Origin: Candidatus Microgenomates bacterium
Lineage (GTDB): Bacteria; Patescibacteriota; Microgenomatia; UBA8517
Assembly: GCA_049519355.1 (NCBI GenBank)
Contig: JBEKQV010000001.1
Span: forward strand, 150,408 to 214,407
Direction: 5' to 3'
Length of the DNA: 64,000 nt
A program made the translations under genes and the position numbers. Positions 1 to 64,000 of this stretch are shown one piece after another. Within the stretch, counting starts at the first letter, position 1. The number at the start of each line of letters is the position of its first letter. The notes under the pieces were generated by a model. That model saw only the letters and a list, made by a program, of their open reading frames with translations. It was not told the origin of the DNA and did no database searches.

Positions 1-216
1 TTCCTCCAAGTAATCTATTCTTTTGACAATCTCCTTTATTTCTTTTGAAGTTACATCCCCTTGAGCCAAAACTTTTTCCAAAACCTTCTTAAGGTCAGTC
101 ACTTCAACCCCCTTGGTCAGTTTATTAAAAAGAGCAACCAAGCGAAATAAAAATACACTTATCGCCAAAAGCCAAATTCCGAAAATTAAAAAAACAATAA
201 ATACTAAATTTTGCAT
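1..216 (-). CDS. Hypothetical membrane-anchored protein, N-terminal 72 aa only (gene runs off window start)
   Basis: ATG at 216-214 on minus strand, open in frame to position 1. N-terminus MQNLVFIVFLIFGIWLLAISVFLF is a predicted TM helix followed by a charged helical region. AT-rich third codon positions. No clear SD. Confidence 0.35.
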   Translation of the reverse strand, partial: MQNLVFIVFLIFGIWLLAISVFLFRLVALFNKLTKGVEVTDLKKVLEKVLAQGDVTSKEIKEIVKRIDYLEE

Positions 217-629
217 CCGGTTCTTGGCAGGCTCAGTCATTTTTACATCTTGAAAAGTAAGTGTCAAGGAGATATAGAAAGATGTATGGCCGCATACCGG
301 ACAAGAAAAAGCAAAGAAAATCCTCATTACGGTTTCTTGGTTTCATGGGAGCCTAAAGACGCTTCTCAGGCTCGTGTCAAGAGGGAATCGAATTCAGACA
401 AGATTGTGGGTTCAGCCACACTCACGCACGGCAAAAGAGCCGAATCTTTGGCACAAGGTGAGCTTGGCTCAGTAAATAAAAAGAATATATATAGAAGCCT
501 CATCTTGGTTGGCCTCATTCTAATCCTGGAGCTAGTGGTATACTTAGCCTGGAACAAGTTCATTTTAAGGTGAACACGTTCGCAATAGATTTAAGTGTTC
601 TGTCCTAGGGAAGGGAGGTGAAAGTATTT

Positions 630-767
630 ATGATGTATTGTGTAAAGTGCCGCGCGAAAAGAGAAGGTAAAGATGCTCAAGAAGTTACCATGAAGAATGG
701 TAAGAAAGCTACAAAAGCAGTTTGTGAAGTTTGTGGCACAACAATGTTCAAAATCGGAGGCAAATAA
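630..767 (+). CDS. Small zinc-ribbon protein (45 aa, CxxC...CxxC)
   Basis: ATGATG start preceded by AAGGGAGGTG Shine-Dalgarno at 611-620. Product MMYCVKCRAKREGKDAQEVTMKNGKKATKAVCEVCGTTMFKIGGK has two CxxC pairs. Followed by a hairpin plus T-run. Below the ORF-track size cutoff. Confidence 0.5.
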   Translation: MMYCVKCRAKREGKDAQEVTMKNGKKATKAVCEVCGTTMFKIGGK

Positions 768-796
768 CTTTCGACATTTGAACTTTTAAAGCAAAA

Positions 797-828
797 GGGC
801 ACCGGCATGACCGGCCCCTTTTGTGTTC
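797..828 (+). terminator. Rho-independent terminator after the zinc-ribbon ORF
   Basis: GC hairpin GGGcaCCGG-catga-CCGGcCCC followed by CTTTTGTGTT. Confidence 0.4.
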
Positions 829-838
829 CCCAAGTAAA

Positions 839-1426
839 ATGAAAAATTACTCCAAAGTATTTGATACATTCAAAAGAAATTATGTTGCCATTCCCCTTGA
901 GGTTTTTGGGTCAGATCCATACAAAACTTTAGTTTCCACGATTATGTCCGCACGAACGAATGACGATACTACATTAAAAGCTGCAACTAGGTTGTTTGAA
1001 AAAGCATCTGACCTACAAAGTTTAGGTAAATTGAGTGAATTAGAAATCAGAAATTTAATTTACCCTGTGGGTTTTTACAAAACTAAGGCAAAACATATCC
1101 AAGAATTATCAAAAATGATTACAAAAGTTCCCAATACCCGGGAAAAATTAATGGAACTTCCCGGAGTCGGCAGAAAAACTGCAAACTTGGTTCTTAACCG
1201 TGCTTTCAAAATTCCTGCAATCGCGGTCGATACCCATGTCCATAAAATTTCAAATATCTTAGGCTGGGTTCATACCAAAACTCCCGAACAAACGGAAAAA
1301 GAGTTGGTTAAGATAATACCCAAAAAATACTGGCCGGAAATGAATAAGCTTTTTGTTTCAATTGGCCGACAATTCACTTCGAAGAAAAAATTAGAAGAGT
1401 TCCTTAAAGAAAAAGGATTAATCTAA
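839..1426 (+). CDS. HhH-GPD family DNA glycosylase (endonuclease III-like) without the Fe-S cluster cysteines
   Basis: Helix-hairpin-helix motif LPGVGRKTANLVL followed by the catalytic-Asp region AVDTHVHKIS. The C-terminus lacks the Cx6Cx2Cx5C cluster. ATG at 839 is preferred over the TTG at 821. Confidence 0.8.
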   Translation: MKNYSKVFDTFKRNYVAIPLEVFGSDPYKTLVSTIMSARTNDDTTLKAATRLFEKASDLQSLGKLSELEIRNLIYPVGFYKTKAKHIQELSKMITKVPNTREKLMELPGVGRKTANLVLNRAFKIPAIAVDTHVHKISNILGWVHTKTPEQTEKELVKIIPKKYWPEMNKLFVSIGRQFTSKKKLEEFLKEKGLI

Positions 1427-1866
1427 TCCGAATATATTATTGTCACGGGGCCATCAAGGACTGCTTCAATTTTCATATAATCCCCAAAACTCCCGGTTTC
1501 GACATTGATTCCTGTTTCTCTCAACTCGGTTATAAAAAGTTTATATAGCTTCCTCGCTTTCTCGGGATCCTCCGCATTTATAAAACTTGGACGGTTTCCT
1601 CCTGATGTATCCGCGTGAAGTGTAAACTGGGAAACAACCAAAAAACTTCCCTCCACATCCTTAACCGCCAAGTTCATCTTACCGGCTTTGTCGCTCATCA
1701 CACGAAGTTTGGAAAGCTTTTGGACGAGTACTTTAACTTCTTTTTCCGAATCTCCTTTTTTTATTCCAACTAAAACAAAAAGGCCAATTCCAACCTCCCC
1801 TAATAGCTTGCGGCCTTTAACGGAAACAACTTTTGCCTTTTCTACTCTTTGAACAATTAGTTTCAT
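1423..1866 (-). CDS. dtd: D-aminoacyl-tRNA deacylase
   Basis: 147 aa with the SQFTL motif and C-terminal GPVT motif typical of Dtd. Confidence 0.9.
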   Translation of the reverse strand: MKLIVQRVEKAKVVSVKGRKLLGEVGIGLFVLVGIKKGDSEKEVKVLVQKLSKLRVMSDKAGKMNLAVKDVEGSFLVVSQFTLHADTSGGNRPSFINAEDPEKARKLYKLFITELRETGINVETGSFGDYMKIEAVLDGPVTIIYSD

Positions 1867-4239
1867 TTAGTCAAATTTTCCTTTATTAAGAAAGAACATC
1901 CCCATCTCAACAACCACTAAATATGTCACCGTAATTCCGATTAGAAAACCGAAATAGAGCAAAGGAAGGTGCGCAAAACTAAAGTAAACCGCAAAAGGAC
2001 TAAAAGGCAAATACAACGCTATCGCCACAACTGCCAAACAAGTTAGCAAAAACGGCAAACTGGGCTTGCTTCTCCAAAAAGGAATCTTTCTGGTCCTTAT
2101 CACAAACACAACCAACACCTGGGTAATAAATGATGTCACAAACCAACCCGTCTGGAAGAAACTACCTCGTGCATGAAATACAAAATACATCACGGCAAAG
2201 GTAAGAAGATCATATAGAGTTCCTATCAAACCAAAAAGAATCATAAAGCGCTTGATATAATCCAGGTCCCAGTTTTTAGGACGAAGAATTTGGTCCGGAT
2301 CGACACTGTCAGTCGGAATCGAAGTTTGAGAAACATCATACAAAATATTGTTCAATAAAATTTGCACCGGGGTCATTGGCAAAAAAGGAAGAATTATAGA
2401 TCCTATTGCAGCGCTAACCATATTTCCAAAGTCGCTACTCGTACCCATCAAAATATATTTGATTGTATTCTGAAAGGTAACTCTCCCCTCATGAATTCCG
2501 TCGGCAATAACTCCAAGACTCTTTCTGAGAAGAACAACAGAGGCAGCGTCCTTGGCAACATCAACTCCGGTATTTACCGAAATTCCAACGTCGGCAATAT
2601 GAAGAGCCGGACTATCATTAACTCCGTCACCTAAATATCCAATTGTATGACCGCCTTTTTTCAGCGCCTGAATTATTCTCGTCTTTTGTGAAGGAGTAAT
2701 CCTGGCAAAAATATCAGTCCCCCAAACTTCTTTTTCCAGTTCACTGTCATTCAATTTTTCTATCTCCGGATTTGTCAAAACTTTTTTGTATTTAAATCCG
2801 ACGTCTCTGGAGATTTTCTCGGCAACAATTTCGTTATCACCCGTCACAATTTTTATAACCACTCCCAGATTTTCAAACTTCCTGAAATCTTCAGCCAAAT
2901 CCTTCTTGGGAACATCGGCAAAACTCATAAATCCCTCAAACCTTAATTCCCTAAATTCACTTTTAACAAGTTTTATGTTGAAATCTTTAAGTTCTTTTGA
3001 GGCAATTGCTATAACTCTAAGTCCTTGTTGTTGCAAATTGGTTGCAATCTTATCTAATTTTCTCTTTGTATCTTCACTTTCTTTCAAACGAGAAATAATC
3101 GCCTCAGGAGAACCTTTGCAAATCAAAATATCTTTACCTTTTTCCGATACGGCTATTGACATAAACCTGTTCTCATAATTAAATGGCATTTCGTAAATCT
3201 TTCTTGGTTTTTCGGAAAGCTGCATATTTTTTGTTTCTGCGAAAGTTACTATTGCCTTATCAATTGAATCCGCAGCGACATGACCGTGAGTAAAACCTGA
3301 ATTACATATAAGTCCGAGTTTTAATATCTCAGGATCTTCTTTCCCTGACGCATTCTGATAGGAACTAAGAGATATCTTTCCTTCAGTCAGAGTTCCTGTT
3401 TTATCAGTACAGAGAACTTCCATATTTCCAAGGTCTTCGATTGAAACAAATTGCTTAACAATTATTTCTTTTTTCGCAAGCTTCTTTGAACCATAGGATA
3501 GAGAAAGCGTTACGATTAGCGGAAGAAGTTCGGGCGTAATTCCCATTGCTACCGTTAACGCAAAAAGAATTGTTTCTACAATCGGATGATGCAAAAACCA
3601 TCCCAACACGATAACGATAACAACTGTAACCGCAGCTATTCTTGCAAGAAGAAGGCTAAAATCTTTAAGGCCTTTTTGGAATTCTGTTAATGGTTTAACC
3701 TTTGCCGCAAGTTCCGAGATTTTTCCGTATTTAGTGTCTGTCCCGATGGCAATTACGGTTCCGTGGGCATTTCCGCCGGTTACGACTGTTCCCATATAAA
3801 CCTCATCACCGTCAATTTTTGCCAATGGCAGGGATTCACCTGTAAGAATTGATTCGTTTACTTCAAGATTTTCTGATGAAATCAAACGGATATCGGCAGG
3901 AATTATTGATCCAGGATGAACGTGGACCTCATCCCCCACGCGTATTTCGGCTACGGGTAATATTTCTTTAACTCCATTTCTGACAACATGTACTGTAAAC
4001 GAAATTCTTTTAATTAAATCACTAACTATTTTTTCCGCCTGATACTCATTCACAAAACCCAAAATTATAGATATCGCCATAACAATCCAGATGGCATGGG
4101 CTTCGGCCTTTTGACCGAGAGCAAATGCCACAACTGTGGAAATCAGGAAAACTAAAAGCAGCGGGTTTTTAAATTGCCGTAAGAAGACTATCCAAGCACT
4201 AAATTTTTGTCTTTTTATCTCATTCGTTTCGGCAGCCAT
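1867..4239 (-). CDS. P-type cation-transporting ATPase (MgtA / Ca2+-ATPase-like, P2/P3 type)
   Basis: 790 aa with the CTDKTGTLT phosphorylation motif, TGDN and GDGVNDSPAL motifs, and about 10 TM segments. Confidence 0.85.
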   Translation of the reverse strand: MAAETNEIKRQKFSAWIVFLRQFKNPLLLVFLISTVVAFALGQKAEAHAIWIVMAISIILGFVNEYQAEKIVSDLIKRISFTVHVVRNGVKEILPVAEIRVGDEVHVHPGSIIPADIRLISSENLEVNESILTGESLPLAKIDGDEVYMGTVVTGGNAHGTVIAIGTDTKYGKISELAAKVKPLTEFQKGLKDFSLLLARIAAVTVVIVIVLGWFLHHPIVETILFALTVAMGITPELLPLIVTLSLSYGSKKLAKKEIIVKQFVSIEDLGNMEVLCTDKTGTLTEGKISLSSYQNASGKEDPEILKLGLICNSGFTHGHVAADSIDKAIVTFAETKNMQLSEKPRKIYEMPFNYENRFMSIAVSEKGKDILICKGSPEAIISRLKESEDTKRKLDKIATNLQQQGLRVIAIASKELKDFNIKLVKSEFRELRFEGFMSFADVPKKDLAEDFRKFENLGVVIKIVTGDNEIVAEKISRDVGFKYKKVLTNPEIEKLNDSELEKEVWGTDIFARITPSQKTRIIQALKKGGHTIGYLGDGVNDSPALHIADVGISVNTGVDVAKDAASVVLLRKSLGVIADGIHEGRVTFQNTIKYILMGTSSDFGNMVSAAIGSIILPFLPMTPVQILLNNILYDVSQTSIPTDSVDPDQILRPKNWDLDYIKRFMILFGLIGTLYDLLTFAVMYFVFHARGSFFQTGWFVTSFITQVLVVFVIRTRKIPFWRSKPSLPFLLTCLAVVAIALYLPFSPFAVYFSFAHLPLLYFGFLIGITVTYLVVVEMGMFFLNKGKFD

Positions 4240-4310
4240 CGCAAGACCATTTTAATCTAATTTCAACTGATACTGAAGTGTCTTAGTAATAAGGAGTTTG
4301 TTATACCAAT

Positions 4311-4337
4311 AAAAAAGCTCACCTTACGGTGAGCTCC
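4311..4337 (-). terminator. Rho-independent terminator of rnpB
   Basis: Minus strand reads GGAGCTCACC-GTAA-GGTGAGCTTTTTT immediately after the RNase P RNA 3' end. Confidence 0.6.
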
Positions 4338-4342
4338 TTTAT

Positions 4343-4660
4343 ACTCTGGAAATTAGTAAGCCAGGTTCTGTTTCTCGATGATCATCCATCTACGCCCTCG
4401 GTCCTCGGGACTCGGGAAAGCGTCCTGATATCGTCCCATTCGGAGGTTGCAGCGGGGAGGATTGCCCCTTTTCACTCGTTTTCCCCAACCTTTAGGGTTA
4501 AGGACTCGACATAGTTTCTGTGGCTCTGTACTGGCCAAACCCAAGGTTACCCTTGAGCCTGTCTCCGGCTTACGCCGGACACCCTGCTTTCTGCTGCCTG
4601 GACTTTCCTCTACGCATGGGCAAGCCCACACGCAGCGATCATCCTTTCTCCAGAGTGAGG
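4343..4660 (-). ncRNA. rnpB: RNase P RNA (bacterial type A), about 318 nt
   Basis: Minus strand contains the P4 5' strand AGAGGAAAGTCCAGGC and the 3' strand ACAGAACCTGGCTTA, with CCAGG/CCTGG covariation relative to E. coli CCGGG/CCCGG. P1 pairs ACTCTGGA with TCCAGAGT and P2 pairs GGATGATC with GATCATC. A P3 hairpin GCGTGTGGGCTTGCCCATGCG is present. The overlapping ORFs 4329..4514, 4353..4631 and 4447..4710 are spurious. Confidence 0.9.
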
Positions 4661-4662
4661 CA

Positions 4663-4671
4663 ATTATAGCA
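4663..4671 (-). promoter_or_regulatory. Extended -10 promoter (TGCTATAAT) for rnpB
   Basis: TGnTATAAT lies 7 nt upstream of the P1 5' end. No good -35 element. Confidence 0.45.
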
Positions 4672-4699
4672 CTTTTTGACCAACTTTTCCGTTTGAAAA

Positions 4700-5683
4700 C
4701 TAATTCTTAATAAAGTATTCCTTCGCCAATACTTGGAGTGTTATTACAAAAGGAATCGAAACAATTACACCCATAATTCCGGCCAGTTTGGCACCAATTG
4801 CAAGTGAAATAAGAACAACCAATGGAGAAACCCCGACGGACTTTTCCATAATTTTAGGTATCAAGACATACCCTTCAAGCTGGTGTACCAGAAACGCAAC
4901 TACGGCAACACCAAACCCGACAAGAGGCGAAATTCCAAAACCGATTAAGATTGCCGGTATGGCAGATACGATCGGTCCTAAAATCGGCACGATTTCCAAT
5001 ATTCCGGCTAAAATCGCAAGTGGCAATGCAAATGGAATTCCGATTAGGAATAGCCCTATATAAGTTCCGAGCCCTATGGAAAACATAAGTATCAGTTGTC
5101 CCCTGGCCCATTTACCAAGCTTTCTTTCCAATATGTCTATGAACCGTCCGATCCTTTCCCTTTTCGCCTCGCCAAATAAGAATCCAAGCTGGTCCTGAAG
5201 TTTGTCTCTAGTCAGGAGCATGTAAAAAGCGAACACCAAAATAGATAAAATAATCAATAAATTAGAAAAAACCGAAAATGTAAAATTCAATACCTGTCCG
5301 GGAACACCACCCAATTGGGTGAGTAAACCCTTAATAATATCGCCGCTTGTTGTTGAATTAATACCGATATTGGAAAGGTAGAAAGGAAGTGCAGTTACAA
5401 AATTTGCGGTTTGTTGTATCAAGGTCGGCACGACCAAAGCAATAACCCCACCAAAAATTCCGATAACAAGAATGTAGGTCAGAAGAACCGATAATGCTCT
5501 GGGGATTTTAATTCTGGTCAATCCCGCAACAAGCGGTTCTAAAATCGTCATAAGGAGAAGGGCAACAAAAAGTTCCAAAATAATTTCGCGGACAAAAAAC
5601 AAAAACCAAAGTCCCAAAAGGAAAAATACTGTAAATATCACAGTCTTATGGGAAATTTCAATCTTGCTTGGCATATTTATCAA
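4700..5683 (-). CDS. AI-2E family transporter (PerM/YdiK, UPF0118)
   Basis: 327 aa polytopic membrane protein. The C-terminal half has the typical AI-2E pattern ...ILEIVPILGPIVSAIPAILIG... Confidence 0.8.
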   Translation of the reverse strand: MINMPSKIEISHKTVIFTVFFLLGLWFLFFVREIILELFVALLLMTILEPLVAGLTRIKIPRALSVLLTYILVIGIFGGVIALVVPTLIQQTANFVTALPFYLSNIGINSTTSGDIIKGLLTQLGGVPGQVLNFTFSVFSNLLIILSILVFAFYMLLTRDKLQDQLGFLFGEAKRERIGRFIDILERKLGKWARGQLILMFSIGLGTYIGLFLIGIPFALPLAILAGILEIVPILGPIVSAIPAILIGFGISPLVGFGVAVVAFLVHQLEGYVLIPKIMEKSVGVSPLVVLISLAIGAKLAGIMGVIVSIPFVITLQVLAKEYFIKN

Positions 5684-5686
5684 CTT

Positions 5687-6661
5687 CTACAATCGTTTCT
5701 CTTTATACCATCTTTCGACCGACTTTTCTACGTTTTCGGGATAATTAAGATCTGTAATGTCAAACCAATGAATTCTTTTATCCTTCTTAAACCAAACCAT
5801 CTGCCGCTTTACATACCTTTTTTCTTCATCCTCCCATTTTCTAATTACACCGCTTTCAGTTTCTTGACCGTCAAAGTAAGATTTCCACTGCCGGTATCCG
5901 ATTGATGACATTGAAGGCATATTCCAATTGACCTGATTTTCCAAAAGACTTTTTATTTCTTTTTTTATACCATCGTTTATCCTTTGAATGACTCTCGTCT
6001 CAATCTTTTTATTAATAACATCTTCCGACGCGGTTAAACCTATTATCAACACATCCAATCCTACCTTCTTTTTTTCAATCTTTTGTTCTTTTTTGACATT
6101 ACCGATTTTCCAGGTTGCCACTTCAATAGCACGAAGTAACCGTCTTGGATTTTTCTTGTCCGAAGCATTCATTTGTCCCGCCTTGATAGTGTCAATTTGT
6201 GCAAGCATATCAAAAAGTTCTTCCGGATTTTTATTTTCGAGATTTTTTCTTAAAGAATTATTTTTAGGAATTGAGGCAGTGGCAATTCCGTCAACCACAC
6301 CTTTTATATAAAGCCCTGTCCCTCCCACCAAAATCGGCATTTTACCTCTTTTGGCAATATCGGATAGAATCCGTTCGGCAAATTTCAAATATTGGGCAAC
6401 GTTAAACTCATGCCTCGGATCGGCTAAATCATATCCCCAAATTTTTACCCCCTCTATTTCGTAAAACCCGAATTTTTTAAACCATGGCAGCTTAATTTTC
6501 GCCCCCTTAGGTAAATCCTTGCCTGTGCCTATGTCGAGCCCTTTGTACACTTGCCTTGAATCGGCAGAAATTATTTCACCATCAATTTTTTTTGCGAGAG
6601 AAATCGCCAATCTGGTTTTTCCCGTCGACGTCGGACCACAAATAACAAGAAGTTTGTTCAT
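5687..6661 (-). CDS. miaA: tRNA dimethylallyltransferase
   Basis: P-loop GPTSTGKT near the N-terminus followed by SADSRQVYKGLDIGT, as in MiaA. Confidence 0.9.
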   Translation of the reverse strand: MNKLLVICGPTSTGKTRLAISLAKKIDGEIISADSRQVYKGLDIGTGKDLPKGAKIKLPWFKKFGFYEIEGVKIWGYDLADPRHEFNVAQYLKFAERILSDIAKRGKMPILVGGTGLYIKGVVDGIATASIPKNNSLRKNLENKNPEELFDMLAQIDTIKAGQMNASDKKNPRRLLRAIEVATWKIGNVKKEQKIEKKKVGLDVLIIGLTASEDVINKKIETRVIQRINDGIKKEIKSLLENQVNWNMPSMSSIGYRQWKSYFDGQETESGVIRKWEDEEKRYVKRQMVWFKKDKRIHWFDITDLNYPENVEKSVERWYKEKRL

Positions 6662-6662
6662 A

Positions 6663-7451
6663 TTAGCTGCTCGCGCTACTATATTTCGTCAACGCATAAT
6701 TCCAGAATTTGAATGAAATAAAAATAGCAATTAGACCAACCAAAAATGCTATCAATACTTCCGGAAGACTGGTTAGCCCCATTATTGCTTTGGCCGGAAG
6801 CGTAATCATAATTCCAACCGGAATTAAGTAAGTCAAAAACGCCTTGAGCGGCTGTTGATAAATATCGATAGGGAGCCTGCCCAAACTTGTTAAGTCTCTA
6901 TAAATCATAACTGTATGATCAACCTCCAGTGTAACTATTGCAAAAGAAAGGACAATAATATGGAAAGCCGTCGCAATCAAAAAACCGTTTGCCAAAAGGA
7001 TAAGGAAAAGTCCGATCTGAACTAAACCGGGGTGCAATAAACTTCCGAAATAAATAGTAAGAATAATTAACGGCGGAATTGTAATAAGGTCAATTACATC
7101 TGCTCCTCCCATAAGAACGCGAAATAGAGCACTAATTGGTTTAACCAAAACCAGGTCAAAATCCCCGTTTATTATCATCGGTCTAAAATTGTAGACTTCC
7201 CGGAACAAAAATTGGGTAATTACATCAATAAGATTGAATGTCAAAAAGAAAAATATTATCTGATTGCTTGAATAACCGGCCAAATTACCGCTACCCACAA
7301 GAAGGAAATATAGAAAACCGAAAAAGAAAATAAATCTAAAAATTTTTCCTATCAAAAATACTGAAAGTGCAAGTTTTTGGCCGATAACTACAGAGAAAGA
7401 ATTCCTGCTCATCATCCACCATATATTGAAATATTTTTTAAATTTTTTCAT
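6663..7451 (-). CDS. ABC-2 family transporter permease
   Basis: 262 aa with 6 predicted TM helices. Sits in an operon with a second permease and an ABC ATPase. Confidence 0.65.
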   Translation of the reverse strand: MKKFKKYFNIWWMMSRNSFSVVIGQKLALSVFLIGKIFRFIFFFGFLYFLLVGSGNLAGYSSNQIIFFFLTFNLIDVITQFLFREVYNFRPMIINGDFDLVLVKPISALFRVLMGGADVIDLITIPPLIILTIYFGSLLHPGLVQIGLFLILLANGFLIATAFHIIVLSFAIVTLEVDHTVMIYRDLTSLGRLPIDIYQQPLKAFLTYLIPVGIMITLPAKAIMGLTSLPEVLIAFLVGLIAIFISFKFWNYALTKYSSASS

Positions 7452-7485
7452 TTCGATTCATAGAGAAACAAACTTCGCTTATACG

Positions 7486-8289
7486 TCATCTCCCAATCGC
7501 CTGATAAACCCTGAGACCTTTTTGCCAAACAAAATTCAGGGTAAACCAAAGTACACCAGTCCAGGCTATGGCAACCATTAATCCTCCAATAAGCGCCGGG
7601 CCGGAGATATTACCCAGATAAACCTCAACCGGAAAATAAATAAGATAAGGAAACGGTGTTGCCAAAACTATTGATTGAAAGATGCCCGGTAAAATATTTA
7701 TGGGAAAAAGAGAACCGGATAGGGATTCAATAATTACAACGGTAACCAAAAAATGGGATCCCCATCCGATTTCAGGGGCCCAAAACGGAATTGAACTAAT
7801 TAGAAAAAGAAGGAAGAAATAAATTAAGATTGCAAGGATAATTGTTGCCGCAAAAGCCAAAAGTGCAACAGGGTTGGTTTGAAAGAAAAATGGAGGCTTC
7901 AAAATAACAAAAAGAACGGAAAACTCAACCGCCGCGAAAATTAAATTTAAGGCTTTACTGGAAATATCTCGTGTGAACCAATATTTAAAATAACTCATAG
8001 GCTTAAGAAGATAATTTGATAGGTCACCCTGTGCAATATCGCTTGACACATCCATCGCCCGGGCGGAAAGAACCAGAGCTCTTACAATCATTATTCCGAA
8101 AACGTAGGTCAGAATTTTAGTTCTGTCATAGCCAAAGATTTGTGTTGTAGGATTTGCAAAAACCGTACTCCAAAGAAAATAAGTCAAAAGAATCTGAAAA
8201 ACATTTCTTACCCTCCACAAAATAAAATTCAGGCGATAGGCAAATTCTTGCTCAAAAGAGATTTTGAAGACACCCCAATACTTTCTCAT
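7486..8289 (-). CDS. ABC-2 family transporter permease
   Basis: 267 aa polytopic membrane protein adjacent to the ABC ATPase. Confidence 0.65.
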   Translation of the reverse strand: MRKYWGVFKISFEQEFAYRLNFILWRVRNVFQILLTYFLWSTVFANPTTQIFGYDRTKILTYVFGIMIVRALVLSARAMDVSSDIAQGDLSNYLLKPMSYFKYWFTRDISSKALNLIFAAVEFSVLFVILKPPFFFQTNPVALLAFAATIILAILIYFFLLFLISSIPFWAPEIGWGSHFLVTVVIIESLSGSLFPINILPGIFQSIVLATPFPYLIYFPVEVYLGNISGPALIGGLMVAIAWTGVLWFTLNFVWQKGLRVYQAIGR

Positions 8290-8297
8290 TTAAACTC

Positions 8298-9284
8298 TCA
8301 CTTTCTAAGACCGCCTTTGAATACTTTACGGATTACATCCTCTATCGGAATTTCTTCTATTGTTAAATCGTCGACCGGAAAATTCTGGAGAAGTTCAGCG
8401 GCCGCAACCGCTGTGGCGGAACGCGGAACCGAAAGAATAACTTCCGGAAATGCCAATTTTTTAACTTTTCCGATTTTTTCCAAATCCGCAATTCCGTCTT
8501 CTTTTGAAAGGGTGGCCTTAATTATCTTTTCCTTGGCAAACTTTTCAACCAGTTCCTCAAGCGCTCCGTCAAAAAGAATTTTGCCTTCGTCTATTACGAT
8601 TACACGGCGGGCGAGATTTACCAAATCGTCCATATTATGAGAAGTCAAAAGGATCGTGGCCGCATACTTCTTGTTATATTCGTAAATAAAATCTCGCATT
8701 TTTTGCTGAGCAACAAGGTCAAGCCCGATAGTTGGTTCATCTAAGAAAAGAACCTTCGGCCTGTATAGTAAAGCTGCAGTTAACTCCATCCGCATTCTCT
8801 GTCCCAGAGAAAGTTTCCTGACGGGAGTGTTCAGAAGTTTACTAAGTTCCAAAAGTTCAACAAGCTCTCTAAGATTTTCTTCGTACTCACGTCTCGGAAT
8901 TTCATAAATTGCTCTGTTTAGCTCAAAAGTTTCTATCGCCGGAAGATCCCACCAAAGTTGATTCTTTTGCCCCATTACAAGGGCAATTTGTTTAAGGAAC
9001 TCAGGTTTTCTTTGCCATGGATCATGTTCTAAAACTTCAACAAAACCACTTGTCGGATAAAGGAGTCCTGAAAGAATCTTAAGGGTAGTTGTTTTCCCGG
9101 CACCATTTGGACCGATAAAACCAACAAGCTCCCCTGGTTGAATTACGAAAGAAACTCCCCTAATTGCGTTAACGGTTTTTTTCTTCGGGGAAAAAAGGGA
9201 TTTAAACGCACCGGAAAGACCCGGTTCTTTTTGATTAATTTCAAAATTTTTTACGAGATTATCAACAATGACAGTCCGATCCAT
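8298..9284 (-). CDS. ABC transporter ATP-binding protein
   Basis: Walker A GPNGAGKTT, signature LSLGQRMR, Walker B LLFLDEP, plus a C-terminal extension of about 90 aa. Confidence 0.9.
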   Translation of the reverse strand: MDRTVIVDNLVKNFEINQKEPGLSGAFKSLFSPKKKTVNAIRGVSFVIQPGELVGFIGPNGAGKTTTLKILSGLLYPTSGFVEVLEHDPWQRKPEFLKQIALVMGQKNQLWWDLPAIETFELNRAIYEIPRREYEENLRELVELLELSKLLNTPVRKLSLGQRMRMELTAALLYRPKVLFLDEPTIGLDLVAQQKMRDFIYEYNKKYAATILLTSHNMDDLVNLARRVIVIDEGKILFDGALEELVEKFAKEKIIKATLSKEDGIADLEKIGKVKKLAFPEVILSVPRSATAVAAAELLQNFPVDDLTIEEIPIEDVIRKVFKGGLRK

Positions 9285-9322
9285 TAACTGAAGTATAACA
9301 CGCTCGAATTTTTAATTTGTAA

Positions 9323-9598
9323 TTAACGGCTGACTTGCCTCTTTAATTTTTTTCCTGAAGTAAAACGCGGAGATCTATGAGATTTTATGGAAACTGTTTT
9401 ATCGGTTTTAGGAATTTTAACTGTTTTACCTTTCATGGAGATTACTCTGAAAGTTCCAAATCCTGAAAGAACTACTTTCTCTCCTTTTGCAAGAACTCTT
9501 CCTACTTCGTCGAGAAAAACTTCAACAGCTTCATCTGCAGCTTTTTTTGTAAGATGCGCTTTTCTTGCAACCTGCTCGACAAGTTCTGCTTTTGTCAT
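9323..9598 (-). CDS. hup: HU family DNA-binding protein
   Basis: MTKAELVEQVARKAHLTKKAADEAVEVFL... with the GFGTF arm motif. The ATG at 9598 is preferred over the TTG at 9607. Confidence 0.9.
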   Translation of the reverse strand: MTKAELVEQVARKAHLTKKAADEAVEVFLDEVGRVLAKGEKVVLSGFGTFRVISMKGKTVKIPKTDKTVSIKSHRSPRFTSGKKLKRQVSR

Positions 9599-9658
9599 TC
9601 TAAGCAAGGAGCATAATGCACTCTAAGACAAATGTCAAGATTTCGGACTAATCCGGCA

Positions 9659-10567
9659 TTAAAATCCGTAAGACGATAGAGACGTGCTGCCAATTCTAAT
9701 TCTTGGAAGAGCAAATCTTTGCCCCTTGCATAGAATACTTCCGGAATTTTCCGTAAATGCAGCCTGATATCCCAAAGAAGCCAAATACTGTTCCGATTGG
9801 GTTGTATGAAGTCCATAGGGATAGGCAAAAACCTTGGGACTGCCAAGTCCATGATTGGCCAACTGCGTATCTGCAGTAGAAATTTCATACTGCATCGTGC
9901 TGACCGAAACTCCGACATTTTTGTGCGACCATGTATGGTTTGCAAAAAGAACCGGTCCATTCATTGCTGAAATTTGGTCCCACGTAAGATAATCAGGGTT
10001 ATCCATAAGTCCCGTCGGAACAAACATCGTTGCCTTATAACCCAGACTTTGTAAAACCGGATATGCATCCGTATAAAAATCTTCATAACCGTCATCAAAA
10101 GTCAGAAGAACACTTTTTGAAGGAACTGGCGTACCGCTGTCAAAAAAATTAACCAAGTCATTCATACTGGCAATGTTGTAACCTTTGTCTTTGAGATACT
10201 GCATCTGTTTCTGAAAAAAATCAGTATAAGTGGTTAATCCCGTTTGTTTATCCGCTTTCGCTGCATCTTCCGATTGGATGTGATGATACATTAGAACCGG
10301 CAAATGGACACAAGGGCCATATAGTGTATTCATTTCGGCGAAGGTCATAGGTTTTGGAGTTGCTTTTGGTGTGGATGAAGCTGAAGGAGTCAAAACCGGA
10401 ACTATCTTTTTTATTACGGCTGGTTGGAAAACACTTTTATTGAAATATACAAAAATTGCCACAAAAATTAGTAGGGCAATTAAAATTACCCAGAGGAGAT
10501 TATTTTGCCGAGGTAGTTTCCGTCGCACGGACTTCGCGTATGACAGAAACCTTGATTTGGCCTGCAT
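9659..10567 (-). CDS. Polysaccharide deacetylase (NodB homology domain), membrane-anchored
   Basis: TFDDG, HTWSH and YPYG motifs with an N-terminal TM helix. ATG at 10567 has an AGAAAGAAG SD but overlaps the rny 3' end by about 68 nt in another frame. A TTG at 10609 is the alternative start. Confidence 0.75.
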   Translation of the reverse strand: MQAKSRFLSYAKSVRRKLPRQNNLLWVILIALLIFVAIFVYFNKSVFQPAVIKKIVPVLTPSASSTPKATPKPMTFAEMNTLYGPCVHLPVLMYHHIQSEDAAKADKQTGLTTYTDFFQKQMQYLKDKGYNIASMNDLVNFFDSGTPVPSKSVLLTFDDGYEDFYTDAYPVLQSLGYKATMFVPTGLMDNPDYLTWDQISAMNGPVLFANHTWSHKNVGVSVSTMQYEISTADTQLANHGLGSPKVFAYPYGLHTTQSEQYLASLGYQAAFTENSGSILCKGQRFALPRIRIGSTSLSSYGF

Positions 10568-11663
10568 ATTGCGCTTCTTTCTCAAGTTTATTTGCAATGT
10601 CGTGGGCAAGTATTGTTAATCTGTCATCATCAACTTCTTCAGGATTAACAATTACTCTAACGTCGCGGCCGGCTTGAAAAGCATAAACAGTATCGACCCC
10701 AGGGAAGCTTTTGGCAATCTCCTCAATCTTAGTCATCCTTTTGACATAATCTTCATGGGGTTCGTACCTTGCACCGGGCCGCGAACCGGAAATTGCATCC
10801 GCCATCCAAACAATTACGCTTTCATTAGAAGAAAATGGTCTGTCTTCATGATGTTCGGCAACGCAGGCGACAACTTCTTTCGGTATTCCGTATTTTTTGA
10901 GAAGGTTTACCCCCAACTCGACATGATTTCCCTCTTCATCTGTGACCACTTTTCCTACGTCATGAAGAAGACATCCGAGTCGCACAATATCAACATTTGC
11001 CCCGATTTCTTCGGCAATGGCAACTCCGATTTTGGTTTCCTCAATCGTGTGAATTCCAAGGTTTTGTCCGTAGGAAGTTCTAAATCTGAAGCGCCCGATA
11101 AGCCGCATAAGCTCAACCGGCAAGTTAAAAACTCCACATTCGTGGGTAATTTTCTTGCCTTCCTCCAAAAGCACGTCTTCCATCTGAGCTTTCACTTGTC
11201 TAATTACTTCTTCAATTCTTGAAGGCTGGATTCTGGCATCCTTTATAAGGATTTCGAGGGCCCTTTTGGCAATTTCACGCCTGACCGAGTCAAATGAGGA
11301 GAGCCTGATTTCATTAGTTTCATCAATTTCAATCTCAACCCCCGCTTCCTTCTCAAAAGTGCGGATGTTACGGCCTCCTGCGCCAATTATACGGCCCTTT
11401 ACGTCCTCATTCGGCACAGTTACGGAAGAAACGGTATATTCGGCCACATAGCCTGTCGCACCATGTCTCATAGCATCGAGAAGAATCTCCTGAGCCTTCT
11501 GGCCGGCCTCTTCTTTTATCTTTTCCTCAGCTGCCCTGATCTTCTTGGCAATCTCTCCTGTAAGTTCGGTCTGAACCTCATCCAGGAGGGCCTTTTTGGC
11601 CTCATCAGAGGTCATATGAGCCACTTTGCTCAACTTTTCGGTATATTCGTCTTTTGTGGTCAT
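10500..11663 (-). CDS. rny: Ribonuclease Y, N-terminally short form (no TM anchor or long coiled coil)
   Basis: KH domain GRIIGAGGRNIR and HD domain LLHDVGK, with strong overall similarity to RNase Y from residue about 120 onward. The ORF cannot extend upstream because of an in-frame stop. Start is ATG 11663 or TTG 11681. Confidence 0.85.
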   Translation of the reverse strand: MTTKDEYTEKLSKVAHMTSDEAKKALLDEVQTELTGEIAKKIRAAEEKIKEEAGQKAQEILLDAMRHGATGYVAEYTVSSVTVPNEDVKGRIIGAGGRNIRTFEKEAGVEIEIDETNEIRLSSFDSVRREIAKRALEILIKDARIQPSRIEEVIRQVKAQMEDVLLEEGKKITHECGVFNLPVELMRLIGRFRFRTSYGQNLGIHTIEETKIGVAIAEEIGANVDIVRLGCLLHDVGKVVTDEEGNHVELGVNLLKKYGIPKEVVACVAEHHEDRPFSSNESVIVWMADAISGSRPGARYEPHEDYVKRMTKIEEIAKSFPGVDTVYAFQAGRDVRVIVNPEEVDDDRLTILAHDIANKLEKEAQYAGQIKVSVIREVRATETTSAK

Positions 11664-11769
11664 TTTTAGATGTGGAGCCAAAGAAAGATAGCCTTAAATT
11701 AGGCTGGAAACGAACGAAGAAGCAAATTTTGTCATCTTCTTGCTCATATCTTTGACTCTAGGAGGTATT

Positions 11770-12381
11770 TTAACCCTCCGCTACCACTTTTTCAATCACA
11801 TTCCACCCAAATCCCTTCCCCGCCAGATATTGCGATATTTTTTGCCGTCTTAAACGGGGTTCCAGACCTTTCCATTTATAGGCCTTCTTTTCGAGTAAAT
11901 CTCTCGCCATTTTCTCCTCATCCACAACTTCCTCACCCAACACTTCATCAATTATTCCCTTATCAATTCCCTTAATTCTCAATTCCTGTATCAGAATTCT
12001 TTTTGGCTTGGGCTTAAAGTTGGCTCGCTGGTCAACCCACCATTTGGCAAACTTTGCATCATCCAAAAGCTCAAAATGCCTAAGTTTTTCAAATAGGTTT
12101 TCGTGCATGCTTTCGTGCACTTTTTTTCGGCGGAAGTAATCTTTAATTTCTTTCTCGCTTCTCGGCCTGACCATCGCAAACCTAAAAAGTTTATCCAGAG
12201 TTTTCTGGAATTCGGCTTTCCTAACAATTTCTTCAACTTCCTTTTCAGTCAGCTCCTGATTAACTTTCAAGTGGAGTAAAACAAAGTTCGTCAGGTCAAT
12301 TCCAAACCCAAACTTGTCATCCAAATAAACATTTACCCTGTCTTTTTTTTTCTGTTGTTTTATCGAAGTTATTACCGGCAC
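11770..12381 (-). CDS. recX: Regulatory protein RecX
   Basis: N-terminal VNVYLDDKFGFGIDLTNFVLLHLKVNQELTEKEVEEI is typical of RecX. Immediately downstream of recA. Confidence 0.85.
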   Translation of the reverse strand: MPVITSIKQQKKKDRVNVYLDDKFGFGIDLTNFVLLHLKVNQELTEKEVEEIVRKAEFQKTLDKLFRFAMVRPRSEKEIKDYFRRKKVHESMHENLFEKLRHFELLDDAKFAKWWVDQRANFKPKPKRILIQELRIKGIDKGIIDEVLGEEVVDEEKMARDLLEKKAYKWKGLEPRLRRQKISQYLAGKGFGWNVIEKVVAEG

Positions 12382-12390
12382 AAAGTAATT

Positions 12391-13473
12391 CTAATCTTCT
12401 TTTTCCTCTTCTCCAATTTCCTTGGGGAGCTTTTTACCTGAAGCAACCATTTCGCGGATTTTTTTGTCCAGTTCTTCTGCAATCTTAGTGTGCTCAGCAA
12501 AATATGCTTTTGCGGCTTCTTTACCCTGGGCAATGGGTTTACCTTCATAATTGAAGAACGATCCACTCTTGCCGATTAGCCCCAGTTCGAGTCCGACATC
12601 GAGTAGTCCTCCGGTCTTTGAAATCCCTTCGGTTTCCATAATATCAAACTCAGCTACACGGAGCGGAGGTGCACATTTATTTTTAACAATTCTTGCGCGG
12701 TGACGGGAACCGATGACTTTTTCACCGTCTTTAAGAACCTCAATTCTTCTCAAATCAATTCTGACCGACGAATAGAATTTGAGAGCAAGGCCACCCGGGG
12801 TTGTTTCGGGATTACCAAACATAACTCCGATTTTTTGTCTGAGTTGGTTTGTAAAAATAAGAACCGTTTTTGATTTGGAAATGGCACCGGTTAATTTTCT
12901 AAGGGCCTGAGACATAAGGCGGGCCTGCATTCCCATAACCGCATCCCCCATTTCACCTTCAAGTTCCGCGCGCGGTACAAGAGCCGCAACCGAGTCCACT
13001 ACAACTACGTCAATTGCCCCCGAGCGGATTAAGGTTTCTGTTATTTCCAAGGCCTGTTCTCCCGTATCCGGCTGGGACATAAGAAGGTTATCAAGGTCAA
13101 CCCCAAGTATTTCGGCGCGCTGCGGGTCCAAGGCGTGTTCGGCGTCAACAAATGCACACTGCCCGCCTTTTTTCTGTGCTTCAGCAATAACCGAAAGAGC
13201 AAGTGTGGTTTTACCGGAAGCTTCAGGACCGAAGATTTCAGTGATACGGCCTCTTGGCAGCCCTCCAACTCCAAGAGCCAAGTCAACAGCAATGGAACCT
13301 GTAGGAATAACGTCGATTGTATACTTTTGGCCTTCCCCACCAAGCCGCATAATGCTTCCTTTGCCGTACTGCTTTTCGATTTGATCCATGGCAAGTCTTA
13401 TAGCCTGTAGTTTTGCCGATCCTCCCTCAGTTTGTTTTGGAGCCTCTACTTCGGGTTTTTTCTGTTTCGCCAT
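12391..13473 (-). CDS. recA: Recombinase RecA
   Basis: [16 protein letters not shown], Walker [10 protein letters not shown] and the conserved L2 region. Confidence 0.95.
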
Positions 13474-13528
13474 TCCGGTATCTTTTTACTATGGTACCAA
13501 ACAAAATGCAATGAGGAAAAATTCTCAG

Positions 13529-13599
13529 TCGGGGTGCTGAGAATTGAACTCAGTTCTGACGCACCCCATGCGCCAATTCTACCGGTGAACTACACCCCG
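13529..13599 (-). tRNA. tRNA-Pro (anticodon GGG), 71 nt, CCA not encoded
   Basis: Hand-folded cloverleaf: acceptor CGGGGTG/CACCCCG with the C1:G72 pair and A73 typical of bacterial tRNA-Pro; D arm GTTC-ACCGGTA-GAAT; anticodon arm GGCGC-ATGGGGT-GCGTC; T arm CTGAG-TTCAATT-CTCAG. Confidence 0.85.
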
Positions 13600-13607
13600 T
13601 CACGCGT

Positions 13608-13616
13608 ATTTTATCA
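13608..13616 (-). promoter_or_regulatory. Extended -10 promoter (TGATAAAAT) for tRNA-Pro
   Basis: TGnTAAAAT lies 8 nt upstream of the tRNA 5' end. Confidence 0.35.
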
Positions 13617-13683
13617 CGAAAGTGCCTTTACCATGAGGTTGTCATAAAACAGAGGGTAAGCTGTGCTTATCATAAACAGAAGC

Positions 13684-13935
13684 TTAATGTTTTGGTCCAC
13701 ACTCACCTGGACCATCAAATGTTGGATTCCAACCTTGGGGATGATATTGAGAGCGTTCTAGAGCTACAAATTTTTCATGATATTTTCTCGCTCTTGCTTC
13801 AACCCGTGCTTCAAACCAATCCTTCCATTGTTGAAGAGTCGGATTCTCCGGAAGTAGTATCGCTTCTTCAGATACGGCGGTTTGCCCACCTTGACCTTTT
13901 GTCAGTTCAGCACTCACGCCGAAATAATAACACAA
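13684..13935 (-). CDS. Possible small hypothetical protein (83 aa, TTG/GTG start only); may be noncoding
   Basis: Third codon positions are AT-rich, which suggests coding, but there is no in-frame ATG and no SD. The region is higher GC and is also covered by a plus-strand ORF. Confidence 0.2.
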   Translation of the reverse strand: MCYYFGVSAELTKGQGGQTAVSEEAILLPENPTLQQWKDWFEARVEARARKYHEKFVALERSQYHPQGWNPTFDGPGECGPKH

Positions 13936-13957
13936 AGGTAAAATTGAAGCAAAAAGC

Positions 13958-14368
13958 TTAACGCTTTGGAGACTGCCTTTTTCTGCGGGACTTTCCGCCC
14001 ATTCCGACCATTCTTCTTTGCCTGATTCTTGAGTCGCGGGTAAGAAGGTTTAATTTCCTAAGGGTAACTCTGTTTTTATCGGGAGCAATTTTTACCAAAG
14101 TTCTGGAAAGGCCCAAAATTAATGCACCTAACTGTCCTTCTTTTCCGCCTCCCGAAACTCTCGCCGAATAATAATATTTTTCGGAAGTTTCAGTTGCACC
14201 GAAGGGTTTAGCAATTGCCTTTGCCGCAATTTCACCCGGAAAATATTTCTCAGCCGGCATTCCGTTAACCGTGTTTTCTCCCTTACCTCTGAAAAGTCTC
14301 ACTCTTGCCGAGCTTTCTCTCCTTCTGCCTACTGCATATGTGTAATCTATCTTTTTAATTCTTGCCAT
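13958..14368 (-). CDS. rpsI: 30S ribosomal protein S9
   Basis: YTYAVGRRRESSARV N-terminal region and a C-terminal RRKRQSPKR. Start is taken at MARIKK (ATG 14368). Confidence 0.9.
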   Translation of the reverse strand: MARIKKIDYTYAVGRRRESSARVRLFRGKGENTVNGMPAEKYFPGEIAAKAIAKPFGATETSEKYYYSARVSGGGKEGQLGALILGLSRTLVKIAPDKNRVTLRKLNLLTRDSRIRQRRMVGMGGKSRRKRQSPKR

Positions 14369-14813
14369 GGTTCGATTCGTCTGACTCACTCACCACGATA
14401 GTTTTAAATTTGTCCTCGTATGGATTTTTGTCACCTGCAACCGCGTGCAATCTTAACATCCTGGCATCTTTTAATCTATTATCGGGAATCATTCCAGCAA
14501 CGGCGTGTTCGATTATTTTTCCCGGATCTTTTTCCATCAAAATGCTGTATTTTTTAGCCTTAAATCCACCCGGGTATCCCGAATGGGTTATGTAAACTTT
14601 TTTGGAAGCTTTTCTACCGGTAACCATAATCTTATCGGCGTTGATAACGACCACATTATCACCGGAATCCATGTGACGGCTAAATGTTGCTTTACCCTTA
14701 CCCATGAGAAGTCCTGCAATTTTTGTGGAAAGTCTTCCCAATATCTGATCATTAGCATCAACTAAATGCCATTCTCTTTTTATATCTTTTGGTGTGGGAG
14801 AAAACGTTTTCAT
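14355..14813 (-). CDS. rplM: 50S ribosomal protein L13
   Basis: MKTFSPTPKDIKREWHLVDANDQILGRLST matches the L13 N-terminus. Confidence 0.95.
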   Translation of the reverse strand: MKTFSPTPKDIKREWHLVDANDQILGRLSTKIAGLLMGKGKATFSRHMDSGDNVVVINADKIMVTGRKASKKVYITHSGYPGGFKAKKYSILMEKDPGKIIEHAVAGMIPDNRLKDARMLRLHAVAGDKNPYEDKFKTIVVSESDESNHGKN

Positions 14814-15265
14814 GATTTTTTGGCTTTCTTGATTTCTTTCTTGGGTTCTACCTTCTTAACGACTTCTTTTTTTGTTTCCGCTTTTTTGGATTTGTCTTCA
14901 AGCTCTACTTTTTCCGTCCATTCCATTCTAACTTGTTGGGCATTGTCCCCAACCCTCCTGGGAAGTGAAATAATTCTGGTAAAACCTGAGGTTTTGGAAG
15001 GAAATGCTTTTACAACTTTCTGGAATAAAATTTCTGTTGCATCTCTGGCATTATCCAGATTGCTCATAACCTTGCGTCTGGCAGAAAGTCCTCCGGCTTT
15101 GGCTAAGGTCACCATTTTATCCACACTACCCTGAACCGCCTTTGCTTTTGCGCGGGTGGTAACTATCTTCCCGTTAAGAATCAACGCCCTAGTTAGTGAA
15201 GCAAACAAAGCTTCTCTGGCCGGACGGGATCGGGAAAGTTTTCTTCCGAACACTTTCTTGTTCAT
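14810..15265 (-). CDS. rplQ: 50S ribosomal protein L17 with Lys-rich C-terminal tail
   Basis: GRKLSRSRPAREALFASLTRALI... core. Position after rpoA. Confidence 0.9.
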   Translation of the reverse strand: MNKKVFGRKLSRSRPAREALFASLTRALILNGKIVTTRAKAKAVQGSVDKMVTLAKAGGLSARRKVMSNLDNARDATEILFQKVVKAFPSKTSGFTRIISLPRRVGDNAQQVRMEWTEKVELEDKSKKAETKKEVVKKVEPKKEIKKAKKS

Positions 15266-15269
15266 AAGT

Positions 15270-16187
15270 TTACTTAATAGCGAGGAACTCGACTCCCTTT
15301 GTTCCGAGTGCAGCAGCTATAATCTTGAGGGATTTTTCACCCAAATTTCTAACCTTAACCAAATCCTCTTTCTTTGCGTGTGCAAGTTGCTCAACTGTTT
15401 CGAATCCGGCTTTAATTAAAGCATTGGCAACTCTTGTCGGGAGCCCGATTTCTTCAACAGAGAGCTTTCCAACCAAGCCTAGTTCATCTTTAGGAGCTTC
15501 CGTCGGTTTTTCAACCTTCTTAGGATTAACAACTTGTGCGAAGAATGACATTAGGATCTTGGCAGATTCCATTAATGCATCCTTTGCGGCAACAGTTCCG
15601 TCCGTCCAAATTTCGAGAAGAAGCTTGTCATAATTTGTAAGTCTCCCTACACGGGTTTCCTCAATTTTGTAACTAACACGCTGAACCGGAGAAAAAGAGG
15701 CATCCACCGGGATTAAACCAATTGTATCTGTAGGTCTATCCTCAGCCGGAGAATATCCGACTCCACTTTCAATTGTAATATCAGCGGAGAGTTTTGAGCC
15801 TTTATTTAGGGTTCCCAAAACCAGTTCAGGATTGGCAATCTTAATTCCGCCTCCAACTTTAATCTCACTAGCCGTAAACTCTCCCGTCTTGGTAACTTCG
15901 ATTGTTGCCTTAACAGGTTTTTCAACTTTTCCTGAAAATCTAACCTTTTTGAGGTTAAGAACAAATTCAACAATATCTTCTTTCATTCCGGCAAGTGTGG
16001 AAAATTGATGTTTAACTCCGGCAATTTTTACGGAGGTAATAGCAATTCCTTGAAGTGAGGTCAAAAGCACTCTTCTAAGGGAGTTCCCAATCGTAAGCCC
16101 ATACCCCTGTTCCAAAGGGGAAATGGTAAATCTGCCGTATCCGGCGTCTTTCTTTTCTTCTTTAATTTCAAATAATGGCTCGTTCAT
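15270..16187 (-). CDS. rpoA: DNA-directed RNA polymerase subunit alpha
   Basis: 305 aa with N-terminal GYGLTIGNSLRRVLLTSLQG and a C-terminal alpha-CTD. Confidence 0.95.
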   Translation of the reverse strand: MNEPLFEIKEEKKDAGYGRFTISPLEQGYGLTIGNSLRRVLLTSLQGIAITSVKIAGVKHQFSTLAGMKEDIVEFVLNLKKVRFSGKVEKPVKATIEVTKTGEFTASEIKVGGGIKIANPELVLGTLNKGSKLSADITIESGVGYSPAEDRPTDTIGLIPVDASFSPVQRVSYKIEETRVGRLTNYDKLLLEIWTDGTVAAKDALMESAKILMSFFAQVVNPKKVEKPTEAPKDELGLVGKLSVEEIGLPTRVANALIKAGFETVEQLAHAKKEDLVKVRNLGEKSLKIIAAALGTKGVEFLAIK

Positions 16188-16226
16188 ATTTCTTTCAATA
16201 TACAGTCTTATTTAAGACTAGGGTGT

Positions 16227-16255
16227 ATTATAACCCAAGGCTAATTGGGAATCAA
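16227..16255 (-). promoter_or_regulatory. Sigma-70-like promoter TTGATT-17-TATAAT upstream of rpoA, with a 5'-UTR palindrome
   Basis: Minus strand reads TTGATTcccaattagccttgggtTATAAT in the rpsD-rpoA gap, followed by the palindrome AGTCTTAaaTAAGACT. Confidence 0.5.
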
Positions 16256-16262
16256 GCAGCGC

Positions 16263-16862
16263 TTACCGAGAATAAAACTCGACTATATCCTGCTCGCTGA
16301 TAGGCTCGGTTATATCCTCCCTCTTGGGAAGAGCGGCAATTTTACCCACAAGGGCCTTTTTCTCAAGCCAGCCAGGAAGCTTCCAATCCTTTTGCTCTAT
16401 GGCTTTTTTGATCTCCGGAATAGCGGCGGCCTTGGAATCAATAGAAACTATATCTCCAACCGATAACTTATAGGAGGGAATATTAACTTTCTTACCGTTT
16501 ACCAGAACGTGCCTGTGGGAAACAAGTTGTCTGGCGGCGGGTCTGCTCGGAGCAAATCCAAGCCTGAATACAACATTATCAAGACGTTTTTCAAGACTTA
16601 TTAGGATTGCTTCACCCGTATTGCCTTTGGTCCTGAAAGCATCTTCAGCGTACCTTCTGAACTGCTTCTCCAAAATTCCGTAAATTCTTTTAACCTTTTG
16701 CTTCTCCCTTAGCTGCCTGCCGTATTGGGAAGGACCTCTCATTCCTTTCGGGCCATGAACTCCGGGCGGGACATTAAGTCTCGTCAATTTCGCCCCCGCG
16801 CTGAAAATATCAAAATTCTCGCGCCTTGATAACCTGTCTTTTGGTCCTACGTATTTTGCCAT
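16263..16862 (-). CDS. rpsD: 30S ribosomal protein S4
   Basis: MAKYVGPKDRLSRRENFDIF... S4 N-terminus. Confidence 0.95.
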   Translation of the reverse strand: MAKYVGPKDRLSRRENFDIFSAGAKLTRLNVPPGVHGPKGMRGPSQYGRQLREKQKVKRIYGILEKQFRRYAEDAFRTKGNTGEAILISLEKRLDNVVFRLGFAPSRPAARQLVSHRHVLVNGKKVNIPSYKLSVGDIVSIDSKAAAIPEIKKAIEQKDWKLPGWLEKKALVGKIAALPKREDITEPISEQDIVEFYSR

Positions 16863-16865
16863 ATT

Positions 16866-17246
16866 TTAAACTCTCCTCTTCTTGCTCGGCCTAGGTCCGT
16901 TATGAGGAACCGGTGTAATATCTGCAATCAGGGCAATTTTGACTCCCGCGGCTCTAACCGCACGAAGGGCTGCATCTCTCCCAGCGCCCGGACCTTTTAC
17001 ATAAATCTCAACTTCATTTACTCCAAATTCATCTTTTGCTCTACCAATTACCTTCTCAACCGCCGTTGTTGCCGCATACGGGGTGGCGCGCCTTGTACCT
17101 TTAAATCCGGACGCACCCGATGAACCCCAGGCCAAAGTTTCTCCCAAGGTATTTGTAACGGTTACAAGGGTATTATTGAAAGACGCAGAAATATAAACTC
17201 TACCCAAACCAACTTCCTTTTTTGTATTTTTAGTTTTGGTTGCCAT
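16866..17246 (-). CDS. rpsK: 30S ribosomal protein S11
   Basis: Conserved S11 core ...GSSGASGFKGTRRATPYAA... Confidence 0.95.
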   Translation of the reverse strand: MATKTKNTKKEVGLGRVYISASFNNTLVTVTNTLGETLAWGSSGASGFKGTRRATPYAATTAVEKVIGRAKDEFGVNEVEIYVKGPGAGRDAALRAVRAAGVKIALIADITPVPHNGPRPSKKRRV

Positions 17247-17269
17247 GTTTTGTCCGAAATAAACTTAGT

Positions 17270-17680
17270 TTATTTCTTCTCTTCCTCCTTACCCGCCGTC
17301 AGCTTCGATAGTATTTCTTTCTTAAAGGCTCCGACAGTCTTTCTCTTGCCGCGCTTTGTACGTGCATTTGTTCTAGTTCTCTGACCTCTAACGGGCAAGT
17401 TTTTGGCGTGCCTTGAGCCTCGATACGATCCAATTACTTGAAGCCTTTGGATATTTCCCCTGACGCTTCTTACCAGATCCCCTTCAATCTGGTATTTATC
17501 AAGTTGATTTGTAATTTTAGTAACCTCGTCATTTGTCAGCTCGGAAACTCTTTTTTTAGTATCAATTCCGGCATCCTTCACAACCTTTTTTGACAACGAC
17601 CAACCAATACCCCGAATTTTGGTAAGGGCGAAGTCTACTTTCCAGTTATCTTGTAGGTCAACTCCTGCAATTCTTGCCAT
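17270..17680 (-). CDS. rpsM: 30S ribosomal protein S13
   Basis: MARIAGVDLQDNWKVDFALTKIRGIG. Confidence 0.95.
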   Translation of the reverse strand: MARIAGVDLQDNWKVDFALTKIRGIGWSLSKKVVKDAGIDTKKRVSELTNDEVTKITNQLDKYQIEGDLVRSVRGNIQRLQVIGSYRGSRHAKNLPVRGQRTRTNARTKRGKRKTVGAFKKEILSKLTAGKEEEKK

Positions 17681-17683
17681 ATT

Positions 17684-17797
17684 TTAGCCTTGACGTTGTT
17701 TATGCCTGGGGTTTTTACACACAACGTATAAAACGCCCTTGCGCTTAACAATTCTGCAATCTTTACACCTGACTTTTATCGAACTTAGTACCTTCAT
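17684..17797 (-). CDS. rpmJ: 50S ribosomal protein L36 (37 aa, Zn-ribbon form)
   Basis: Hand-translated [37 protein letters not shown] between infA and rpsM. Below the ORF-track size cutoff. Confidence 0.9.
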
Positions 17798-17801
17798 TTT
17801 T

Positions 17802-18017
17802 TTAATACTTAAAAACTATCCTTCCTCTAGCCTCGTCATATGGTGTCATCTCAACTTTAACCCTGTCTCCCGGAAAAATTCTGACATAGGCTCTGCGCAT
17901 CTTTCCGGTCAAAGTCGCCAGTATTGTCCTTCCGTCCGATAGCTCCACCCTAAACATTGTATTGGGAAGAGCGGCAGACACACTCCCGTCGACTAAAACT
18001 ACATTTTTGGTTTTCAT
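17802..18017 (-). CDS. infA: Translation initiation factor IF-1
   Basis: 71 aa S1-like fold with ...[41 protein letters not shown]... Confidence 0.95.
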
Positions 18018-18763
18018 CGCGTTAGGACCTTGGGTCCATTATCAGTTACCGCAACAGTATCCTCAAAAAGTCCTGATATTTTACCATCACGCATGGCGAT
18101 TGTCCACCCGTCCTCCAATTGCTCGACTTTGTCGCTCTCCATGGCATACATTACCTCAATAGCCAGTACCATATTCTTTTTAATTAGAGGACTGTCCTCG
18201 ATCCTCCCAGGCACAAAACAGGGTATTTGGGGATCTTCATGAAGCTCCCTACCAACCCCATGCCCAACCAAGGCTTTAATGGTTGTGTAGCCCGCCCCTT
18301 CAATAGAATCTTCTATTGCCTTGGAAATATCAAAAATGTGATTCCCCGCCCGAGCTTGTTTTATAGCTTTATCCAATGTTTCGCGGCCGGTATTCAGGAA
18401 TCTCCTGTTTTCGGGGCTTAAATCAATTCCGACTGAAATCGAAGTATCGGAATGGAAACCTTTGAAATAGACTCCCACGTCAATTTTTACGATATCGCCC
18501 TCTTTGAAAATCAGGCTTGAAACAGGAATCCCGTGAACCAATCCGTCATTTACATTAATACAGGTTGCCCAGTGATATCCCGGAACTTTATTGAACGAAA
18601 TTTCGGCTCCTTCTTCTTTTATAAGCTTCACTGCAAGTGCCTCAATGTCAGCTGCCGTCACGCCTTCCTTGACCGCAGCCGCCAGAGCGTTTTTAACTCT
18701 GCCAAGCTTTGCCCCACCCTCGGCCATTATTTTAATTTCGGAGTCACTTTTAATGGAGATCAT
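18014..18763 (-). CDS. map: Methionine aminopeptidase type I
   Basis: 249 aa with the metal-binding motif context (VGHGVGRELHEDPQIP). Confidence 0.95.
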   Translation of the reverse strand: MISIKSDSEIKIMAEGGAKLGRVKNALAAAVKEGVTAADIEALAVKLIKEEGAEISFNKVPGYHWATCINVNDGLVHGIPVSSLIFKEGDIVKIDVGVYFKGFHSDTSISVGIDLSPENRRFLNTGRETLDKAIKQARAGNHIFDISKAIEDSIEGAGYTTIKALVGHGVGRELHEDPQIPCFVPGRIEDSPLIKKNMVLAIEVMYAMESDKVEQLEDGWTIAMRDGKISGLFEDTVAVTDNGPKVLTR

Positions 18764-19392
18764 TTATTTATCCTTTCCCCGATGAGCTTAACCAAATCTT
18801 GGGAGATTGCATCAACCGGCTGCTCACCGTCAACATCAATAACCTCAGTTTCTCTTCTCAGTAGTTCAATAAGGGGTTCCACTTGCCCTCTAAACCAAGC
18901 CAAACGCTTTTTAATAGATTCAGGTTTGTCGTCCTCTCTTTGAACAAGGGTTTTAGGATCAATATCGGCAGGGGGTTTATCGGTAATAAGATTGTAAATT
19001 TTCCCCGTGGCCGGATCCATGCGTCTGGCCGAAAGTCTTTCAATCGTAACTTTCTCGCTGACAGTCAAAACGATCACCAAATTGATTTTTACATGCCTAT
19101 CTTTCAACCAACTTCTAAAAAATTCATACTGGGAAACAGTCCTGGGAAAACCGTCGAAAAGAATATTATCATAAAGATTTTGTTCATCGAGATAGGCAGC
19201 CAAGTACGAGGTAAATTCCTTATCCGGAACTATTTTGCCAGAATCCAAAGTTTTTTTCAGGTCGGGGTGGGTTTCAGCCATTCGCCTCAAATACGCGCCT
19301 GATTCAAAATAAAAAAGATCGAACTTCTCTATCAAAATCCTAGCCTGAGTGCCTTTTCCTGAACCTGAAGGGCCAATTAAAAGAATATTCAT
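18760..19392 (-). CDS. adk: Adenylate kinase (short LID type)
   Basis: P-loop GPSGSGKGTQ and the conserved NMP/LID regions. Confidence 0.95.
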   Translation of the reverse strand: MNILLIGPSGSGKGTQARILIEKFDLFYFESGAYLRRMAETHPDLKKTLDSGKIVPDKEFTSYLAAYLDEQNLYDNILFDGFPRTVSQYEFFRSWLKDRHVKINLVIVLTVSEKVTIERLSARRMDPATGKIYNLITDKPPADIDPKTLVQREDDKPESIKKRLAWFRGQVEPLIELLRRETEVIDVDGEQPVDAISQDLVKLIGERINK

Positions 19393-20684
19393 TATATAAA
19401 CCCTTCGTACCTTTCCATGATAAGTTCCCCTTCCATCTCACGAATAAGTTCCAGTGCCACCGAAACAACAATCAAAACGCTCGTGCCCCCGATGGCCAAG
19501 TTAGTTGCCCCAACAAAATTTTTGAAAAGTGAAGGAAGAACAGCAACGGCGCCAAGAAACGCACCTCCCACCAAAGTTAATCTGGAAAGAACATGACCAA
19601 GATATTTTTCTGTTTCTTTTCCGGGACGAATTCCAGGGATAAATCCGCCGCCTTTTTGTAAATCCTCCGAAATTTTCTCGGGATTAAATACAACAGCTGT
19701 GTAAAAATATGTGAATCCAAAAACCAGGAAGAAATAAGTAATATTATAAATTGCGCCTTGCGGATTAAATGAAGAGCTTATACTCCGCGCAATATTTGCA
19801 ACAGCCGGATTACTCACACCCGACAGAAACTGCCCGACCAGGGATGGTAATAGGACCAAAGATACGGCAAAAATGATAGGTATGACTCCCGCCTGATTAA
19901 GCCGTAACGGCAAGTACGAAGTCATTGCAAGGCCGCTCTCGGTCCGTCTTTTGGCATAATGGATTGGGATTTGACGTGCAGCTTCGCTGATAAAAATAAC
20001 CAAGCCGACAATCACTGCCGCAATAATTAAAAATAGAGCTACCTTAAGAATATCTTGTGATTGAAGAACACTTAAAGATTGACCAAAGGTAACAGGAAGG
20101 CGGGCAACGATTCCCGTAAAAATAAGGAGCGAAACTCCGTTCTTAAATCCATATTCAGTAATAAGTTCCCCGAGCCAAACGGCAAAAATTGTTCCGGCTG
20201 CCATGGTAATTACAAGAGTAAGAAGTGCAATTGGAGTTAAGTTAGGAATAACTTTCTGACTCCGAAGAAGCGCATACATCCCGAATCCCTGAAGAGCCGC
20301 CAAAGGAACAGTCAAAAGCCGGGTATATTGATTTATTTTTTCCTGTCCGAATTCCCCTTCTTTCTGTAATTCTTCAATCGACGGAATAACGTAACCTAAA
20401 AGTTGGAAAATAATTGAGGCATTGATATAAGGGTTTAGGCCCAATGCCAAAATTGAAAAGTTTGCCAGAGTTCCACCGGAAAAAACATCCAAAAGAGAAA
20501 GGAGCGGGCTCCCTGCGAAAAGTGCGGCCAGCGTGGTTCTATCAATCCCCGCCGCAGGAATATGTCCGGCAAGTCTAAAAACAACAAGTATTAAAGCCGT
20601 AATAAGTAGCTTCTTCCTTATAGAAGGAGTTTTAACCGCTTTCGAAAAAAATTGGCCAACAGATTTAAGCATTTGTACGGACAA
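19392..20684 (-). CDS. secY: Preprotein translocase subunit SecY
   Basis: 430 aa with 10 TM segments and conserved SecY blocks. Start is either TTG at 20684 or ATG at 20669 (MLKSVGQ). Confidence 0.95.
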
Positions 20685-20740
20685 TTATACCGTAACTCCG
20701 ATTCCAAAGACAGAGTTTTTTCGGATAAAATCCTATAATC

Positions 20741-20769
20741 TTGACGAAGTTATCTCTCTGTGGTAATAT
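20741..20769 (+). promoter_or_regulatory. Candidate sigma-70 promoter TTGACG-17-TAATAT on the plus strand
   Basis: TTGACGaagttatctctctgtggTAATAT; the only transcript it would drive ends at the hairpin 20792..20822. Confidence 0.35.
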
Positions 20770-20791
20770 TACGAGGCTAAATAATCAAGTT

Positions 20792-20822
20792 CAGGCTGGT
20801 TTGCAGCCTGATTTTTGTTTTT
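20792..20822 (+). terminator. Rho-independent terminator (CAGGCTG-gtttg-CAGCCTG + TTTTTGTTTTT)
   Basis: Perfect 7-bp stem with a 5-nt loop and a T-run on the plus strand. No plus-strand gene lies upstream. Confidence 0.5.
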
Positions 20823-20968
20823 AGCACTCATTATCATTTGCACTTTCAAATATTTGCGGAGGCTATCCCTAAAGTTGGTGGGTTGCGCCTTGGGTTTCAG
20901 ATAATCTGGCATCCAAAGAGCAACACACCATATCCGGGAAGTTTCATAAACACAAAAAAGGAGAATGT

Positions 20969-21466
20969 ATGTACGATCTATTTCAATCGGTTGGAAAGAC
21001 CTTTAAGCACAGCTTTCTTCTCAGGGCCACTTTCGAGAACGGAAAATGTGGAAAGATCGAAATCGCATTGGTTCACGAGATGGAAGTCGAAACTAAGGGA
21101 TCAGGAATCAGGTACTTCGTAAGAGATAACTACGAAGTATGGCGCGGAATCCAGGAACCGGAAGATTGTAACGAGAAGGAATTGGATCCCTGCGAACGCC
21201 ACGCCGACACGGCCTGCTTACCCCATACAATGGAAGAAATGGATGTTCTCAACACTTCCAACAGGAGCCGTTTTCTCTCCCTGGGGTTAACAACAGCTCG
21301 TGAATCCTACTCGGAATATGTGCCGAATAATCCAGACCGCGAGATCGCCGTCATTTTTGAAAACTACTCCGATCTTCTGGGTTACCTTGGTAAGGCTCTT
21401 ACCAAGATCGGCGTACCCCACAAGGATCAAGGAATGATCCTCGAGGATATCAACTCGAAACTCTAG
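20969..21466 (+). CDS. Hypothetical protein, 165 aa, Cys-containing, higher GC than neighbours
   Basis: AAGGAG SD 5 nt upstream of the ATG. The ORF is about 50% GC against a roughly 38% background. Contains GKCG and Cx6Cx7C. Followed by a hairpin and T-run near 21505..21535. Confidence 0.5.
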   Translation: MYDLFQSVGKTFKHSFLLRATFENGKCGKIEIALVHEMEVETKGSGIRYFVRDNYEVWRGIQEPEDCNEKELDPCERHADTACLPHTMEEMDVLNTSNRSRFLSLGLTTARESYSEYVPNNPDREIAVIFENYSDLLGYLGKALTKIGVPHKDQGMILEDINSKL

Positions 21467-21574
21467 GCCAAGGCCCGCCCGCATAAAAATATTTGATCTG
21501 CAAAAAACTCGGAGTGATCCCAAAAAGACCCCCGAGTTTTTTGTTGGCAAAAATCCAAGTGCTACAATGAATTA

Positions 21575-22234
21575 ATGAAATTATTGATTTGCCTCATCGG
21601 CATAACTGTAGTTGCCGCAGTTATTTATTATTTTCTTTCTCAAAAAAAGGTCCGGAACAAAAAATCAAAAAACCAAAGAAGTGCAGTTCTAATTACAGCT
21701 TTAGTTACAGTTATTCTACTGGGAGTCCTCGCTTTGGCGGTTTACAAATCCCAAAACCAGGCGGATCTACAATGTTCAGTCACACATACCACAACCGATT
21801 CTCCACCTGCAAGTTTAAAAACGGCAATGGATTATTTCTTACAAGGTAACTATGACTACGACACAGGAAACTGTGTCAAAGCAATTGCCGACTACACAAC
21901 TTCCATTAGTCTCAATCCCAGAGACGCCGAAGTTTACAATAACCGCGCCTACACATATATGCGTATGAGAGATTTTAAAGATGCACTTCCCGATTTGGAA
22001 AAGGCTCTTGCCATAAATCCGAATTATATTCAGGCACTAATGAATAGAGGCGATATTCACAATTACTATTACGAAATTAATAGATCCAGCGCTATAGCGG
22101 ATTATGAAAAAGTAATTTCTTTAGGAGGAACTCGCGGAACGAGCGTTTGTGGGCACCTTCTTTTAGCCCGTACCAATGGTTGGACCTTAAGCACCATCTT
22201 TGAACTTCCCTTTGTAAACGCCAACTGCCAATAA
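21575..22234 (+). CDS. TPR repeat-containing membrane protein
   Basis: Two N-terminal TM helices followed by TPR-like repeats (AEVYNNRAYTYMRMRDFKDALPDLEKALAINPNYIQALMNRGDIH...). Confidence 0.7.
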   Translation: MKLLICLIGITVVAAVIYYFLSQKKVRNKKSKNQRSAVLITALVTVILLGVLALAVYKSQNQADLQCSVTHTTTDSPPASLKTAMDYFLQGNYDYDTGNCVKAIADYTTSISLNPRDAEVYNNRAYTYMRMRDFKDALPDLEKALAINPNYIQALMNRGDIHNYYYEINRSSAIADYEKVISLGGTRGTSVCGHLLLARTNGWTLSTIFELPFVNANCQ

Positions 22235-22273
22235 GCTTCTGAAAGCACCGGCCTTTTTTGTTAAACTAAAGCC

Positions 22274-23038
22274 GTGGAAAAACAAATAACTTTTGAAAAC
22301 TCAAATGGGATAAAACTAGCCGGGATTTTAAATGAAACCGGAAACCACGAAAACATCTTAATAATGGTCCACGGTTTTAATTCCAACAAAAACTCCAAAA
22401 ACCTGGTACGGCTTTCGGAAATGTTGGATAAAGCAGAAATCAGTTCATTTCGATTTGATATTTACGGCCATGGCAAAAGCGGAGGAAATTTTGAAGATAT
22501 TACAATTTCCGAAACGGTTGGTGATATTCTTCAGGCAATAAAATTTGTAAAAGAGCAGGGATATAAAAACATAGGACTTCTGGGCTCGAGTTTTGGAGGA
22601 ATAGCAAGTATCATGGCAGCTTCAAAAAGCAAGGATGTTTCATTCCTCAGCCTAAAGTCCCCCGTCTCCGATTATTTGAAACTTGAGAAATCAAGATTTA
22701 CCGAAAAAGAATTCGGGGATTGGAAAAGAACCGGCTACAGGAATTACAAAGATGACGGGAAAACTGTAAAACTAAAATATACATTTATCGAAGATTTTAA
22801 AAATAATAACGCATATAGAGCCGCAAAGTTAATTAATATTCCGGTACTTATTGTCCACGGAAGCGCCGACAAAGACGTTCCGCTCTCCCAAAGCAAAAAA
22901 CTTATGAATTTTCTTCCGAACGGAAAACTAATAACAATCGAGGGAGCTGACCATCGTTACACAAACGAAACTCACGCCACCAAAATGTTAAAAATATTTT
23001 ATGATTTTGGGGTCAATAATTTTTCCCATGGCAGATGA
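22274..23038 (+). CDS. Alpha/beta hydrolase fold protein (esterase/peptidase-like)
   Basis: HGFNS oxyanion region, GSSFGG nucleophile elbow (GxSxG), and acid/His residues in HGSADKDVP ... GADHRY. GTG start at 22274. Confidence 0.75.
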   Translation: MEKQITFENSNGIKLAGILNETGNHENILIMVHGFNSNKNSKNLVRLSEMLDKAEISSFRFDIYGHGKSGGNFEDITISETVGDILQAIKFVKEQGYKNIGLLGSSFGGIASIMAASKSKDVSFLSLKSPVSDYLKLEKSRFTEKEFGDWKRTGYRNYKDDGKTVKLKYTFIEDFKNNNAYRAAKLINIPVLIVHGSADKDVPLSQSKKLMNFLPNGKLITIEGADHRYTNETHATKMLKIFYDFGVNNFSHGR

Positions 23039-23540
23039 ACTACTTGATTTAATAAACATTAACGACGAAGTAATCGGAACCGGGTGGAAGAGTGAAATGC
23101 ACCAAAAGGGTTTACTTCATAGAACCGTGATTGCCGAGGTTATCGGAAAAGGAAGAATCTGGACACTTGTTGAACAAGCGCCGGGCAAACAGGATGTCGG
23201 GCAGTTCGTTTCTGCGGTTGGTGGACATGTTAAATCGGGTGAAAGCAACGAAGATGCCTTAAGAAGAGAGGCGGGCGAGGAGTTCGGACTTACAGAAAAG
23301 TTTGATTTCAAATATATCGGCAAAAGAATCTACAACCGCGAGGTTAACGGAAATAAAGAAAACCACCTCTTCATTCTTTATGAAATTTATTCCAATCAGA
23401 TACCAGTACTTGATAGTGAGGCGGTTGGTTACAAAAGATTTGAGGAGAAAGAACTTGTAAGGGCTCTAAAAGAAAATCCAGCCGCGTTTGGTGCCCCATT
23501 CCACTTCATCATCAGGGAGTTTTATCCAAATTTAATTTAA
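23028..23540 (+). CDS. NUDIX hydrolase
   Basis: Nudix box GGHVKSGESNEDALRREAGEEFGL (Gx5Ex7REuxEExGu). ATG at 23028 is preferred; an ATG at 23001 is also possible and overlaps the previous gene. Confidence 0.8.
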   Translation: MADELLDLININDEVIGTGWKSEMHQKGLLHRTVIAEVIGKGRIWTLVEQAPGKQDVGQFVSAVGGHVKSGESNEDALRREAGEEFGLTEKFDFKYIGKRIYNREVNGNKENHLFILYEIYSNQIPVLDSEAVGYKRFEEKELVRALKENPAAFGAPFHFIIREFYPNLI

Positions 23541-23592
23541 ATTGCTGTTGTAAAGTCTCTGAAAAGATCCATTTGCGTGGTAAAATTGCCAT

Positions 23593-24519
23593 ATGATCGT
23601 TGTAGCTAGTTACAATAGTCCGGATATTGACGGTATCGCCTGCTCAATTGCCTACGCAGAACTTCTAAATAAACTCAAAGAGAAGGCGGAAGCGACATAT
23701 TTTGGGATGTTGGGTTTGGAAGATGAGTTCGTTAAAAAATATACAAATTATTTTCCTATTAAAAAACATGAAGGAAAATATGAAGCCAATACTCAATTTG
23801 TCATTGTCGATACTACTGATCCTAATGGAATAGAACCTTCAATTCCACCCGAGAACATAATAGAAATTTTTGATCACCGGCAACAAGTTTTTCTTGAGAA
23901 ATATATAAATGCCAAAGCAAAAATCGAACTCGTCGGGTCATGTGCAACTTTGATCACCGAAGAATTCAAAAAGAATAAGGTTGAGCCTTCTGAAAATGCC
24001 GCAATTTATTTGTATTCCGCGATTATTTCCAATACCGTAAATTTCAAAAATTTGGTTACGACACAGCGTGACAAAGATGCCGTCAACTGGCTTAAAAACT
24101 TTATGTCCTTGCCAGATGATTATGTAAAGACAATGTTTAATTCAAAATCAAATGTTACTTCAGGTAATTTATATGAAGTTATTGACCAAGATTTTGCGAT
24201 TAAAAATTATGGTAATAAATCGGTCGGGATAGCACAAATAGAAATAACAGATCTTGAAGCAAGAATTGCAAAATGGGGTGAAAAGTTACCGGAAGTACTT
24301 AACCGGCTTAAAAAAGAAAATCATTTGGATTACATTTTCTTCACGGGAATAGATATTTTTGAAGGATTTAATATTTTCTACATGATTGACGAAGAATCAA
24401 GAAAGTTATTCACAAAGGCTCTTGAAATTCCAGATTTAAAATCAGGATACAAAACCAAAGAAATCATCATGCGGAAGCAGATAGGCCCAAAACTAGAGAA
24501 ACTGGCGGGAAGTTTCTGA
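23593..24519 (+). CDS. DHH-DHHA2 phosphoesterase (family II inorganic pyrophosphatase-like), variant motifs
   Basis: N-terminal NSPDIDGIACSIAYAEL resembles PpaC HQNPDTDTICSAIAYA. Motif III reads DHR (IFDHRQ) instead of DHH. A C-terminal RKQ matches the DHHA2 substrate-binding SRKKQ. Confidence 0.65.
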   Translation: MIVVASYNSPDIDGIACSIAYAELLNKLKEKAEATYFGMLGLEDEFVKKYTNYFPIKKHEGKYEANTQFVIVDTTDPNGIEPSIPPENIIEIFDHRQQVFLEKYINAKAKIELVGSCATLITEEFKKNKVEPSENAAIYLYSAIISNTVNFKNLVTTQRDKDAVNWLKNFMSLPDDYVKTMFNSKSNVTSGNLYEVIDQDFAIKNYGNKSVGIAQIEITDLEARIAKWGEKLPEVLNRLKKENHLDYIFFTGIDIFEGFNIFYMIDEESRKLFTKALEIPDLKSGYKTKEIIMRKQIGPKLEKLAGSF

Positions 24520-24523
24520 AAAG

Positions 24524-24955
24524 TTATTTTGAAGATTTCTCGAGAGCTTTGACTTGTGACTTTTTGGGGGTTCCGACTTTAAATGTAAATTTCTTTTCAT
24601 TCTTGCCGATTCCGATTATTTTAACTCCATGAACTTTGGCCAGCTTTGCTTTCAAAAATCCCTTTTTGACCAAAAGCTCAACCGTAATTCCACTTCCAAC
24701 CGGTAAAACCTCGATTTTTGAATAACTTATGGCAATGGGTTTTATATTTTCATGGAATTTTCCTTTTCCGCGCATTTTGGGAAGTCTTTTCAAAAGAGAT
24801 TTTTTCATCTTCATTCCTTCAAAAAGAACGTTTACACTTCCCCTGCTTTTTTGTCCTTTTTGCCCACGTCCGGAGGTGTGGCTCCCTTTGCCGCTTCCCA
24901 TACCGCGTCCCACTCTCTTTTTTGATCTTTGAACAACTTTAGGTAATCTTGTCAT
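24524..24955 (-). CDS. rplO: 50S ribosomal protein L15
   Basis: Gly/Arg-rich N-terminus [26 protein letters not shown]. Confidence 0.95.
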
Positions 24956-24978
24956 ATTTTGTCTGAAATAAGCTTCGC

Positions 24979-25473
24979 TTATTTTCTCTTCATCTCAACT
25001 ATTTCGGAAATTTTCTCCAGAGCTTTTAATGTTGCGTAAACATTTGAAATCTTATTTTTTGTTCCGAGAATTTTTCCTACAGCGTCTCTAATTCCGGCCG
25101 CCTCAAGAACAACTCTCATTGGCCCCCCCGCAATAATTCCGGATCCGGGAGGAGCGGGTTTAAGTAAAACCTTCGCCGCCGAAAACTTCTCGTGTACTGA
25201 GTAAGGAACGGTTGTTCCGGCCAAAGGAATTACCGTCAATTTTCTTTTGGCTGCATCAATTGCTTTTCTGATGGCGTTTCTGACATCTGTCGCCTTAGCA
25301 AGTCCTATTCCGACTTTTCCTTTTCTATCGCCCACAACCACAAGAGCCGAAAATCTGATTTGGTTTCCGCCTTTGGTCTTTTTACTGATTCTGTTGATTT
25401 GGACCACTGTTTCCTCAAACTCTTTGGGCGGTCCTTCATAGTTATTTGTGCTTCTATTTCTCGTAAATCCCAT
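24979..25473 (-). CDS. rpsE: 30S ribosomal protein S5
   Basis: dsRBD plus S5 C-terminal domain (...[22 protein letters not shown]...). Confidence 0.95.
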
Positions 25474-25485
25474 ATTAATATTGGT

Positions 25486-25842
25486 TTAGAAAACCAATCC
25501 TCCACTTCTAGCCCCTTCCGCAACTGCCTTAACTCTTCCATGAAATCTGAATCCGTTTCTGTCAAAAGTCACTGTTTTTATTTTCTTGGCCAATGCTTTC
25601 TTGGCAATTTCCTCACCAACCATTTGGGCCATTTGGGTCTTAGTCATTTTCTCTTTCTTAATTTTTGCATCGGAAAAACCAACAAGTGTTACACCTTTTT
25701 CATCATTAATAATCTGGGCATAAATATGCGTATTTGAACGAAAAACAGAGAGCCTTGGGCGTTTTTCAGTTCCCACCACTCTCGCCCTAACTCTATTTTT
25801 CCTTTGCAAATATCTTTTTGCCTTTAATTCTCTTCTCTTCAT
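25486..25842 (-). CDS. rplR: 50S ribosomal protein L18
   Basis: RPRLSVFRSNTHIYAQIIND... L18 core. Confidence 0.95.
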   Translation of the reverse strand: MKRRELKAKRYLQRKNRVRARVVGTEKRPRLSVFRSNTHIYAQIINDEKGVTLVGFSDAKIKKEKMTKTQMAQMVGEEIAKKALAKKIKTVTFDRNGFRFHGRVKAVAEGARSGGLVF

Positions 25843-25849
25843 ATATTTT

Positions 25850-26407
25850 TTAAGCTCCTACCGGACCGGCTTTTGTTGCGGCAGCTTTACCGGCCTTCCT
25901 TCTTATAACCTCATCAACATACTTTATTCCCTTTCCTTTATACGGTTCCGGAGGTTTTACACCCCTGATATTGGCGGAGACTTGTCCCACCAATTCCCTA
26001 TCAATTCCTTCAACCGTGACAATCGTCTTTTCAACCTTAAAACCAATTCCCTTCGGCGCCTCGACCTCAACCGGATGGGAAAACCCTACGGTCAAAGAAA
26101 GTGTGGTTCCGGCAACTTCGGCTTTAAATCCAGTTCCCACAAGTTCCAATTTTTTACTCCAACCCTCTGTTACTCCTTTAACATCGTTATTAATTAATGC
26201 GCGAATTGTGCCGAAAAGTGACATTATATACTTCCCGCTGCCCTTGGCGGATACCTGAACTTTTCCGTCTTTAACTTCGACATTAATCTCGGGCGGAAAA
26301 TGCCTTTCCATTACTCCCTTAGGCCCTGTAACTTTTACGTTATGACCACTTACTTCTACTGTTACTCCTGACGGAATTATTACTGGTTGTTTTCCAATCT
26401 TTGACAT
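25850..26407 (-). CDS. rplF: 50S ribosomal protein L6
   Basis: MSKIGKQPVIIPSGVTVEVSGHNVKVTGPKG. Confidence 0.95.
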   Translation of the reverse strand: MSKIGKQPVIIPSGVTVEVSGHNVKVTGPKGVMERHFPPEINVEVKDGKVQVSAKGSGKYIMSLFGTIRALINNDVKGVTEGWSKKLELVGTGFKAEVAGTTLSLTVGFSHPVEVEAPKGIGFKVEKTIVTVEGIDRELVGQVSANIRGVKPPEPYKGKGIKYVDEVIRRKAGKAAATKAGPVGA

Positions 26408-26414
26408 TTTTGTT

Positions 26415-26798
26415 TTACCAAATTTCAGCTATGACCTCTCCTCCGACTCTTTCTTTAATTGCAAGCCTCGAAGAAATTACTCCTTTGGGCGTCGAAATCA
26501 GGAAGTTGGAGGGACCTTTTTTCTTCTCTATATCGGTAACATTCATATAAATTCTAAGTCCGGGCTTGGAAACAAGTTTCAAATTCATAAGAAGAGGTTT
26601 TTTATCTTTGAATGTTAAAGAAACGGTTAAACTTTCTTTTTCTTTCTTAACACTATCCAAAAATCCCAATTTTTTAAGAGCCTCCGCAACGGCGACTATT
26701 CGTTTATCGGCGGTAAGGGTTACCGTTTTATTTTTCGCCCTGGCTGCATTTTTAATTCTTATCAAAAAGTCTCCTACTGAATAATTTGTGTTTACCAT
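26415..26798 (-). CDS. rpsH: 30S ribosomal protein S8
   Basis: [17 protein letters not shown]... S8 N-terminus. Confidence 0.95.
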
Positions 26799-26977
26799 GA
26801 TGCCTTTCTAACCCCCGGGATTTCTCCCCTTAGGGCATACTCTCTGAAACAAAGTCTACAAATACCAAATCTCCTAAGATATCCACGCGACCTCCCGCAG
26901 ATTTTACATCTGTTGTGATACCTGACTTTGAACTTTAATTTTTTAGTTTCTCTTACTTCTTTCGCAGTTGTACTCAT
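26792..26977 (-). CDS. rpsZ: 30S ribosomal protein S14 type Z (zinc-binding)
   Basis: 61 aa with [23 protein letters not shown] (4 Cys). Confidence 0.95.
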
Positions 26978-27528
26978 TTTTTAGTTTCCTCCTTAACAAA
27001 CGGGCAACCGAGAAGTTCCAAAAGCCTTTTGGCCTTTTCGGGTGTTCCCGCGGTTGTAACAATAGTTATTTCAAGTCCGTGTGCAGCGGCAGCTTTTGTC
27101 GGATCTATTTCCGGAAAAACCGTATGCTCTTCAAATCCTAAAGTATAGTTGCCCCGGCCATCAAAAGATTTCAAAGGAACTCCGCGAAAATCCCTAAGTC
27201 TGGGCAAAACGATCGAAAAAAGTCTGTCCAGAAAGGCATACATCCGGTCCCCTCTAAGAGTAACACTAAGTCCCACCGGCATTCCCGCCCTTAAGTTAAA
27301 GCTGGCAATTGACACCTTAGCATTTCTAATTGCAGGGGCTTGTCCCGTAATTACGGCCAAATCTTTCTTCAAAGAATCCATTTGCTGTTGGTTTTTAGCC
27401 GCAAGACCTATTCCCATGTTTACAACAACTTTGGTTACTTTTGGAATGGCCAAATTATTCCTAATCTCAAATTCTTTTGAGAGTGTATCTTTTATCTCTT
27501 TTTCAAATTTTTCGTGTAATCTGTTCAT
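26974..27528 (-). CDS. rplE: 50S ribosomal protein L5
   Basis: 184 aa with conserved L5 blocks; lies between rplX and rpsZ. Confidence 0.95.
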
Positions 27529-27531
27529 TTT

Positions 27532-27846
27532 TTATTTGGCGTCAATCTCTTTTTTGCACTTTTTGCAAATTCTTACCTTTTCGTCTCCTGCAAATTTAAA
27601 ACCGACTCTGGTTATCTTTTTGCACTTGGGGCAAATCAAAGCAACCTTTCCAAATCCTAAAGGCCTGGGAATATCATAAACTCCGCCTTTTACATCTCCA
27701 AAACCCTTAACATGCTTCTTGTATAGATTTATCCCGGCCACAACCACTTTGGCATCAACTGGTAAAATCTTTTCGATTTTTCCTTCTCTGCCTTTGTCTT
27801 TACCCGCAGTTACTTTAATTGTGTCTCCAATTTTAAATTTGATCAT
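27532..27846 (-). CDS. rplX: 50S ribosomal protein L24 with four Cys in the C-terminal region
   Basis: KOW motif MIKFKIGDTIKVTAGKDKGREGKI. C-terminus ...VALICPKCKKITRVGFKFAGDEKVRICKKCKK. Start taken at ATG 27846, just after the rplN stop. Confidence 0.9.
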   Translation of the reverse strand: MIKFKIGDTIKVTAGKDKGREGKIEKILPVDAKVVVAGINLYKKHVKGFGDVKGGVYDIPRPLGFGKVALICPKCKKITRVGFKFAGDEKVRICKKCKKEIDAK

Positions 27847-27847
27847 A

Positions 27848-28213
27848 TTAGATAACCTCCCTCGCCAAAGAGGCAATTTTATTGTAACCCGCTTCCTTAA
27901 CTTCTCTGGCAATAGGACCCAAAATCCTGGTCCCGCGGGGAAGTCCCTGTTTATCAATTACAACTCCAGCATTATCGTCAAATCTGATATAGCTTCCATC
28001 CGAGCGTCCAACTTCTTTTCTGGTTCTGACAATCAAAACCTTTACCTTTTCGTGATCCGCTACGATTCCTGCAGGATCGGCTCCTTTAACAACCCCCAAA
28101 ATTACATCTCCGAGGGTTGCAAACTTACCAACCTTCCCCGGAACGCCGATTATCATTATCCTTTTAGCACCACTATTATCTGCCGGAGTTAACATTGTTC
28201 TTAGTTGCACCAT
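27848..28213 (-). CDS. rplN: 50S ribosomal protein L14
   Basis: MVQLRTMLTPADNSGAK matches the L14 N-terminus MIQQESRLKVADNSGAK. Confidence 0.95.
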   Translation of the reverse strand: MVQLRTMLTPADNSGAKRIMIIGVPGKVGKFATLGDVILGVVKGADPAGIVADHEKVKVLIVRTRKEVGRSDGSYIRFDDNAGVVIDKQGLPRGTRILGPIAREVKEAGYNKIASLAREVI

Positions 28214-28462
28214 TTATTTTTTAGCCTTTCCTTTTTCTTTAACTACTTCGGTAATTATCCACTTTATTGTCTTTGAATAAGGTTTACTGTCGGCAAATTT
28301 GACCCTATCTCCCAACTTTACTCCCAGCTCGTCGTGAACCTGAAACTTGGTAAATCTCTTGAACCTCTTTTTGTAAAGCGGGTGAATAACAACCCTTTCC
28401 ACCGCAACAGTTGCGGTTTTCGCCATCTTCGTGCCAACTACTTTTCCAACAAATATTTTCAT
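28214..28462 (-). CDS. rpsQ: 30S ribosomal protein S17
   Basis: 82 aa OB-fold (...GKVVGTKMAKTATVAVERVVIHPLYKK...). Confidence 0.95.
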   Translation of the reverse strand: MKIFVGKVVGTKMAKTATVAVERVVIHPLYKKRFKRFTKFQVHDELGVKLGDRVKFADSKPYSKTIKWIITEVVKEKGKAKK

Positions 28463-28464
28463 AG

Positions 28465-28722
28465 TTATTTTTCCGTCTTTTCAACTTTCTCTGCTTTTTT
28501 CTCGACCTTGGGTGCAAGTTTCGCCAAAATCTCCTTTTCGCGGATCAAGGTTAGTATTTTAGCAAGTTCTACCCTTAAATTCCTGTAAGCCTTAAGATTC
28601 TTCTCTTTGCCTCCCAAAATTTCCATCTTAACCTTCATTGTCTCCAACTTCTTTTGAGAAGCAAGCTTAACCAGTTCTTCGGCCGTTTTTCCTTTTAATT
28701 CGGTAAAATCTTTTCTTTTCAT
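28465..28722 (-). CDS. rpmC: 50S ribosomal protein L29 with Lys-rich tail
   Basis: LKGKTAEELVKLASQKKLETMKVKMEI... plus the operon position between L16 and S17. Confidence 0.9.
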   Translation of the reverse strand: MKRKDFTELKGKTAEELVKLASQKKLETMKVKMEILGGKEKNLKAYRNLRVELAKILTLIREKEILAKLAPKVEKKAEKVEKTEK

Positions 28723-28726
28723 TTTA

Positions 28727-29140
28727 TTATTCCTCGGTTCTACTGATGATTTTTATATCAATCGGTAATTTCGCGGAAGCTTTTCTGAAAGCTTCTTTAA
28801 CAATTAAAGGATCCGCTCCTGCAACTTCAAAAAGAATTGTTCCGGGCCTAACTACCGCAACATAAGTTGAAATGTCTCCCTTTCCTCCACCCATTCTTTT
28901 TCCGGCGGGTCTTGCAGTAATTGGCTTATCCGGAAAAATCCTTACCCAAACTCTTCCGCCCTTTCTAAGTCCGTGGGTTATTGTACGTCTGGCCGCCTCA
29001 ATTTGTGCCGAGGTAACCCAAGCCACCTCTTGCGCTTTCATGGCAAAATCTCCGAAAGAGATTGCACTTCCGCGTGTGGCGACTCCTTGTCTCCGACCTC
29101 TGAAATCTTTAATATATTTTCTTCTTTTTGGTTGCAACAT
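28727..29140 (-). CDS. rplP: 50S ribosomal protein L16
   Basis: MLQPKRRKYIKDFRGRRQGVATRGS. Confidence 0.95.
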   Translation of the reverse strand: MLQPKRRKYIKDFRGRRQGVATRGSAISFGDFAMKAQEVAWVTSAQIEAARRTITHGLRKGGRVWVRIFPDKPITARPAGKRMGGGKGDISTYVAVVRPGTILFEVAGADPLIVKEAFRKASAKLPIDIKIISRTEE

Positions 29141-29151
29141 AAATATAAAAA

Positions 29152-29805
29152 CTACTCCTCTGACTTTTTGTGAATCCAGACCTTTACTCCTACATAACCT
29201 CTTTTGAGTAAGGCCGGGACTTGGGCATAATCTAAATTCTCACGCAGTGTCTGGGTTGGAACCGAACCTTGGTGGAATTTTTCAACCCTGGAAATTTCAA
29301 TTCCGTTTATACGTCCCCCAAGAACAACTTTAACTCCCAAGGCACCCGACGCCATAACCCGTTCCATAGTTTTCTGGACCACACGTCTGTGGGGGATTCT
29401 TCTCTCAAGCTCCCCGGCGATTCTTTCGGCAACTAGATATGCCGAAAGTTCGGGGTTTTTAACCTCATTAATCCTTATGTCGATTTTAAGATCCTTAATC
29501 TTCTTACCCCTGACCTCACTGATAATATCCAGGATATATTTTTTAACGTCCTCAATTCCCGTTCCTCCACGGCCAATAACCACACCCGGTCTACTGACGG
29601 TAATTATTACGACCATGCTTTTTGGCAATCTCTCGATTTCAACTCCACTAATTCCGGCCAGCTTTAATTTTTTGGTCAATCCCTTCCTGATTTTTATATC
29701 CTCAAGCAGGAAATCTTTAAATGTTCCCTCATCGGCAAACCATCTAGATTTCCAGGGAAGGTAACTGCCTATTCTTATACCAATTGGGTTAACTTTTTGT
29801 CCCAT
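29152..29805 (-). CDS. rpsC: 30S ribosomal protein S3
   Basis: MGQKVNPIGIRIGS... with KH and S3-C domains. Confidence 0.95.
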   Translation of the reverse strand: MGQKVNPIGIRIGSYLPWKSRWFADEGTFKDFLLEDIKIRKGLTKKLKLAGISGVEIERLPKSMVVIITVSRPGVVIGRGGTGIEDVKKYILDIISEVRGKKIKDLKIDIRINEVKNPELSAYLVAERIAGELERRIPHRRVVQKTMERVMASGALGVKVVLGGRINGIEISRVEKFHQGSVPTQTLRENLDYAQVPALLKRGYVGVKVWIHKKSEE

Positions 29806-29809
29806 ATGA

Positions 29810-30226
29810 TTATTTTTTAACCTCCTTTTTTACGGCTTTCTTTTCTTCTACTGTTTTTTCAACTTTCGGTTCAATCTTTTTTATCTCGGGTTTAACTGAC
29901 ACAAGAATAACTCTTATGTGAGCCATTCTTCTCTTGAAAGGGTGCCACATACCACGGCTTGCCGCTTTTCCTCTTTTAAGACGTGGTCCTTCCCCAATTT
30001 GGATTTCCTTAAATACCAAATCAGTTTCGCTAACTCCCTGATTTTTGGCCGAAGCAATTGCACTTTTTATCACCTTTGCCAGCTCAGCCCCGGCCCTTTT
30101 TTGAACAAAAGGAAGTTTGGCTACGGCTTCAGACGGCTTCATTTTCTTAATCACTTCAACAACAAGCCTGATTTTTCTCGGACTCATAAGTAAATATTTT
30201 TGTGTTGCCTTAAATTGTTTCTCCAT
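29810..30226 (-). CDS. rplV: 50S ribosomal protein L22 with Lys-rich tail
   Basis: L22 core SPRKIRLVVEVIKKM... and the operon position. Confidence 0.95.
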   Translation of the reverse strand: MEKQFKATQKYLLMSPRKIRLVVEVIKKMKPSEAVAKLPFVQKRAGAELAKVIKSAIASAKNQGVSETDLVFKEIQIGEGPRLKRGKAASRGMWHPFKRRMAHIRVILVSVKPEIKKIEPKVEKTVEEKKAVKKEVKK

Positions 30227-30231
30227 ATCGT

Positions 30232-30513
30232 TTACGTCTTTTCAAGTGTCCTCTTAACTATTTCTCCATGTCCTCTAAATGTTCTTGTGGGCGAAAACTC
30301 ACCCAGGGCATGCCCAACCATATCTTCGGTTACAAAAACATCGATAAAAACATGTCCGTTATGAACTTGGAAATATTTTCCGACAAAACTTGGTGCGATT
30401 TGGCATCTCCTGGACCACGTTTTAATCGGGTTCTCTTTAGAACCCATTCCTTTTTCGATCTTTTTAACTAGTATTGGGTCAACATACGGCCCCTTTTTAG
30501 AACTTCGTGACAT
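30232..30513 (-). CDS. rpsS: 30S ribosomal protein S19
   Basis: ...[34 protein letters not shown]. Confidence 0.95.
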
Positions 30514-30514
30514 A

Positions 30515-31264
30515 TTAGCCTAGAATTGCTTTTCCTCCCCTTCTTTGAATTATCAAACGGTTTGAAAACTTTTTCTTGTTTCTGGTTTTACCAACCGCGC
30601 GTCTTCCATAGACAGTCTTTGGATATTTCATTCCGACTCCACTTCTTCCCTCTCCGCCTCCGTGCGGATGAGCGTGCGGATTCATGGCAACTCCACGAAC
30701 ACTCGGTCTGGTTCCCATGTGCCTGACACGTCCGGCTTTGTGAATTACTTCGTTTTTGGACTCAACATTTCCAACCTGACCGATTGAGGCAAGGCATGCC
30801 GGATCAAATCTTCTGATTTCCCCAGAAGGAAGCTTAACCAAAACCCAATCGTCTTCCTTACCAAAAACTACCGCGGCGCTTCCGGCTCCCTTAACCATTT
30901 GCCCTCCCTTACCCTTTGTTATTTCAATATTATGAATCTGAGTTCCGACCGGAATTGCTTTCAAAGGAAGCGTATTTCCCGGCTCAATCGGAGCAACCTC
31001 GGACGCCACAACTTTGGTCCCTACCTTAAGATCAACCGGCGCAAGAATGTAGCGTCTTTCACCATCTGCGTATAATATCAGAGCAACCTCCGCATTTCTA
31101 TTGGGATCATACTCAATACCGATAACTCTACCCCAGACATCAGTTTTATCTCTCTTAAAATCAAGCTCCCTAAGGAATCGCCTCTCACGGCTTCCCTGAT
31201 GCCGCACGGTAACTCTTCCGTTAAGTCTTCCTGATTTTTTAGCCAATATTCTTTTTAGCTTCAT
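30515..31264 (-). CDS. rplB: 50S ribosomal protein L2
   Basis: ...[24 protein letters not shown]..., with the conserved His-rich region [14 protein letters not shown]. Confidence 0.95.
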
Positions 31265-31536
31265 TTTTTGCCCTCCTCAAATAAACTGATTTTGTCACCC
31301 TCCTTTAAGGTTATTATTGCTTTCTTGCCTGTATGAACCGAAAAATTATTTCCCCGGGCGTTTTTACCTTTTTCCCCACTTGTTGCAATTGTTCTCACCC
31401 CGGTTACCGTAACGCCAAAAATCTTTGATATTTCCACCGCAATCTGTTTTTTATTCATTGCCCGGTCAACCCGGAAGGTATAACCCCCGAGCTTTGCTGC
31501 TTTTAAACTTTTTTCCGTAAAAATAGGCTTGATCAT
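31261..31536 (-). CDS. rplW: 50S ribosomal protein L23
   Basis: 91 aa; MIKPIFTEKSLKAAKLGGYTFRVDRAMNKKQIAVEI. Confidence 0.95.
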   Translation of the reverse strand: MIKPIFTEKSLKAAKLGGYTFRVDRAMNKKQIAVEISKIFGVTVTGVRTIATSGEKGKNARGNNFSVHTGKKAIITLKEGDKISLFEEGKK

Positions 31537-31537
31537 A

Positions 31538-32200
31538 TTATTTAGTCACTTTCTTAACTGATTTTTTAACTATTTTCTGAGCCGGCTCACTTTTCACCTT
31601 AAATATTCCCGCATCCATTAGAATAAGACCTCCTGTATAAATATCAAAAGCATTTGCATCTTTGAAAAAGATTGTCCTAACGCTCGACAAGTTTCTTAAG
31701 AACTTAACTGTTTCTTTCGCGTCGTTGGAAAGAATAAACGTAAAACTTTTTGCTTTAAACGATTTTGCTAACGACTTTAGAAAATCACCTACCGTCTTTG
31801 TTTTATCCACCCTTGATAATCCCGAAACTACGGCCAATTCTTTCTCACCGACTTTAAGAGCGTATGCAATTCCCTTAGCCTTGATTTTAAGGCTGGATGG
31901 AAGAGTCAAAACTCTCTTAACAGGCCTTGGACCCAAGGCAACTCCACCGCCAACAAAAAGATTTGCACGTCTGCTTCCGTGGCGGGCACCACCAGTCCCT
32001 TTTTGTTTATAAAGTTTCTTGCTGGTCCTATTTACTTCGGAACGGGTTTTTGTTTTCCGGAGTCCCACATGGTTTCTTTCTTCATAAACATAAACCGCCT
32101 GAGCCAAAAGCGGCAAATTAATCTCTTCCTCAAAATCTTTTGGAAGAGCAAGATCACCGGTTCTAACTCCTTTAATTGTAAAAACAGGTACTTTAGTCAT
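31538..32200 (-). CDS. rplD: 50S ribosomal protein L4
   Basis: ...KQKGTGGARHGSRRANLFVGGGVALGPRP... Confidence 0.95.
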   Translation of the reverse strand: MTKVPVFTIKGVRTGDLALPKDFEEEINLPLLAQAVYVYEERNHVGLRKTKTRSEVNRTSKKLYKQKGTGGARHGSRRANLFVGGGVALGPRPVKRVLTLPSSLKIKAKGIAYALKVGEKELAVVSGLSRVDKTKTVGDFLKSLAKSFKAKSFTFILSNDAKETVKFLRNLSSVRTIFFKDANAFDIYTGGLILMDAGIFKVKSEPAQKIVKKSVKKVTK

Positions 32201-32202
32201 AA

Positions 32203-32997
32203 TTATTCTTTGTTTGGTTCAGTCTTTTTCTCTTCTGCCTTAGGTGCTTCAGCTTTTGGCGCCTCGGCCTTAGGAGCTTCCGCCCCTGCCTCAGCCGTTT
32301 CACCGGCCGGTGCTACACCTTCGACTACCTGGGCCACAACTTCATGCTCAAGTTCTTTAAGACTTCCGGATTTAATTTTCTTAATAGTAATAAGACTTCC
32401 AACCGTTCCCGGAATTTGTCCGGAAATCTCAACCTCACCGCTATCTTTTATTGAAATCACATGAAGATTTTTGATAGTAGTTTGTTCCGATCCCATTCTC
32501 CCGGCCATTCTTTTTCCTCTATAGACCCTTCCCGGAGTTGTTGTCTGTCCGATGGAACCCGGAGCACGCTCACGGTCGGATTGCCCGTGGGTCCTTGGTC
32601 CTCCCATGAAGTGGTGTCTTTTAACTACACCCGCGAAACCTTTTCCTTTTGATACCCCGGAAACGGCAATAACATCTCCTGCATTAAAAATGTCGGAGGC
32701 TTTTATCTCGTCTCCGACCTTAAATTCCGGCTCACTTTCAACCCTGACTTCCTGCAAATATCTCGGAAAATTTTTATCTTTTGAGGTTGACTTAAGATGT
32801 CCCTGAAGCGGTTTTGAAGTGTTTTTAGCTTTTTTGGAGAGAAATCCAAGCTGAACTGCCCAGTATCCGTCGCTGTCCATTTTTTTAATTTGGGTCACGA
32901 CGCAGGGCCCCGCCGTAACTAACGTAACGGGAATCCTAAAGCCTTCGACGAACGTCTGGCTGTTAACTCCTTTTGAACCTAAGATGGTATTAATCAT
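32203..32997 (-). CDS. rplC: 50S ribosomal protein L3 with about 55-aa low-complexity C-terminal extension
   Basis: L3 core (...GKGFAGVVKRHHFMGGPRTHGQSDRERAPGSIG...). Tail AEAGAEAPKAEAPKAEAPKAEEKKTEPNKE. Confidence 0.95.
   Translation of the reverse strand: MINTILGSKGVNSQTFVEGFRIPVTLVTAGPCVVTQIKKMDSDGYWAVQLGFLSKKAKNTSKPLQGHLKSTSKDKNFPRYLQEVRVESEPEFKVGDEIKASDIFNAGDVIAVSGVSKGKGFAGVVKRHHFMGGPRTHGQSDRERAPGSIGQTTTPGRVYRGKRMAGRMGSEQTTIKNLHVISIKDSGEVEISGQIPGTVGSLITIKKIKSGSLKELEHEVVAQVVEGVAPAGETAEAGAEAPKAEAPKAEAPKAEEKKTEPNKE
32236..32295. repeat. Four imperfect 15-nt tandem repeats (GCCTTAGGWGCTTCM) encoding (AEAPK)n in the L3 tail
   Basis: Units gccttaggtgcttca / gcttttggcgcctcg / gccttaggagcttcc / gcccctgcctcagcc. 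Confidence 0.4.
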
Positions 32998-33037
32998 TTT
33001 GGTTTTGGAACCCCCGGACTTTACGTCCCGGAGCCAG

Positions 33038-33071
33038 TAAACAACAAAAAAGGCGCCTTCAAAGGGCGCCT
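33038..33071 (-). terminator. Intrinsic terminator/attenuator in the leader of rplC
   Basis: Minus strand reads AGGCGCC-CTTTGAA-GGCGCCT followed by TTTTTTGTTGTTT, about 40 nt upstream of the rplC ATG and downstream of the promoter at 33142..33170. Confidence 0.55.
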
Positions 33072-33141
33072 AGGGGAGGCAACCTTATGAAGATCAACCG
33101 TGGCTAGTAACTGACATAACCACTTGCATGTTACGAGGGGA

Positions 33142-33170
33142 ATTATAACAAATGAAATGAACTTGCGCAA
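33142..33170 (-). promoter_or_regulatory. Sigma-70 consensus-like promoter TTGCGC-17-TATAAT inside the rpsJ-rplC junction
   Basis: Minus strand reads TTGCGCaagttcatttcatttgtTATAAT, about 140 nt upstream of rplC. Confidence 0.55.
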
Positions 33171-33180
33171 GAAGTGGCCT

Positions 33181-33230
33181 ATAAAACAAGAAGGGCGCTC
33201 ACCTGAATTCAAAAAATCAGGCAAGCGCCC
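33181..33230 (-). terminator. Long GC hairpin plus U-rich tract downstream of the 75-aa ORF
   Basis: Minus strand reads GGGCGCTTGCCTGA-ttttttgaat-TCAGGTGAGCGCCC followed by TTCTTGTTTTAT. Confidence 0.45.
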
Positions 33231-33242
33231 ATCTCGTACTTT
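33231..33242. repeat. Inverted copy of the 12-mer AAAGTACGAGAT (core TATCTCGTA motif)
   Basis: Plus strand reads atctcgtacttt, which is the exact reverse complement of 33509..33520. Together the two copies flank the 75-aa ORF. Confidence 0.55.
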
Positions 33243-33260
33243 CTATTCTTTTTTTGGGTC

Positions 33261-33488
33261 TTAGGCCTCAACGGCGAGGGGTACGTCAAGAATCTTGGCG
33301 ACATCCTCGGCAACGAAATTGCCGTAGCCGTGGGGAACACGGTGCAAACCGACTGGGTTCTTTTTAACCCAAAAATCGGCTCTCAGCTGCCGGCCGTCAG
33401 GTAGAATCATACTGCATTTTTCGCAGGCGGCTGTATCAACCCAATAGGTTTTGCCTTCAAAAACAAACTTGATTTGTCGATTAGGCAT
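33261..33488 (-). CDS. Hypothetical protein (75 aa), higher GC, inserted between rpsJ and rplC
   Basis: GGAGG SD 6 nt upstream of ATG 33488. Product MPNRQIKFVFEGKTYWVDTAACEKCSMILPDGRQLRADFWVKKNPVGLHRVPHGYGNFVAEDVAKILDVPLAVEA. About 48% GC, with its own terminator. Confidence 0.5.
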   Translation of the reverse strand: MPNRQIKFVFEGKTYWVDTAACEKCSMILPDGRQLRADFWVKKNPVGLHRVPHGYGNFVAEDVAKILDVPLAVEA

Positions 33489-33508
33489 ACCGTCCTCCAC
33501 AAATTTAC

Positions 33509-33544
33509 AAAGTACGAGATACCCTCGTAAGGATTTACGAGATA
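33509..33544. repeat. Two direct copies of TATCTCGTA (minus-strand sense) plus an embedded 7-bp hairpin, upstream of the 75-aa ORF
   Basis: Plus strand aaagtacgagat (33509..33520), hairpin ctcgtaa-ggat-ttacgag (33524..33541), and a second tacgagata at 33536..33544. Confidence 0.5.
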
Positions 33545-33592
33545 ACTGGAAATATACGTCAAAAATGAAGGAAAAGCAAATTATGGGATAAC

Positions 33593-33901
33593 TTACATCT
33601 TTATTTCAATGGAGACTCCGGCCGGAAGGTCGAGGTTACCAAGGGAATCGACTGTACGGGGGCTCGGGTCCAAAATATCTATCAGTCTTTTATGCACCAA
33701 AATTTCGTAGTGTTCTTGTGCATCCTTATCTGTAAATGGAGATTCCTTGATGGCCATCATCGTCCTGGCGGTGGGAAGCGGAATGGGTCCGATTATTTTC
33801 GCACCAGTAGCTAAAGCGGTATCTACTATCTTTGCTGCCGCTTCGTCCAGAACTCTATGATCGTAACTTTTGAGTTTTACTCTAAGTCTTGAGCTTGCCA
33901 T
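33593..33901 (-). CDS. rpsJ: 30S ribosomal protein S10
   Basis: [40 protein letters not shown]. Confidence 0.95.
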
Positions 33902-33917
33902 CTTAATGTGCCTAACC

Positions 33918-35111
33918 TTATGCGATTATCTTTGTTATTACACCATCGCCAACTGTGTGTCCACCTTCACGAATTGCAAATCTAAATCCTTCCTCCATTG
34001 CAACCGGCTGAATGAGTTTGATTTTCATCTTGGCATTATCCCCGGGCATAACCATCTCAATTCCTTCCGGAAGAGTAGCCTCACCGGTAATATCTGCTGT
34101 CTTAATATAGAACTGCGGTTTGTAACCTGTGAAGAACGGGGTATGACGTCCGCCTTCCTCTTTGCTCAAAATATAAACTTCAGCCTCAAATTCGGTATGA
34201 GGAGTAAGGCTACCCGGTTTGCAAAGAACTTGACCGCGCTCAACCTGATCCTTTTCAACTCCCCTAAGAAGGACTCCGATATTGTCTCCCGCCATGGCTT
34301 CATCGAGAGTTTTTCTGAACATCTCCAAGCCCGTTGCAACTGATTTTTGGGTAGGTTTAAGTCCCACTATTTCGACTTCCTCGTTAACCTTAATCTTGCC
34401 TCTATCAACTCTTCCCGTAACAACCGTCCCACGGCCTTGAATTGTAAATACATCCTCAATTGCCATCAGGAACGGTTTATCTACGTCACGTACCGGATCC
34501 GGGATATAATTATCTACCGCATCCATAAGGGCCATTATTTGCTTTTCCGCCTCAGGGTCCCCCTCAACAGCCTTCAAAGCGGATCCTCTAATGACAGGCA
34601 CTTCATCTCCCGGATAACCGTATTTCTTAAGAAGTTCCCTTACATCCGCCTCAACCAAATCGATAAGTTCGGGGTCGTCAACCATGTCGACTTTATTAAG
34701 AAAAACTACAATTGCCGGAACGTTAACCTGTTTGGCCAAAATAACATGCTCTCTGGTTTGAGGCATAGGCCCATCTGCGGCCGAGACCACTAAAATGGCA
34801 CCATCCATCTGGGCGGCACCCGTAATCATATTCTTGATGTAATCTGCGTGTCCTGGAGCATCTATGTGGGCGTAGTGGCGTTTCTTGGTTTCGTATTCCT
34901 GATGGGAGAGGTTGATGGTAACTCCTCTTTCTCTTTCTTCCGGCGCGGAATCAATTTCTTCGTATTTCTTGGCAACAGCCAAACCCTGTTTGGCCAAAAC
35001 CATAGTAATAGCTGAGGTTAAAGTGGTCTTACCGTGGTCAACATGGCCAATAGTGCCAATATTGACGTGCGGTTTTGTTCTTTCGTATTTTTTCTTTGCT
35101 TCTCCTGCCAT
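33918..35111 (-). CDS. tuf: Elongation factor Tu
   Basis: [18 protein letters not shown] and NKVD GTPase motifs; 397 aa. Confidence 0.97.
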
Positions 35112-35154
35112 ACAAGTGCTAATTATAATCGAGGCTAATCATGCGTGTCAAGGG

Positions 35155-37326
35155 TTAATTGCCGCGGGCCATTGTAACTTTGCCGGCTTTAGCAACAACC
35201 GCTTCAGAAATATTTCTCGGTACTTCTTCATAGTGTGAAGGTTCCATGTAATAACTGGCACGGCCTTGAGTCAGGGATCTGAGCTTGGTGGCATATCCGG
35301 AAAGTTCGGAAAGAGGTGCCGTGGCATTAATGACGGTCATTAAACCTCTTTTTTCCGTTCCTGAAACTTGAGCACGCTTAGAAGAAAGGTCGCCTATTAC
35401 ATCTCCCATAAACTCGTCGGGGGTTGAAACCTCGACTTTCATGATAGGCTCAAGAAGAATCGGGTCGGAATGCCTAAAAGCGTCCTCCAATGCCATCGAA
35501 CCGGCAATCTTAAAGGCAATTTCTGAAGAATCAACTTCGTGATAACTTCCGTCATAGACAATTGCTCTCATATCAACCATCGGGAAACCGGCCAAGACTC
35601 CATTCTCCATTTTCTCTTTGATACCTTTTTCTATTGGAGAAATAAATTCATTAGGAATTGCTCCCCCCTTAATCTCACTCTTAAATTCAAATCCTTCACC
35701 ACGTCCCAGAGGTTCAAGCCGGATAAGACAATGTCCGTACTGTCCGCGGCCGCCGGTTTGACGAATATATTTTCCTTCACCGGAACCGATTTTCTTGACG
35801 GTTTCTTTGTAGGCAACCTGAGGGGCACCTGTAGTTGCCAAAACATTAAACTCGCGCTTCATTCTGTCGACCAATACTTCGAGTTGAAGTTCACCCATTC
35901 CAGAAATAATAGTTTGTCCTGTTTCAGGGTTTGATTTGATGCGGAAAGTCGGATCCTCATCGGAGAGCTTTCCTAAAGCCAGTCCCATCTTCTCCTGATC
36001 TGACTTTGTTGCAGGCTCGATTGCCAATGAAATAACAGGCTCCGGAAAGTTAATAGATTCAAGAACAATCGGGTGCCCTGGATCACATATAGTATTGCCT
36101 GTAGTTGTATCTTTAATTCCAACAACCGCCACAATTTCTCCGGCATAAGCAGTTTCGATCAATTCTCTTTGATCGGCATGGAGTAAAACCAGCTTTCCGA
36201 TTCTTTCGGTCTTTTGCACTGACGAGTTATAAACTTGCTGACCGGCGGAAAGAGTTCCTGAATAAATTCTGACATAAACAAGTCGTCCCACATGAGGATC
36301 GGTCATAACTTTAAAGGCCAGCCCTGCAAAAGGAGCCTCATTTTTCCTCTCACGGGTAGCTTTTTCGCCAGTTTTGGGATCGGTTCCTTCAACAGGAGGA
36401 AGGTCCAAAGGAGACGGCAGATATTCAACAACTCCGTCCAAAAGCAATTGGCTTTCGGCGGTTCTGTTGTCACCTCCAAAAATCGGGAAGAACTTACCGG
36501 CTATGACTCCCTTTCGAATTGCTCTTTTGAGAATTGGCTCATCAATTTCTTTTCCTTCCAAAAACATTGAAAGTGCCTCATCGTCAAATTCACAAGCTCG
36601 CTCCAGAAGTTCCTGACGGTACTTCTTGGCATTATCAAGAAATTCTGCAGGAATTTCCTCGACAGTCAAAGCGTGATCCTCAACTGCCTTATAAGTGAAG
36701 GCTTTCATTTTGATTAGATCAACAATTCCCCTATGTTCATGTTCAAGTCCGATTGGAATAATTACCGGGGCGGCATTAGCACCAAGGCGTTCGCGGATTG
36801 ATTTAATCGATCCTTCAAAATCGGCACCAATTAAATTCAATTTATTTAAAACACATATCCTCGGAACATTATATTTATCAGCCTGTCTCCAAACAGTTTC
36901 GGATTGACTTTCAACTCCGGTCCGACCGTCAAAAACCATCAAAGCCCCGTCTAAAACACGAAGAGAACGTTCAACTTCTGCGGTAAAATCAATGTGACCG
37001 GGTGTATCAATAATATTTATTCTGTAGTGGCCCGCCTCGACTGAAGAATTTTTCTTTAAATCCCAAAAAGTTGTGATGGCGGCGGAAACAATTGTAATTC
37101 CGCGCTCGCGCTCCTGGGCCATCCAGTCTGTGACGGTTGTTCCTTCGTCAACACTTCCCAGTTTGTAAGTGCGGCCGGTTTCGAAAAGAAGTCTTTCGGT
37201 AGTTGTGGTTTTGCCGGCATCAATATGGGCAATAATGCCGATATTTCGGATCTTTTCATAGGAAACATTACGGTCCTTTGTCGCCGTCATTACTATTGCC
37301 GCTTTTTTCTTTGCAACTTCTGCCAT
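35155..37326 (-). CDS. fusA: Elongation factor G
   Basis: AHIDAGKTT, DTPGHIDF and NKLN motifs, plus EF-G domains III-V. Confidence 0.97.
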   Translation of the reverse strand: MAEVAKKKAAIVMTATKDRNVSYEKIRNIGIIAHIDAGKTTTTERLLFETGRTYKLGSVDEGTTVTDWMAQERERGITIVSAAITTFWDLKKNSSVEAGHYRINIIDTPGHIDFTAEVERSLRVLDGALMVFDGRTGVESQSETVWRQADKYNVPRICVLNKLNLIGADFEGSIKSIRERLGANAAPVIIPIGLEHEHRGIVDLIKMKAFTYKAVEDHALTVEEIPAEFLDNAKKYRQELLERACEFDDEALSMFLEGKEIDEPILKRAIRKGVIAGKFFPIFGGDNRTAESQLLLDGVVEYLPSPLDLPPVEGTDPKTGEKATRERKNEAPFAGLAFKVMTDPHVGRLVYVRIYSGTLSAGQQVYNSSVQKTERIGKLVLLHADQRELIETAYAGEIVAVVGIKDTTTGNTICDPGHPIVLESINFPEPVISLAIEPATKSDQEKMGLALGKLSDEDPTFRIKSNPETGQTIISGMGELQLEVLVDRMKREFNVLATTGAPQVAYKETVKKIGSGEGKYIRQTGGRGQYGHCLIRLEPLGRGEGFEFKSEIKGGAIPNEFISPIEKGIKEKMENGVLAGFPMVDMRAIVYDGSYHEVDSSEIAFKIAGSMALEDAFRHSDPILLEPIMKVEVSTPDEFMGDVIGDLSSKRAQVSGTEKRGLMTVINATAPLSELSGYATKLRSLTQGRASYYMEPSHYEEVPRNISEAVVAKAGKVTMARGN

Positions 37327-37397
37327 ATTTTTATTCTAACAAAAATAAACTTCCTTTATTAGGAAGCAAGAGTGATTTTAGCAAAACTACTTGAGGA

Positions 37398-37877
37398 TTA
37401 CCACCTAAAGTGGGCGAAAGCTTTGTTGGCCTCAGCAACTCTCTCAACATCCAATCTTTTCTTTACGGACACACCTTCACCTTTGGCGGCATCCGTTATT
37501 TCCGCCGCAAGTTTCGCAGCATACGTATGAAAATCTGAATTGGATTTTGAATTGGCTGCAGCAACAAGCCATCTAATTGCTAAAGATTCACTTCTGACAC
37601 CACGTACGGGAGCCGGAACCTGATAGGCAGCACCTCCGATTCTTCGGGGCCTAACTTCCATTGTAGGCTTGATGTTTCCCAAAGCCTGATTGAAAACTTT
37701 CAACGGATCTCCGCCGGATTTTTCTTTAATTATGTCAAAAGCTTCATAGATTTCGCGTCTTGCGGCATTTTTCTTGCCATCGCGCATACTCCTATTGATA
37801 AGCTTCGTAACTAAACGGCTCCCATAGACGGGATCCGGTTCTAAAATGTTTGGTTTAATCGTTCCTTTTCTTGCCAT
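37398..37877 (-). CDS. rpsG: 30S ribosomal protein S7
   Basis: MARKGTIKPNILEPDPVYGSRLVTKLINRSM... The upstream in-frame extension (MPVGNQ...) is unlikely because it would overlap rpsL. Confidence 0.9.
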   Translation of the reverse strand: MARKGTIKPNILEPDPVYGSRLVTKLINRSMRDGKKNAARREIYEAFDIIKEKSGGDPLKVFNQALGNIKPTMEVRPRRIGGAAYQVPAPVRGVRSESLAIRWLVAAANSKSNSDFHTYAAKLAAEITDAAKGEGVSVKKRLDVERVAEANKAFAHFRW

Positions 37878-37887
37878 AAATAAATTT

Positions 37888-38340
37888 CTAAGCTGCAGCT
37901 GCGGGGGCTTTAGGAGCAGGTTTTGCTCCGCCCTGTCCCTTTTTCGCTCCATATCTACTTCTTCCTGATTGCCTACCGGCAACTCCGGTTGTGTCGTATT
38001 TACCTCTAACGATATGATACTTTACTCCTGGAAGATCCTTAACACGTCCACCCCTGACCATAACGATTGAATGCTCCGCAAGTTCGTGGCCTTCTCCCGG
38101 AATGTAAGCCGTAATTTCCTGCTTATTCGATAAACGAACCCTTGCAACCTTCCTGAGAGCCGAGTTCGGTTTTTTCGGAGTCATTGTACGGACCGCTAAA
38201 ACTACCCCTCTTTTGAAAGAAGAGTGACTTTCGGAAAATTTACGATCCTTGGCATTAAACCATCTCTTTAGAGCTGTTGTTTTCGTTTTCTTAACAATCC
38301 TTTTTCTACCTTTTCTTGTAAGTTGGTTTATTGTCGGCAT
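37888..38340 (-). CDS. rpsL: 30S ribosomal protein S12 with Ala/Lys-rich C-terminal tail
   Basis: [13 protein letters not shown]... with [18 protein letters not shown]. Tail [20 protein letters not shown]. Confidence 0.95.
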
Positions 38341-38341
38341 A

Positions 38342-41300
38342 TTATAATCCTTGTGGCATAGCTGCTCTTTCCGGAGAAACCGGAATCAGTCTTCCGATAA
38401 TAACATTCTCTTTAAGTCCTACAAGCCTATCCTCACGTCCCAAAAGAGAGGCTTCCGTCAAAACGTCCGTGGTTTGCTCAAATGACGCTGCGGAAAGCCA
38501 GCTGTCGGTGTAAAGCGCACGCCTGGTTATTCCAAGTACGACTTGCTGTGCAGAAGCGGGTTCGCCTCCGGCCGCCAATACTTTATCATTTTCTTCTTCA
38601 AAACTGACTCGGCTGGCAAGCTCTCCCGGCAAGAACGGAGTATCACCCGTTGTCACAATTCTAACCTCGTCGCTCATCTTCCTAACAATCACTTCAACAT
38701 GCCTATCGTTAATCGGAATTCCCTGAGATTCATAAACTTTCTGAATCTCGTTGACCATATATTCCTGAGCGGCTCTCAAACCTTTTATGGAAAGGATATC
38801 TTTAACATCCAAGGCCCCTTTTGCGAGAGATTCACCCGCTTCAACCGTCTTTCCGTCCTCAACTGCAAGCTCAAGAGTCTTTGGAATAATATATTCCCTT
38901 TCCTCTTTTGGAGTTCCCTTTGAAGTAACTGTTACCTTCCAACCCTCATCTGTCTCGACAATATTGGCCTTACCGGTAATTTCGGAGAGGGCCGAAACAA
39001 CCTTAGGAAGTCTGGCCTCAACAAGCTCTTCAACTCTCGGCAAACCTTGAGTAACGTCGACTCCGATTACACCGGCAGCATGTTTTGTTCTGAGCGTAAG
39101 CTGGGTACCTGGTTCTCCGATGGACTGGGCTGCAACGACTCCGACCGGCATTCCAACTTCAACCAAAGCTTTTGTTCCCAAATCCCATCCGTAACACTTT
39201 ACACACATGCCGTATCTTGCCCTGCAGGATAGAGGAGATCTAATAATTACGGAGATTACACCCTCTTCGTCAATTTTCTTGGCCATTGCTTCGTCAATCA
39301 ACTCTCCCGCAACAACCAAAACTTTCTTGCCCTTCGGGGAAATAACATCTTTGGCCGCAAATCTTCCCATAATTCTTTGGGCGAATACCTGGGGCCTGGT
39401 CTCCTTCTTAATTTCATAACCTTCCTTTGTTCCGCAATCGTCGAGTCTGATTATTACATCATGAGCAACATCAACAAGCCTTCGGGTTAAGTAACCCGCA
39501 TCTGCAGTTTTAATAGCGGTATCGGTTAAACCCTTTCTGGAACCGCGGGATGAAGTTACGTACTCAAAGACCGAAAGGCCTTCTCTAAAGTTGGACTTGA
39601 TAGGCAGCTCGACAATCTTTCCAAGAGGGTCAACAACAAGACCGCGGATTGCGGCGAGCTGTTTAACCTGATCCCTTGAGGCACGGCCAACTTTTGCATC
39701 AATGACGACACGGATCGGGTTTGTTACCTCCATTTCATTCCAGGTTTTATCGGCCAAGTCTTCTGATACTTCAATCCAAACTTCCTGTGTAAGACGCCTT
39801 TTTTCTTCGGCCGTAATAAGACCTTGATTAAAGTTATCCTCAATCTCGGAAACTCTAGCATCAGCCTCTTCCAAGACTTTAGCTTTGCCGGGATAAACTT
39901 TTGCATCAAAAATTCCGAATGAAATTCCGGAGAGTGTTCCGCCGAAAAATCCTAAATCTTTAACATCATCAACAAGCTGGACTACTCTTTCTTTTGAAAC
40001 TGTGGCATAGGCTTTGACAAAGAGGGATTTAATAACCGAAGATGTTATAGCTTCGTTAATAAAATCAAAGTTTTCCGGCAAAACTTCATTGAAAAGAAGT
40101 CTTCCCACGGTTGTATCGATAATTGTCTTACCCAATCTGACTTGAATCTTCTGCCTAATTTGGACATTCCCTGCCTGATAGGCAAAGATTGCCTCTTCTT
40201 TATCGGCAAATATAGTTGGGAAAGCACTAAGCCTCGTGTCTTCTGCCGTCAAATAATATGCACCAAGTGCGATTTCCTTACTCGAAGGAGTTGCGGCAGG
40301 ACTTCCGTCGCTAGGTTTAAGCAAATTGTATGTCGGAAGCATCAGTGTCTTTGCCTCTTCAACGGCTTTTTCGGAGAGAGGAACATGAACTGCCATTTGA
40401 TCGCCGTCAAAATCGGCGTTAAACCCTGAACAAACCGCCGGATGAAGTCTGATTGCGCTTCCTTCAATAAGAACCGGGTAGAAGGCCTGAATTGAAAGTT
40501 TGTGCAAGGTCGGCGCACGGTTCAGGAGAACCGGATGATCTTTGGTAATTTCTTCCAAAATATCAAATACCTCTGGAGGTCTTCTATCAAGCATGTTCTT
40601 GGCACTTTTTACATTGGGAGCAATCCCACGGGCAATCATTTCTCTCAAAACAAACGGCTTAAACATTTCCAGTGCCATATCCTTTGGAAGTCCGCATTGG
40701 GTAAGTTTAAGCTCAGGTCCAACGATAATAACGCTTCTTCCCGAATAATCGACACGTTTACCGAGTAAGTTTTGTCTAAACCTTCCTTGTTTTCCACGGA
40801 GCATGTCGCTTAGCGATCTGAGAGGCTGCCTTCCGCGACTTTTTCTGGTAGCTTTTCTTTGGGATGCGTCGATCAAAGAATCAACCGCTTCCTGAAGCAT
40901 TCTTTTTTCGTTGCGGAGGATTATTTCAGGTGCACCCAGGGAAATCAAATGCTTTAAACGGTTATTTCTGTTGATGACTCTTCTATATAGGTCATTCAAA
41001 TCACTAGTGGCAAAACGCCCGCCGGAAAGCTGAACCATGGGACGCAAGTCCGGAGGAAGAACGGGTAAAACCCGGAGAATCATCCAAGCGGGGTTCACTT
41101 TCGCCCTTCTAAGTCCATCTATCAGCTTCAATCTTTTAACAAGTTTGACGTATTTCGTACTTCCTCCCTTAATTGTGCCAATTTCTTCTCTTAGGGACTT
41201 GGAAACTTCTTCAAGATTAACTTTCTCGATGGCGGATAGAACAGCATCGGCTCCCATTTTTGCGGTGAAGAACTCTCCCGCCTCGTGTTCATAAAGTTCA

Positions 41301-42064
41301 TCGTATTCTTCTTCACTCAAAATGCTAAGCGTATGCAGGCTCTTGGCAACAGTTATAAGGTTGTCAAAAAGCTCGTTGGTTTTATTTACCGTAGACTTTT
41401 CCTCTTCCCCGATAGCAGCTTCTTTCTTCCTAAGGTTGAGTTCTATTTCGGCCATGGCCAAAGAGGCCTGCTCTTTATTCTTGATTTTAGCCGTAACTTT
41501 TTCCTTTGCTTCTTTTTCCTCCAATTTCAAGGCGTCACGGCGGGACTTAAAACTGTCGGCTACTTCGTTCAAACCATCCTCTTTTGCCTTCTGAATGTTT
41601 TTGAGAGCGTCTTTTTTCTTCTCAGCATCCACTTCCGTAACAAGATACCTGGCAAAATAAATTACCTGTTCAATCCCCCTTGGAGGAACACCAAGTAAAA
41701 GTGAGATCTTTGAAGGAGCTCCTTTAAAGAACCAGACATGGGCTGTCGGAGTTGCAAGGGTAATATGACCCATACGCTCACGCCTAACTCTGCTTTGTGT
41801 GACCTCAACACCACATTTGTCACAAATTACCCCCTTATATCTGATTCTCTTGTATTTTCCACAGTAGCATTCCCAATCTTTAGTAGGACCGAAAATTCTT
41901 TCGTCGAAAAGACCGTCTTTCTCCGGTTTGAGAGTTCTATAATTGATCGTCTCCGGTTTGGTTATTTCTCCACGGCTCCAGGCACGGATTTCCTCCGGTG
42001 ATGCAAACTTAACAAGTAAGCTCTTAAAGTCAGTTAAATTTTTTAGATCTGCTAATTGTTCCAT
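38342..42064 (-). CDS. rpoC: DNA-directed RNA polymerase subunit beta-prime
   Basis: 1240 aa with the zinc finger [20 protein letters not shown] and the NADFDGD catalytic motif. Confidence 0.97.
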
Positions 42065-42076
42065 AATTTTAGGATT

Positions 42077-45000
42077 TTAACTCACAACCTCGGTAACCTC
42101 CATGGGTCCTTTGTCTGCAGTCAGCTCTTCCGTTGCAACCACCTCGGCTCCGGCAGCCTTGGCCAACTCCGCTCCCTCGGCCTCGTCCGTCACATCAGGC
42201 TGAGCTAAACTTACACCTTTGGGTTCAATTGCAAGCCCAAGAGAGTTAAGTTCTCTAACCAGAACCTTAAACGATTCCGGAATTGTTGCCTCTGGAATGT
42301 CAACCCCTTTAACAATGGCCTCAAATGCCTTAGCACGGCCGAGTACATCATCGCTTTTAATGGTCAGCATTTCCTGTAAAGTGTGACTGGCGCGATGAGA
42401 CTCAAGTGCCCAGACCTCCATTTCCCCGAGTCTTTGACCTCCCATTTGAGCTTTTCCTCCGAGCGGCTGTTGAGTAACCAAAGAGTATGGACCGGTTGAG
42501 CGGGCATGAGTCTTGTCCTCGACCATGTGGATTAGCTTCATGATGTAACTAATTCCTACCACTGTTTCTTCTTGAAAGGCTTCTCCTGTTCTGCCGTCAT
42601 AGAGTCTGGTCTTACCCGTCACCGGGAGTCCTGCATCTTTGAGCTCTTTTGCTATGGTATCGGCTCCGATTTTATCAAAAACCGGAAGTGCACCTTTTTC
42701 ACCTTTAGCCTGTAATGCCCAACCCAAGTGTGCCTCCATGAGTTGTCCAAGATTCATACGGGAAATAACGGATAGAGGAGAGATTAAGATATCCACCGGG
42801 GTTCCGTCTTCCATATAAGGCATATCGGAAACAGGCAAAATCTTGGCAACAACCCCTTTATTTCCATGGCGTCCCGCAACTTTGTCTCCAACTGTAATTT
42901 TTCTGATCTGGGCAACTCTTACTACCACTTTCTTTATTACTCCCGGACCAAGCTCATCACCCTTATCCCTATCCAAAATTTGGACATCAACAACAATTCC
43001 ACGCTCACCGTGTGGAATTCTGAGAGAAGTATCGCGAACTTCGCGCGCCTTCTCACCAAAAATAGCTCTCAAAAGTCTTTCTTCTGAGGTTAGTTCCGTC
43101 TCGCCTTTGGGAGCAATCTTTCCGACTAAAATATCATTGGGTCCGACCTCGGCCCCAATCATCACAATTCCGTCACCTGCCAAGTTAGCAAGCTCGGCCT
43201 CGGAAACATTGGGAATATCGTTTGTAATCTCTTCCGGCCCGAGTTTGGTATCAACCACCTCTGCTTCGTACTCTTCGATATGAATTGAGGTCAAAAGATC
43301 ATCCTTAACCAACCTGTGCGAGATAAGAATCGCATCTTCAAATCCGTAGCCTCCAAAGCTCGCATACGCAATTACCAAATTGCGTCCCAAACCAAGCTCG
43401 CCATCCTGACTTGCCGGGCCGTCAACCAAAAGATCTCCCACAGCCACTTTTTGTCCCGGGGAAACCCTGGTTATCTGGTTATAGCAGGTCGAATGGGCGG
43501 TACGCTTAAACTTGGTAAGATAATAAGCTTCCTTCTTACCGTCATCCATTAACTCCCTGTCTTCAATTTTTGCAGCTTCCTCTTCCTCAGGCGCTTTTTT
43601 GTCAAGTTTGATAACCACTTTATCACTATCTACATAGTCGACTACTCCTGCGTGTTTTGCACGTATCACTCTTTGCATTCCTGAAGAAATTACTCCCTCC
43701 ATCCCGGTACCGACTATTGGGGATTCGGGATTTACCAGTGGAACCGCCTGACATTGCATATTGCTTCCCATCAAGGCTCTATTTCCCTCATCATGTGCCA
43801 GGAAAGGAATCAATGAGGCTGAAGCTCCGATTACTTCTCTGGGCGTAATATCAATGTATTCAACAAGGTTGGCGGCACCTTCGATAAACTTACCCCTGTA
43901 TCTGAGAGGCACACGCTTGTCGGTTATAAATCCTTCGGCATCAACATTAACTCCGGAATGGGTAATATAATGGTCTTCCTCATCATCCGCAGTAAGATAA
44001 ATCACTTCTTCCGTCACTCGGGCTTTCTTTCCAACTTTTTCAACTTTTCTGTATGGAGCCTCAATAAATCCGAATTCATCAACTTTAGCGTAAAGAGCAA
44101 GGTAAGTAACAAGTCCGATATTTGGTCCTTCAGGGGATCTAACAGGATCAATTCTTCCGTATTGGGAAGCATTAACATCGCGGATGGAGAAGCTGGCCCT
44201 TTCCCGGTTAATTCCACCGGTTCCAAGCACTGAAACTCTACGGAGGTTGTCTACTTCACTTAAAGGATTTGTATCGTCAAGAATTGTTGAAAGTTGGTTT
44301 GACCTGAAAAACTCGTTCAAGGACGCGATTAACGGGCGGGCATTAATAAGAGTTGCCGGAAGCGGTTTGTCATCGGGGGATATTAGGCTCATTTTTTCCT
44401 TAACACTCCTTTCGAGTCTAAGAAGACCAACTCTAAAAGCGTTGACCGCCACTAGTTCCCCAACCCTTCTAAGCCTGCGGTTACTTAGATGATCAATGTC
44501 GTCAAGTTTGCCATTTCCGCCTTGCAAACCAATTAAATACGTAACTGCAGCAACCGAATCCTGTTTTGTCAAAACCCAGGTACTTTTCTCGTTAGGAAGA
44601 TTAACCCCCAGACGCTTGTTTATTTTGAATCTGCCGACCTTGCCCAAATCGTACCGCCTGCCGTCTGTAAACAAACTCGCAAAAAGGGCTTCCGCATTCT
44701 CAAGAACTGCAGGCTCTCCCGGCCTCATTTTTCTATAAATTTCGATCAGTGCTTCCTCTTGCGTCTTTGTCGAGTCTTTGGCTAGAGTTGCCGCAATATA
44801 TTTATGGTCCGGGTTTTTGTCGACCGCGGCAAACGCAGCTGAAATTTCCTGATCAGATTCCATTCCCATCGCTCTAAGGAATGTGGTTGCTAATACTTTT
44901 CTGCGCCTGTCAATTCTGGCGTAGATAAGGTCTGCCCTGGTTATTTCAAATTCCAACCAGCTTCCGTGAAGAGGACGAATTTCTGCTTTATACAAAACTC

Positions 45001-45451
45001 TTCCGCTTGAAGGATCAAGTTCTCCTGAAAAATAAGCGCCTGGGGAACGGACGATCTGATTTATAACTGCTCTTTCAATCCCGTTTATAACAAAAGTCCC
45101 CGAAGTCGTCATCTGAGGAATATCTCCCAAAAAAACGTCCTGAGTAACTTCCTGGCCGGTTCTTTTATTCACTAGTGTTGCTCTGATTTTGAGGGGAGAT
45201 GAATATGTAATTCCTTTTTTCTGAGCTATTCTTGGGGAAATTGTAGGAGCGCCTAAGGAGTGATCACCGAGGGTTAATTGCCAATTTTTTCCTGTAAAAT
45301 CATCAATTGGAGAAATTGCAATGAGTTCTTCCTTAATTCCTTCTCCCAGAAACCACTGCCAACTTTCTCTTTGAACCTGACTCAAATTAATTTCGGGTAA
45401 ATTTTTTTCTTCCTTCCCAAAATTTCTGCGAGATAATTTCTTGGATGTCAT
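42077..45451 (-). CDS. rpoB: DNA-directed RNA polymerase subunit beta
   Basis: 1124 aa with conserved beta-subunit blocks (...GDKVAGRHGNKGVV...). Confidence 0.97.
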   Translation of the reverse strand: MTSKKLSRRNFGKEEKNLPEINLSQVQRESWQWFLGEGIKEELIAISPIDDFTGKNWQLTLGDHSLGAPTISPRIAQKKGITYSSPLKIRATLVNKRTGQEVTQDVFLGDIPQMTTSGTFVINGIERAVINQIVRSPGAYFSGELDPSSGRVLYKAEIRPLHGSWLEFEITRADLIYARIDRRRKVLATTFLRAMGMESDQEISAAFAAVDKNPDHKYIAATLAKDSTKTQEEALIEIYRKMRPGEPAVLENAEALFASLFTDGRRYDLGKVGRFKINKRLGVNLPNEKSTWVLTKQDSVAAVTYLIGLQGGNGKLDDIDHLSNRRLRRVGELVAVNAFRVGLLRLERSVKEKMSLISPDDKPLPATLINARPLIASLNEFFRSNQLSTILDDTNPLSEVDNLRRVSVLGTGGINRERASFSIRDVNASQYGRIDPVRSPEGPNIGLVTYLALYAKVDEFGFIEAPYRKVEKVGKKARVTEEVIYLTADDEEDHYITHSGVNVDAEGFITDKRVPLRYRGKFIEGAANLVEYIDITPREVIGASASLIPFLAHDEGNRALMGSNMQCQAVPLVNPESPIVGTGMEGVISSGMQRVIRAKHAGVVDYVDSDKVVIKLDKKAPEEEEAAKIEDRELMDDGKKEAYYLTKFKRTAHSTCYNQITRVSPGQKVAVGDLLVDGPASQDGELGLGRNLVIAYASFGGYGFEDAILISHRLVKDDLLTSIHIEEYEAEVVDTKLGPEEITNDIPNVSEAELANLAGDGIVMIGAEVGPNDILVGKIAPKGETELTSEERLLRAIFGEKAREVRDTSLRIPHGERGIVVDVQILDRDKGDELGPGVIKKVVVRVAQIRKITVGDKVAGRHGNKGVVAKILPVSDMPYMEDGTPVDILISPLSVISRMNLGQLMEAHLGWALQAKGEKGALPVFDKIGADTIAKELKDAGLPVTGKTRLYDGRTGEAFQEETVVGISYIMKLIHMVEDKTHARSTGPYSLVTQQPLGGKAQMGGQRLGEMEVWALESHRASHTLQEMLTIKSDDVLGRAKAFEAIVKGVDIPEATIPESFKVLVRELNSLGLAIEPKGVSLAQPDVTDEAEGAELAKAAGAEVVATEELTADKGPMEVTEVVS

Positions 45452-45533
45452 TAGTTTTTTAGTGGCCTGAGAACACTAAATGCCCGCCTCAAGAAGCGGG
45501 ACGAGCGTACCATTCATGTACGCCTAAGGAAGC

Positions 45534-45561
45534 ATTATATAGTTTGAACCCATCTTGTCAA
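45534..45561 (-). promoter_or_regulatory. Consensus sigma-70 promoter TTGACA-16-TATAAT upstream of rpoB, with a structured leader
   Basis: Minus strand reads TTGACAagatgggttcaaactaTATAAT. The leader carries the hairpins GCGTAC-atgaatg-GTACGC and CCCGCT-tcttga-GGCGGG before the rpoB ATG. Confidence 0.6.
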
Positions 45562-45578
45562 CACCCAAATTCTCAAAA

Positions 45579-46532
45579 TTACTTGCCTAAATATTTTGCA
45601 ATATTGGCATTCTGCTCTTCAAGAGTTTTCGCGTAGTGAATCTGACCTGAAGGGTCATGAATATAATATAAATAGTCAGTTTGAGCTGGGTTAAAAGCGG
45701 CATTAAGTGAGGATAATCCGGAGTTTGCAATCGGAGCGGGGGGAAGACCCTGATTTAGGTAGGTATTGTAGGGGGATTTAACTTTCAGATCCTCCAAAGT
45801 CAAAATCGGCCACCAGTCACTTGAGGTCCCAACTGCATATTGTACCGAGGCATCAACTTGCAAGGGCATTCCCAAATTAATTCTATTTATTATTATTCCT
45901 GCGACGATCGGACGCTCCGTGTCGGTTTTAGTTTCCCTTTCCAACATAGATGCCAGTATCACCGACTGGGCAAACGTCAGGTTTGAGCCGTGGGGAGTTA
46001 AGCCTTGAGTCTTGGTGGCAAAAGTGTCCGTCATTTTTTTAACTATAGCGGCGGGGGATGCATCCATTGGAAAAAGATAAGTATCGGGGAAAAGATATCC
46101 TTCATCCCCTTTTGAATCCTGCAAAAATTCATTTGCAAATGCACTATCCCTATCGAGTCCTATTTCAAACTTTGCAGCAATTTCTTCCCGCCTAAGTCCT
46201 TCCGGAATTGTAACCCAAAGCTCAACCGGTCCTTTGGATAGAGTGTCCACCATTTGGAATAGGGAAAAAGAAGGGGTTAACCTGAACTCTCCCGGTTCGA
46301 GCTTCGCAGTCTGGCCGGTAAAGCGGATATAAAGTTTAAAAGCAAGGGCGCTTTTAATAAATCCGGAGCTCTGCAGTTTATCACCAATTACCGAAACCGA
46401 GGAACCTTTATTTATTACAAAGTAACTAAAATTGGCGGTACCGGAAACAGGCAAAGCATTCAGATAAAACCAGACAGCTGCAGCTACCACCACAACCATC
46501 GCCAAAAGTGGTAGAAAAAGTAATTTCTTCAT
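45579..46532 (-). CDS. mltG: Endolytic murein transglycosylase MltG (YceG family)
   Basis: N-terminal TM helix, then a YceG-like domain (...GEFRLTPSFSLFQMVDTLSKG...YLFPDTYLF...). Confidence 0.8.
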   Translation of the reverse strand: MKKLLFLPLLAMVVVVAAAVWFYLNALPVSGTANFSYFVINKGSSVSVIGDKLQSSGFIKSALAFKLYIRFTGQTAKLEPGEFRLTPSFSLFQMVDTLSKGPVELWVTIPEGLRREEIAAKFEIGLDRDSAFANEFLQDSKGDEGYLFPDTYLFPMDASPAAIVKKMTDTFATKTQGLTPHGSNLTFAQSVILASMLERETKTDTERPIVAGIIINRINLGMPLQVDASVQYAVGTSSDWWPILTLEDLKVKSPYNTYLNQGLPPAPIANSGLSSLNAAFNPAQTDYLYYIHDPSGQIHYAKTLEEQNANIAKYLGK

Positions 46533-46542
46533 AGGAACTTAG

Positions 46543-46740
46543 CTAAACTTCTTCAAGAAGGGCTCGCCTGTACTTTCCTGTTTTGGGGTCGTGGATAAAA
46601 ATCCTTCCGCACTTGCATGTAACCTGCTCACCGTACTGGGTTTTTTTCTTTTTTCCTTCGGAAAGTTCGGTTCCACAACCAACACAACGCCCTTGAGAAA
46701 GGAGCCAAGCCTGCATCGGTGCGATTACACTCTTAAACAT
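46543..46740 (-). CDS. Small zinc-ribbon hypothetical protein (65 aa)
   Basis: CVGCGTEL...CKCGRIF with two Cys pairs. Confidence 0.5.
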   Translation of the reverse strand: MFKSVIAPMQAWLLSQGRCVGCGTELSEGKKKKTQYGEQVTCKCGRIFIHDPKTGKYRRALLEEV

Positions 46741-46778
46741 AGCTACTTAGAGTATAGCATGGAAACCCCGGAGTCAAA

Positions 46779-47162
46779 CTATTTTGAATCCAGATAGTTC
46801 TGAAGCATTACGGAGGCGGCGTAGGCATCCTCCATTTCGTGGCGTTTTTTTTGGTGGATCCCGGCTTCTTTAGATAGGAATTGAGCCTCCTGAGTCGAGA
46901 GGGTTTCATCAAATGTTTCAACCGGAATTGTCAACATTTTTCCAAAACTTATGCTGAAGTTTTTGGACTCCTTGCCCATTTCCCCCTCAGAAACTCCGAC
47001 AACAACTTTTTCGATTGCTTCTACTGAAATAATCTTTTTTATTTGTTCCGCCACGATAGATGTATCTGAATATCTAATAACTTTTAGAGGTTCCACTAAA
47101 CTCCCCTCGGCTATAGCAAGGCCGATTTTACTTCTTCCGTAATCAATTCCTAAAATTTTCAT
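46779..47162 (-). CDS. ruvX: Putative pre-16S rRNA nuclease / Holliday junction resolvase-like YqgF
   Basis: MKILGIDYGRSKIGLAIAEGS RNase H-like N-terminus. Confidence 0.85.
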   Translation of the reverse strand: MKILGIDYGRSKIGLAIAEGSLVEPLKVIRYSDTSIVAEQIKKIISVEAIEKVVVGVSEGEMGKESKNFSISFGKMLTIPVETFDETLSTQEAQFLSKEAGIHQKKRHEMEDAYAASVMLQNYLDSK

Positions 47163-47881
47163 TAGTCTATACCGGTGTTTTGATCCGGCGGAATAACTCT
47201 TGCCCGTACTATTAATCTTTTTGGGTTTGACGGGTCCCCCGGCGGAACACAGGTTACCAAAGTTAAAAACGAATCGGACGAATCCTGGTCCAAAACCTGA
47301 ATATCGGTTGGCAACACCTCAAACATTTGTTCCACTTTATAAGTATATGAAACACTGTCGTAATCCACATAAATCAAATCCCCCGGTTGTAGCGTAGGAA
47401 GAAGGGAAAAGATAGAAATGTAATTTTTCGGGTTGTAAAAAATTGGTAATATCGAATGCCCGAAAATAACAGAGTTTCCCCGTTTTCCGGGAAGAGCAGT
47501 ACCGGGATATTGAACCAAGCTTTTATCCAAGTCCTGTCCCCCTATTGCCACTGTCGCATTATCGATCTTTAGTTTTGGAATACTAATGGTAAAATATCGG
47601 ACCTTTGACGCAATGAATGATGCCGCAAAATCAGAAGATGACGCTCCTCCAACAAACCATGTACTAGGATTTGAATCGTTCGTATTGGTACTAACCGTAC
47701 TTGCTCCCTGAACACTTTGTTGACTTACGGGATTTTCGCCAATCGGGGAAACAAGTTGGGAAAAATTCTTTCCGTAAGTTGAATCAAACGAAACAATCGG
47801 ATAAATTACACCGGTCAAGATTACTATCCCCGAAATACCGGAAATTACAGCCGCTATACGTAAAATTGTCTTCTGAGTCAT
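47162..47881 (-). CDS. Sortase family transpeptidase
   Basis: N-terminal TM anchor, a His in NSVIFGHSILP, the TLVTC active-site Cys motif and a downstream Arg. Confidence 0.75.
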   Translation of the reverse strand: MTQKTILRIAAVISGISGIVILTGVIYPIVSFDSTYGKNFSQLVSPIGENPVSQQSVQGASTVSTNTNDSNPSTWFVGGASSSDFAASFIASKVRYFTISIPKLKIDNATVAIGGQDLDKSLVQYPGTALPGKRGNSVIFGHSILPIFYNPKNYISIFSLLPTLQPGDLIYVDYDSVSYTYKVEQMFEVLPTDIQVLDQDSSDSFLTLVTCVPPGDPSNPKRLIVRARVIPPDQNTGID

Positions 47882-47908
47882 GACAATTATTGTACTATAA
47901 CAAAACCC

Positions 47909-50083
47909 TTATTGTTCGGGTTGTACATCAAGGGTAATATTACCCGGAATCCTGGGAAGTGTGTCTAGAGGCGGAGGGAATTTAAAGTTTATTGTCACCT
48001 CAGCGTGCCCAAAACCGGGAATTGAATCCAGATAATTTTGTGCCACCGATGGAGTTTTACCGGCAATAAGACTAATTACCTTTTGTGTATCGATTTGGGG
48101 CAAAAAGTTGGCGCCAACCGTAACGTTATAACTATAATTTCCATTAAGTTGTCCGACATACACAAATTGAAAATCTATCTGGCTATCGCTTAATGAATAA
48201 CCGGCAGGAATTTTATCATTCAAAACACCCTTGGCGTATTCCAAAAGTTTTGACTTGTCCGCAGCAAGTCCTGTGGCATTTAGAGCCAGATCAAGTTTAA
48301 GACTATCCGCCTGATCCCCAACTTTATGGTCAAAACTCTCCGATACGGTATCTAACCCGGCCAAACCGGTAACAAAAATCTGATCTGTTGAAACTTTTGC
48401 CGAAATATCACTCTGAGCATTCTGGGTAAGTTCGGACTTAAGATCCGCTTCCAAACTGGTTTGATCATCTTTACTAACCGCTGATACTTCCTGACTGCTG
48501 CCTCCCGAAAAATCTGCAGTCGAGGTTGCCGCCACAAGCGCCTTTGAATAGTTTCCTACACTGAAAACTTCACCTTTTGCCAAATTATATTGGGCTCCGA
48601 TATCACCCGCAGATACATCAACATTTGCAGTTCCGGGTGAACCCGGCAGGATCTGTCCGGAAACTGAAGCCGTGGAAACCGTTACAAATTTAAGGCCTGC
48701 GGAAGAGGTAAGAATTGTACCCGCAGATAAATTTATTGCCGCACCATTACCGTTAGCTATCTGAACACTACCCGTAGATCTATTCCCGATTAACTGGGTG
48801 CCTGTAGCCGACTTTGTCTTTTCACCTTTGACCTGATCGGTAATCACTTGCGCCGGAATAATACCGTTCGCCGCGTCAAATTGACCGTTTGGACTAAACG
48901 AAACCTGCACCTGCTGTTCAAATCTTTTAGGAGTAACGAAAACAGTGATTTTCGCTTTTGGATAAAACCACCAAAAGACTCCGGCTCCAATGACGGCAAC
49001 AACCGCAAGAACCAAGAAAATAATCCACGAATTACTTTTTACACGCGGGGCGGCAGGTGTTTTTGCACCAACTTTTGCCGAGAAAGAATGAAAAAGATTC
49101 TTAGATTTTGCCAAATACTCACCGGCTAATTTTGCCGGATTAAAAGCTGCCTTTGGGCTAGGAACAGGAATTACCGGTTGCGGCGGAACCACATTTTGGA
49201 TTTCGGCGGTTCTCGCGGCAACATCCTCTCCGATGGCAAAACCCATATTTTCAGGTGGTACGGTTTCTTCAATCAACTCCTCGTTGTCTTCCGTTTTTTC
49301 TTCATCTTGAGGTTCTACTGAAGCAACCTGAGACACATGACCGATTTCCGCCGCCCCGGCTAGAGAAGTGGCCAAGACCTTTCTGTCGGAACTTAGTATC
49401 TCGGCTTTGGGAGTGTGCAAAAATTTAACCTTTTCACTTTCCGACCAGGAGGCCTGCATAAGAACATTTTTTGCTTCCTCCAGTTCGCCTTCGCGTCCGT
49501 CGTAGACAACAAAACGTGACGGAAGCGGTACTGCTCCCTCAAATCTGGAAAGTCCTTCCGTAACGTCCTCAATAAGAGAGACGCTTCTTGAAACCTCCGT
49601 CGTACCAACCAGGTTCCCTAACTTAAACACCGATATTTCCAAATATTCCTCCCCCAATTTCAAAACCACGGCGCTTAGGGGCGCTCCTTCCTCGGATTTA
49701 TAAAGATGGGCGATTGCTTCCGGAAGAACTACAAATCCCACAGGAACCAGGGACAACTCCGCACAAAGTTTTTTAATCTTACTCAAATACTCTTCTTTAA
49801 TTTCTCCACCTTTAACCCAAGATGCAGAAACTCCGAAAACCGTTTTATTGGGCTCTTTATAATCCTCGGGGAGCTTTTGAACTGCGGAAGAAAGTGCGGC
49901 ATCCGCCGCACCCAAAAGTTCTTCATCGGTTGACCAGGCGGCACCACTACTTACACTAATCACTTCGGCGGCAGTTTCACCTATATACCAAATTCCCGCC
50001 TGGATCCAATCCTCCTCTATCACAAGCGACCAATAAAGTTCAGGAGGATGTTCCCTACTAGCTAAAAAGTCTTTGAGGTTCAT
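47909..50083 (-). CDS. Large bitopic membrane protein: N-terminal actin-like (PilM/FtsA-like) cytoplasmic domain, one TM, Ser/Thr/Gly-rich extracytoplasmic domain
   Basis: About 340 cytoplasmic aa with an actin-fold-like pattern (LYWSLVIEEDWIQAGIWYIG ... LVPVGFVVLPEAIAHLY). TM helix WIIFLVLAVVAVIGAGVFWWFY. About 350 aa extracytoplasmic domain. Possibly a PilM-PilN/O-like fusion. Confidence 0.4.
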   Translation of the reverse strand: MNLKDFLASREHPPELYWSLVIEEDWIQAGIWYIGETAAEVISVSSGAAWSTDEELLGAADAALSSAVQKLPEDYKEPNKTVFGVSASWVKGGEIKEEYLSKIKKLCAELSLVPVGFVVLPEAIAHLYKSEEGAPLSAVVLKLGEEYLEISVFKLGNLVGTTEVSRSVSLIEDVTEGLSRFEGAVPLPSRFVVYDGREGELEEAKNVLMQASWSESEKVKFLHTPKAEILSSDRKVLATSLAGAAEIGHVSQVASVEPQDEEKTEDNEELIEETVPPENMGFAIGEDVAARTAEIQNVVPPQPVIPVPSPKAAFNPAKLAGEYLAKSKNLFHSFSAKVGAKTPAAPRVKSNSWIIFLVLAVVAVIGAGVFWWFYPKAKITVFVTPKRFEQQVQVSFSPNGQFDAANGIIPAQVITDQVKGEKTKSATGTQLIGNRSTGSVQIANGNGAAINLSAGTILTSSAGLKFVTVSTASVSGQILPGSPGTANVDVSAGDIGAQYNLAKGEVFSVGNYSKALVAATSTADFSGGSSQEVSAVSKDDQTSLEADLKSELTQNAQSDISAKVSTDQIFVTGLAGLDTVSESFDHKVGDQADSLKLDLALNATGLAADKSKLLEYAKGVLNDKIPAGYSLSDSQIDFQFVYVGQLNGNYSYNVTVGANFLPQIDTQKVISLIAGKTPSVAQNYLDSIPGFGHAEVTINFKFPPPLDTLPRIPGNITLDVQPEQ

Positions 50084-50085
50084 GC

Positions 50086-51897
50086 TTATTTCTCAAGCGA
50101 TGCATATATCCGGATAATTCCGGATCCTATTTTCTCTTGTTTAATTATTTTAACACTACCGATAGCGGCCGTGTGAGTTACGTGAGGACCTCCGCACACT
50201 TCTTTAGAAAAAAATACCCCGTCAGGATCCCCAATTGTATAAACCTTCACTTTTTCGCCGTATTTTTCGGCAAAGAAATGCATTGCACCCGCGTTAATCG
50301 CATCAGTTAGCGGCATTTCGGTAAAGCTTACAGGAAGATCTTCTTTTATTTTTAAGTTAATCAGATCCTCGACTTTCTTAATTTCGTCATCTGTTAATTT
50401 CTGTGGATGAGAAAAATCAAACCTCAGCCGCGCTGATGTAATATGACTTCCCTTCTGACCTACATGCTCACCTAATATCTGACGCAGCGCCGCGTGAAGA
50501 AGATGTGTTGCCGTATGAAGTTTGGTTGTAACTTCCGAAGCCTCCGCCAAACCTCCTTTAAACATCCCCGCCGATGCCGTGCGGGACGCGTCTTTGTGTT
50601 TTTCAAACTCGGCTTCAAAAGCATTTTTTTCCGCCGGAGTAAAAGTCACACCGTTTTGCTTAAGAATTTCCGTAGTCAGCTCGAGGGGAAAACCCTCGGT
50701 TTGGTAGAGGTCAAAAGCCACTTTGCCGTCAATTTTAGTCCCTTCGGAAACAAGAGCGGTTAATTTCGCAAGTCCTCTTTTTAGTGCAGTTTCAAACCTT
50801 GTTGCTTCCGCAGTCAAGTTTTCTTCAACAACTTGCCAATTTTTATCAACATTTGGATAAAACTTTCGCAAATCCTCTGCAACACTGGCGACTTCCCCTC
50901 CCGAAATTCCGGTACCAAGGAGGTGAAAATGAAACATCGCCCTACGGATTAGTCTTCTAAGGGCATATCCGTGAAGTTTGTTTCCAGGAATAACTCCTTC
51001 GCTCAACAAATTTACCGATGCCCGTAGATGATCTGCAATAATGCGAAAACTTCTGTCCTTGACAGAATCAGTATCATAATCAACTCCAACTTCCTCACCA
51101 ACTTTTTTGATGACACCAGAAAACATATCAATTTTAAAAATATCGGGGTCATTATTAACGGCTGCAGCAATTCGTTCAAGTCCGCCGCCGAAGTCGACAT
51201 TTTTCTGCGGCAATTCGGTCAGCTTTCCGTCCTGATTCTTTTGATACTGCATAAAAACGGAATTTCCTATTTCCAGGAATTTTCCACAATCACAATTCGG
51301 GTGACAGAACTTTCCGAAACTTGGATCATGTTTAACATCTTCAAACTCAAAAAATATTTCCGAATCCGGACCTCCAATTTCCCCTGCCGGCATTTTGTCG
51401 GGGGACCCGGCACGCGACCACCAGTTTTTATCGGCACCGTAAAAATGAATATGGTCATCAGTTAAACCTAAACTTTTCCAAATTTTGAAAGACTCAGTGT
51501 CTTTAGGAACCTCTGAGTTGCCTTCAAAAACACTTACATAAAGTTTTTTGGGGTCAAGCATTAACTCCTTAGTCATAAATTCCCAAACCCAGGGGATTTG
51601 TTCTCTTTTGAAATAATCTCCCAGACTCCAATTTCCCAGCATTTCAAAAAAAGTCGTGTGGCGGTTGTCCCCAACTTCCTCGATATCTTGTAAACGGAGA
51701 GAGGGCTGGGAATCAACCAGACGAACCCCTTTGGAATGTTTTTCACCCTTGAGGTACGGGACCAGCTGTTGCATACCGCTCGACGTAAAAAGAGTCGTCG
51801 GGTCGGAATCAATTACCAAGGGTGAGGGTGCAATTTCTTTATGTCCCCGTTTAATAAAAAAGTCTAAATATTTTTTGCGGATTTCTGAAGTCGTCAT
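50086..51897 (-). CDS. alaS: Alanine--tRNA ligase, short form lacking the C-Ala domain
   Basis: N-terminal class II catalytic domain (FTSSGMQQ..., HTTFFEMLGNWSLGDYFK) and an editing domain with HxxxH ... CGGPHV. The protein ends after the editing domain at 603 aa. Confidence 0.9.
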   Translation of the reverse strand: MTTSEIRKKYLDFFIKRGHKEIAPSPLVIDSDPTTLFTSSGMQQLVPYLKGEKHSKGVRLVDSQPSLRLQDIEEVGDNRHTTFFEMLGNWSLGDYFKREQIPWVWEFMTKELMLDPKKLYVSVFEGNSEVPKDTESFKIWKSLGLTDDHIHFYGADKNWWSRAGSPDKMPAGEIGGPDSEIFFEFEDVKHDPSFGKFCHPNCDCGKFLEIGNSVFMQYQKNQDGKLTELPQKNVDFGGGLERIAAAVNNDPDIFKIDMFSGVIKKVGEEVGVDYDTDSVKDRSFRIIADHLRASVNLLSEGVIPGNKLHGYALRRLIRRAMFHFHLLGTGISGGEVASVAEDLRKFYPNVDKNWQVVEENLTAEATRFETALKRGLAKLTALVSEGTKIDGKVAFDLYQTEGFPLELTTEILKQNGVTFTPAEKNAFEAEFEKHKDASRTASAGMFKGGLAEASEVTTKLHTATHLLHAALRQILGEHVGQKGSHITSARLRFDFSHPQKLTDDEIKKVEDLINLKIKEDLPVSFTEMPLTDAINAGAMHFFAEKYGEKVKVYTIGDPDGVFFSKEVCGGPHVTHTAAIGSVKIIKQEKIGSGIIRIYASLEK

Positions 51898-51915
51898 GGC
51901 TAAAGTATATCATTA

Positions 51916-52149
51916 TTAGCCGCCGTGAGTTTCGAGTTTTTTACCTTTGTGAAGAAGTTCCAGAACGGAACTTAACTTTTCCGGGCGGATTAATCCGCCA
52001 CCAAGAATTGCATCCTCAAGAATAGAATTTAGTCTTTTGATAGCGCGTCTTAGATCAATAATTATAAGCATTACCTGAACCCCCACGATTACAAGTAAAA
52101 GCGTCAAACTTATCACTACTATTATCAAAAGTGTTTGAACGGAATCCAT
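51916..52149 (-). CDS. Small membrane protein (77 aa)
   Basis: Single N-terminal TM helix followed by a helical charged region. Tightly packed between alaS and the rodZ-like gene. Confidence 0.45.
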   Translation of the reverse strand: MDSVQTLLIIVVISLTLLLVIVGVQVMLIIIDLRRAIKRLNSILEDAILGGGLIRPEKLSSVLELLHKGKKLETHGG

Positions 52150-52154
52150 ATCTA

Positions 52155-52775
52155 TTATTCTACAGTAATTTTCCGAGAAATAATTCTTTCTTTTCCTGAT
52201 CTGGAAACGGCATCAATAACAATTTCTTTTGTTGACAGGGAAACTCCAATTGAGACAGAAAACTTTCCGTCCTGATCGACCAGAACCGGCTGATCATCTA
52301 TGGTAAGTTTTACATCCGTATCCGTAGTTCCAAAAACCAGGACGGAGTTTCCCATGACAATCTGATTTTCTTTGGGACTATCTACAGTTAAGCCGGGTGA
52401 TGAGATAAATCTATTATATTGATAGCCAAGATACCCGAGAGTCGCAAGAATAACAAAGCCTATCCCTACCGCAAAAGTAAGTTTCGGGCTCCAGGCAAAA
52501 TGGGAGGAAACATCGGGTTTGGGAATAATGTTTAAGACCTTAGGCGGATAATCACGTTTAAGAACCGCAATTATCATCTTTTCGTCAATTCCTAATGGAC
52601 CCGAAATACTTTTTACAAATCCTAAAACCGTTGGGAAAGGGGGAAGGGACTGCCATTTTTCCTTCTCAATAGACTCAATAAACACAGCCTTTATTTTGGT
52701 TATTTCTTCGAGGCGCTTAAAAGAAAGTCTTTTTTTGGCGCGGGCATCGCCAATGATTTGGCCAATTGTTTTCAT
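52155..52775 (-). CDS. rodZ: RodZ-like cytoskeleton protein (HTH + TM + C-terminal domain)
   Basis: N-terminal XRE-type HTH (IGQIIGDARAKKRLSFKRLEEITKIK), a central TM helix, and an extracytoplasmic beta-rich C-terminal domain. Confidence 0.6.
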   Translation of the reverse strand: MKTIGQIIGDARAKKRLSFKRLEEITKIKAVFIESIEKEKWQSLPPFPTVLGFVKSISGPLGIDEKMIIAVLKRDYPPKVLNIIPKPDVSSHFAWSPKLTFAVGIGFVILATLGYLGYQYNRFISSPGLTVDSPKENQIVMGNSVLVFGTTDTDVKLTIDDQPVLVDQDGKFSVSIGVSLSTKEIVIDAVSRSGKERIISRKITVE

Positions 52776-54868
52776 TTGCCCATCGTTTCCAAAAACTCAT
52801 CAGCATTTTGAACTAAAACCTCACGCGCCTTACTGCCTCCTGTAGTTGGTGCAATAACACCGGCGGCTTCAAGTTGATCAACAATCCGGGCCGCACGAGC
52901 ATAACCAATTGAAAGTCTTCTTTGGAGAAGTGAAGCCGATGCTCTATCGTACTGGCAAACCACCTTAACAGCCTCCCTAAACAAATCGTCAATGTTCCCC
53001 TCCACACCCGCAACCGAAACTGTGCCTGCCTTGGCCATAGTCGTTACCTCATCCGTATATTGAGGTGTAACACCCTGATCCTTAAGAAAAGCGACCAACG
53101 CTCCAATCTCTCTGTCGTTTACAAAAGCACCCTGAATTCTTACCGGTTTTGCCTGCTCAGGAGGAAGATAAAGCATATCTCCCTTGCCTAAAAGTTTTTC
53201 GGCCCCCTGAGTATCCAAAATAACTCTCGAGTCTACTTGCGAGGCAACGGCAAAAGCAATTCGGGACGGAATATTGGCCTTAATAAGACCTGTGATGACA
53301 TCAACCGATGGTCTCTGTGTTGCAAGCACCATATGAATTCCGGTTGCCCGGCTCATCTGGGCAATCCGGGTTATATCATCTTCAACCTCAACCGGACTAA
53401 AAAGCATAATATCCGCAAGTTCATCAATAAAAAGAACAATATAGGGAAGAACCTGGAAACCTGACATCTCGTTATATGCGTCAATATTCCTGGCTCCCGC
53501 CTGGGCAAAAAGTTTATAGCGCCTATCCATTTCGGCCAAAATCCAGCGAAGGGCCGAAAGAACTTTATCCGGTTCAACTATGACGGGGGAAAGAAGATGC
53601 GGAATTCCGTTGTAATGCGTAAGTTCCACCCTCTTCGGATCAACCAGAATTAGTTTGACCTCAGTCGGGGCCGCTCTAAAAAGAAGAGATCCCAGGAAAG
53701 CATTTATACAAACGGATTTTCCGGAACCGGTTTGACCGGCAATAAGAACATGAGGCATTTTAGCTATATCGGCAACAATCGGCTTTCCCGAAACATCCAA
53801 TCCCAGGGAAACTGCAAGTTTTGATTTTGCAGCTTGCATTTCCTCAGATTCCATCATCTTCCTCAAAGGCACAAACTCGGCGGATCTATTCGGAAGCTCA
53901 ATTCCCACAAGGTTGCGTCCGGGAATAGGAGCCTCAATTCTTATAGTACCAGTAGGCGCCGAAAGGGCTAAGGCCAGATCGCGCTCCAAAGAGGTAATTT
54001 TTGAAAGTTTGGTTCCAAGGGCAACTTCGAGAGCGTATTGGGTAACCGCCGGTCCCAGATTTACCTCAACCACACGCGCCGTGATACCGAAAGATTCAAG
54101 AGTTTTTTCAATTGTTGCCGCATTTCCTTTGATATCGCCTCTATCCGCCTTACCTGTTTCAATTTCACTTAAGATATCAAGGCTCGGATATCTCCAAACT
54201 TTTTCCTCCCCGGGAATATTGCTCACAAGTTTTTCTTCCAGTGTCTCGGGAGGATTCGTAGGACCACCAACTCTTGATGTTGCGGGTGATTGGAAAGGCG
54301 CACCACCCGAAACTTTCAAAGGACTTTTGGAAAGCGGCTTCCCGCCAACTTTAAACTGTTCCCCGCCGCCCCTGATATATATTCCTATCTGGCGGAAAAA
54401 CTCCTTGCCGATTTTGTAAACCTGATCTATCGAGGTGTTGAAAAGAATAATAAGTCCCACTAGGGCAACACCGGCAAAAATTATTGCCGCACCCACCCCG
54501 GTAACCAGCACGGCAATTGCATCCCAAATTCCAAGTCCTACAATTCCGGCCCGTCCTAAAGCAGCGACGGCAATAAAGAAAAGCAAGCCTCCGACAATTA
54601 CGTTCGGTTGTCCAAGAACAAATTTAATTTTGGAAAGAAGAAATGCAAATGCCAAGAAGATAAAGGGCAAAAAAACCGAAGACCAGGAGAAATAATTAAG
54701 TAAAATATCGTTGAATTTAATAAGAATCGCCCCTTGGCGCGAGAAGGAAATAAGGACAAGAACCGCAATCGCAGAAAAAATAATCTGGGAAATTGAAAAA
54801 ACAGATTCCTGCTTAAGCTTCAGCCTAAAACCACGTTTAGTAAATCTTTTTCTTTTCTTAAGTGCCAT
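52772..54868 (-). CDS. ftsK: DNA translocase FtsK
   Basis: N-terminal TM segments, FtsK motor with Walker A GQTGSGKSV, and a C-terminal winged-helix gamma domain. Confidence 0.95.
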   Translation of the reverse strand: MALKKRKRFTKRGFRLKLKQESVFSISQIIFSAIAVLVLISFSRQGAILIKFNDILLNYFSWSSVFLPFIFLAFAFLLSKIKFVLGQPNVIVGGLLFFIAVAALGRAGIVGLGIWDAIAVLVTGVGAAIIFAGVALVGLIILFNTSIDQVYKIGKEFFRQIGIYIRGGGEQFKVGGKPLSKSPLKVSGGAPFQSPATSRVGGPTNPPETLEEKLVSNIPGEEKVWRYPSLDILSEIETGKADRGDIKGNAATIEKTLESFGITARVVEVNLGPAVTQYALEVALGTKLSKITSLERDLALALSAPTGTIRIEAPIPGRNLVGIELPNRSAEFVPLRKMMESEEMQAAKSKLAVSLGLDVSGKPIVADIAKMPHVLIAGQTGSGKSVCINAFLGSLLFRAAPTEVKLILVDPKRVELTHYNGIPHLLSPVIVEPDKVLSALRWILAEMDRRYKLFAQAGARNIDAYNEMSGFQVLPYIVLFIDELADIMLFSPVEVEDDITRIAQMSRATGIHMVLATQRPSVDVITGLIKANIPSRIAFAVASQVDSRVILDTQGAEKLLGKGDMLYLPPEQAKPVRIQGAFVNDREIGALVAFLKDQGVTPQYTDEVTTMAKAGTVSVAGVEGNIDDLFREAVKVVCQYDRASASLLQRRLSIGYARAARIVDQLEAAGVIAPTTGGSKAREVLVQNADEFLETMGK

Positions 54869-54898
54869 AAGCTAAACCCATTGTATATCGAAGTTACG

Positions 54899-56563
54899 TT
54901 AAACCTCAACAACCACAGGCATTATCATGGGGCGGCGGCCTGTTTTTTGATAAAAGTATCTTTCAAGAAAATCAATCGCGATATTTCTAACCACCTGGGC
55001 CGTTATCGACTTCTTTTTTTGAGTTGCCTTTGCAAGTTCGCGTGATGCCTCTTCCAAAATTCTTCCGTACTTTTGTTCAAAAACAAAACCCCTACTTAAG
55101 ATTTCCGGTGGTGCCATAATCGCTCCCGCGTTTCTGTCAAAATGAATTATGGCAATGACTATGCCTTCCTTAGAAAGAATATGCCTATCCCGAAGGACTA
55201 CATTTCCGACATCTCCGATTCCAAGACCATCAACCAGTATTTCTTTTACAGGCACCTTACCTGCTCTTCTTGCGTTTTGATTACTAAATTCAACAATCTC
55301 TCCCGGCAAAAGCTCAAGTATGTCACTTTCGGTTGCTCCCATTCTCTGGGCAATAAGTCCATAGGCTATCATGTGCCTAATCGTTCCGCCAATCGGAATA
55401 AAGTACTTTGGCTTAACCAAAGCAAAAAGCATTTCAATATCTCCTATGCTCCCGTGACCGGAGACATGCAAATCCTCCTGCATATCGTAATAGTGAACAT
55501 CAACATCACTTTCTATAAGTTTATCCACCAAAAAGTCGACGTTTCCTTTACTTCCAGGTGGAGCAGGATCGGAAGAAAATATCACAACGTCTCCTTTGCC
55601 GACAGTTAAGAAATCATGATCCCCCAGAGCCAATCTATAAAGAGCACTTCCCGGCTGTCCATAGCTTCCGGAGATAATATAGAGAATTTTTTCCGGCGGA
55701 AGATGCGAAGCTTGTTTTGACTTAATAACCAATCCGTTGGGGTAGAATAAGTAACCAAGATCTTTTGCAATTAAAGCTTTTCTTTCAATCGACCTTCCTA
55801 TTAGAACCACTTTTCTTCCAAGCTTCGCGGCAACATTAATCGTTTGCTGCATACGGCTGATATTACTTGAGATTGTGGTTAAATAAATTTTTCCTTTGGC
55901 GTCCTGAGCAATAGACTCGATTCTCCCTTCAATCGCCCGCTCGCTTTCGGTATAACCTGGAGTGTTAGCCCCCAAAGCATCAGAGGCAAGTGCCAGCGCT
56001 CCTTGCGAAGCCAGAGTCGCAACTTTGGCTGCATCGAAAGGTTTATTATCAACCGGCGTCCAATCAAATTTATAATCCGGTACGTGGAAAATTTTCCCTT
56101 CCGGTGTATCGATGCAAAAACCTACTCCGTCAGGAACCGAATGACTTACCCTAAAAGGAGTAACCTTGAAAACTCCAAGAGTTAAAATATCCCGCTCGGG
56201 GTTAAATATGGAAATTTTTGGAGGTTCCATGTCGTAATCCTCAAATTTATCCTGAATAAATCCTCCCACAAGTTTTGTGGCATATATCGTAGTTTTTACC
56301 TCTTTAAGAAGGAAGGGAAGACCACCAAGATGATCCTCATGTCCGTGGGAAATCAAAACACCGCGGAGTTTTGCAGCATTATTTTTGATATAAGAAAAGT
56401 CGGGAATAACAAGGTCGACCCCGAACATTTCGGCTTCGGGAAATCCTACGCCACAATCCACGACAATCATATCATTGCCGTACTCGTAGACGTAGAGATT
56501 CTCGGTTACTCCAGTAGTGCCCGAAAGGGCTATGAATTTTAAGGCAGACATTTTGTTAAACAA
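54899..56563 (-). CDS. rnj: Ribonuclease J (metallo-beta-lactamase / beta-CASP)
   Basis: HGHEDH motif, beta-CASP region and C-terminal domain; 554 aa. Confidence 0.9.
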   Translation of the reverse strand: MFNKMSALKFIALSGTTGVTENLYVYEYGNDMIVVDCGVGFPEAEMFGVDLVIPDFSYIKNNAAKLRGVLISHGHEDHLGGLPFLLKEVKTTIYATKLVGGFIQDKFEDYDMEPPKISIFNPERDILTLGVFKVTPFRVSHSVPDGVGFCIDTPEGKIFHVPDYKFDWTPVDNKPFDAAKVATLASQGALALASDALGANTPGYTESERAIEGRIESIAQDAKGKIYLTTISSNISRMQQTINVAAKLGRKVVLIGRSIERKALIAKDLGYLFYPNGLVIKSKQASHLPPEKILYIISGSYGQPGSALYRLALGDHDFLTVGKGDVVIFSSDPAPPGSKGNVDFLVDKLIESDVDVHYYDMQEDLHVSGHGSIGDIEMLFALVKPKYFIPIGGTIRHMIAYGLIAQRMGATESDILELLPGEIVEFSNQNARRAGKVPVKEILVDGLGIGDVGNVVLRDRHILSKEGIVIAIIHFDRNAGAIMAPPEILSRGFVFEQKYGRILEEASRELAKATQKKKSITAQVVRNIAIDFLERYFYQKTGRRPMIMPVVVEV

Positions 56564-57176
56564 GACTCATTTGTTCCGATTTCGGAATATTTTTTTTCTT
56601 TTCCTCGGCAATCTTTTTGAGTGCATCGGGGAGCCGTAAAAAATCTTCTTTCTCCTGTCGCATTACTTCCCCATTCCTAAGCGCCGCGGCCGGGTGATAC
56701 ATCGGAATTACAAAAAGATCTTTGTCTTTCCAGTTTACTCTAAAAAGTTTTCCGTGGGCAGAGGAAATTTTGGCGGAGGGCAAAAACTTTCCCATTGAGT
56801 ACCTTCCGAGTGTAACGATAACTTCGGGATCGATTATATTAATCATCTCGTCCAGATATTTTCCGTAAGCCGCCATTTCTTCCGGAAGCGGGTCCCTATT
56901 TTCCGGAGGTCGGTGATGAACAACATTTGTAATGTAGACACTTTCTCTGGGCATTTCGATTGACCTAAGAAGTTGATCTAAAAATTTACCGGCATTTCCA
57001 ACGAAAGGTTCTCCTTTCATATCTTCCCAATAACCCGGGCCTTCACCGATAAAAAGAATTTTTGTCTCGGGATCTCCGACTCCAAAAACAAGTCTTGTGG
57101 CAACTTTTTTAAGAGGAAGGGAATCGTCCGCTTCCATTTTTTCTTTTAACTTCTGAAGTTCTTCCGCCTTAGTCAT
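56556..57176 (-). CDS. Uracil-DNA glycosylase, family 4-like, without Fe-S cysteines
   Basis: Motif A GEGPG...GEPFVGNAG and motif B HPAAAL. The protein has no cysteine residues at all. Confidence 0.8.
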   Translation of the reverse strand: MTKAEELQKLKEKMEADDSLPLKKVATRLVFGVGDPETKILFIGEGPGYWEDMKGEPFVGNAGKFLDQLLRSIEMPRESVYITNVVHHRPPENRDPLPEEMAAYGKYLDEMINIIDPEVIVTLGRYSMGKFLPSAKISSAHGKLFRVNWKDKDLFVIPMYHPAAALRNGEVMRQEKEDFLRLPDALKKIAEEKKKNIPKSEQMSLV

Positions 57177-57645
57177 CTATTATAAATTCTACCTTATTTG
57201 TCTCCGTATTATAAATTGCAAAGTTATTTCCTTTAATAATCGCCCCGGGCCGGACAACTTTTACATCTGCAACAATACTTTCGTCTTTTGAATGTATGTG
57301 ACCGCAGAAAATAATATCAAGTTTTTTATCCTTAAAATATTTTTTTAAATCGCTCGGTTTATGAGTTATGCCAATTTTCCTGCCACCCAAATCAAATTCA
57401 AGAAAATCTTCCGAAAACATTTTACTTTTCAACTCCAAAATTTTAATTACTTCCGGCCGGATATCGGCATTTCCCAAAACGGTATATAAAGGGATTTTAA
57501 AAGAAACAACTGCTTCGACAGATTCAATCGTATTCCAATCGCCGCAATGAATTACGGCGGAAACTCCATACTTTTTTGCAAAACCCATTACAAGTTTTAA
57601 ATTCGCAACATGACCGTGAGAATCCGACATAACTAATATCTTCAT
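57169..57645 (-). CDS. Metallophosphoesterase (YfcE/MJ0936 family)
   Basis: DSHG, GDW and GHIH metal-binding motifs; 158 aa. Confidence 0.85.
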   Translation of the reverse strand: MKILVMSDSHGHVANLKLVMGFAKKYGVSAVIHCGDWNTIESVEAVVSFKIPLYTVLGNADIRPEVIKILELKSKMFSEDFLEFDLGGRKIGITHKPSDLKKYFKDKKLDIIFCGHIHSKDESIVADVKVVRPGAIIKGNNFAIYNTETNKVEFIIDD

Positions 57646-57660
57646 ATTTCCTATTCTATA

Positions 57661-58707
57661 TTATTGGGGCAAAAATTCTTTGACATTCGCTGAGGTAACG
57701 TGAACATTTTGTGCTTTACCTTCAACCAAACTCATTGCAACTTTCCTGACAACACCGTCGATATTTCGCTCTAAGGTACGTATTCCTGCATCGTACCCAA
57801 GCGGGCGGACTATATTTGCCCAAACATCATCATCAATAGTCAAACTGCCGGCGGGGAGTCCTGAACTTTTCATAGCGGTCGGGAGAATATATTTCTGCCC
57901 AATCACAATTTTTTCCTGGTCGGTATAGGAGGGCATTGAAATTGGTTCCAGTCTATCCATCACAGCCGTAGAAATATTTGTAGTGTTATTGGCGGTTGCA
58001 ATAAATAAAGTCTCCGAAAGGTCGAAGGGAAAATCAATGTAATGGTCCACAAAAGCATAATTCTGTTTGGGATCCAGTAGCTCCACCAAAACTCCCATAA
58101 TCGAACTCCTTCCTTGTTCGGTTACTCTATCTATTTCATCAAGAAGAATCACTGGATTTTTACTTTGAGTATCCCTTAGAGCTTTCATAACTTTTCCCGG
58201 CTCCGCCTCGGGGTGCATTCGGGATTGTCCCCTAAGATCCAGCGGATCTCCCATTCCTCCAAACGGAATTCTGGCAATAGGCCGGCCCAAGGCTTCAGCA
58301 ATTGAATAAGCGATGGTTGTTTTTCCGGTTCCAACCAAACCCACAAAACAAAGAATTGGGGCTCTATATATATCGGCAGTTTCCCCTTTTTCCTGTTTAA
58401 GTTTCATCACGCTCATATATTCCAAAACGCGGGTTTTAATTTCGGTAAGTCCGTAGTGGTGAATTTCCAAAATTTTCCTGGCGTTAGTTAGATCCAGAGT
58501 ATCCTGCGTTCTTTTGTTCCAAGGCAAAATTGTAATCCAATCGATATACTTCACCATGCTGTCAAACTCCGGCAAAAATGAAGGAGAATTTGTAAGTTTG
58601 GAAAGTTGTCCCAAGCGGACCAAAACAATCTCACGGAGTTTCTCCGGCAAATCGGCTTTTTTAATCCTATCAACTAAAACATTAATTTCCTGGGCAGCAG
58701 AATCCAT
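57661..58707 (-). CDS. Lon-like AAA+ ATPase lacking both the N-terminal LAN domain and the S16 protease domain
   Basis: Collinear with E. coli Lon residues about 250-600: YIDWITILPWNKRT, HYGL, Walker A GLVGTGKTT, LGRPIARIPFGGMGDPLDLRGQSRMHPEAEPGK, NPVILLDEIDR. Ends at ...NVKEFLPQ, where Lon continues into the protease domain. Confidence 0.8.
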   Translation of the reverse strand: MDSAAQEINVLVDRIKKADLPEKLREIVLVRLGQLSKLTNSPSFLPEFDSMVKYIDWITILPWNKRTQDTLDLTNARKILEIHHYGLTEIKTRVLEYMSVMKLKQEKGETADIYRAPILCFVGLVGTGKTTIAYSIAEALGRPIARIPFGGMGDPLDLRGQSRMHPEAEPGKVMKALRDTQSKNPVILLDEIDRVTEQGRSSIMGVLVELLDPKQNYAFVDHYIDFPFDLSETLFIATANNTTNISTAVMDRLEPISMPSYTDQEKIVIGQKYILPTAMKSSGLPAGSLTIDDDVWANIVRPLGYDAGIRTLERNIDGVVRKVAMSLVEGKAQNVHVTSANVKEFLPQ

Positions 58708-58735
58708 AAATCTAGTGTAGCACTAATGAATTATC

Positions 58736-59302
58736 TCACGAAGCGCTTTGGGTTTGCTCACTCGCCACAACAAAATTTGGTCTATTCTCAAATAGTCTCG
58801 CAGCTGCATTACAATTTTCAGCTATTCTGTCCCATATTTTAATTTGACCTTCCGCTGAAGCAGCAGCTGTTAAGGGATTTGAAAATACTCTAAATCCTTT
58901 TGTTTCACCCTCGGTACGTTGGTCGTCTGCCATTTTTTTCCAACCCGCGGCCTCTTTTCTGTAATATTCGATTGTCTTTGATATAGGCGCCTTGCCGGTA
59001 GCCCCTTGAAGAGCGTCGTGTATTCCCTCCCACAAATCGTACTCAACAATATAATCAGAATCTGACTCCGACAATCTCTGAGTAGCCTCCTCCCTATAAT
59101 AAGCTTCTTCCGCCCTCAACATTCCGACCACCATTTCAATGGTTATCTGTTCAGGAGAAACCTTACAAAAAGTATGCCATTCAATTTGAGAGGCGCGTTC
59201 CACTTGCTCCGAAGGATCTTTCAAAAAGGCATACTCGCGAGAAACAGCTTGCCTTATTTCTGCTACTGAAAGTTTTTGTTTAGGAGCTTCGCTCGATTCC
59301 AT
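58736..59302 (-). CDS. Hypothetical protein (188 aa)
   Basis: No recognisable motif. About 43% GC. Immediately upstream of the Lon-like ATPase on the same strand. Confidence 0.5.
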   Translation of the reverse strand: MESSEAPKQKLSVAEIRQAVSREYAFLKDPSEQVERASQIEWHTFCKVSPEQITIEMVVGMLRAEEAYYREEATQRLSESDSDYIVEYDLWEGIHDALQGATGKAPISKTIEYYRKEAAGWKKMADDQRTEGETKGFRVFSNPLTAAASAEGQIKIWDRIAENCNAAARLFENRPNFVVASEQTQSAS

Positions 59303-59345
59303 AATTTTCTAATTGATAGTAACACAAATTGTCTTGTCAATGAAG

Positions 59346-61697
59346 TTATCTTCCGAAGCTATCTTTCTTGCTGTCATCAACTAATCTTGAAGTTGGGAAA
59401 TGGGGTCCGCCTGCTTCACCTCTATCGGTTCTTCCGGCTGAAAATCCGCCCCTGTCTCCGCCTCTACTGTAGCCACCTCGACTGCCACCGTACCCCCCTC
59501 TACTTGGTCCTCTTGAATATCCGCCTCTGCCTCCACCAAATCCGCCGCGTCCGCCACCATACCCACCCCGTCCTCCGCCAAATCCTCCTCTAGGCCTTTC
59601 TTCCCTAGGTTTATCCTGTGAGGCATCCATATTCATAGAAAGGTTGATTCTTCCCTGATCATCAATTTCCTTAACCCTAACCTGGACTTTTTGTCCGATT
59701 TTAACAACATCCCCCGCATCTCTGACAAATTCTTTTTGTCCCATATCACTGACATGGACCATTCCGTCTTTGCCCGGCAAGATATTTACAAATGCCCCGA
59801 AAGGCATAATTCTTACAACTTCTCCCTCGTAAATTTCGCCTGCTTTCACTTCTTTGGCAAAACCTTCAACATAAGTGACGGCTTGCTGCATCTTTTCCTC
59901 ATCGACTCCGGCAACACTTACTCCTCCATCATCATTAACATCAATTTGGGTTCCGGTATCGGCCATAAGTTTTTTAATATTCTTGCCGCTGGGACCGATA
60001 AATTCTCCGATTTTATCAACGGGGATTTTGACCATCTTAATCTTGGGTGCATATTGTGAAACAACTTTCCTGGGACTGGCAATTGTAGCCAAAATCTTTT
60101 TCATTATCTCGGCTCTAGCATCTTTAGCTTGATCAAGAGCTTTCTCCAAAATATTTGTGGTTAAACTAAGTGTTTTAACATCCATTTGAAGTGCAGTAAT
60201 TCCTTTTTCCGTTCCTGCAACTTTGAAGTCCATGTCGCCATTGAAATCCTCAATACCCATAAGATCGGTAAGAACCGCAAAGTTTTTCTCATCCTCAATA
60301 ATTAGTCCCATCGCAATTCCGGCAACGGGAGCCTTAATTGGAACCCCGGCATCCATTAATGAAAGAGTCGAACCGACTACTGATGCCATTGATGTAGAAC
60401 CGTTTGAACTCATTACTTCGGAAACAACGCGGATGGCATAAGGAAATTCTTCCTGGGAAGGAATAACCGGAACTAGTGCCCGCTCGGCAAGCATTCCGTG
60501 TCCGATTTCGCGCCTATTCGGAGAACCAACTCTTCCCGTTTCTCCTGTTGCGTAAGGAGGCATAGAATAGTGATGCATATAATGCTTTTCTTCCTCACCT
60601 TCGGCACTTTCGAGTAATTGTCCCAACGATTCAGCCCCTAGTGTGGCAACGGAAAGAACTTGAGTCTGTCCTCTACTAAAGAGGGCACTGCCGTGAGTTC
60701 TGGGCAAAATACCTACCTCGGCGGAGAGTTTTCTAAGTTCAGTTAACTTTCTTCCGTCGGGCCTAATTCCTTTTTTAAGAATCTGCTCGCGGATATAATC
60801 CTTCTTTAAATGATCAACTATATCCAAAACGAATTTCTTTTCCTCAATTTTTTCAAAATGATCTTTTATGGCTTCTATAAACTCTGCGTACTCATCTGAA
60901 GGACCTTCATGATTGGCCATGTTTTTAACAAGGCCGGCCATTTTATCTCCGACCAATTTTTTAACTTCACGCTCAAGCTCGACTGAAGGTTTTTCCTCTG
61001 TATAAACTTCACGCTCGACTCCGACTTCTTTAGCAAGATCCTCAATAAGTTTCAGGACTGCTTTGCTTTCTTTTTGTGCAAACTCAATTCCCTCAACAAT
61101 TTGCTTTTCGGTTACTTCCTTCGCTCCGGCCTCAACCATCAAAACCGCTTCTTTTGTTGCGGAAACGGTTAAGTCCATTTGGGAAGTTGATAATTCGGTT
61201 GTTGTTGGATTAATTACATACTTTTCGTCTTTTATTCCGACAGTCAGTGGTGCAACGGGACCTTTCCATGGAAGAAACGAGATATGAACGGCGGCGGATG
61301 CAGCAATTGCTCCCAAAATCTTGGGGTCGTTTTCGCCATCAACCGAAAGTACCATCACCATAACCTGGACTTCTTTTTTATAAGTCTTGGGGAAAAGGGG
61401 TCTGATAGATCTATCAATCAATCTTGCAGAAAGAACTTCCTCATCAGTCGGTCTGCCTTCGCGTTTTACCCAACGGCTTCCTTTAATACGTCCGCCGGCG
61501 TAAAGGCGCTCCTGATATTCAACGGTAAGAGGAAAATAATCCATCTCCATTTTAAGAGGAGCCGCGGTAACGGTTGCCAAAACCACAGTATCGCCCATCC
61601 TGGCTACAACGGCACCGGATGCCTGTTCCGCAAGTTCACCGGTGGTCAAAGTAAGAGTTCGGCCTCCCAGTTCTATGGATTTCTCGATTTTCTTCAT
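59346..61697 (-). CDS. pnp: Polyribonucleotide nucleotidyltransferase (PNPase) with Gly/Arg-rich C-terminal tail
   Basis: Two RNase PH domains, KH and S1 domains, then a tail GGFGGGRGGYGGGRGGFGGGRGGYSRGPSRGGYGGSRGGYSRGGDRGG. Confidence 0.95.
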   Translation of the reverse strand: MKKIEKSIELGGRTLTLTTGELAEQASGAVVARMGDTVVLATVTAAPLKMEMDYFPLTVEYQERLYAGGRIKGSRWVKREGRPTDEEVLSARLIDRSIRPLFPKTYKKEVQVMVMVLSVDGENDPKILGAIAASAAVHISFLPWKGPVAPLTVGIKDEKYVINPTTTELSTSQMDLTVSATKEAVLMVEAGAKEVTEKQIVEGIEFAQKESKAVLKLIEDLAKEVGVEREVYTEEKPSVELEREVKKLVGDKMAGLVKNMANHEGPSDEYAEFIEAIKDHFEKIEEKKFVLDIVDHLKKDYIREQILKKGIRPDGRKLTELRKLSAEVGILPRTHGSALFSRGQTQVLSVATLGAESLGQLLESAEGEEEKHYMHHYSMPPYATGETGRVGSPNRREIGHGMLAERALVPVIPSQEEFPYAIRVVSEVMSSNGSTSMASVVGSTLSLMDAGVPIKAPVAGIAMGLIIEDEKNFAVLTDLMGIEDFNGDMDFKVAGTEKGITALQMDVKTLSLTTNILEKALDQAKDARAEIMKKILATIASPRKVVSQYAPKIKMVKIPVDKIGEFIGPSGKNIKKLMADTGTQIDVNDDGGVSVAGVDEEKMQQAVTYVEGFAKEVKAGEIYEGEVVRIMPFGAFVNILPGKDGMVHVSDMGQKEFVRDAGDVVKIGQKVQVRVKEIDDQGRINLSMNMDASQDKPREERPRGGFGGGRGGYGGGRGGFGGGRGGYSRGPSRGGYGGSRGGYSRGGDRGGFSAGRTDRGEAGGPHFPTSRLVDDSKKDSFGR
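59420..59630. repeat. Degenerate GGN/CGN-rich coding repeats specifying the RGG/GYG tail of PNPase
   Basis: Plus-strand ccgcc/tcc/acc-rich periodic sequence corresponding to PNPase residues about 690-760. Confidence 0.4.
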
Positions 61698-61967
61698 TTA
61701 TTTTTCAAGTTTTAACTCTGCAAGGAGTTTTTTGTAGCGTTCTTCGTCGCGCCTATGCAAATAGCTTAGAAGCCTTCTTCTTTTAGCTACCATCGAAAGA
61801 AGTCCGCGACGCGAATGAACGTCTTTTTTATGTTCTTTAAGGTGTGCAACGAGTTTATCAATTTGAACCGAAAGAAGTGCGATCTGAACTTCGGGAGACC
61901 CCGTGTCGCCTTTTTCTCTTGCAAATTTTTTAATTACGTCGACTTTTTCGTCTTTGGCTAATGCCAT
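61698..61967 (-). CDS. rpsO: 30S ribosomal protein S15
   Basis: 89 aa, ...[38 protein letters not shown]...; directly upstream of pnp. Confidence 0.95.
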
Positions 61968-62030
61968 ATTATTGTCATGTGGAGCAAAGTGAGGCGACCT
62001 CCCCGCCAGACCTTGCTAACATCTTTGGGA

Positions 62031-62059
62031 ATAATATCACACTTTTTGTGGGTTTCCAA
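62031..62059 (-). promoter_or_regulatory. Promoter TTGGAA-17-TATTAT (with TG extension) for rpsO-pnp, followed by leader hairpins
   Basis: Minus strand reads TTGGAAacccacaaaaagtgTGaTATTAT. The leader contains the GGCGGGGAGGTCGCC/GAGGCGACCTC hairpin region, a possible S15 autoregulatory structure. Confidence 0.5.
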
Positions 62060-62066
62060 GAGGAAA

Positions 62067-63035
62067 TTAACCTTTGTTTTCACTAAAAGTAGTTGGTTGA
62101 TTTTGGCTGGAAGTGGCTCCTTTATAAATCTTGGGCTGTAACCAGTCGGAAGGAGGATTTACATCAGGATTCTCCTGTGTTGCCTCCGGAGCAACAGTTT
62201 CGGGTTGAGTTTCAATCTGGGCGGGAGGAGTAACGGGTTTTGGCATAGAAACAGGAACCTGGTTCCTCAAATTAAAGGGTCTTTTGGGAATTGCTCCCGG
62301 GGGAAAGTTTATTGGGCTAAGTTTAACTTTTGGCATGCGCTGGCCTCCGCTTCTAAGTAGGTATGCAAAAGTTTCAAAAGTTTCCGGTCTGACTTCTTGT
62401 GAGGCAAAATTGGAACTTCCCTCTTCAATTCCCATTACCAAATTTGTTGCAGTATCAACATCAATTGTAAAACCGTTTTCCCTGATAAGATTTGCAACCA
62501 GCTCGGAAACGGTAGCTCCGGGCAAGGCAAACGACATAACCTCATGCTTCGAGTCAAGAACTCGGGTTCCCACATGAGCAACCTTTGCTCCGGCTAGTCC
62601 TTCAGACAAAAGAACCGGGAAATGAGAATCATCCGCTCCTCCGACCAAAATCACAAGATCGGCGGAAACTCCCGAATAGCCGATCGCGATTTGGTCTTTT
62701 TGAGGAGCCATTTGCCCCGCTTTCGGGACTACTGTAAGCTTAAATTCGCCGTTATCAATATCGTAGCTGACTTTATCAATATTTGTGGCATCATAACCGG
62801 CAAACTTAATCATTAAATTCTTGTTGCCAATCTCAGTGGAAATTTTATTAACTCCTATCAAGCGGTTAAATCCTACCGTCATCGGGTTGGGACAAAAAAT
62901 GGCAACTTCTTTTCTATCGTGAATTGAGAGATAAAGAGAAAGTCCCGCAGCTACCTGATCAAAATAGGGGCGTGTAGGCAAAACAATAAGAATTGAGGAG
63001 GCAGAATCAACAAGGGATGCGAAGCTATTTTCCAT
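62067..63035 (-). CDS. Hypothetical protein, possibly degenerate DHH/NrnA-like phosphoesterase, with Pro/Thr/Gln-rich C-terminal tail
   Basis: Architecture and length are NrnA-like and a GGADDSHF segment is present, but the canonical DxD/DHH/GGGH motifs are not intact. Confidence 0.4.
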   Translation of the reverse strand: MENSFASLVDSASSILIVLPTRPYFDQVAAGLSLYLSIHDRKEVAIFCPNPMTVGFNRLIGVNKISTEIGNKNLMIKFAGYDATNIDKVSYDIDNGEFKLTVVPKAGQMAPQKDQIAIGYSGVSADLVILVGGADDSHFPVLLSEGLAGAKVAHVGTRVLDSKHEVMSFALPGATVSELVANLIRENGFTIDVDTATNLVMGIEEGSSNFASQEVRPETFETFAYLLRSGGQRMPKVKLSPINFPPGAIPKRPFNLRNQVPVSMPKPVTPPAQIETQPETVAPEATQENPDVNPPSDWLQPKIYKGATSSQNQPTTFSENKG

Positions 63036-63079
63036 TGCGCTCGGATAGTAGCACTTCTACCACTTAGAAATCAAGAGAA

Positions 63080-63964
63080 TTAAAATTCCAGCCATTTCCT
63101 TGTATCAAGCAGGGGAAAACAGTCGCCTTCAGGGATAAAAAACTTCTTAGTTTTTGGGTCCCAGACAACCGCGTCCGATGTTGCACGGTTATTTACCGAG
63201 CCTTTGTAAATATCGGCGTCTTGCTCTCTCGAGGACAAGAGTTTTTTAGCCTTATCAATATCGAGATACTTTTCGGGACTGCTATTTAATCTCTCAAACC
63301 TCTTAACCGGAGATGTATAGTCCTTGTCCGTCCGCCAATTTTTTACATAATAACGGTTCCTGTTGGCCTCCGACAAAAGGAAGTTTGTCACGATAAGCCT
63401 GCCATCCATTTCGGTAATAAACGAGCCTGAAGGAACCATGTCAATGCTTGCCGTATGGGCTACTGTGCCGTCAGAAACCAATGCAATAAAAGGGTGAATT
63501 GGACGGGCTTTCAAAAGATAGTCTACCGCAGCCTCAAAAGTTTTTTCCTTTTTAAAAAGTTCAAAAAGTACTGATTGAATTAAAGAGTTGGTCGGGTAAT
63601 TCTTTTTGGTTTCAAGTCCCCCATCGTTAAACCCGACAAAAATCGAACGGTTTAGAATGGCAAAATCGGAAACAATCTGGCCGGCAAAAGTTACAGTCTC
63701 CACTAAGTTCGAATCACCGATCCGGTAGTTCAAATATAAACGGGACTTGATAAGCTCCTTTGTAAAATAATCCACCTGAATAATGTCAGTGGTTTTTCCG
63801 ATAATTACATGTTCCCCATCTTTTTGCGGATAAACGAATGCCGAACAACCCAAAAACCTAAAAACACCATTAAATAGTGCGCCGAAATCATAAACAGAAT
63901 TCAGAAAATACAACCATATTTTGTTAACTCCGCTTCCTTCCGCCATACCGTCAATAACTTCCAA
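63080..63964 (-). CDS. Ntn-hydrolase superfamily protein (choloylglycine hydrolase / peptidase C45-like)
   Basis: Candidate nucleophile Cys in FRFLGCSAFVYP near the N-terminus. 294 aa with a mixed alpha/beta pattern. Confidence 0.45.
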   Translation of the reverse strand: MEVIDGMAEGSGVNKIWLYFLNSVYDFGALFNGVFRFLGCSAFVYPQKDGEHVIIGKTTDIIQVDYFTKELIKSRLYLNYRIGDSNLVETVTFAGQIVSDFAILNRSIFVGFNDGGLETKKNYPTNSLIQSVLFELFKKEKTFEAAVDYLLKARPIHPFIALVSDGTVAHTASIDMVPSGSFITEMDGRLIVTNFLLSEANRNRYYVKNWRTDKDYTSPVKRFERLNSSPEKYLDIDKAKKLLSSREQDADIYKGSVNNRATSDAVVWDPKTKKFFIPEGDCFPLLDTRKWLEF

Positions 63965-64000
63965 AAAATCCTTCCCAATCCGGTTTTTAAACGTCGCCCA

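Follow-up and report, generated by a model that had tools for sequence, protein, structure and literature searches.

Few bacterial gene orders are as well conserved as that of the S10-spc-alpha super-operon. Why, then, are rplO and secY separated by genes on the opposite strand in a Candidatus Microgenomates genome, and what sort of DNA lies between them? We addressed these questions in a 64,000-nucleotide stretch of contig JBEKQV010000001.1 (the window) and in the corresponding loci of related genomes.

The interrupted rplO–secY junction

The ORF listing places five plus-strand genes (g1–g5, 20969-24519) in the rplO–secY interval. The remaining long ORFs, from position 1423 to the window end, are all on the minus strand, in line with the strand switch described in an earlier sequence-only reading.

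19392-20684, minus strand: secY (Pfam SecY, E 7e-106; TIGR00967, 395 bits)
20969-21466, plus strand: g1, 165 aa
21575-22234, plus strand: g2, 219 aa
22274-23038, plus strand: g3, 254 aa
23001-23540, plus strand: g4, 179 aa (other gene callers: start 23028, 170 aa)
23593-24519, plus strand: g5, 308 aa
24524-24955, minus strand: rplO (L15; TIGR01071, 75.1 bits versus a cut-off of 77.95; E 5e-21)

secY heads a secY-adk-map-infA-rpsM... unit, and alignment with relatives puts its true start probably at the ATG at 20672, giving 426 aa. rplO is the final gene of the S10-spc block, with rpsE directly upstream and no rpmD between the two in the ORF list. The stops of g5 and rplO converge 4 nt apart, and folding gave no significant structure there (z +0.4 on each strand), consistent with the terminator-free convergence noted previously. 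Profile searches likewise supported the domains assigned to SecY, L15 and the island proteins (TPR, alpha/beta hydrolase, NUDIX, DHH plus DHHA2).

The order secY-g1-g2-g3-g4-g5-rplO is identical on 23 independently assembled contigs (JGI, ENA and Logan samples; three assembly pipelines), some of them spanning 70-870 kb, which confirms the interruption. Several independent contigs do terminate within the island (~20850-20864, 21001, 22193-22221), as might be expected of a chimeric or misbinned contig in which foreign DNA bridges two halves of the ribosomal cluster, but the agreement among these many samples, the 99.97-100% identity of the island among ten aligned contigs and the presence of the same kind of split in related species refute such an artefact, which we regard as having virtually no chance of being correct.

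An rplO–secY insert of 0.56-7.6 kb was found in 16/20 species of one Woesebacteria subclade. Gaps >500 bp occur in 16/20 subclade members versus 0/24 outgroup species, these sizes being approximate because they were taken from tblastn hit ends. In a simple neighbour-joining tree of SecY, Map and S5, the split genomes all fall in one clade. The block had initially been viewed as a singular island in a universally linked spc-secY junction. Synteny comparison instead showed the split to be widespread in the lineage, where it holds variable, unrelated cargo; universal linkage was an overstatement. In Mycobacterium tuberculosis, too, several unrelated genes lie between rplO (Rv0723) and secY (Rv0732), showing that adjacency is not universal and that secY-adk-map can stand as a separate unit. 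That arrangement is, to our knowledge, fixed, whereas the region described here is hypervariable, with species-specific cargo. We think it likely that a long-lived variable region (a flexible-genome hotspot), specific to this lineage, occupies the rplO/secY operon boundary in one Candidatus Woesebacteria (Microgenomates) subclade, and that the block is its local state.

Products of g2–g5

The g2 product is a membrane-anchored TPR protein (TPR_1, E 4e-15), with orthologues of 52-61% identity in the same gap of genomes L013, L014, L018 and L060. g3 encodes an alpha/beta-fold serine hydrolase (Hydrolase_4, E 5e-18; Peptidase_S9, E 4e-13) that carries a GSSFG nucleophile elbow, Asp and His; the profile search returned no equivalog assignment for it. 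g4 encodes a NUDIX hydrolase whose NUDIX box, GHVKSGESNEDALRREAGEEFG, is intact (NUDIX, E 9e-10), and its top NCBIfam matches, of YfcD and IPP-isomerase types, score far under the cut-offs.

For g5, the DHH-DHHA2 domain call holds, while the protein type needs correction: g5 resembles a family II (Mn-dependent) inorganic pyrophosphatase. Like PpaC of that family, it has a two-domain architecture and a length of 308 aa, it matches the Bacillus subtilis enzyme (PDB 1k23) over its full length at E 1e-30 (as it does 2iw4 by profile), and it keeps Asp11, Asp13, Asp73, His95 and the C-terminal Arg-Lys. Unlike PpaC, it has the motif DHR rather than DHH and scores below the NCBIfam equivalog cut-off (NF003877, 145.6 bits versus 283). 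The substitutions are Tyr7 for His9, Arg96 for His98, Asn147 for Asp149 and Ala202 for Lys205; three of the replaced residues are catalytic (His/His/Asp to Y/R/N), and the changes are invariant or nearly so across 22 homologues of a patescibacterial family. Other species carry g5 orthologues of 70-85% identity in this gap. None of the more distant homologues (<=67% identity, ~80 loci) lies near rplO or secY. By these comparisons, g2 and g5 are old residents of the gap.

It had been proposed that NUDIX, DHH and hydrolase enzymes together point to nucleotide or second-messenger turnover; g3-g4-g5 would then be a dedicated module, placed beside translation and secretion genes for co-regulation. 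Tight spacing and the g3/g4 overlap suggest co-transcription, and a NUDIX box lies <=3 kb from g5 homologues in 8/82 loci (~2x background density), as well as near the g5 orthologue in the P0003 contig and in L060, where a CYTH/CyaB-like gene directly follows it. However, the neighbourhood signal is weak, g4 is not orthologous to the NUDIX genes found beside g5 orthologues, g2-g5 do not occur as a group elsewhere, and outside this clade g2 and g3 have no recurrent link to g5. g5 carries DHHA2, as pyrophosphatases do, rather than the DHHA1 domain found in c-di-AMP/nanoRNA phosphodiesterases, and the full-length match is to family II pyrophosphatases; cyclic-dinucleotide phosphodiesterases match g5 only at E 2e-4, over the DHH half alone. 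Relatives' gap cargo, moreover, is functionally heterogeneous. Overall, a dedicated module seems unlikely. Within a variable region, g5 may instead remove pyrophosphate released by, for example, NUDIX or CYTH enzymes.

A conserved frame around a variable ORF

The DNA between secY and g2 contains a series of elements, with promoters, terminators and operons all called from sequence.

20684..20715, minus strand: secY promoter-like block, CTCTGTCTTTGGAATCGGAGTTACGG-TATAAT, with TATAAT at 20684-20689, 11 nt before the ATG
20741..20769, plus strand: P1, sigma-70-like TTGACG-17 nt-TAATAT with TG (promoter scan)
20773..20830: Term1, hairpin core 20791-20811 with A-run and T-run flanks (terminator scan)
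20837..20860, plus strand: IR-L, TTTGCACTTTCAAATATTTGCGGA, left inverted-repeat arm bracketing the variable ORF, conserved in six species
20879..20929, plus strand: HP2, long hairpin GGGTTGCGCCTTGG...CCAAAGAGCAAC
20958-20963, plus strand: Shine-Dalgarno AAGGAG, downstream of HP2 and ahead of g1
21478..21504, plus strand: IR-R, CCCGCATAAAAATATTTGATCTGCAAA, right arm, reverse complement of IR-L
21502..21545: Term2, terminator of A-run, hairpin and T-run behind g1
21544..21568, plus strand: P2, extended -10 promoter TTGGCA ... TGC-TACAAT (read from sequence)

The TATAAT block of secY is kept in every split-clade member examined, including genomes in which rplO and secY are contiguous, and is missing from the sister genomes L024 and L034. 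This conservation makes it very probable that secY has its own promoter, as had been surmised. Since TATAAT lies only 11 nt from the ATG, before which there is no Shine-Dalgarno site, the secY mRNA would be nearly leaderless.

Six species share a frame composed of P1, Term1, IR-L, hairpin, Shine-Dalgarno site, ORF, IR-R, Term2 and P2, in that order. The frame is single-copy, it always adjoins secY, and in each species it holds a different ORF. P1 forms its left end and is directed away from secY; its TTGAC and TA...T positions do not vary among the six. Term1 looks like a bidirectional intrinsic terminator, folding at -26 kcal/mol (z -5.8) on the plus strand and -22 kcal/mol (z -5.9) on the minus strand, with compensatory changes in 4/12 pairs. 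IR-L and IR-R are complementary in 6/6 species (duplex in the window, -21.7 kcal/mol, z -4.3), and L030 has a compensatory change, with TTGCGT in IR-L and ACGCAA in IR-R. For HP2, RNAalifold gave 20 pairs, in 6 of which both bases have changed, and covariance model R1 scored 84 bits on the plus strand versus 39 on the minus strand; no Rfam family matches the frame or HP2. Term2 folds at -24.4 kcal/mol (z -2.3), and its stems vary among species with complementarity kept. The g2 ATG is only 6 nt downstream of P2, so the g2 mRNA, too, is predicted to be leaderless. A P2-type block, TTTTTTGTTGG-AAAAT...TGnTA-AAT, also precedes the DHH gene in L060.

In the window, the slot is occupied by g1, which belongs to a rare uncharacterised family. 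Its atypical GC was correctly noted (GC3 0.56 versus 0.38 ± 0.033 in other genes, z 5.5), and g1 alone deviates, the composition of g2-g5 being typical of the window. The label "Cys-rich orphan" does not fit: g1 has just 4 Cys in 165 aa, and an exhaustive HMMER search found 25 remote homologues.

Conceivably, the frame represents the UTRs and terminators of one ancestral gene, and the ORFs are its extremely diverged descendants, with no exchange involved. The constant single-copy position beside secY would fit, as would the fact that every slot ORF is short and has no Pfam match. Yet the ORFs range from 64 to 165 aa, differ in membrane topology and bear no detectable resemblance to one another across the six species; GC3 is strongly foreign in 3/6 (z 3.2-6.8); and the 25 homologues of g1 are full-length, have a confident fold and are located elsewhere without the frame. 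These data make common descent of the ORFs improbable. A slot with exchanged contents recalls integron cassettes (attI/attC, Pc; also attC clusters lacking an integrase) in having a resident promoter ahead of one promoterless ORF, which varies from genome to genome and is foreign in composition, and in having structured inverted-repeat DNA at the cassette border. It differs in that no integron integrase lies within any 20-kb locus, no GTTRRRY core site was recognised, there is one slot rather than an array, and the repeats, whose sequence is conserved, flank the ORF on either side.

Turnover and origin of the gap

Cargo of the gap comprises ~60 families, including NUDIX, GNAT, SNase, APH, an Erm/KsgA-like methylase, HAD and a toxin-antitoxin pair; many recur with changed order or orientation. 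Turnover is fast, and near-identical species are separated by clean indels: L025 and L026, whose flanks are 94-96% identical, differ by a clean four-gene indel of 1.77 kb. The gap is 114 bp in L011 versus 4.6 kb in L013. Because cargo proteins common to several species are usually more diverged than SecY, the pattern could largely reflect ancient insertion and differential loss instead of repeated gain. In L011 and L020, the final codons and stop of g5 persist beside the stop of rplO, a short scar of only about 16 nt, and this remnant indicates that their compact state is derived by deletion.

These observations bear on whether an integrative element or transposon recently brought the five genes, as one unit, into an otherwise intact spc-secY operon. 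The strand switch, the fact that L011, the closest relative with a contiguous junction, lacks the block, and the foreign-like GC3 of g1 would all be in keeping with a mobile island, and a 16-nt direct repeat (14/16 matches; 20935-20950 and 24506-24521) brackets g1-g5. But this repeat is of chance-level quality, with 14 comparable repeats in 4.5 kb. Profile and PADLOC searches of the island found no integrase-type, transposase or PADLOC matches, no tRNA is closer than 7 kb, and neither att sites nor significant flanking repeats were found around it. g2-g5 have host composition, g2 and g5 orthologues already occupy the same gap elsewhere in different arrangements, and the compact genomes retain the g5 end. 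Recent mobile insertion is thus largely refuted, and we give it very little credence.

A long-lived variable region has parallels in flexible genomic islands, whether replacement or additive, and in the integration hotspots that lie between conserved core genes (for example, Lopez-Perez et al. 2014, PMC4033161). Shared features are the same flanking core genes in many related genomes with different accessory cargo, fast turnover between near-identical genomes, no obvious mobility genes, and conserved flanks that could anchor homologous recombination. In contrast, the rplO–secY site lies inside the S10-spc-alpha super-operon, and its cargo consists of small enzymes and toxin-antitoxin/defence genes, not surface-polysaccharide clusters. 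In SAR11 (Pelagibacter), HVR2 lies between the 16S-23S pair and the 5S rRNA gene (Wilhelm et al. 2007, discussed in bioRxiv 10.64898/2026.04.03.716430) and is similarly a positionally conserved hypervariable region breaking a normally contiguous translation-apparatus cluster, lineage-wide, in small-genome bacteria. HVR2 is ~47 kb, is anchored by tRNA genes and carries surface-modification genes, whereas the rplO–secY region spans 0.5-7.6 kb, lacks a tRNA anchor and is flanked by protein-coding genes.

In the window, the variable region would comprise two layers. The older, g2-g5, is probably one transcript from P2 and would run head-on into rplO, with no terminator between. The newer, g1, has foreign-like composition and, beside secY, would sit in a conserved, insulated expression frame whose coding content differs in every species. 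Because secY in this clade would have its own promoter directly upstream, loss of read-through from spc may be tolerated, and the junction could consequently gain and lose accessory genes in either orientation.

A five-gene block between secY and rplO

The window contains a single strand switch. In the ORF map, the long ORFs of 1423–20684 and of 24524 to the end all lie on the minus strand, and 20969–24519 is filled by five plus-strand ORFs, in agreement with an earlier, sequence-only reading. Profile searches identified the flanking genes as secY (TIGR00967, 395 bits) and rplO (TIGR01071, 75 bits). In place of the canonical same-strand adjacency, the two are 3.8 kb apart in the window, with five opposite-strand genes between them:

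20969–21466, plus strand: g1, no domain
21575–22234, plus strand: g2, N-terminal membrane segment followed by TPR repeats
22274–23038, plus strand: g3, alpha/beta hydrolase with a GSSFG elbow
23028–23540 (ORF opens at 23001), plus strand: g4, NUDIX protein with the box intact
23593–24519, plus strand: g5, DHH and DHHA2 domains

The g5 and rplO genes converge with their stop codons 4 nt apart, as had also been noted, and folding of this junction predicted no significant secondary structure. The order secY-g1-g2-g3-g4-g5-rplO recurs in 23 contigs, which derive from many samples of JGI, ENA and Logan, and the island is 99.97–100% identical among the ten contigs aligned; hence the block is neither a product of chance nor an assembly error. 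No strain-level variants of the island were found, the order being identical in all 23 contigs with g2. Independent assemblies (L001–L009) from different samples end at the same three places in the island (~20850–20864, 21001 and 22193–22221), one of which falls within or beside the left inverted-repeat arm, IR-L, of the frame described below. Low coverage at these places, or structural variants within the population, could explain such recurrent breaks.

On the other side of rplO (24524–24955), rpsE (24979–25473) follows after only 23 nt (24956–24978), and rpmD (L30) is not present between them. This arrangement fits the known loss of uL30 in bacteria of the candidate phyla radiation (CPR; PMC9297842). 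The closest SecY sequences, 76–85% identical, come from Candidatus Woesebacteria and Microgenomates MAGs. Only two RNA genes were detected in the window, RNase P RNA class A (4341–4654, minus strand; 104.6 bits, the sole Rfam match of the window at the gathering threshold) and tRNA-Pro(GGG) (13528–13599, minus strand).

The g1 protein had been described as a Cys-rich orphan. It is deposited as a hypothetical protein of a Candidatus Microgenomates MAG, on a contig of 872 kb. It has only 4 Cys residues, and it belongs to a rare family: 1.84 billion representative proteins include 25 remote homologues. Modelled with AlphaFold2, it reaches a pLDDT of 95.2 with an alignment, compared to 48.6 from the single sequence, and the model has no significant fold match in the PDB; the predicted fold may be undescribed. 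The atypical GC noted for g1 was borne out (GC3 0.56 versus 0.38 ± 0.033, z 5.5): GC and codon usage of g2–g5 are host-like, as is the tetranucleotide profile, leaving g1 as the only gene that deviates. The strongest tetranucleotide outlier of the window, at 5501–8500 (z 3.1–3.3), exceeds anything in the island.

The rplO-secY junction across relatives

We compared 49 loci around SecY homologues, one per GTDB species, in which L15, S5, L18, SecY, Adk and Map were placed by tblastn. In a neighbour-joining tree of SecY, Map and S5, all split junctions fall in one subclade. Here rplO and secY are 0.56–7.6 kb apart in 16 of 20 members (the window and the metagenomic locus L060 included) and contiguous in four (L011, L025, L033 and L027), and the genes in the gap are unrelated. 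No gap larger than 240 bp was seen in any of the 24 genomes outside the subclade; in one further relative, L032, no rplO was located in the 10 kb around secY. The sequence-only reading had taken the island as a singular insertion into a universally linked gene pair, a view to be given up if the split proved common in the lineage with unrelated genes, and this is what the relatives show. In Mycobacterium tuberculosis, too, rplO and secY do not adjoin, so their linkage is not universal. We conclude that the island is no singular insertion and no dedicated signalling module. An operon boundary within the ribosomal super-operon is variable throughout the clade, and the island is one of the states of this region.

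In some relatives the secY-adk junction is split as well (L021, 11285–12444; L039, 11314–12643; L049, 11279–14035). Many of the GTDB representative MAGs (L015, L017, L022, L025 and others with names beginning CAZ or CAY) carry the title 'uncultured Gammaproteobacteria bacterium', which is evidently wrong, given SecY sequences 70–85% identical to those of Woesebacteria and a CPR-type ribosomal cluster.

That secY must have its own promoter had been proposed from the island alone, and the comparison agrees. A conserved block lies directly upstream of secY (CTGTyTTTAGGATCA..TTTGGGATATAAT, then ~11 nt, then ATG) in every clade member, contiguous ones included. The sister genomes L024 and L034, in which rplO extends right up to secY, lack it. 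In the window, its putative –10 element, TATAAT, is at 20684–20689 (minus strand), with the secY ATG 11 nt on and no Shine-Dalgarno site. An independent, nearly leaderless secY transcript would have uncoupled secY from the spc genes, and this uncoupling would in turn have made the junction permissive. On the other strand, an extended –10 sequence, TGCTACAAT, at 21560–21568 ends 6 nt before the g2 ATG, again with no Shine-Dalgarno site. Genes g2–g5 are probably one unit transcribed from this predicted promoter, P2, and such a unit would collide head-on with rplO transcription. Given the short distances between promoter and ATG and the lack of Shine-Dalgarno sites (20670–20689, 21560–21577), the secY and g2 mRNAs may be leaderless or nearly so.

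The cargo of the gaps, identified with Pfam, NCBIfam and PADLOC, comprises ~60 protein families, the majority of them seen once. In relatives it includes SNase-type nucleases, GNAT acetyltransferases, Trp-repressor-like proteins, an NTP_transf_6 nucleotidyltransferase, cytidine deaminase, a sigma-70 region 4 protein, APH-type kinases, MazG-like proteins, rRNA adenine dimethylase (Erm/KsgA-like) proteins, a putative cyclase, serine hydrolases, several unrelated NUDIX proteins, an RMKL-type methyltransferase, an EamA transporter, and HD, GDSL, HAD and S51 enzymes. Genes of defence type occur in relatives only: a ParD/RelE-like pair in the rplO-secY gap of L026 (8765–9286), and an OLD/GajA-like AAA-TOPRIM nuclease upstream of secY in L032 (2148–4073; PADLOC Old, E 3e-47). 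A defence island in the window was rejected, PADLOC having returned a weak NUDIX match (E 3e-5) and nothing else.

With the same core flanks and differing cargo in related genomes, the region behaves like the flexible genomic islands found between conserved core genes (PMC4033161). Presence/absence differences extend to very close relatives: L025 and L026 differ by a clean 1.77-kb indel of four genes, with flanks 94–96% identical. In kind, it comes closest to the SAR11 hypervariable region, which parts the 16S-23S pair from the 5S rRNA gene (bioRxiv 10.64898/2026.04.03.716430).

Cargo families reappear in other orders and orientations, and shared cargo is usually more diverged than SecY; much of the pattern is therefore explained by old residence combined with differential loss and rearrangement. 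Singleton families, by comparison, are gains. Recent transfer of cargo between species gained no support from this comparison, because cargo identity exceeds that of SecY in only two pairs (by 5.8 and 1.1 percentage points).

Among the island genes, g2 has orthologues (52–61% identity) in the gap of L013, L014, L018 and L060. The g5 family is widespread in Patescibacteria (396 matches at E ≤ 1e-10). Its metagenomic loci were collected with an alignment query, which found 80, the single sequence having given no match. Homologues of g5 at 70% and 85% identity sit in the rplO-secY gap, in L060 (SecY, a 98-aa ORF, DHH, CYTH, GrpB, TPR, NUDIX and onward to L15) and on the P0003 contig (SecY, NUDIX, DHH). 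Those at 67% identity or less, at ~80 loci, are never near rplO or secY. In L011 and L020, which are among the nearest relatives of the window in the tree, the rplO stop is directly followed by TTTTCAGAAACTTCC (9896–9912) and CTTTCTAGAAACTTCC (9470–9486), respectively. Read on the opposite strand, this ~16-nt sequence spells the last g5 codons and a stop (Gly-Ser-Phe-stop), and we take it as the probable scar of the island's deletion. On this view, the remnant of the g5 end would make the compact state of L011 and L020 a derived one.

We also considered, and rejected, a mobile island. No integrase, recombinase or transposase was detected in the five island proteins (Pfam, NCBIfam) or among ~36 sampled cargo proteins of relatives. 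No tRNA or tmRNA insertion site was found for the block, the tRNA-Pro gene being the only tRNA of the window, and the best flanking direct repeat is within chance expectation. This 16-nt repeat, CGGGAAGTTTC(AT/TG)AAA, matches at 14 of 16 positions and occurs at 20935–20950, just before the g1 ribosome-binding site, and at 24506–24521, at the g5 stop. It thereby brackets g1–g5; statistically the repeat is at the level of chance, but where it lies is suggestive.

The g5 and g4 enzymes

Pfam confirmed the DHH and DHHA2 domains proposed for g5 (residues 2–144 and 179–303 of ~310 aa), and this architecture is that of a family II pyrophosphatase rather than of the phosphoesterase type with which it had been labelled. 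A profile of the g5 family aligns end to end with the B. subtilis family II pyrophosphatase (1k23, E 1e-30). Against NF003877, g5 scores 145.6 bits, under the equivalog cut-off of 283. The ligands of the B. subtilis enzyme we take to be His9, Asp13, Asp15, Asp75, His97, His98, Asp149, Lys205, Arg295 and Lys296. The full set is not present in g5: Tyr7, Arg96, Asn147 and Ala202 replace His9, His98, Asp149 and Lys205, and Asp11, Asp13, Asp73, His95 and the C-terminal Arg-Lys are kept. These substitutions are invariant or nearly so in 22 homologues, with DHR in place of the DHH motif. An altered metal site is a conserved trait of the patescibacterial DHH-DHHA2 family, as represented by g5 and these 22 proteins.

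The alpha/beta-hydrolase, NUDIX and DHH enzymes had together been read as a module for nucleotide or second-messenger turnover. The C-terminal domain of g5 is DHHA2, not the DHHA1 of cyclic-dinucleotide and nanoRNA phosphodiesterases such as GdpP, DhhP and NrnA, and on this ground a cyclic-dinucleotide reading fails; the cyclic-dinucleotide phosphodiesterase structure 5xsi matches the DHH half only (E 2e-4). Nor was any functional link found between g2 or g3 and g4 and g5. These data argue against the module.

In g4, the NUDIX box (Gx5Ex7REUxEExGU) is present as GHVKSGESNEDALRREAGEEFG (Pfam NUDIX, E 9e-10). At 8 of 82 loci, g5 homologues have a NUDIX box no more than 3 kb away, ~2-fold the background density. 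In L060, a CYTH/CyaB-like gene (10929–11513; TIGR00318, class IV adenylate cyclase CyaB, 92.9 bits versus a cut-off of 57.95) begins 8 nt after the g5 orthologue, and this adjacency suggests that a pyrophosphate-producing enzyme is paired with a pyrophosphatase. The CYTH and NUDIX contexts hint, weakly, that g5 removes pyrophosphate or short polyphosphate made by neighbouring enzymes.

A conserved frame around g1

The most interesting element, which went unseen in the sequence-only reading, is a frame of conserved non-coding elements that flanks g1 in the window and a different ORF in each of five other species:

Window, 20728–20968 and 21467–21570: frame around g1
L012, 9074–9946, minus strand: frame
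L030, 9177–9948, minus strand: frame
L060, 9353–9980, plus strand: frame
L021, 11277–12055, minus strand: frame
L039, 11318–12085, minus strand: frame

The frame is divergent from secY in the window, L012, L030 and L060, and in L012 it alone makes up the whole rplO-secY gap. In L021 and L039 it lies within the secY-adk insertion, to which L039 adds two unannotated small ORFs. The left module, ~220 nt of non-coding sequence between secY and g1 in the window, precedes the ORF; after the ORF stop, sequence common to all six loci resumes as the right module. Both modules are single-copy per locus. In order, they consist of the following:

Left, first: P1, a predicted promoter, TTGACG-17 nt-TAATAT
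Left, second: Term1, a predicted bidirectional terminator, its hairpin bounded by an A-run on one side and a T-run on the other (–26 kcal/mol, z –5.8), with compensatory changes
Left, third: IR-L, the left inverted-repeat arm, TTTGCACTTTCAAATATTTGCGGA
Left, fourth: HP2, a ~50-nt hairpin in which both partners have changed in 6 of 20 pairs
Left, last: a Shine-Dalgarno site, then ATG
Right, first: IR-R, the right arm, CCGCAAT..GAAGTGCAAA, the reverse complement of IR-L
Right, second: Term2, a predicted bidirectional A-run/hairpin/T-run terminator whose stems vary by species yet remain complementary
Right, third: P2, a predicted promoter, TTTTTTGTTGG-AAAAT..., with an extended –10

From its position, P2 would drive g2 in the window, and in L060 the DHH gene. 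IR-L and IR-R are predicted to pair with duplex energies of –12 to –22 kcal/mol (z –1.9 to –5.8 versus shuffles), and in L030 the inverted repeats carry a compensatory G-to-T and C-to-A change. The ORFs in the slot encode 64–165 aa, soluble or membrane-bound, and the six show no mutual similarity and no Pfam domain; in three of the six, GC3 is strongly foreign (z 5.7, 6.8 and 3.2).

Searches with nhmmer and a covariance model across 1.15 Mb of loci detected the frame in the six known species and no others. It was not seen in viral contigs, which were scanned with two patterns, and it is absent at the loci of g1 homologues elsewhere. Rfam 15 gave no match (best E-value 3.1, far below any gathering score), and we found no description of either the frame or the rplO-secY hotspot in Patescibacteria in the literature. 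The frame differs from an integron in that no IntI-type recombinase was seen among the called genes and cargo ORFs around secY in the frame loci, and in that its modules occur once per locus rather than as an array of attC-ended cassettes.

The inverted repeats could function at the RNA level, clamping the 5' UTR to the 3' UTR or marking a processing site, or at the DNA level, where they would be exchange sites; near the frame, no recombinase was found. One tentative reading, which we regard as rather doubtful, is that the frame serves Woesebacteria as an insulated slot, of a kind not described before, for capturing and expressing genes. Single foreign ORFs would then be swapped precisely, from start to stop codon, between conserved structured flanks. 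The ~22-nt inverted repeats would serve as recombination sites or as the mRNA 5'-3' UTR clamp, and the clade-wide rplO-secY hotspot would have grown around the frame.

The S10-spc-alpha cluster, regarded as near-invariant, is a basis of ribosomal-protein phylogenies and of contig binning for uncultured bacteria. Throughout this CPR subclade, the rplO-secY junction is a site of fast turnover of accessory genes, which shows that even this cluster can take in flexible content once its halves are uncoupled, as the predicted internal promoter would do. The split affects synteny-based marker extraction, and several assemblies break here. The region also offers a compact, easily located view on gene gain and loss in reduced genomes, in organisms that seem to be without classical mobile-element machinery. 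The g5 family, pyrophosphatase-like but altered at the metal site and found across the CPR, is relevant to how these organisms deal with pyrophosphate. Should the frame prove to be a genuine device for exchange or expression, it would represent a new mechanism by which foreign genes are tried out, and genetic work on these bacteria would gain a natural, insulated site for expression.

Follow-up and report, generated by a model that had tools for sequence, protein, structure and literature searches.

In Escherichia coli the S10 operon encodes L3, L4, L23, L2, S19, L22, S3, L16, L29 and S17, and its leader, which sits before rpsJ, carries a Rho-independent terminator that has to be read through if the operon is to be expressed. 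Attenuation there depends on L4 and NusA, with L4 stabilising a paused complex. To our knowledge, this leader has neither an antiterminator nor a leader ORF. In the trpL, hisL and pheL attenuators a short leader ORF precedes alternative hairpins, and a ribosome at the stop codon favours the terminator; the trp leader shows super-attenuation when it is not translated. Mycobacteria have attenuators with leaderless short ORFs. Bacteria of the Candidate Phyla Radiation combine tiny genomes and unusual ribosomes with a small set of regulators, and we are aware of almost nothing about how their genes are regulated. [quoted passage not shown] Leaders in front of ribosomal-protein genes can vary considerably between lineages, as with the 'multiform' rpsL leader (PMC2965389) and the candidate Firmicutes S10 and Archaeoglobi L4 leaders, the motif of the latter lying upstream of rplC (PMC7247131).

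This study focused on a 64-kb stretch of DNA from a Candidatus Microgenomates bacterium (the window; 64,000 nt), whose L3 protein shares 79–87% identity with L3 of Candidatus Woesebacteria metagenome-assembled genomes, marking it as a Woesebacteria-like member of the Patescibacteria. Immediately in front of rplC, the first gene of an L3-L4-L23-L2 block, it carries a promoter, a short leader and an intrinsic terminator (Table 1), a conserved candidate cis-acting switch that is found in more than 100 genomes across several candidate phyla and is absent from Rfam 15. Comparison and folding indicate that the leader very probably has the anatomy of a regulated attenuator rather than that of a plain terminator. 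As to what it responds to, the model that best fits the data, and which is put forward tentatively at somewhat less than an even chance, is a ribosome-dependent transcription attenuator of the rplC operon in which a short leader ORF acts as the sensor. No comparable rplC leader of Patescibacteria was found in the literature searched, and Patescibacteria terms are absent from PMC7247131. The switch offers a testable handle on how ribosome synthesis is balanced in Candidate Phyla Radiation bacteria, by a feedback that would be simple enough for a genome with few regulators.

Table 1. Features of the rplC leader and its surroundings, in window coordinates
Feature	Position	Strand	Details
rpsL, rpsG, fusA, tuf, rpsJ	tuf 35111-33918; rpsJ 33901-33593	minus	upstream of the element
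79-codon ORF	33500-33261	minus	after rpsJ
Long hairpin GGGCGCTTGCCTGA...TCAGGTGAGCGCCC, then T-rich run TTCTTGTTTT	33183..33230	minus	-27.2 kcal/mol
-35 element TTGCGC	33165..33170	minus	TTGCG/TTGAC kept among relatives
Extended -10 TGtTATAAT	33142..33150	minus	TATAAT 33147-33142, TG 33150-33149
Predicted transcription start	33132..33135	minus	7-10 nt after the -10, inferred from promoter geometry
Leader ORF MQVVMSVTSHG*	33094..33129	minus	11 sense codons + UGA (33096-33094); AUG 12 nt after the -10
P1 hairpin GUGGUUAUG..UACUAGCCAC	33100..33123	minus	inside the leader ORF
Antiterminator box UCUUCAUAAGG (segment 1)	33083..33093	minus	pairs with CCUUUGAAG at 33065-33057
Segment 2, UGCCU	33077..33081	minus	pairs with AGGCG (33071-33067) at the base of the terminator 5' arm
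Intrinsic terminator AGGCGCC-CUUUGAA-GGCGCCU + U6GUUGUUU	33039..33071	minus	arms 33071-33065 and 33057-33051
Post-terminator structure	33002..33042	minus	outer helix GUUU:AAAC around a hairpin; 4 nt to the rplC AUG
Second hairpin CCGGGAC-GUAAA-GUCCGGG	33031-33013	minus	-12.8 kcal/mol with flanks
rplC (ribosomal protein L3)	32203..32997	minus	first gene of the block; no Shine-Dalgarno sequence
rplD, rplW, rplB, rpsS, rplV, rpsC, rplP		minus	after rplC

The genes upstream of the element appear to belong to a different transcription unit. The long hairpin and T-rich run downstream of the orphan ORF, listed in part by the terminator scan, likely form the terminator of the rpsJ/orphan-ORF unit, in which case the rplC block is a separate unit and would need a promoter of its own. 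Across the phylum rpsJ and rplC are separated by anything between about 70 nt and more than 3000 nt, and in some genomes rpsJ lies elsewhere. A search for tRNA and tmRNA genes at the element found none. The preliminary description of this locus had reported a consensus promoter, TTGCGC-17-TATAAT. Both hexamers are present with the 17-nt spacer, but 'consensus' was an overstatement, as the -35 element agrees with TTGACA at only three of six positions, which is also why the generic promoter scan did not list it. The TG of the extended -10 was absent from that description. TTGCG is the -35 form that this lineage keeps. Among relatives in the window's own class (class A), 29 of 30 carry TTGCG or TTGAC, 17 nt and TATAAT, with differing spacer sequences, and this conservation of spacing is good comparative evidence that the promoter is real. 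The element marks a promoter and an operon boundary that have been overlooked by gene callers.

Comparisons were based on 160 loci taken from genomic and metagenomic collections because their L3 proteins are similar, and a further 12 from close L3 homologues. The members of a class are related by descent, so the counts given below are of non-independent events. All 23 close relatives have the promoter-leader-terminator unit directly upstream of rplC, about 100 other Microgenomates loci have variants of it, and about 112 loci of Patescibacteria carry a hairpin with a T-run immediately 5' of rplC; no terminator was found 5' of rplC in the Chloroflexi outgroup loci. The leaders fall into lineage-specific classes: a Woesebacteria-type, which includes the window, a Gottesmanbacteria-type, a Roizmanbacteria-type, at least two Levybacteria-types, and others. 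A covariance model of class A has a single match in the window (33034-33140, 82.7 bits), and all of its matches in the loci at E<=0.1 are upstream of rplC; members of other classes give weak matches at the corresponding site (E 0.1-0.6), and a few weak matches occur elsewhere in the loci (E 0.2-9). Loss of the hairpins in close relatives had been named as evidence that would count against the element, and what was found is the reverse: the unit is kept in 23 of 23, and the architecture of the second hairpin in 11 of 11.

Within the unit, the terminator is the top-scoring one in the 12 kb scanned, its hairpin alone being worth -12.4 kcal/mol, and it stands between promoter and rplC just as originally described. 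The leader, then put at roughly 65 nt, measures about 63 nt if counted from the predicted start, and 70 nt if everything between the -10 and the terminator stem is included. Some relatives, such as locus L028, have the T-run right up against the rplC ATG, so that read-through is the only way in which rplC can be expressed there.

A promoter followed closely by a terminator is also the layout of a small RNA gene, and it could be argued that there is no regulated switch at all, the unit specifying a stable RNA of about 90 nt, or its terminator being constitutively leaky, with rplC expressed by read-through. The window gives a weak match to the suhB/mmgR sRNA family (RF00519; 18.4 bits, E = 0.39), and terminated attenuator RNAs of other bacteria, such as rnTrpL, can act in trans. 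The suhB/mmgR match falls well below the gathering score of 41, so membership of that family was rejected, and it arises from the terminator together with a C-rich stretch that is not conserved in relatives. Apart from the few weak matches (E>=0.2), the element always lies immediately 5' of rplC and in the same orientation, and in L028 its T-run touches the start codon of the gene. A plain terminator has no need of a co-varying antiterminator, and 134 control terminators lack one, whereas the rplC leaders have it. An sRNA gene or a leaky terminator is accordingly considered improbable.

Each class has, upstream of the terminator, a box complementary to the inner part of the terminator's 5' arm, to its loop and to the beginning of its 3' arm. 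The sequences involved differ greatly: in the window CUUCA-U-AAGG is matched with CCUU-UGAAG, in locus L084 CUUCGAAGG with CCUGCGAGG, in L082 UUUGAGGG with CCUCUCAAA, in the Gottesmanbacteria-type CUCGGAUGAG with CUCAACCGAG, in the Roizmanbacteria-type C(C/A)GRAUUGG with CCAAUCUG, and in the Levybacteria-type CUACAUAG with CUAUGUAG. Segment 2 adds a further helix, in which four sequences show compensatory changes of CG to UA; alternatively, it can pair with the 3' half of the box to form a weak anti-antiterminator. A first, all-against-all duplex test suffered from noise, boxes and terminators being shared within a class, and tests using shuffles, control terminators and within-class permutations were used in its place. 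Across 98 non-redundant leaders, the complementarity between upstream sequence and terminator has a mean z of -1.89 relative to dinucleotide shuffles (p<=0.05 in 51%), while the 134 other terminators of the same DNA, serving as the control, have a mean z of 0.01 (Mann-Whitney p = 8e-21). For 23 leaders of the class, the cognate box-terminator duplexes sum to -356.6 kcal/mol compared to -306.2 +/- 10.2 for permuted pairs, and none of 50000 within-class permutations was as low. When 11 relatives were cut before the 3' arm and folded with RNAalifold, the consensus was P1 and a three-part antiterminator with compensatory changes; 97.2% of the antiterminator cells are paired and eight are changed on both sides, which none of 500 shuffles equalled, and slid controls were 33-71% paired. 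The check for covariation of the leader in relatives that had been proposed is thereby answered in favour of the element: an alternative pairing exists, and it co-varies with the terminator.

In the window, the two folds of the leader are predicted to be nearly balanced. The antiterminator is the minimum free energy structure (-28.8 kcal/mol) and the forced terminator state reaches -27.8, corresponding to probabilities of about 0.8 for the antiterminator and about 0.18 for the terminator. In step-wise folding, a hairpin that sequesters the box forms first and gives way to the antiterminator as soon as the terminator's 5' arm is present in the RNA; a 9-bp hairpin sequestering the box also appears in the forced-terminator fold. 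As there is no linker between the helices, antiterminator and terminator are unlikely to co-exist as a pseudoknot. With a conserved unit, a co-varying antiterminator and, in L028, a T-run at the ATG, the earlier proposal of a promoter followed by an attenuator serving the rplC-rplD-rplW-rplB block holds up well.

Between the promoter and the box lies the leader ORF, and its stop codon directly adjoins the box in the window; the next stop in the same frame, a UAA, is 9 nt into the box. An ORF of 7-13 codons with its stop 0-5 nt before the box is present in 22 of 23 leaders of the class, the gap being 0 nt in 14 of 22 relatives; L006 is the sole member that does not have the arrangement. The leader AUG lies 11-14 nt after the -10 in 22 of 23 members, 21 of 21 have the AUG 0, 3 or 6 nt away from P1, 20 of 21 have a P1 loop of 9, 12 or 15 nt, and indels within the leader ORF of close relatives are multiples of three. 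With all classes taken together, and the layout defined as an ATG that follows the -10 by 4-20 nt plus a stop between -20 and +10 nt relative to the box, 62 of 71 leaders with good promoters conform, compared to 6.7 expected from shuffles. One Levybacteria-type class has the stop inside the box (..ACA UAR), and compensating indels preserve the frame there (L149 compared to L045). A test for the longest open frame is uninformative, since the ORF is expected to end at the box, and the AU-rich linker that joins P1 to the box frequently has stops in two frames, which makes a chance stop near the box easier to come by. The stop precedes the box by 14-30 nt, too much for direct masking, in the MEV... 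subgroup, in the 'ATGCCCAA' class and in part of the Gottesmanbacteria-type class.

The predicted 5' UTR of the leader ORF is 4-7 nt, more than that of strictly leaderless mRNAs. Shine-Dalgarno sequences are rare and most genes in the window have none; among -10-like TAnAAT hexamers before 70 long ORFs, 16 of 21 occurrences lie 0-14 nt from the ATG, and tuf has a perfect TTGACA-18-TATAAT 10 nt from its ATG. With -10-like hexamers so close to ATGs and Shine-Dalgarno sequences so rare, the leader AUG, 12 nt behind its -10, has the look of a normal start of a gene in this genome. The encoded peptide itself does not appear to be under selection, since codon-position diversity in a Levybacteria-type class (0.28, 0.39 and 0.34) shows no third-position excess, and what resembles conservation of a peptide (VV, H) is accounted for by the stems of P1. 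No run of codons for a specific amino acid was found in leader peptides such as MQVVMSVTSHG and MIVVLNNISHDN, so the element would sense general translation rather than an amino acid.

Under the favoured model, transcription would start about 7-10 nt after TATAAT and the leader RNA would adopt one of two mutually exclusive folds. In the terminator state, AGGCGCC/GGCGCCU and the U-tract would halt RNA polymerase ahead of rplC, and in the antiterminator state, UCUUCAUAAGG-UUGCCU would pair with the 5' arm, the loop and the first bases of the 3' arm, giving read-through. The naked transcript slightly favours the antiterminator, so its default would be ON. The input would most likely come from translation of the leader ORF, which is near-leaderless and has 12 codons including the stop. 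A ribosome at the stop is expected to cover about 12 nt, that is, the entire box, which would allow the terminator to form and transcription of the operon to fall; if ribosomes were scarce or stalled, the box would be free and the operon read through. The outcome would be a negative feedback from translational capacity onto the supply of ribosomal proteins. P1, lying within the ORF, could be a pause hairpin that couples polymerase to ribosome. It could further be speculated, though with somewhat less confidence, that the main ribosomal-protein operon is governed throughout the Microgenomates by such a homeostat, free of protein factors, in which a mini-ORF reports ribosome loading. Ribosome supply would then set ribosomal-protein transcription without autogenous repressors of the L4 type, and the sensor would have been rebuilt with different sequences in each lineage. 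We know of few cases of a ribosomal-protein operon under ribosome-mediated attenuation without amino-acid-specific codons, and the rplC operon would be one of them should the leader ORF prove to be the sensor; this would also fit with the apparently widespread near-leaderless translation in Candidate Phyla Radiation bacteria.

The same switch could instead take its input from a ribosomal protein encoded by the operon, with L4 as the candidate and L3, L23, L2 or others as possibilities. By analogy with the L10 and L20 leaders of B. subtilis, free protein would bind P1 and the weak anti-antiterminator, block the box and so cause termination. The position of the element before the L3-L4-L23-L2 block would suit such a role, P1 is conserved as a hairpin and shows a compensatory change (GUGGU/ACCAC being swapped for GAGGU/ACCUC in some relatives), and the forced-terminator fold includes the 9-bp hairpin sequestering the box. 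There is precedent in the B. subtilis rplJL leader, with its similar switch logic and leader peptide (PMC4538822), and in the candidate L4 leader upstream of rplC in Archaeoglobi (PMC7247131). P1 may be either a pause hairpin or a protein-binding hairpin. The RNA-binding surfaces of ribosomal proteins are conserved, whereas the sensor sequences of the classes are unrelated (GUGGU/ACCAC, UUUUCC/GGAAAA, GAUAUGACG..., GGAGGU...), and L172 has an entirely different P1, CAUCC/GGAUG, but has kept the ORF, 4 nt separating its stop from the box. The anti-antiterminator, of 3-9 bp, is weak and shows little conservation. Consistent rRNA mimicry by the sensors was not found by blastn-short against E. coli 16S and 23S rRNA. 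Isolated 16S matches (the window ACAUGCAAGU with 53-62, the Roizmanbacteria-type CCGGAUUGG with 1300-1308, and a resemblance of the Gottesmanbacteria-type AGAUACUCUGGUA to 790-802) all fall in different regions and are treated as chance or unexplained. Lineage-divergent sensors and the lack of consistent mimicry argue against a conserved binding site for a ribosomal protein, and a protein input would leave the conserved AUG, the frame-preserving indels and the stop abutting the box unexplained. It is regarded as the main rival of the ribosome model, though less likely than that model.

An antiterminator/terminator expression platform is typical of riboswitches, and one could imagine P1 and the linker as an aptamer for a small molecule, such as a nucleotide alarmone, that controls the terminator. 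The P1 loop and the linker vary freely, a conserved junction or internal loop is absent, the sensor region is not conserved between classes, and there is no Rfam family beyond chance-level matches, even at E<=10. A metabolite riboswitch is therefore very improbable, and this reading, like those of an sRNA or a leaky terminator, is less likely than the ribosome and ribosomal-protein models. At the gathering score, Rfam 15 recognised no family in the window or in 20 representative loci, and at E<=10 the region 32900-33700 gave chance-level matches only (miRNA models on the upstream hairpin, and suhB/mmgR), with no leader family of ribosomal proteins, including L10 and L20.

The preliminary description had compared the element to the E. 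coli S10 leader controlled by L4, relocated to sit before rplC. The two share a leader terminator that must be read through, but the kinship was not borne out: the class-A model has no match in the E. coli S10 region (E<=10), the element lies after rpsJ with its own promoter rather than before it, and it includes an antiterminator and an ORF. The rpsJ-rplC gap of E. coli is 32 nt. Rfam has no say on kinship, as none of the Rfam 15 models matches the E. coli S10 leader. With the L10 (rplJL) and L20 leaders of B. subtilis the element has in common the mutually exclusive anti-antiterminator, antiterminator and terminator (PMC4538822), but its anti-antiterminator is weak where that of rplJL is large, and the stop abutting the box predicts that translation lowers read-through, where in rplJL it raises expression. 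Like ribosome-mediated attenuators, it has a short, frame-conserved ORF, the end of which abuts a segment of the alternative structure. It resembles trpL, hisL and pheL in the order of ORF and hairpins and in the expected effect of a ribosome at the stop, but differs in having no run of amino-acid codons and in preceding a ribosomal-protein operon, not a biosynthetic one; in addition, without translation the antiterminator is predicted to win here, as opposed to the super-attenuation of trp. The leaderless or near-leaderless start of the ORF recalls the mycobacterial attenuators. As in the rpsL, Firmicutes S10 and Archaeoglobi L4 leaders, sequence and structure vary by lineage while position and architecture are kept, but those leaders belong to other genes (rpsL, rpsJ) or to another domain, the Archaea. 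The element therefore works like known attenuators, but it falls outside the E. coli S10 type by position and homology, outside the Rfam leader families and outside the amino-acid-sensing attenuators.

Downstream of the terminator, a second hairpin had been described as overlapping a G-rich Shine-Dalgarno region before rplC. The hairpin is present and its position is conserved, but no conserved Shine-Dalgarno sequence is overlapped; the G-run was rejected as such, as it lies 13 nt from the ATG and is missing in most close relatives. In 11 of 11 close relatives a GUUU:AAAC helix encloses a hairpin of unrelated sequence, 4 nt before the AUG. The region from T-run to ATG has a folding z-score of -2.0 in the window, and post-terminator z-scores are between -1.9 and -4.2 in nine of 11 close relatives, those of L001 and L083 being positive. 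More distant class members have 6-36 nt between T-run and ATG. Judged by these folds, the second hairpin is a real structural element, specific to a subgroup and kept in position among close relatives. It may stabilise the 5' end of a processed mRNA, serve as a stand-by structure for translation, or be a translational operator. Several of the deposited L3 gene calls begin within the terminator.

The junction between rpsJ and rplC is a hotspot of insertion and rearrangement in Patescibacteria, as seen across the related rplC loci fetched by L3 similarity (L001–L174), where the distance between the two genes varies between about 70 nt and over 3000 nt, and where, in several Woesebacteria, a divergent GT87 glycosyltransferase gene takes the place of rpsJ ahead of rplC. 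In the window, the junction carries an ORF of 79 codons (75 from the ATG) that has no Pfam match, is missing from all 172 of the related loci compared, and, in a search of 5.8 billion proteins, has a single near-identical counterpart. This ORF is an orphan and possibly not a genuine gene.

Coordinates of features in the window
Feature	Position	Strand	Remarks
RNase P RNA, bacterial class A	4341–4654	minus	104.6 bits
Intrinsic terminator	4337–4314	minus	directly after RNase P RNA
rplC (L3)	32997–32203	minus
UGA and second in-frame stop	33096–33085	minus	likewise in L001, L083, L163 and L165
Hairpin and T-run	33230–33183	minus	-27 kcal/mol; downstream of the orphan ORF
Orphan ORF	33500–33261	minus	between rpsJ and rplC
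tuf promoter through tuf ATG	35151–35109	minus	perfect match, TTGACA-18-TATAAT

Because the leader precedes it, rplC is mis-annotated with 5' extensions in public gene calls. The deposited L3 calls of four relatives (L163, L165, L170 and L174) use TTG starts lying within the terminator or the leader, and that of L171 is likewise wrong, starting at an upstream ATG. At its other end, the L3 of the window differs from typical bacterial L3 in that its C-terminus is extended by about 55 aa of low-complexity sequence, with APKAE repeats and a tail rich in lysine and glutamate. The length of this extension varies among relatives (proteins of 238–299 aa).

Within the leader class of the window, some members (L084, L168 and L174) have a degraded U-tract behind an intact terminator hairpin (e.g., GCGCUUGAGUUGUUU), and the attenuator may have been weakened or lost in single lineages. 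In the subgroup with a leader ORF ending in UGA, the antiterminator box contains another stop codon in the same frame (UAA or UAG), 9 nt further on (UGA UCU UCA UAA). This codon may serve as a back-up, or its presence may be due to chance.

Leaders of the Gottesmanbacteria type (L018, L025, L030, L040, L053, L060 and others) share a strongly conserved stretch, GAGAUACUYUGGUAUACU, directly past the rpsJ stop. This may represent either a promoter (TTGAGT-17-TGgTATACT) or one side, the 5' strand, of a helix formed with CCAAAAGUCUC; if read as a helix, it has a co-varying extension of 7 bp in L120. The conserved stretch of this type also agrees with the 790 loop of 16S rRNA at 12 of 13 positions (AGAUACCCUGGUA). 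In leaders of the Roizmanbacteria type (L024, L027, L055, L069 and others), the antiterminator box CCGGAUUGG has the same sequence as nt 1300–1308 of E. coli 16S rRNA, at the helix 41/42 junction, and in L069 the agreement covers 14/14 positions. This identity to the E. coli rRNA is probably due to chance.

Elsewhere in the window, the tuf promoter ends 10 nt before the tuf ATG, so that transcripts starting from it would carry almost no leader. Upstream of long ORFs in the window, 16 of 21 TAnAAT hexamers lie 0–14 nt from the ATG, a clustering which suggests that leaderless or near-leaderless starts are common there. The RNase P RNA of the window is a divergent form, since its score barely exceeds the gathering score of 100.

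What the first reader, a model, noticed from the sequence alone, without database searches (positions are those of the whole stretch)
33181..33545. Repeat-flanked mini-cassette with a higher-GC 75-aa orphan gene inserted between rpsJ and rplC
rpsJ is normally followed directly by rplC, but here about 600 bp intervene. The 75-aa ORF (33261..33488) has its own GGAGG SD and its own long-hairpin terminator, and is about 48% GC. It is bracketed by a perfect 12-bp inverted repeat (atctcgtacttt at 33231..33242 and aaagtacgagat at 33509..33520). The 9-mer TATCTCGTA occurs three times: two direct copies upstream and one inverted copy downstream, with an extra 7-bp hairpin embedded upstream. A perfect 12-bp inverted repeat within 300 bp is unlikely by chance. 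The pattern fits either an operator array for a DNA-binding regulator or the termini of a small inserted element.
Basis: seen in the sequence. Interest (0 to 1): 0.65.

Follow-up and report, generated by a model that had tools for sequence, protein, structure and literature searches.

The report
Small accessory gene inserted after rpsJ
A 75-amino-acid gene with its own likely promoter and terminator was inserted, in this one Woesebacteria species only, at a boundary between ribosomal-protein operons where related species carry many different extra genes; the flanking repeats are not the ends of a mobile element and are barely more than chance.

Summary
All genes are on the minus strand: rpsJ (33593-33901), a 75-aa ORF with a GGAGG SD (33261-33488), a strong terminator hairpin, a 12/12 (14/15) inverted repeat, then rplC (32203-32997).

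The organism is a Candidatus Woesebacteria (Patescibacteria). Three of its closest relatives (L3 84-86% identical) have an empty site: rpsJ stop, 12 nt, then a conserved rplC promoter, leader and terminator-like hairpin. The window therefore carries a ~407-bp insertion (33186-33592). It is fixed in this species.

In related Microgenomates the same spacer runs from ~75 bp to 3.3 kb and holds unrelated cargo, so it is an insertion hotspot at an operon boundary.

The ORF is not an orphan. It belongs to an uncharacterised small-protein family whose named members are Patescibacteria (59 profile hits; AF2 pLDDT 92.8; no Pfam, PHROG, PADLOC or fold match).

The inverted-repeat arms lie 72 and 45 nt inside the insert. 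They are single-copy and are absent from other family loci. At window scale they are expected by chance (about 2 such repeats per 64 kb; composite pattern p≈0.06).

Verdict: an ordinary lineage-specific gene gain with suggestive but unproven RNA-level repeats. The adjacent conserved rplC leader is the more interesting feature.

The parts
33593..33901 (-). rpsJ (ribosomal protein S10), the last gene before the insert
   Evidence: Pfam Ribosomal_S10, E 3e-29; ORF list
33186..33592 (-). Species-specific inserted segment (~407 bp). It is absent from the empty sites of the closest relatives. It runs from the first base after the rpsJ stop codon to the last base of the terminator stem.
   Evidence: Alignment A4 with L095, L096, L098 and L010. 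Present in all 20-22 contigs of this species that were read. No DNA similarity elsewhere.
33551..33579 (-). Candidate sigma-70-type promoter for the ORF, read by eye: TTGCTT (33574-33579), 17 nt, TATATT (33551-33556). An alternative is TTGAAA-18-CATAAT at 33580-33609.
   Evidence: Direct reading; the alternative was reported by the scan. Not experimentally supported. There is no terminator between rpsJ and the ORF, so read-through from tuf-rpsJ is also likely.
33523..33542 (-). 5'-UTR hairpin UCUCGUAA-AUCC-UUACGAGG (perfect 7-4-7 palindrome at DNA level)
   Evidence: Present in the MFE and centroid folds. The 5'UTR as a whole is no more stable than shuffles (z = -0.59).
33536..33544 (-). Direct repeat copy 1, TATCTCGTA
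33506..33521 (-). Direct repeat copy 2 (TATCTCGTA, 33513-33521), which overlaps the 5' arm of the inverted repeat (ATCTCGTACTTTGTA, 33506-33520)
33261..33488 (-). 75-aa gene (SD GGAGG at 33494-33498). It is a member of an uncharacterised small-protein family whose named members are Patescibacteria, with the motif FEGxxYxV...LPDGRxL...W.
   Evidence: phmmer against 1.8 billion representatives: 22 hits, with E 2e-8 to 1e-5 to 75-82-aa proteins. Alignments A1 and A2. Profile search: 59 members. AF2 pLDDT 92.8.
33231..33245 (-). 3' arm of the inverted repeat (TAGAAAGTACGAGAT). Its ACGAGA also forms the base of the terminator stem.
33186..33237 (-). Long terminator hairpin (14 + 6 bp) followed by UUUUAU; it ends the ORF transcript and any tuf-rpsJ read-through
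   Evidence: -34.6 kcal/mol, z = -6.7, 0 of 200 shuffles fold as well; partly picked up by the scan
33142..33170 (-). Conserved rplC-operon promoter TTGCGC-17-TGtTATAAT (ancestral, not part of the insert)
   Evidence: Conserved in L008-L011, L015-L017, L035 and L095-L098
32998..33135 (-). Conserved rplC leader (ancestral). It has a 5' hairpin and mini-ORF (33094-33129, MQVVMSVTSHG), a terminator-like hairpin with a T-run (33041-33071), and a third hairpin just before the rplC ATG.
   Evidence: 6 of 16 predicted pairs show compensatory changes. No Rfam family matches.
32203..32997 (-). rplC (ribosomal protein L3)
   Evidence: Pfam Ribosomal_L3

Best explanation
The region is a lineage-specific gene gain at an operon boundary, not a repeat-bounded mobile cassette.

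In Woesebacteria and other Microgenomates, rpsJ ends one transcription unit. rplC starts another, with its own conserved promoter, leader and terminator-like attenuator. The few bases between the rpsJ stop codon and the rplC promoter tolerate insertions and turn over quickly between relatives.

In this species a ~407-bp segment landed there and became fixed. It is a complete monocistronic unit: promoter-like hexamers, a 5'UTR with a terminal hairpin, SD, a 75-aa ORF and a very stable terminator.

The ORF encodes a real, well-folded, mostly beta-strand small protein. It belongs to an uncharacterised family whose named members are Patescibacteria; the domain also occurs in tandem arrays. Its biochemical role is unknown.

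Inferred, not shown:
- The gene is transcribed both from its own promoter and by read-through from the highly expressed tuf-rpsJ unit.
- Its terminator now stops that read-through before the rplC promoter and leader.
- The short repeats act, if they act at all, in the RNA: as a 5'-terminal stem-loop, and as a 5'UTR/3'UTR duplex that competes with the base of the terminator stem. They do not act as element termini.
- They may equally be by-products with no function.
For: 1. Insertion. Three of the closest relatives found (L3 84-86% identical: L095, L096, L098) have rpsJ stop, 12 nt, rplC promoter, a spacer of 188-189 nt. L010 (73%) has the same arrangement.
2. Fixation. All 20-22 contigs of this species that were read carry the ORF, and three aligned copies differ at 1 of 611 nt.
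3. Hotspot.
- In the loci the spacer runs from 75 nt to 3.3 kb. Cargo includes FtsJ-like methyltransferases, HicAB-like and other small gene pairs, a transposase-like ORF and P-type-ATPase-like genes.
- Pfam confirms DUF5343, epimerase, GT87, Nfu_N-like, FtsJ and Fic among the cargo.
- L097 (83%) carries a different 331-aa gene at the site.
- L111, equally related by its rpsJ 3' end (84% nt), carries a Flp-like ORF plus a family member only 32% identical to this ORF.
- Chloroflexi outgroups have 30-100-nt spacers.
4. Real gene. Family hits, conserved motif, AF2 pLDDT 92.8 and pTM 0.79, SD and ATG.
5. Terminator. -34.6 kcal/mol, z = -6.7. Its last paired base (33186) is the right edge of the insert.
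6. Repeats are not termini. The arms are internal to the insert, single-copy, and there is no DNA similarity of the insert elsewhere.
7. RNA pairing is energetically plausible. Forcing the 15-bp 5'/3' helix costs 1.6 kcal/mol, and its ensemble probability is about 0.11.
Against: - No transcript data exist. The promoters are consensus readings: one scores 10/12 in the scan, and the other fails the scan's 4-of-6 rule.
- The 5'UTR is no more structured than shuffles (z = -0.59), and the MFE fold does not use the long-range helix.
- No sequence variation is available within the species, so covariation cannot be tested.
- The repeat pattern is marginal window-wide (p about 0.06), so any functional reading of it is weak.
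- The presence of a second family member downstream of rpsJ in L111 allows an alternative history: old residence followed by loss. It also raises the possibility of a functional link to the ribosomal neighbourhood.
- The protein's function is not established.
Confidence: 0.65

Rival explanations
1. Old resident gene. A member of this small-protein family was already present downstream of rpsJ in the common ancestor of this genus-level clade. It diverged very fast and was lost precisely in several lineages. The window shows retention, not gain.
For: L111 is as close to the window as the empty-site relatives (84% nt in the rpsJ 3' end). It has a family member in the same spacer. Two of about 16 family loci with known context lie downstream of rpsJ.
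Against: - The two proteins are only 32% identical, whereas S10 is 98% identical over the 55 residues compared.
- Their neighbours differ: L111 has a Flp-like ORF and a reverse-strand gene.
- The empty site (stop, 12 nt, promoter) is the same in L095, L096, L098 and the more distant L010, so several base-precise deletions would be needed.
- No family member is found in the 80 GTDB relatives' loci.
Confidence: 0.12
2. Operator array. The two direct TATCTCGTA copies, the 7-4-7 palindrome and the inverted downstream copy are binding sites for a DNA-binding regulator that controls the ORF. Through the CCCTCGTAA at the start of the rplC leader, it may also control the rplC promoter.
For: The palindrome CTCGTAA-N4-TTACGAG and both direct copies lie just downstream of the candidate -10 box, a typical repressor position. 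A related CCTCGTAA lies just downstream of the rplC -10 box. Locally the inverted repeat beats 200 of 200 shuffles.
Against: - No regulator gene is in the insert, and the 75-aa protein has no HTH or RHH domain and is mostly beta-strand.
- Outside this spacer the 8-mer occurs only once in the window, inside a coding region.
- The pattern is not significant window-wide.
- Other family loci show no comparable repeats.
- The CCTCGTAA at the rplC leader is ancestral. It is present in relatives that lack the insert.
Confidence: 0.1
3. Miniature mobile element. The 15-bp inverted repeats are terminal inverted repeats of a small non-autonomous element (33231-33520) that carries the ORF as cargo.
For: A 14/15 inverted repeat symmetrically flanks an ORF. 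The locus is an insertion relative to relatives. The ORF's GC3 is about 10-20 points above its neighbours.
Against: - The segment absent from the empty sites is 33186-33592, so 72 nt and 45 nt of insert-specific DNA lie outside the arms.
- No target-site duplication is seen at either the arm or the insert boundaries.
- There are no other copies in the window, in 20 kb of a 440-kb contig of the same species, or in any fetched locus.
- No transposase is present.
- Homologous genes elsewhere lack such repeats.
- About 2 such inverted repeats are expected by chance per 64 kb.
Confidence: 0.05
4. Pure chance. The repeats have no function and no historical meaning. Only the gene insertion is real.
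For: Window-wide nulls: 12-nt inverted repeats are expected about 2.06 times. Maximal k-mer clusters in simulations equal or exceed the observed one. The composite pattern occurs in 5.9% of simulations. The 5'UTR fold is not unusual.
Against: Both arms fall in the two short UTRs of one gene (0 of 200 local shuffles). The 3' arm is part of the terminator stem. Five copies of CTCGTA/TACGAG lie within 415 nt (listing).
Confidence: 0.3

Closest known systems
Integration hotspots ('islets') between conserved core genes, where unrelated accessory genes accumulate (general concept from comparative genomics; from my own knowledge)
   Same: The flanking core genes (rpsJ, rplC) are fixed while the content between them varies from 0 to about 3 kb across close relatives. 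Cargo is functionally unrelated, including a Pfam-confirmed Fic gene, toxin-antitoxin-like gene pairs and a transposase-like ORF identified by eye.
   Different: The site is inside the normally contiguous S10 ribosomal-protein cluster. The inserts are tiny (one to three genes). No tRNA, integrase or recombinase marks the site.
E. coli S10 operon leader (L4-mediated transcription attenuation and translational control) and the Firmicutes S10 r-leader (from my own knowledge; listed as known r-leaders in PMC7247131)
   Same: The ancestral part of the spacer is a promoter plus a structured leader with a terminator-like hairpin, directly upstream of the rplC-rplD-rplW-rplB... genes. It is conserved across many Patescibacteria loci.
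   Different: It lies upstream of rplC, not rpsJ. There is no sequence or Rfam match. It contains a conserved 7-11-codon mini-ORF. The ligand is unknown.
MITEs and other small non-autonomous transposable elements
   Same: A short segment with an inverted repeat, present in one lineage and absent from relatives.
   Different: The inverted repeats are not at the insertion boundaries. The element is single-copy, has no target-site duplication, and carries a conserved-family protein gene with a promoter and terminator.
5'-terminal stem-loop mRNA stabilisers (for example the E. coli ompA 5'UTR and B. subtilis 5' stem-loops that protect against RNase J/Y; from my own knowledge)
   Same: A 7-8-bp hairpin lies within a few nucleotides of the predicted 5' end of the ORF transcript.
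   Different: The transcript 5' end is not mapped, and the hairpin is short. No stabilising function has been tested.

Membership tests
MITE / IS-type element with terminal inverted repeats | Inverted repeats lie at the ends of the segment that is present or absent between genomes | tested here: not met
   The insert is 33186-33592 by alignment with the empty sites. The arms at 33231-33245 and 33506-33520 are internal.
MITE / IS-type element with terminal inverted repeats | Target-site duplication flanking the element | tested here: not met
   No direct repeat is seen at the arm boundaries (gcgccc|ATCTCG...CGAGAT|accctc) or at the insert boundaries.
MITE / IS-type element with terminal inverted repeats | Multiple copies in the genome or in related genomes | tested here: not met
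   The 12-mer occurs only at this locus in the window and only in same-species loci among 111 loci. blastn of the insert finds nothing. The whole genome (about 1 Mb) was not available.
Integron gene cassette | attC recombination site with R''/R' core (GTTRRRY) at the 3' end of the cassette, plus an integron integrase | tested here: not met
   The 3' hairpin is followed by GTTTTAT, which does not match GTTRRRY. No integrase lies in the flanking ribosomal genes. Integrases elsewhere in the genome were not searched.
Autoregulated repressor with operator array | The encoded protein has a DNA-binding fold (HTH, RHH and similar) | tested here: not met
   No Pfam or NCBIfam domain. The AF2 model has seven short strands and two short helices. 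No fold match to DNA-binding proteins.
Autoregulated repressor with operator array | Palindromic or repeated sites overlapping the promoter or transcription start | tested here: inconclusive
   A 7-4-7 palindrome and two direct 9-mers lie just downstream of the candidate -10 box. The promoter is unmapped and the pattern is not significant window-wide.
Uncharacterised small-protein family, named members Patescibacteria (FEG..Y / LPDGR / W motif; no Pfam accession) | Significant sequence similarity over the whole ~75-aa domain, and the conserved motif residues | tested here: met
   phmmer E 2e-8 (P0005), 1e-7 (P0006) and others over residues 1-74. Invariant I6, Y15, L29, P30 and W40. The window protein lacks the usual ES-PPQP segment.
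Canonical S10 operon (rpsJ immediately followed by, and co-transcribed with, rplC) | A short rpsJ-rplC spacer without a promoter or terminator | tested here: not met
   Even the empty sites carry a conserved promoter, a leader and a terminator-like hairpin (about 188 nt). Chloroflexi outgroups do have 30-100-nt spacers.
Intrinsic (rho-independent) terminator | A stable GC-rich hairpin followed by a U-rich tract | tested here: met
   33186-33237, -34.6 kcal/mol, z = -6.7, followed by UUUUAU. The U-tract is short and interrupted.
Type II toxin-antitoxin pair | Two adjacent small co-transcribed genes | tested here: not met
   There is a single ORF in the insert. No PADLOC or Pfam TA hit.

The most novel reading that the evidence does not exclude
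The small-protein family is a ribosome- or translation-associated factor that is repeatedly recruited to the tuf-rpsJ transcription unit. Under this reading it was recruited independently in this species and in L111, and the 5'UTR/3'UTR complementarity is a processing or stability device that releases it from the polycistronic transcript. This would make it a new lineage-specific component or regulator of the reduced Patescibacteria translation apparatus.
Probability: 0.06. Interest if true: 0.7.

Novelty: new member of a known kind. Interest (0 to 1): 0.3.

Why it matters
The cassette itself is a routine gene gain. It matters mainly as a well-resolved example, with empty sites in hand, of how quickly small genes turn over at a permissive site inside the most conserved gene cluster of a reduced Patescibacteria genome.

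Two by-products could matter more:

1. The analysis defines a confidently folding small-protein family with no annotation and no detectable fold relatives. All members that sources name are Patescibacteria.
2. It shows that in Microgenomates the rplC-led ribosomal operon has its own conserved promoter, a leader with a mini-ORF, and a terminator-like hairpin. This is a candidate attenuator that matches no Rfam family and would be directly testable.

Tried and rejected
1. Promoter duplication. The idea was that the ORF's promoter region is a diverged duplicate of the rplC promoter. The local alignment score was 22 against a null of 18.4 ± 3.2, and 297 of 2000 shuffles scored as high. Rejected as not significant.
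2. ORF-flanking inverted repeats as a family feature. Tested on about 14 family loci. Only L091 shows a weak 14-nt match (2 of 100 shuffles), which is expected given the number of tests. Rejected.
3. A shared 3'UTR 14-mer (AAAAAGAATAGAAA) between the window and L091. It is A-rich, E about 1 in a small database, and was treated as chance.
4. Zn/Cys-His site. C22 and C25 are not conserved in the family; most members have AYDKN there. Only H50 is mostly conserved. The model's coordinates could not be inspected.
5. Phage origin. No family member was found in IMG/VR contigs, and there is no PHROG hit.
6. Defence-system component. There is no PADLOC hit beyond one E = 0.008 match for one member.
7. 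Known RNA family in the spacer. Rfam in gathering and E-value modes gave only meaningless miRNA-like hits to the terminator hairpin.
8. Strain-level presence/absence polymorphism. All contigs with the identical L3 carry the ORF.
9. AFDB Foldseek was unavailable. The first metagenome scan with alignment A2 failed because it had no conserved stretch.
10. An apparently missing rpsL in the gene calls of L002. S12 is present at 37888-38340; the gene call had simply missed it.
Full report
**What is there**

All genes in this part of the window are on the minus strand. The order is fusA, tuf (33918-35111), rpsJ (33593-33901), a 75-aa ORF (33261-33488), rplC (32203-32997), then rplD and rplW. The rpsJ-rplC spacer is 595 bp.

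- The ORF starts at the ATG at 33488, five bases after GGAGG (33494-33498).
- The inverted repeat is 12/12 perfect (33231-33242 / 33509-33520) and extends to 14/15.
- TATCTCGTA occurs twice, 23 nt apart, in the 5' region. The downstream inverted copy matches 8 of 9.
- A 7-4-7 palindrome, CTCGTAA-ATCC-TTACGAG, lies between the two direct copies.
- After the stop codon there is a 52-nt hairpin (33186-33237; -34.6 kcal/mol, z = -6.7) followed by UUUUAU.
- The ORF is 50% GC against 42.4% for the window (96th percentile). GC3 is 0.53 against 0.32-0.44 in neighbouring genes.

**Is it more than chance?**

Locally it is. No shuffle of the two 150-nt flanks (0 of 200) reaches a 12-nt perfect inverted repeat.

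On that scale:
- The window holds 2 perfect inverted repeats of 12 nt or more within 320 nt. First-order Markov simulations give a mean of 2.06, and 89% have at least one.
- Clusters of 6- to 8-mers as dense as the CTCGTA/TACGAG cluster are reached or exceeded in all simulations.
- The composite pattern (an inverted repeat of 12 nt or more, 60-320 nt apart, plus a further 9-mer copy within 60 nt of an arm) appears in 41 of 697 simulations, about 0.06.

The repeats are suggestive because of where they sit, in the two UTRs of one gene. They are not statistically compelling.

**Organism and relatives**

L3 and S10 place the window in Candidatus Woesebacteria (Patescibacteria, Microgenomates). The best GTDB species representative has L3 at 79% identity.

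The identical 75-aa protein is found on at least 22 contigs from many samples, always between rpsJ and rplC. All 20 contigs read that carry the identical L3 also carry the ORF. Three aligned copies differ at 1 of 611 positions. The insertion is therefore fixed in the species, and the data hold no variation that could test RNA pairing.

**Empty sites**

The closest relatives found by protein search have L3 at 83-86% identity.
- L095, L096 and L098 have rpsJ, a 188-189-nt spacer, then rplC.
- L097 has a different 331-aa gene with no Pfam match at the same place.

Alignment A4 shows that the empty site is: rpsJ stop, 12 nt (TTTTTAGCCTCT), then a promoter (CTTGCG-17-TGtTATAAT) and a leader that is nearly identical to window 33185-32998. 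The more distant L010 (73%) has the same arrangement.

The window therefore carries an insertion of about 407 bp, from the base after the rpsJ stop (33592) to the last paired base of the big hairpin (33186). The inverted-repeat arms lie 72 and 45 nt inside this segment, so they do not delimit what was inserted. No target-site duplication is visible.

The 12-mer occurs nowhere else in the window, nor in any of the 104 loci from other organisms. blastn of the whole insert against everything fetched finds only short chance matches.

**A hotspot**

Among the GTDB loci the rpsJ-rplC distance ranges from about 75 nt to 3.3 kb in Patescibacteria. It is only 30-100 nt in the Chloroflexi outgroups.

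The cargo is unrelated from one lineage to the next:
- DUF5343, an epimerase and a GT87 glycosyltransferase (L008).
- Nfu_N-like small proteins (L009, L013).
- FtsJ-like methyltransferases (L014, L016, L017).
- A Fic protein (L018).
- HicAB-like and other toxin-antitoxin-like pairs, a transposase-like ORF and P-type ATPases, identified by eye.

The short contig L111 has an rpsJ 3' end as close to the window (84% nt) as the empty-site relatives are. After rpsJ it carries a promoter, a Flp-pilin-like ORF, a member of the same small-protein family that is only 32% identical to the window protein, a terminator and a reverse-strand gene.

Within one genus-level clade the site thus shows at least five states:
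1. Empty (L095, L096, L098).
2. The window's 75-aa gene.
3. The L111 set (Flp-like ORF, divergent family member, reverse-strand gene).
4. The 331-aa gene of L097.
5. The 3.3-kb cargo of L008.

The simplest reading is that rpsJ ends one transcription unit and rplC begins another, so the junction tolerates insertions.

**The protein**

The first word-indexed search found only the species itself. Exhaustive phmmer against 1.8 billion representatives then found 22 proteins. These include 72-85-aa proteins aligned end to end (E 2e-8 to 1e-3) and proteins with 2-8 tandem copies of the domain.

The family motif is I-x-F-x-[FY]-E-G-x-x-Y-x-V ... A-Y ... I-V-L-P-D-G-R-x-L-E ... W-L-E-S-x-P-P-Q-P-x-G-L-H. 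The window protein keeps the core residues (I6, Y15, L29, P30, W40) but lacks the ES-PPQP segment.

- A profile search gave 59 members. All members that sources name are Patescibacteria (Gottesmanbacteria, Vogelbacteria, 'Patescibacteria group').
- No member matches Pfam, NCBIfam, PHROGs or PADLOC, and none is on IMG/VR viral contigs.
- AlphaFold2 with the family alignment gives pLDDT 92.8 and pTM 0.79: seven short strands and two short helices.
- One tandem-repeat member also has PKD/Ig domains.
- Genomic contexts of other members are heterogeneous, and the genes are mostly stand-alone.
- The Cys residues that suggested a metal site are not conserved.

The gene is real and the fold is confident. 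Its function cannot be inferred.

**How the cassette probably works**

The following is shown:
- An SD and ATG.
- No terminator between rpsJ and the ORF.
- Two candidate promoters: TTGAAA-18-CATAAT at 33580-33609 from the scan, and TTGCTT-17-TATATT at 33551-33579 by eye.
- A very stable terminator at the insert's right edge.

The following is inferred:
- The ORF is expressed both from its own promoter and by read-through from tuf-rpsJ.
- Its terminator now ends those transcripts upstream of the rplC promoter. In empty-site relatives, rpsJ transcripts would run straight into the rplC leader.

The repeats all fall in the transcript. The first forms an 8-bp hairpin near the predicted 5' end. The second can pair with the 3'UTR copy. 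Forcing that 15-bp helix costs only 1.6 kcal/mol (-132.0 against -133.6), and its ensemble probability is about 0.11. The ACGAGA of the 3' copy also forms the base of the terminator stem.

This fits an RNA-level role in stability, processing or modulation of termination, but it is not evidence for one. The 5'UTR is no more stable than shuffles. Other family loci lack such complementarity.

**Alternatives**

- A mobile element with terminal inverted repeats is disfavoured for the reasons given above.
- An operator array remains possible from position alone. But no DNA-binding protein is encoded, the motif is not found at other promoters in the window, and the related CCCTCGTAA at the rplC transcript start is ancestral.
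- An old resident gene with repeated precise loss is less parsimonious than gain, given identical empty sites in four lineages. L111 keeps this option alive.
- A duplication origin for the ORF's promoter was tested and is not significant.

The ancestral 188 nt upstream of rplC is conserved across Woesebacteria. It contains:
- A promoter.
- A 5' hairpin whose stem changes in a compensatory way (GTGG/CCAC, GAGG/CCTC, GGTGAT/ATCACC).
- A 7-11-codon mini-ORF. Examples are MQVVMSVTSHG; MEVSVTT, MEVFLIK and MEVSYIN; and, in other Microgenomates loci including Levybacteria-labelled ones, M..KEV.L.T.
- A GC-rich hairpin with a T-run (33041-33071).
- A further hairpin before the start codon. In the RNAalifold consensus, 6 of 16 predicted pairs show compensatory changes.

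A terminator-like hairpin 10-66 nt upstream of rplC is present in nearly all Patescibacteria loci fetched and in none of the Chloroflexi loci. Roizmanbacteria-type leaders show an obvious alternative pairing (CAGATTGG ... CCCCAATCTGGGG).

Rfam has no match. A survey of ribosomal leaders lists L4-associated leaders upstream of rplC only for Archaeoglobi and S10 leaders only for Firmicutes; rpsJ, Microgenomates and candidate phyla are not mentioned in it (PMC7247131).

This looks like an attenuator for the rplC-led operon and deserves its own study.

**Verdict**

What is there is a species-specific gain of a small gene of an uncharacterised protein family, at a recurrent insertion hotspot between two ribosomal transcription units. 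The repeats are of doubtful significance. Interest is modest (0.3), and the novelty class is a new member of a known kind.

Noticed in passing
window 32998-33170 (minus strand); also L008-L011, L015-L017, L035, L095-L098 and most other Patescibacteria loci, upstream of rplC: A conserved promoter (TTGCG-17-TGnTATAAT) and structured leader lie upstream of rplC. The leader has a 5' hairpin with compensatory changes, a 7-11-codon mini-ORF (MQVVMSVTSHG / MEVxxxx / M..KEV.L.T), a terminator-like hairpin with a T-run 10-66 nt before the ATG, and a further hairpin with covariation. This is a candidate attenuator or ribosomal-protein leader of the rplC-rplD... operon. It has no Rfam match and is absent from the Chloroflexi outgroups.
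   Followed up: partly
L008-L087, L095-L098, L111: the spacer between rpsJ and rplC: In Microgenomates the rpsJ-rplC junction is an insertion hotspot, with spacers from 75 nt to 3.3 kb. Pfam-confirmed cargo: FtsJ-like methyltransferase, Fic, DUF5343, GT87, epimerase and Nfu_N-like proteins. Identified by eye only: toxin-antitoxin-like pairs, a transposase-like ORF and P-type-ATPase-like genes. There are at least five different states within one genus-level clade.
   Followed up: partly
L111 1-1358 (JGI Ga0182027_10482357): A related Woesebacterium has the following downstream of rpsJ: a promoter, a 66-aa Flp-pilin-like ORF (359-559), a divergent member of the same small-protein family (642-869, 32% identical to the window protein) and a terminator. 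This is a second occurrence of the family at the same junction.
   Followed up: partly
L088 / L089 / L090 (Gottesmanbacteria contigs), around 6001-8400 of L088: The family member P0023 sits in a strain-variable stretch of small hypothetical genes next to an MmeI-type restriction-modification gene. A second 81-aa gene lies on the opposite strand about 2 kb away, and the content between the two differs among the three contigs.
   Followed up: no
window 32203-32310 (C-terminus of L3) and 37888-37940 (C-terminus of S12): Both ribosomal proteins carry Ala/Pro/Lys/Glu-rich low-complexity C-terminal tails: L3 has ...AEAGAEAPKAEAPKAEAPKAEEKKTEPNKE and S12 has ...[18 protein letters not shown]. The L3 tail includes a tandem EAPKA repeat.
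   Followed up: no
window 4341-4654 (minus strand): A bacterial RNase P class A RNA scores only just above Rfam's gathering threshold (104.6 against 100 bits). It is the only Rfam family found in the window.
   Followed up: no
L091 6238-6251 and 6823-6839: The 3'UTR of the distant family member P0019 shares the 14-mer AAAAAGAATAGAAA with the window's 3'UTR (33243-33256) and is complementary to its own 5'UTR (14 nt with one G-U). A 17-nt perfect match to the window insert also lies 600 nt further on. This is probably chance in A-rich sequence.
   Followed up: partly
window 21501-21543: This is the only other perfect inverted repeat of 12 nt or more within 320 nt in the window (CAAAAAACTCGG, arm starts 31 nt apart). 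It is a hairpin, possibly a terminator.
   Followed up: no
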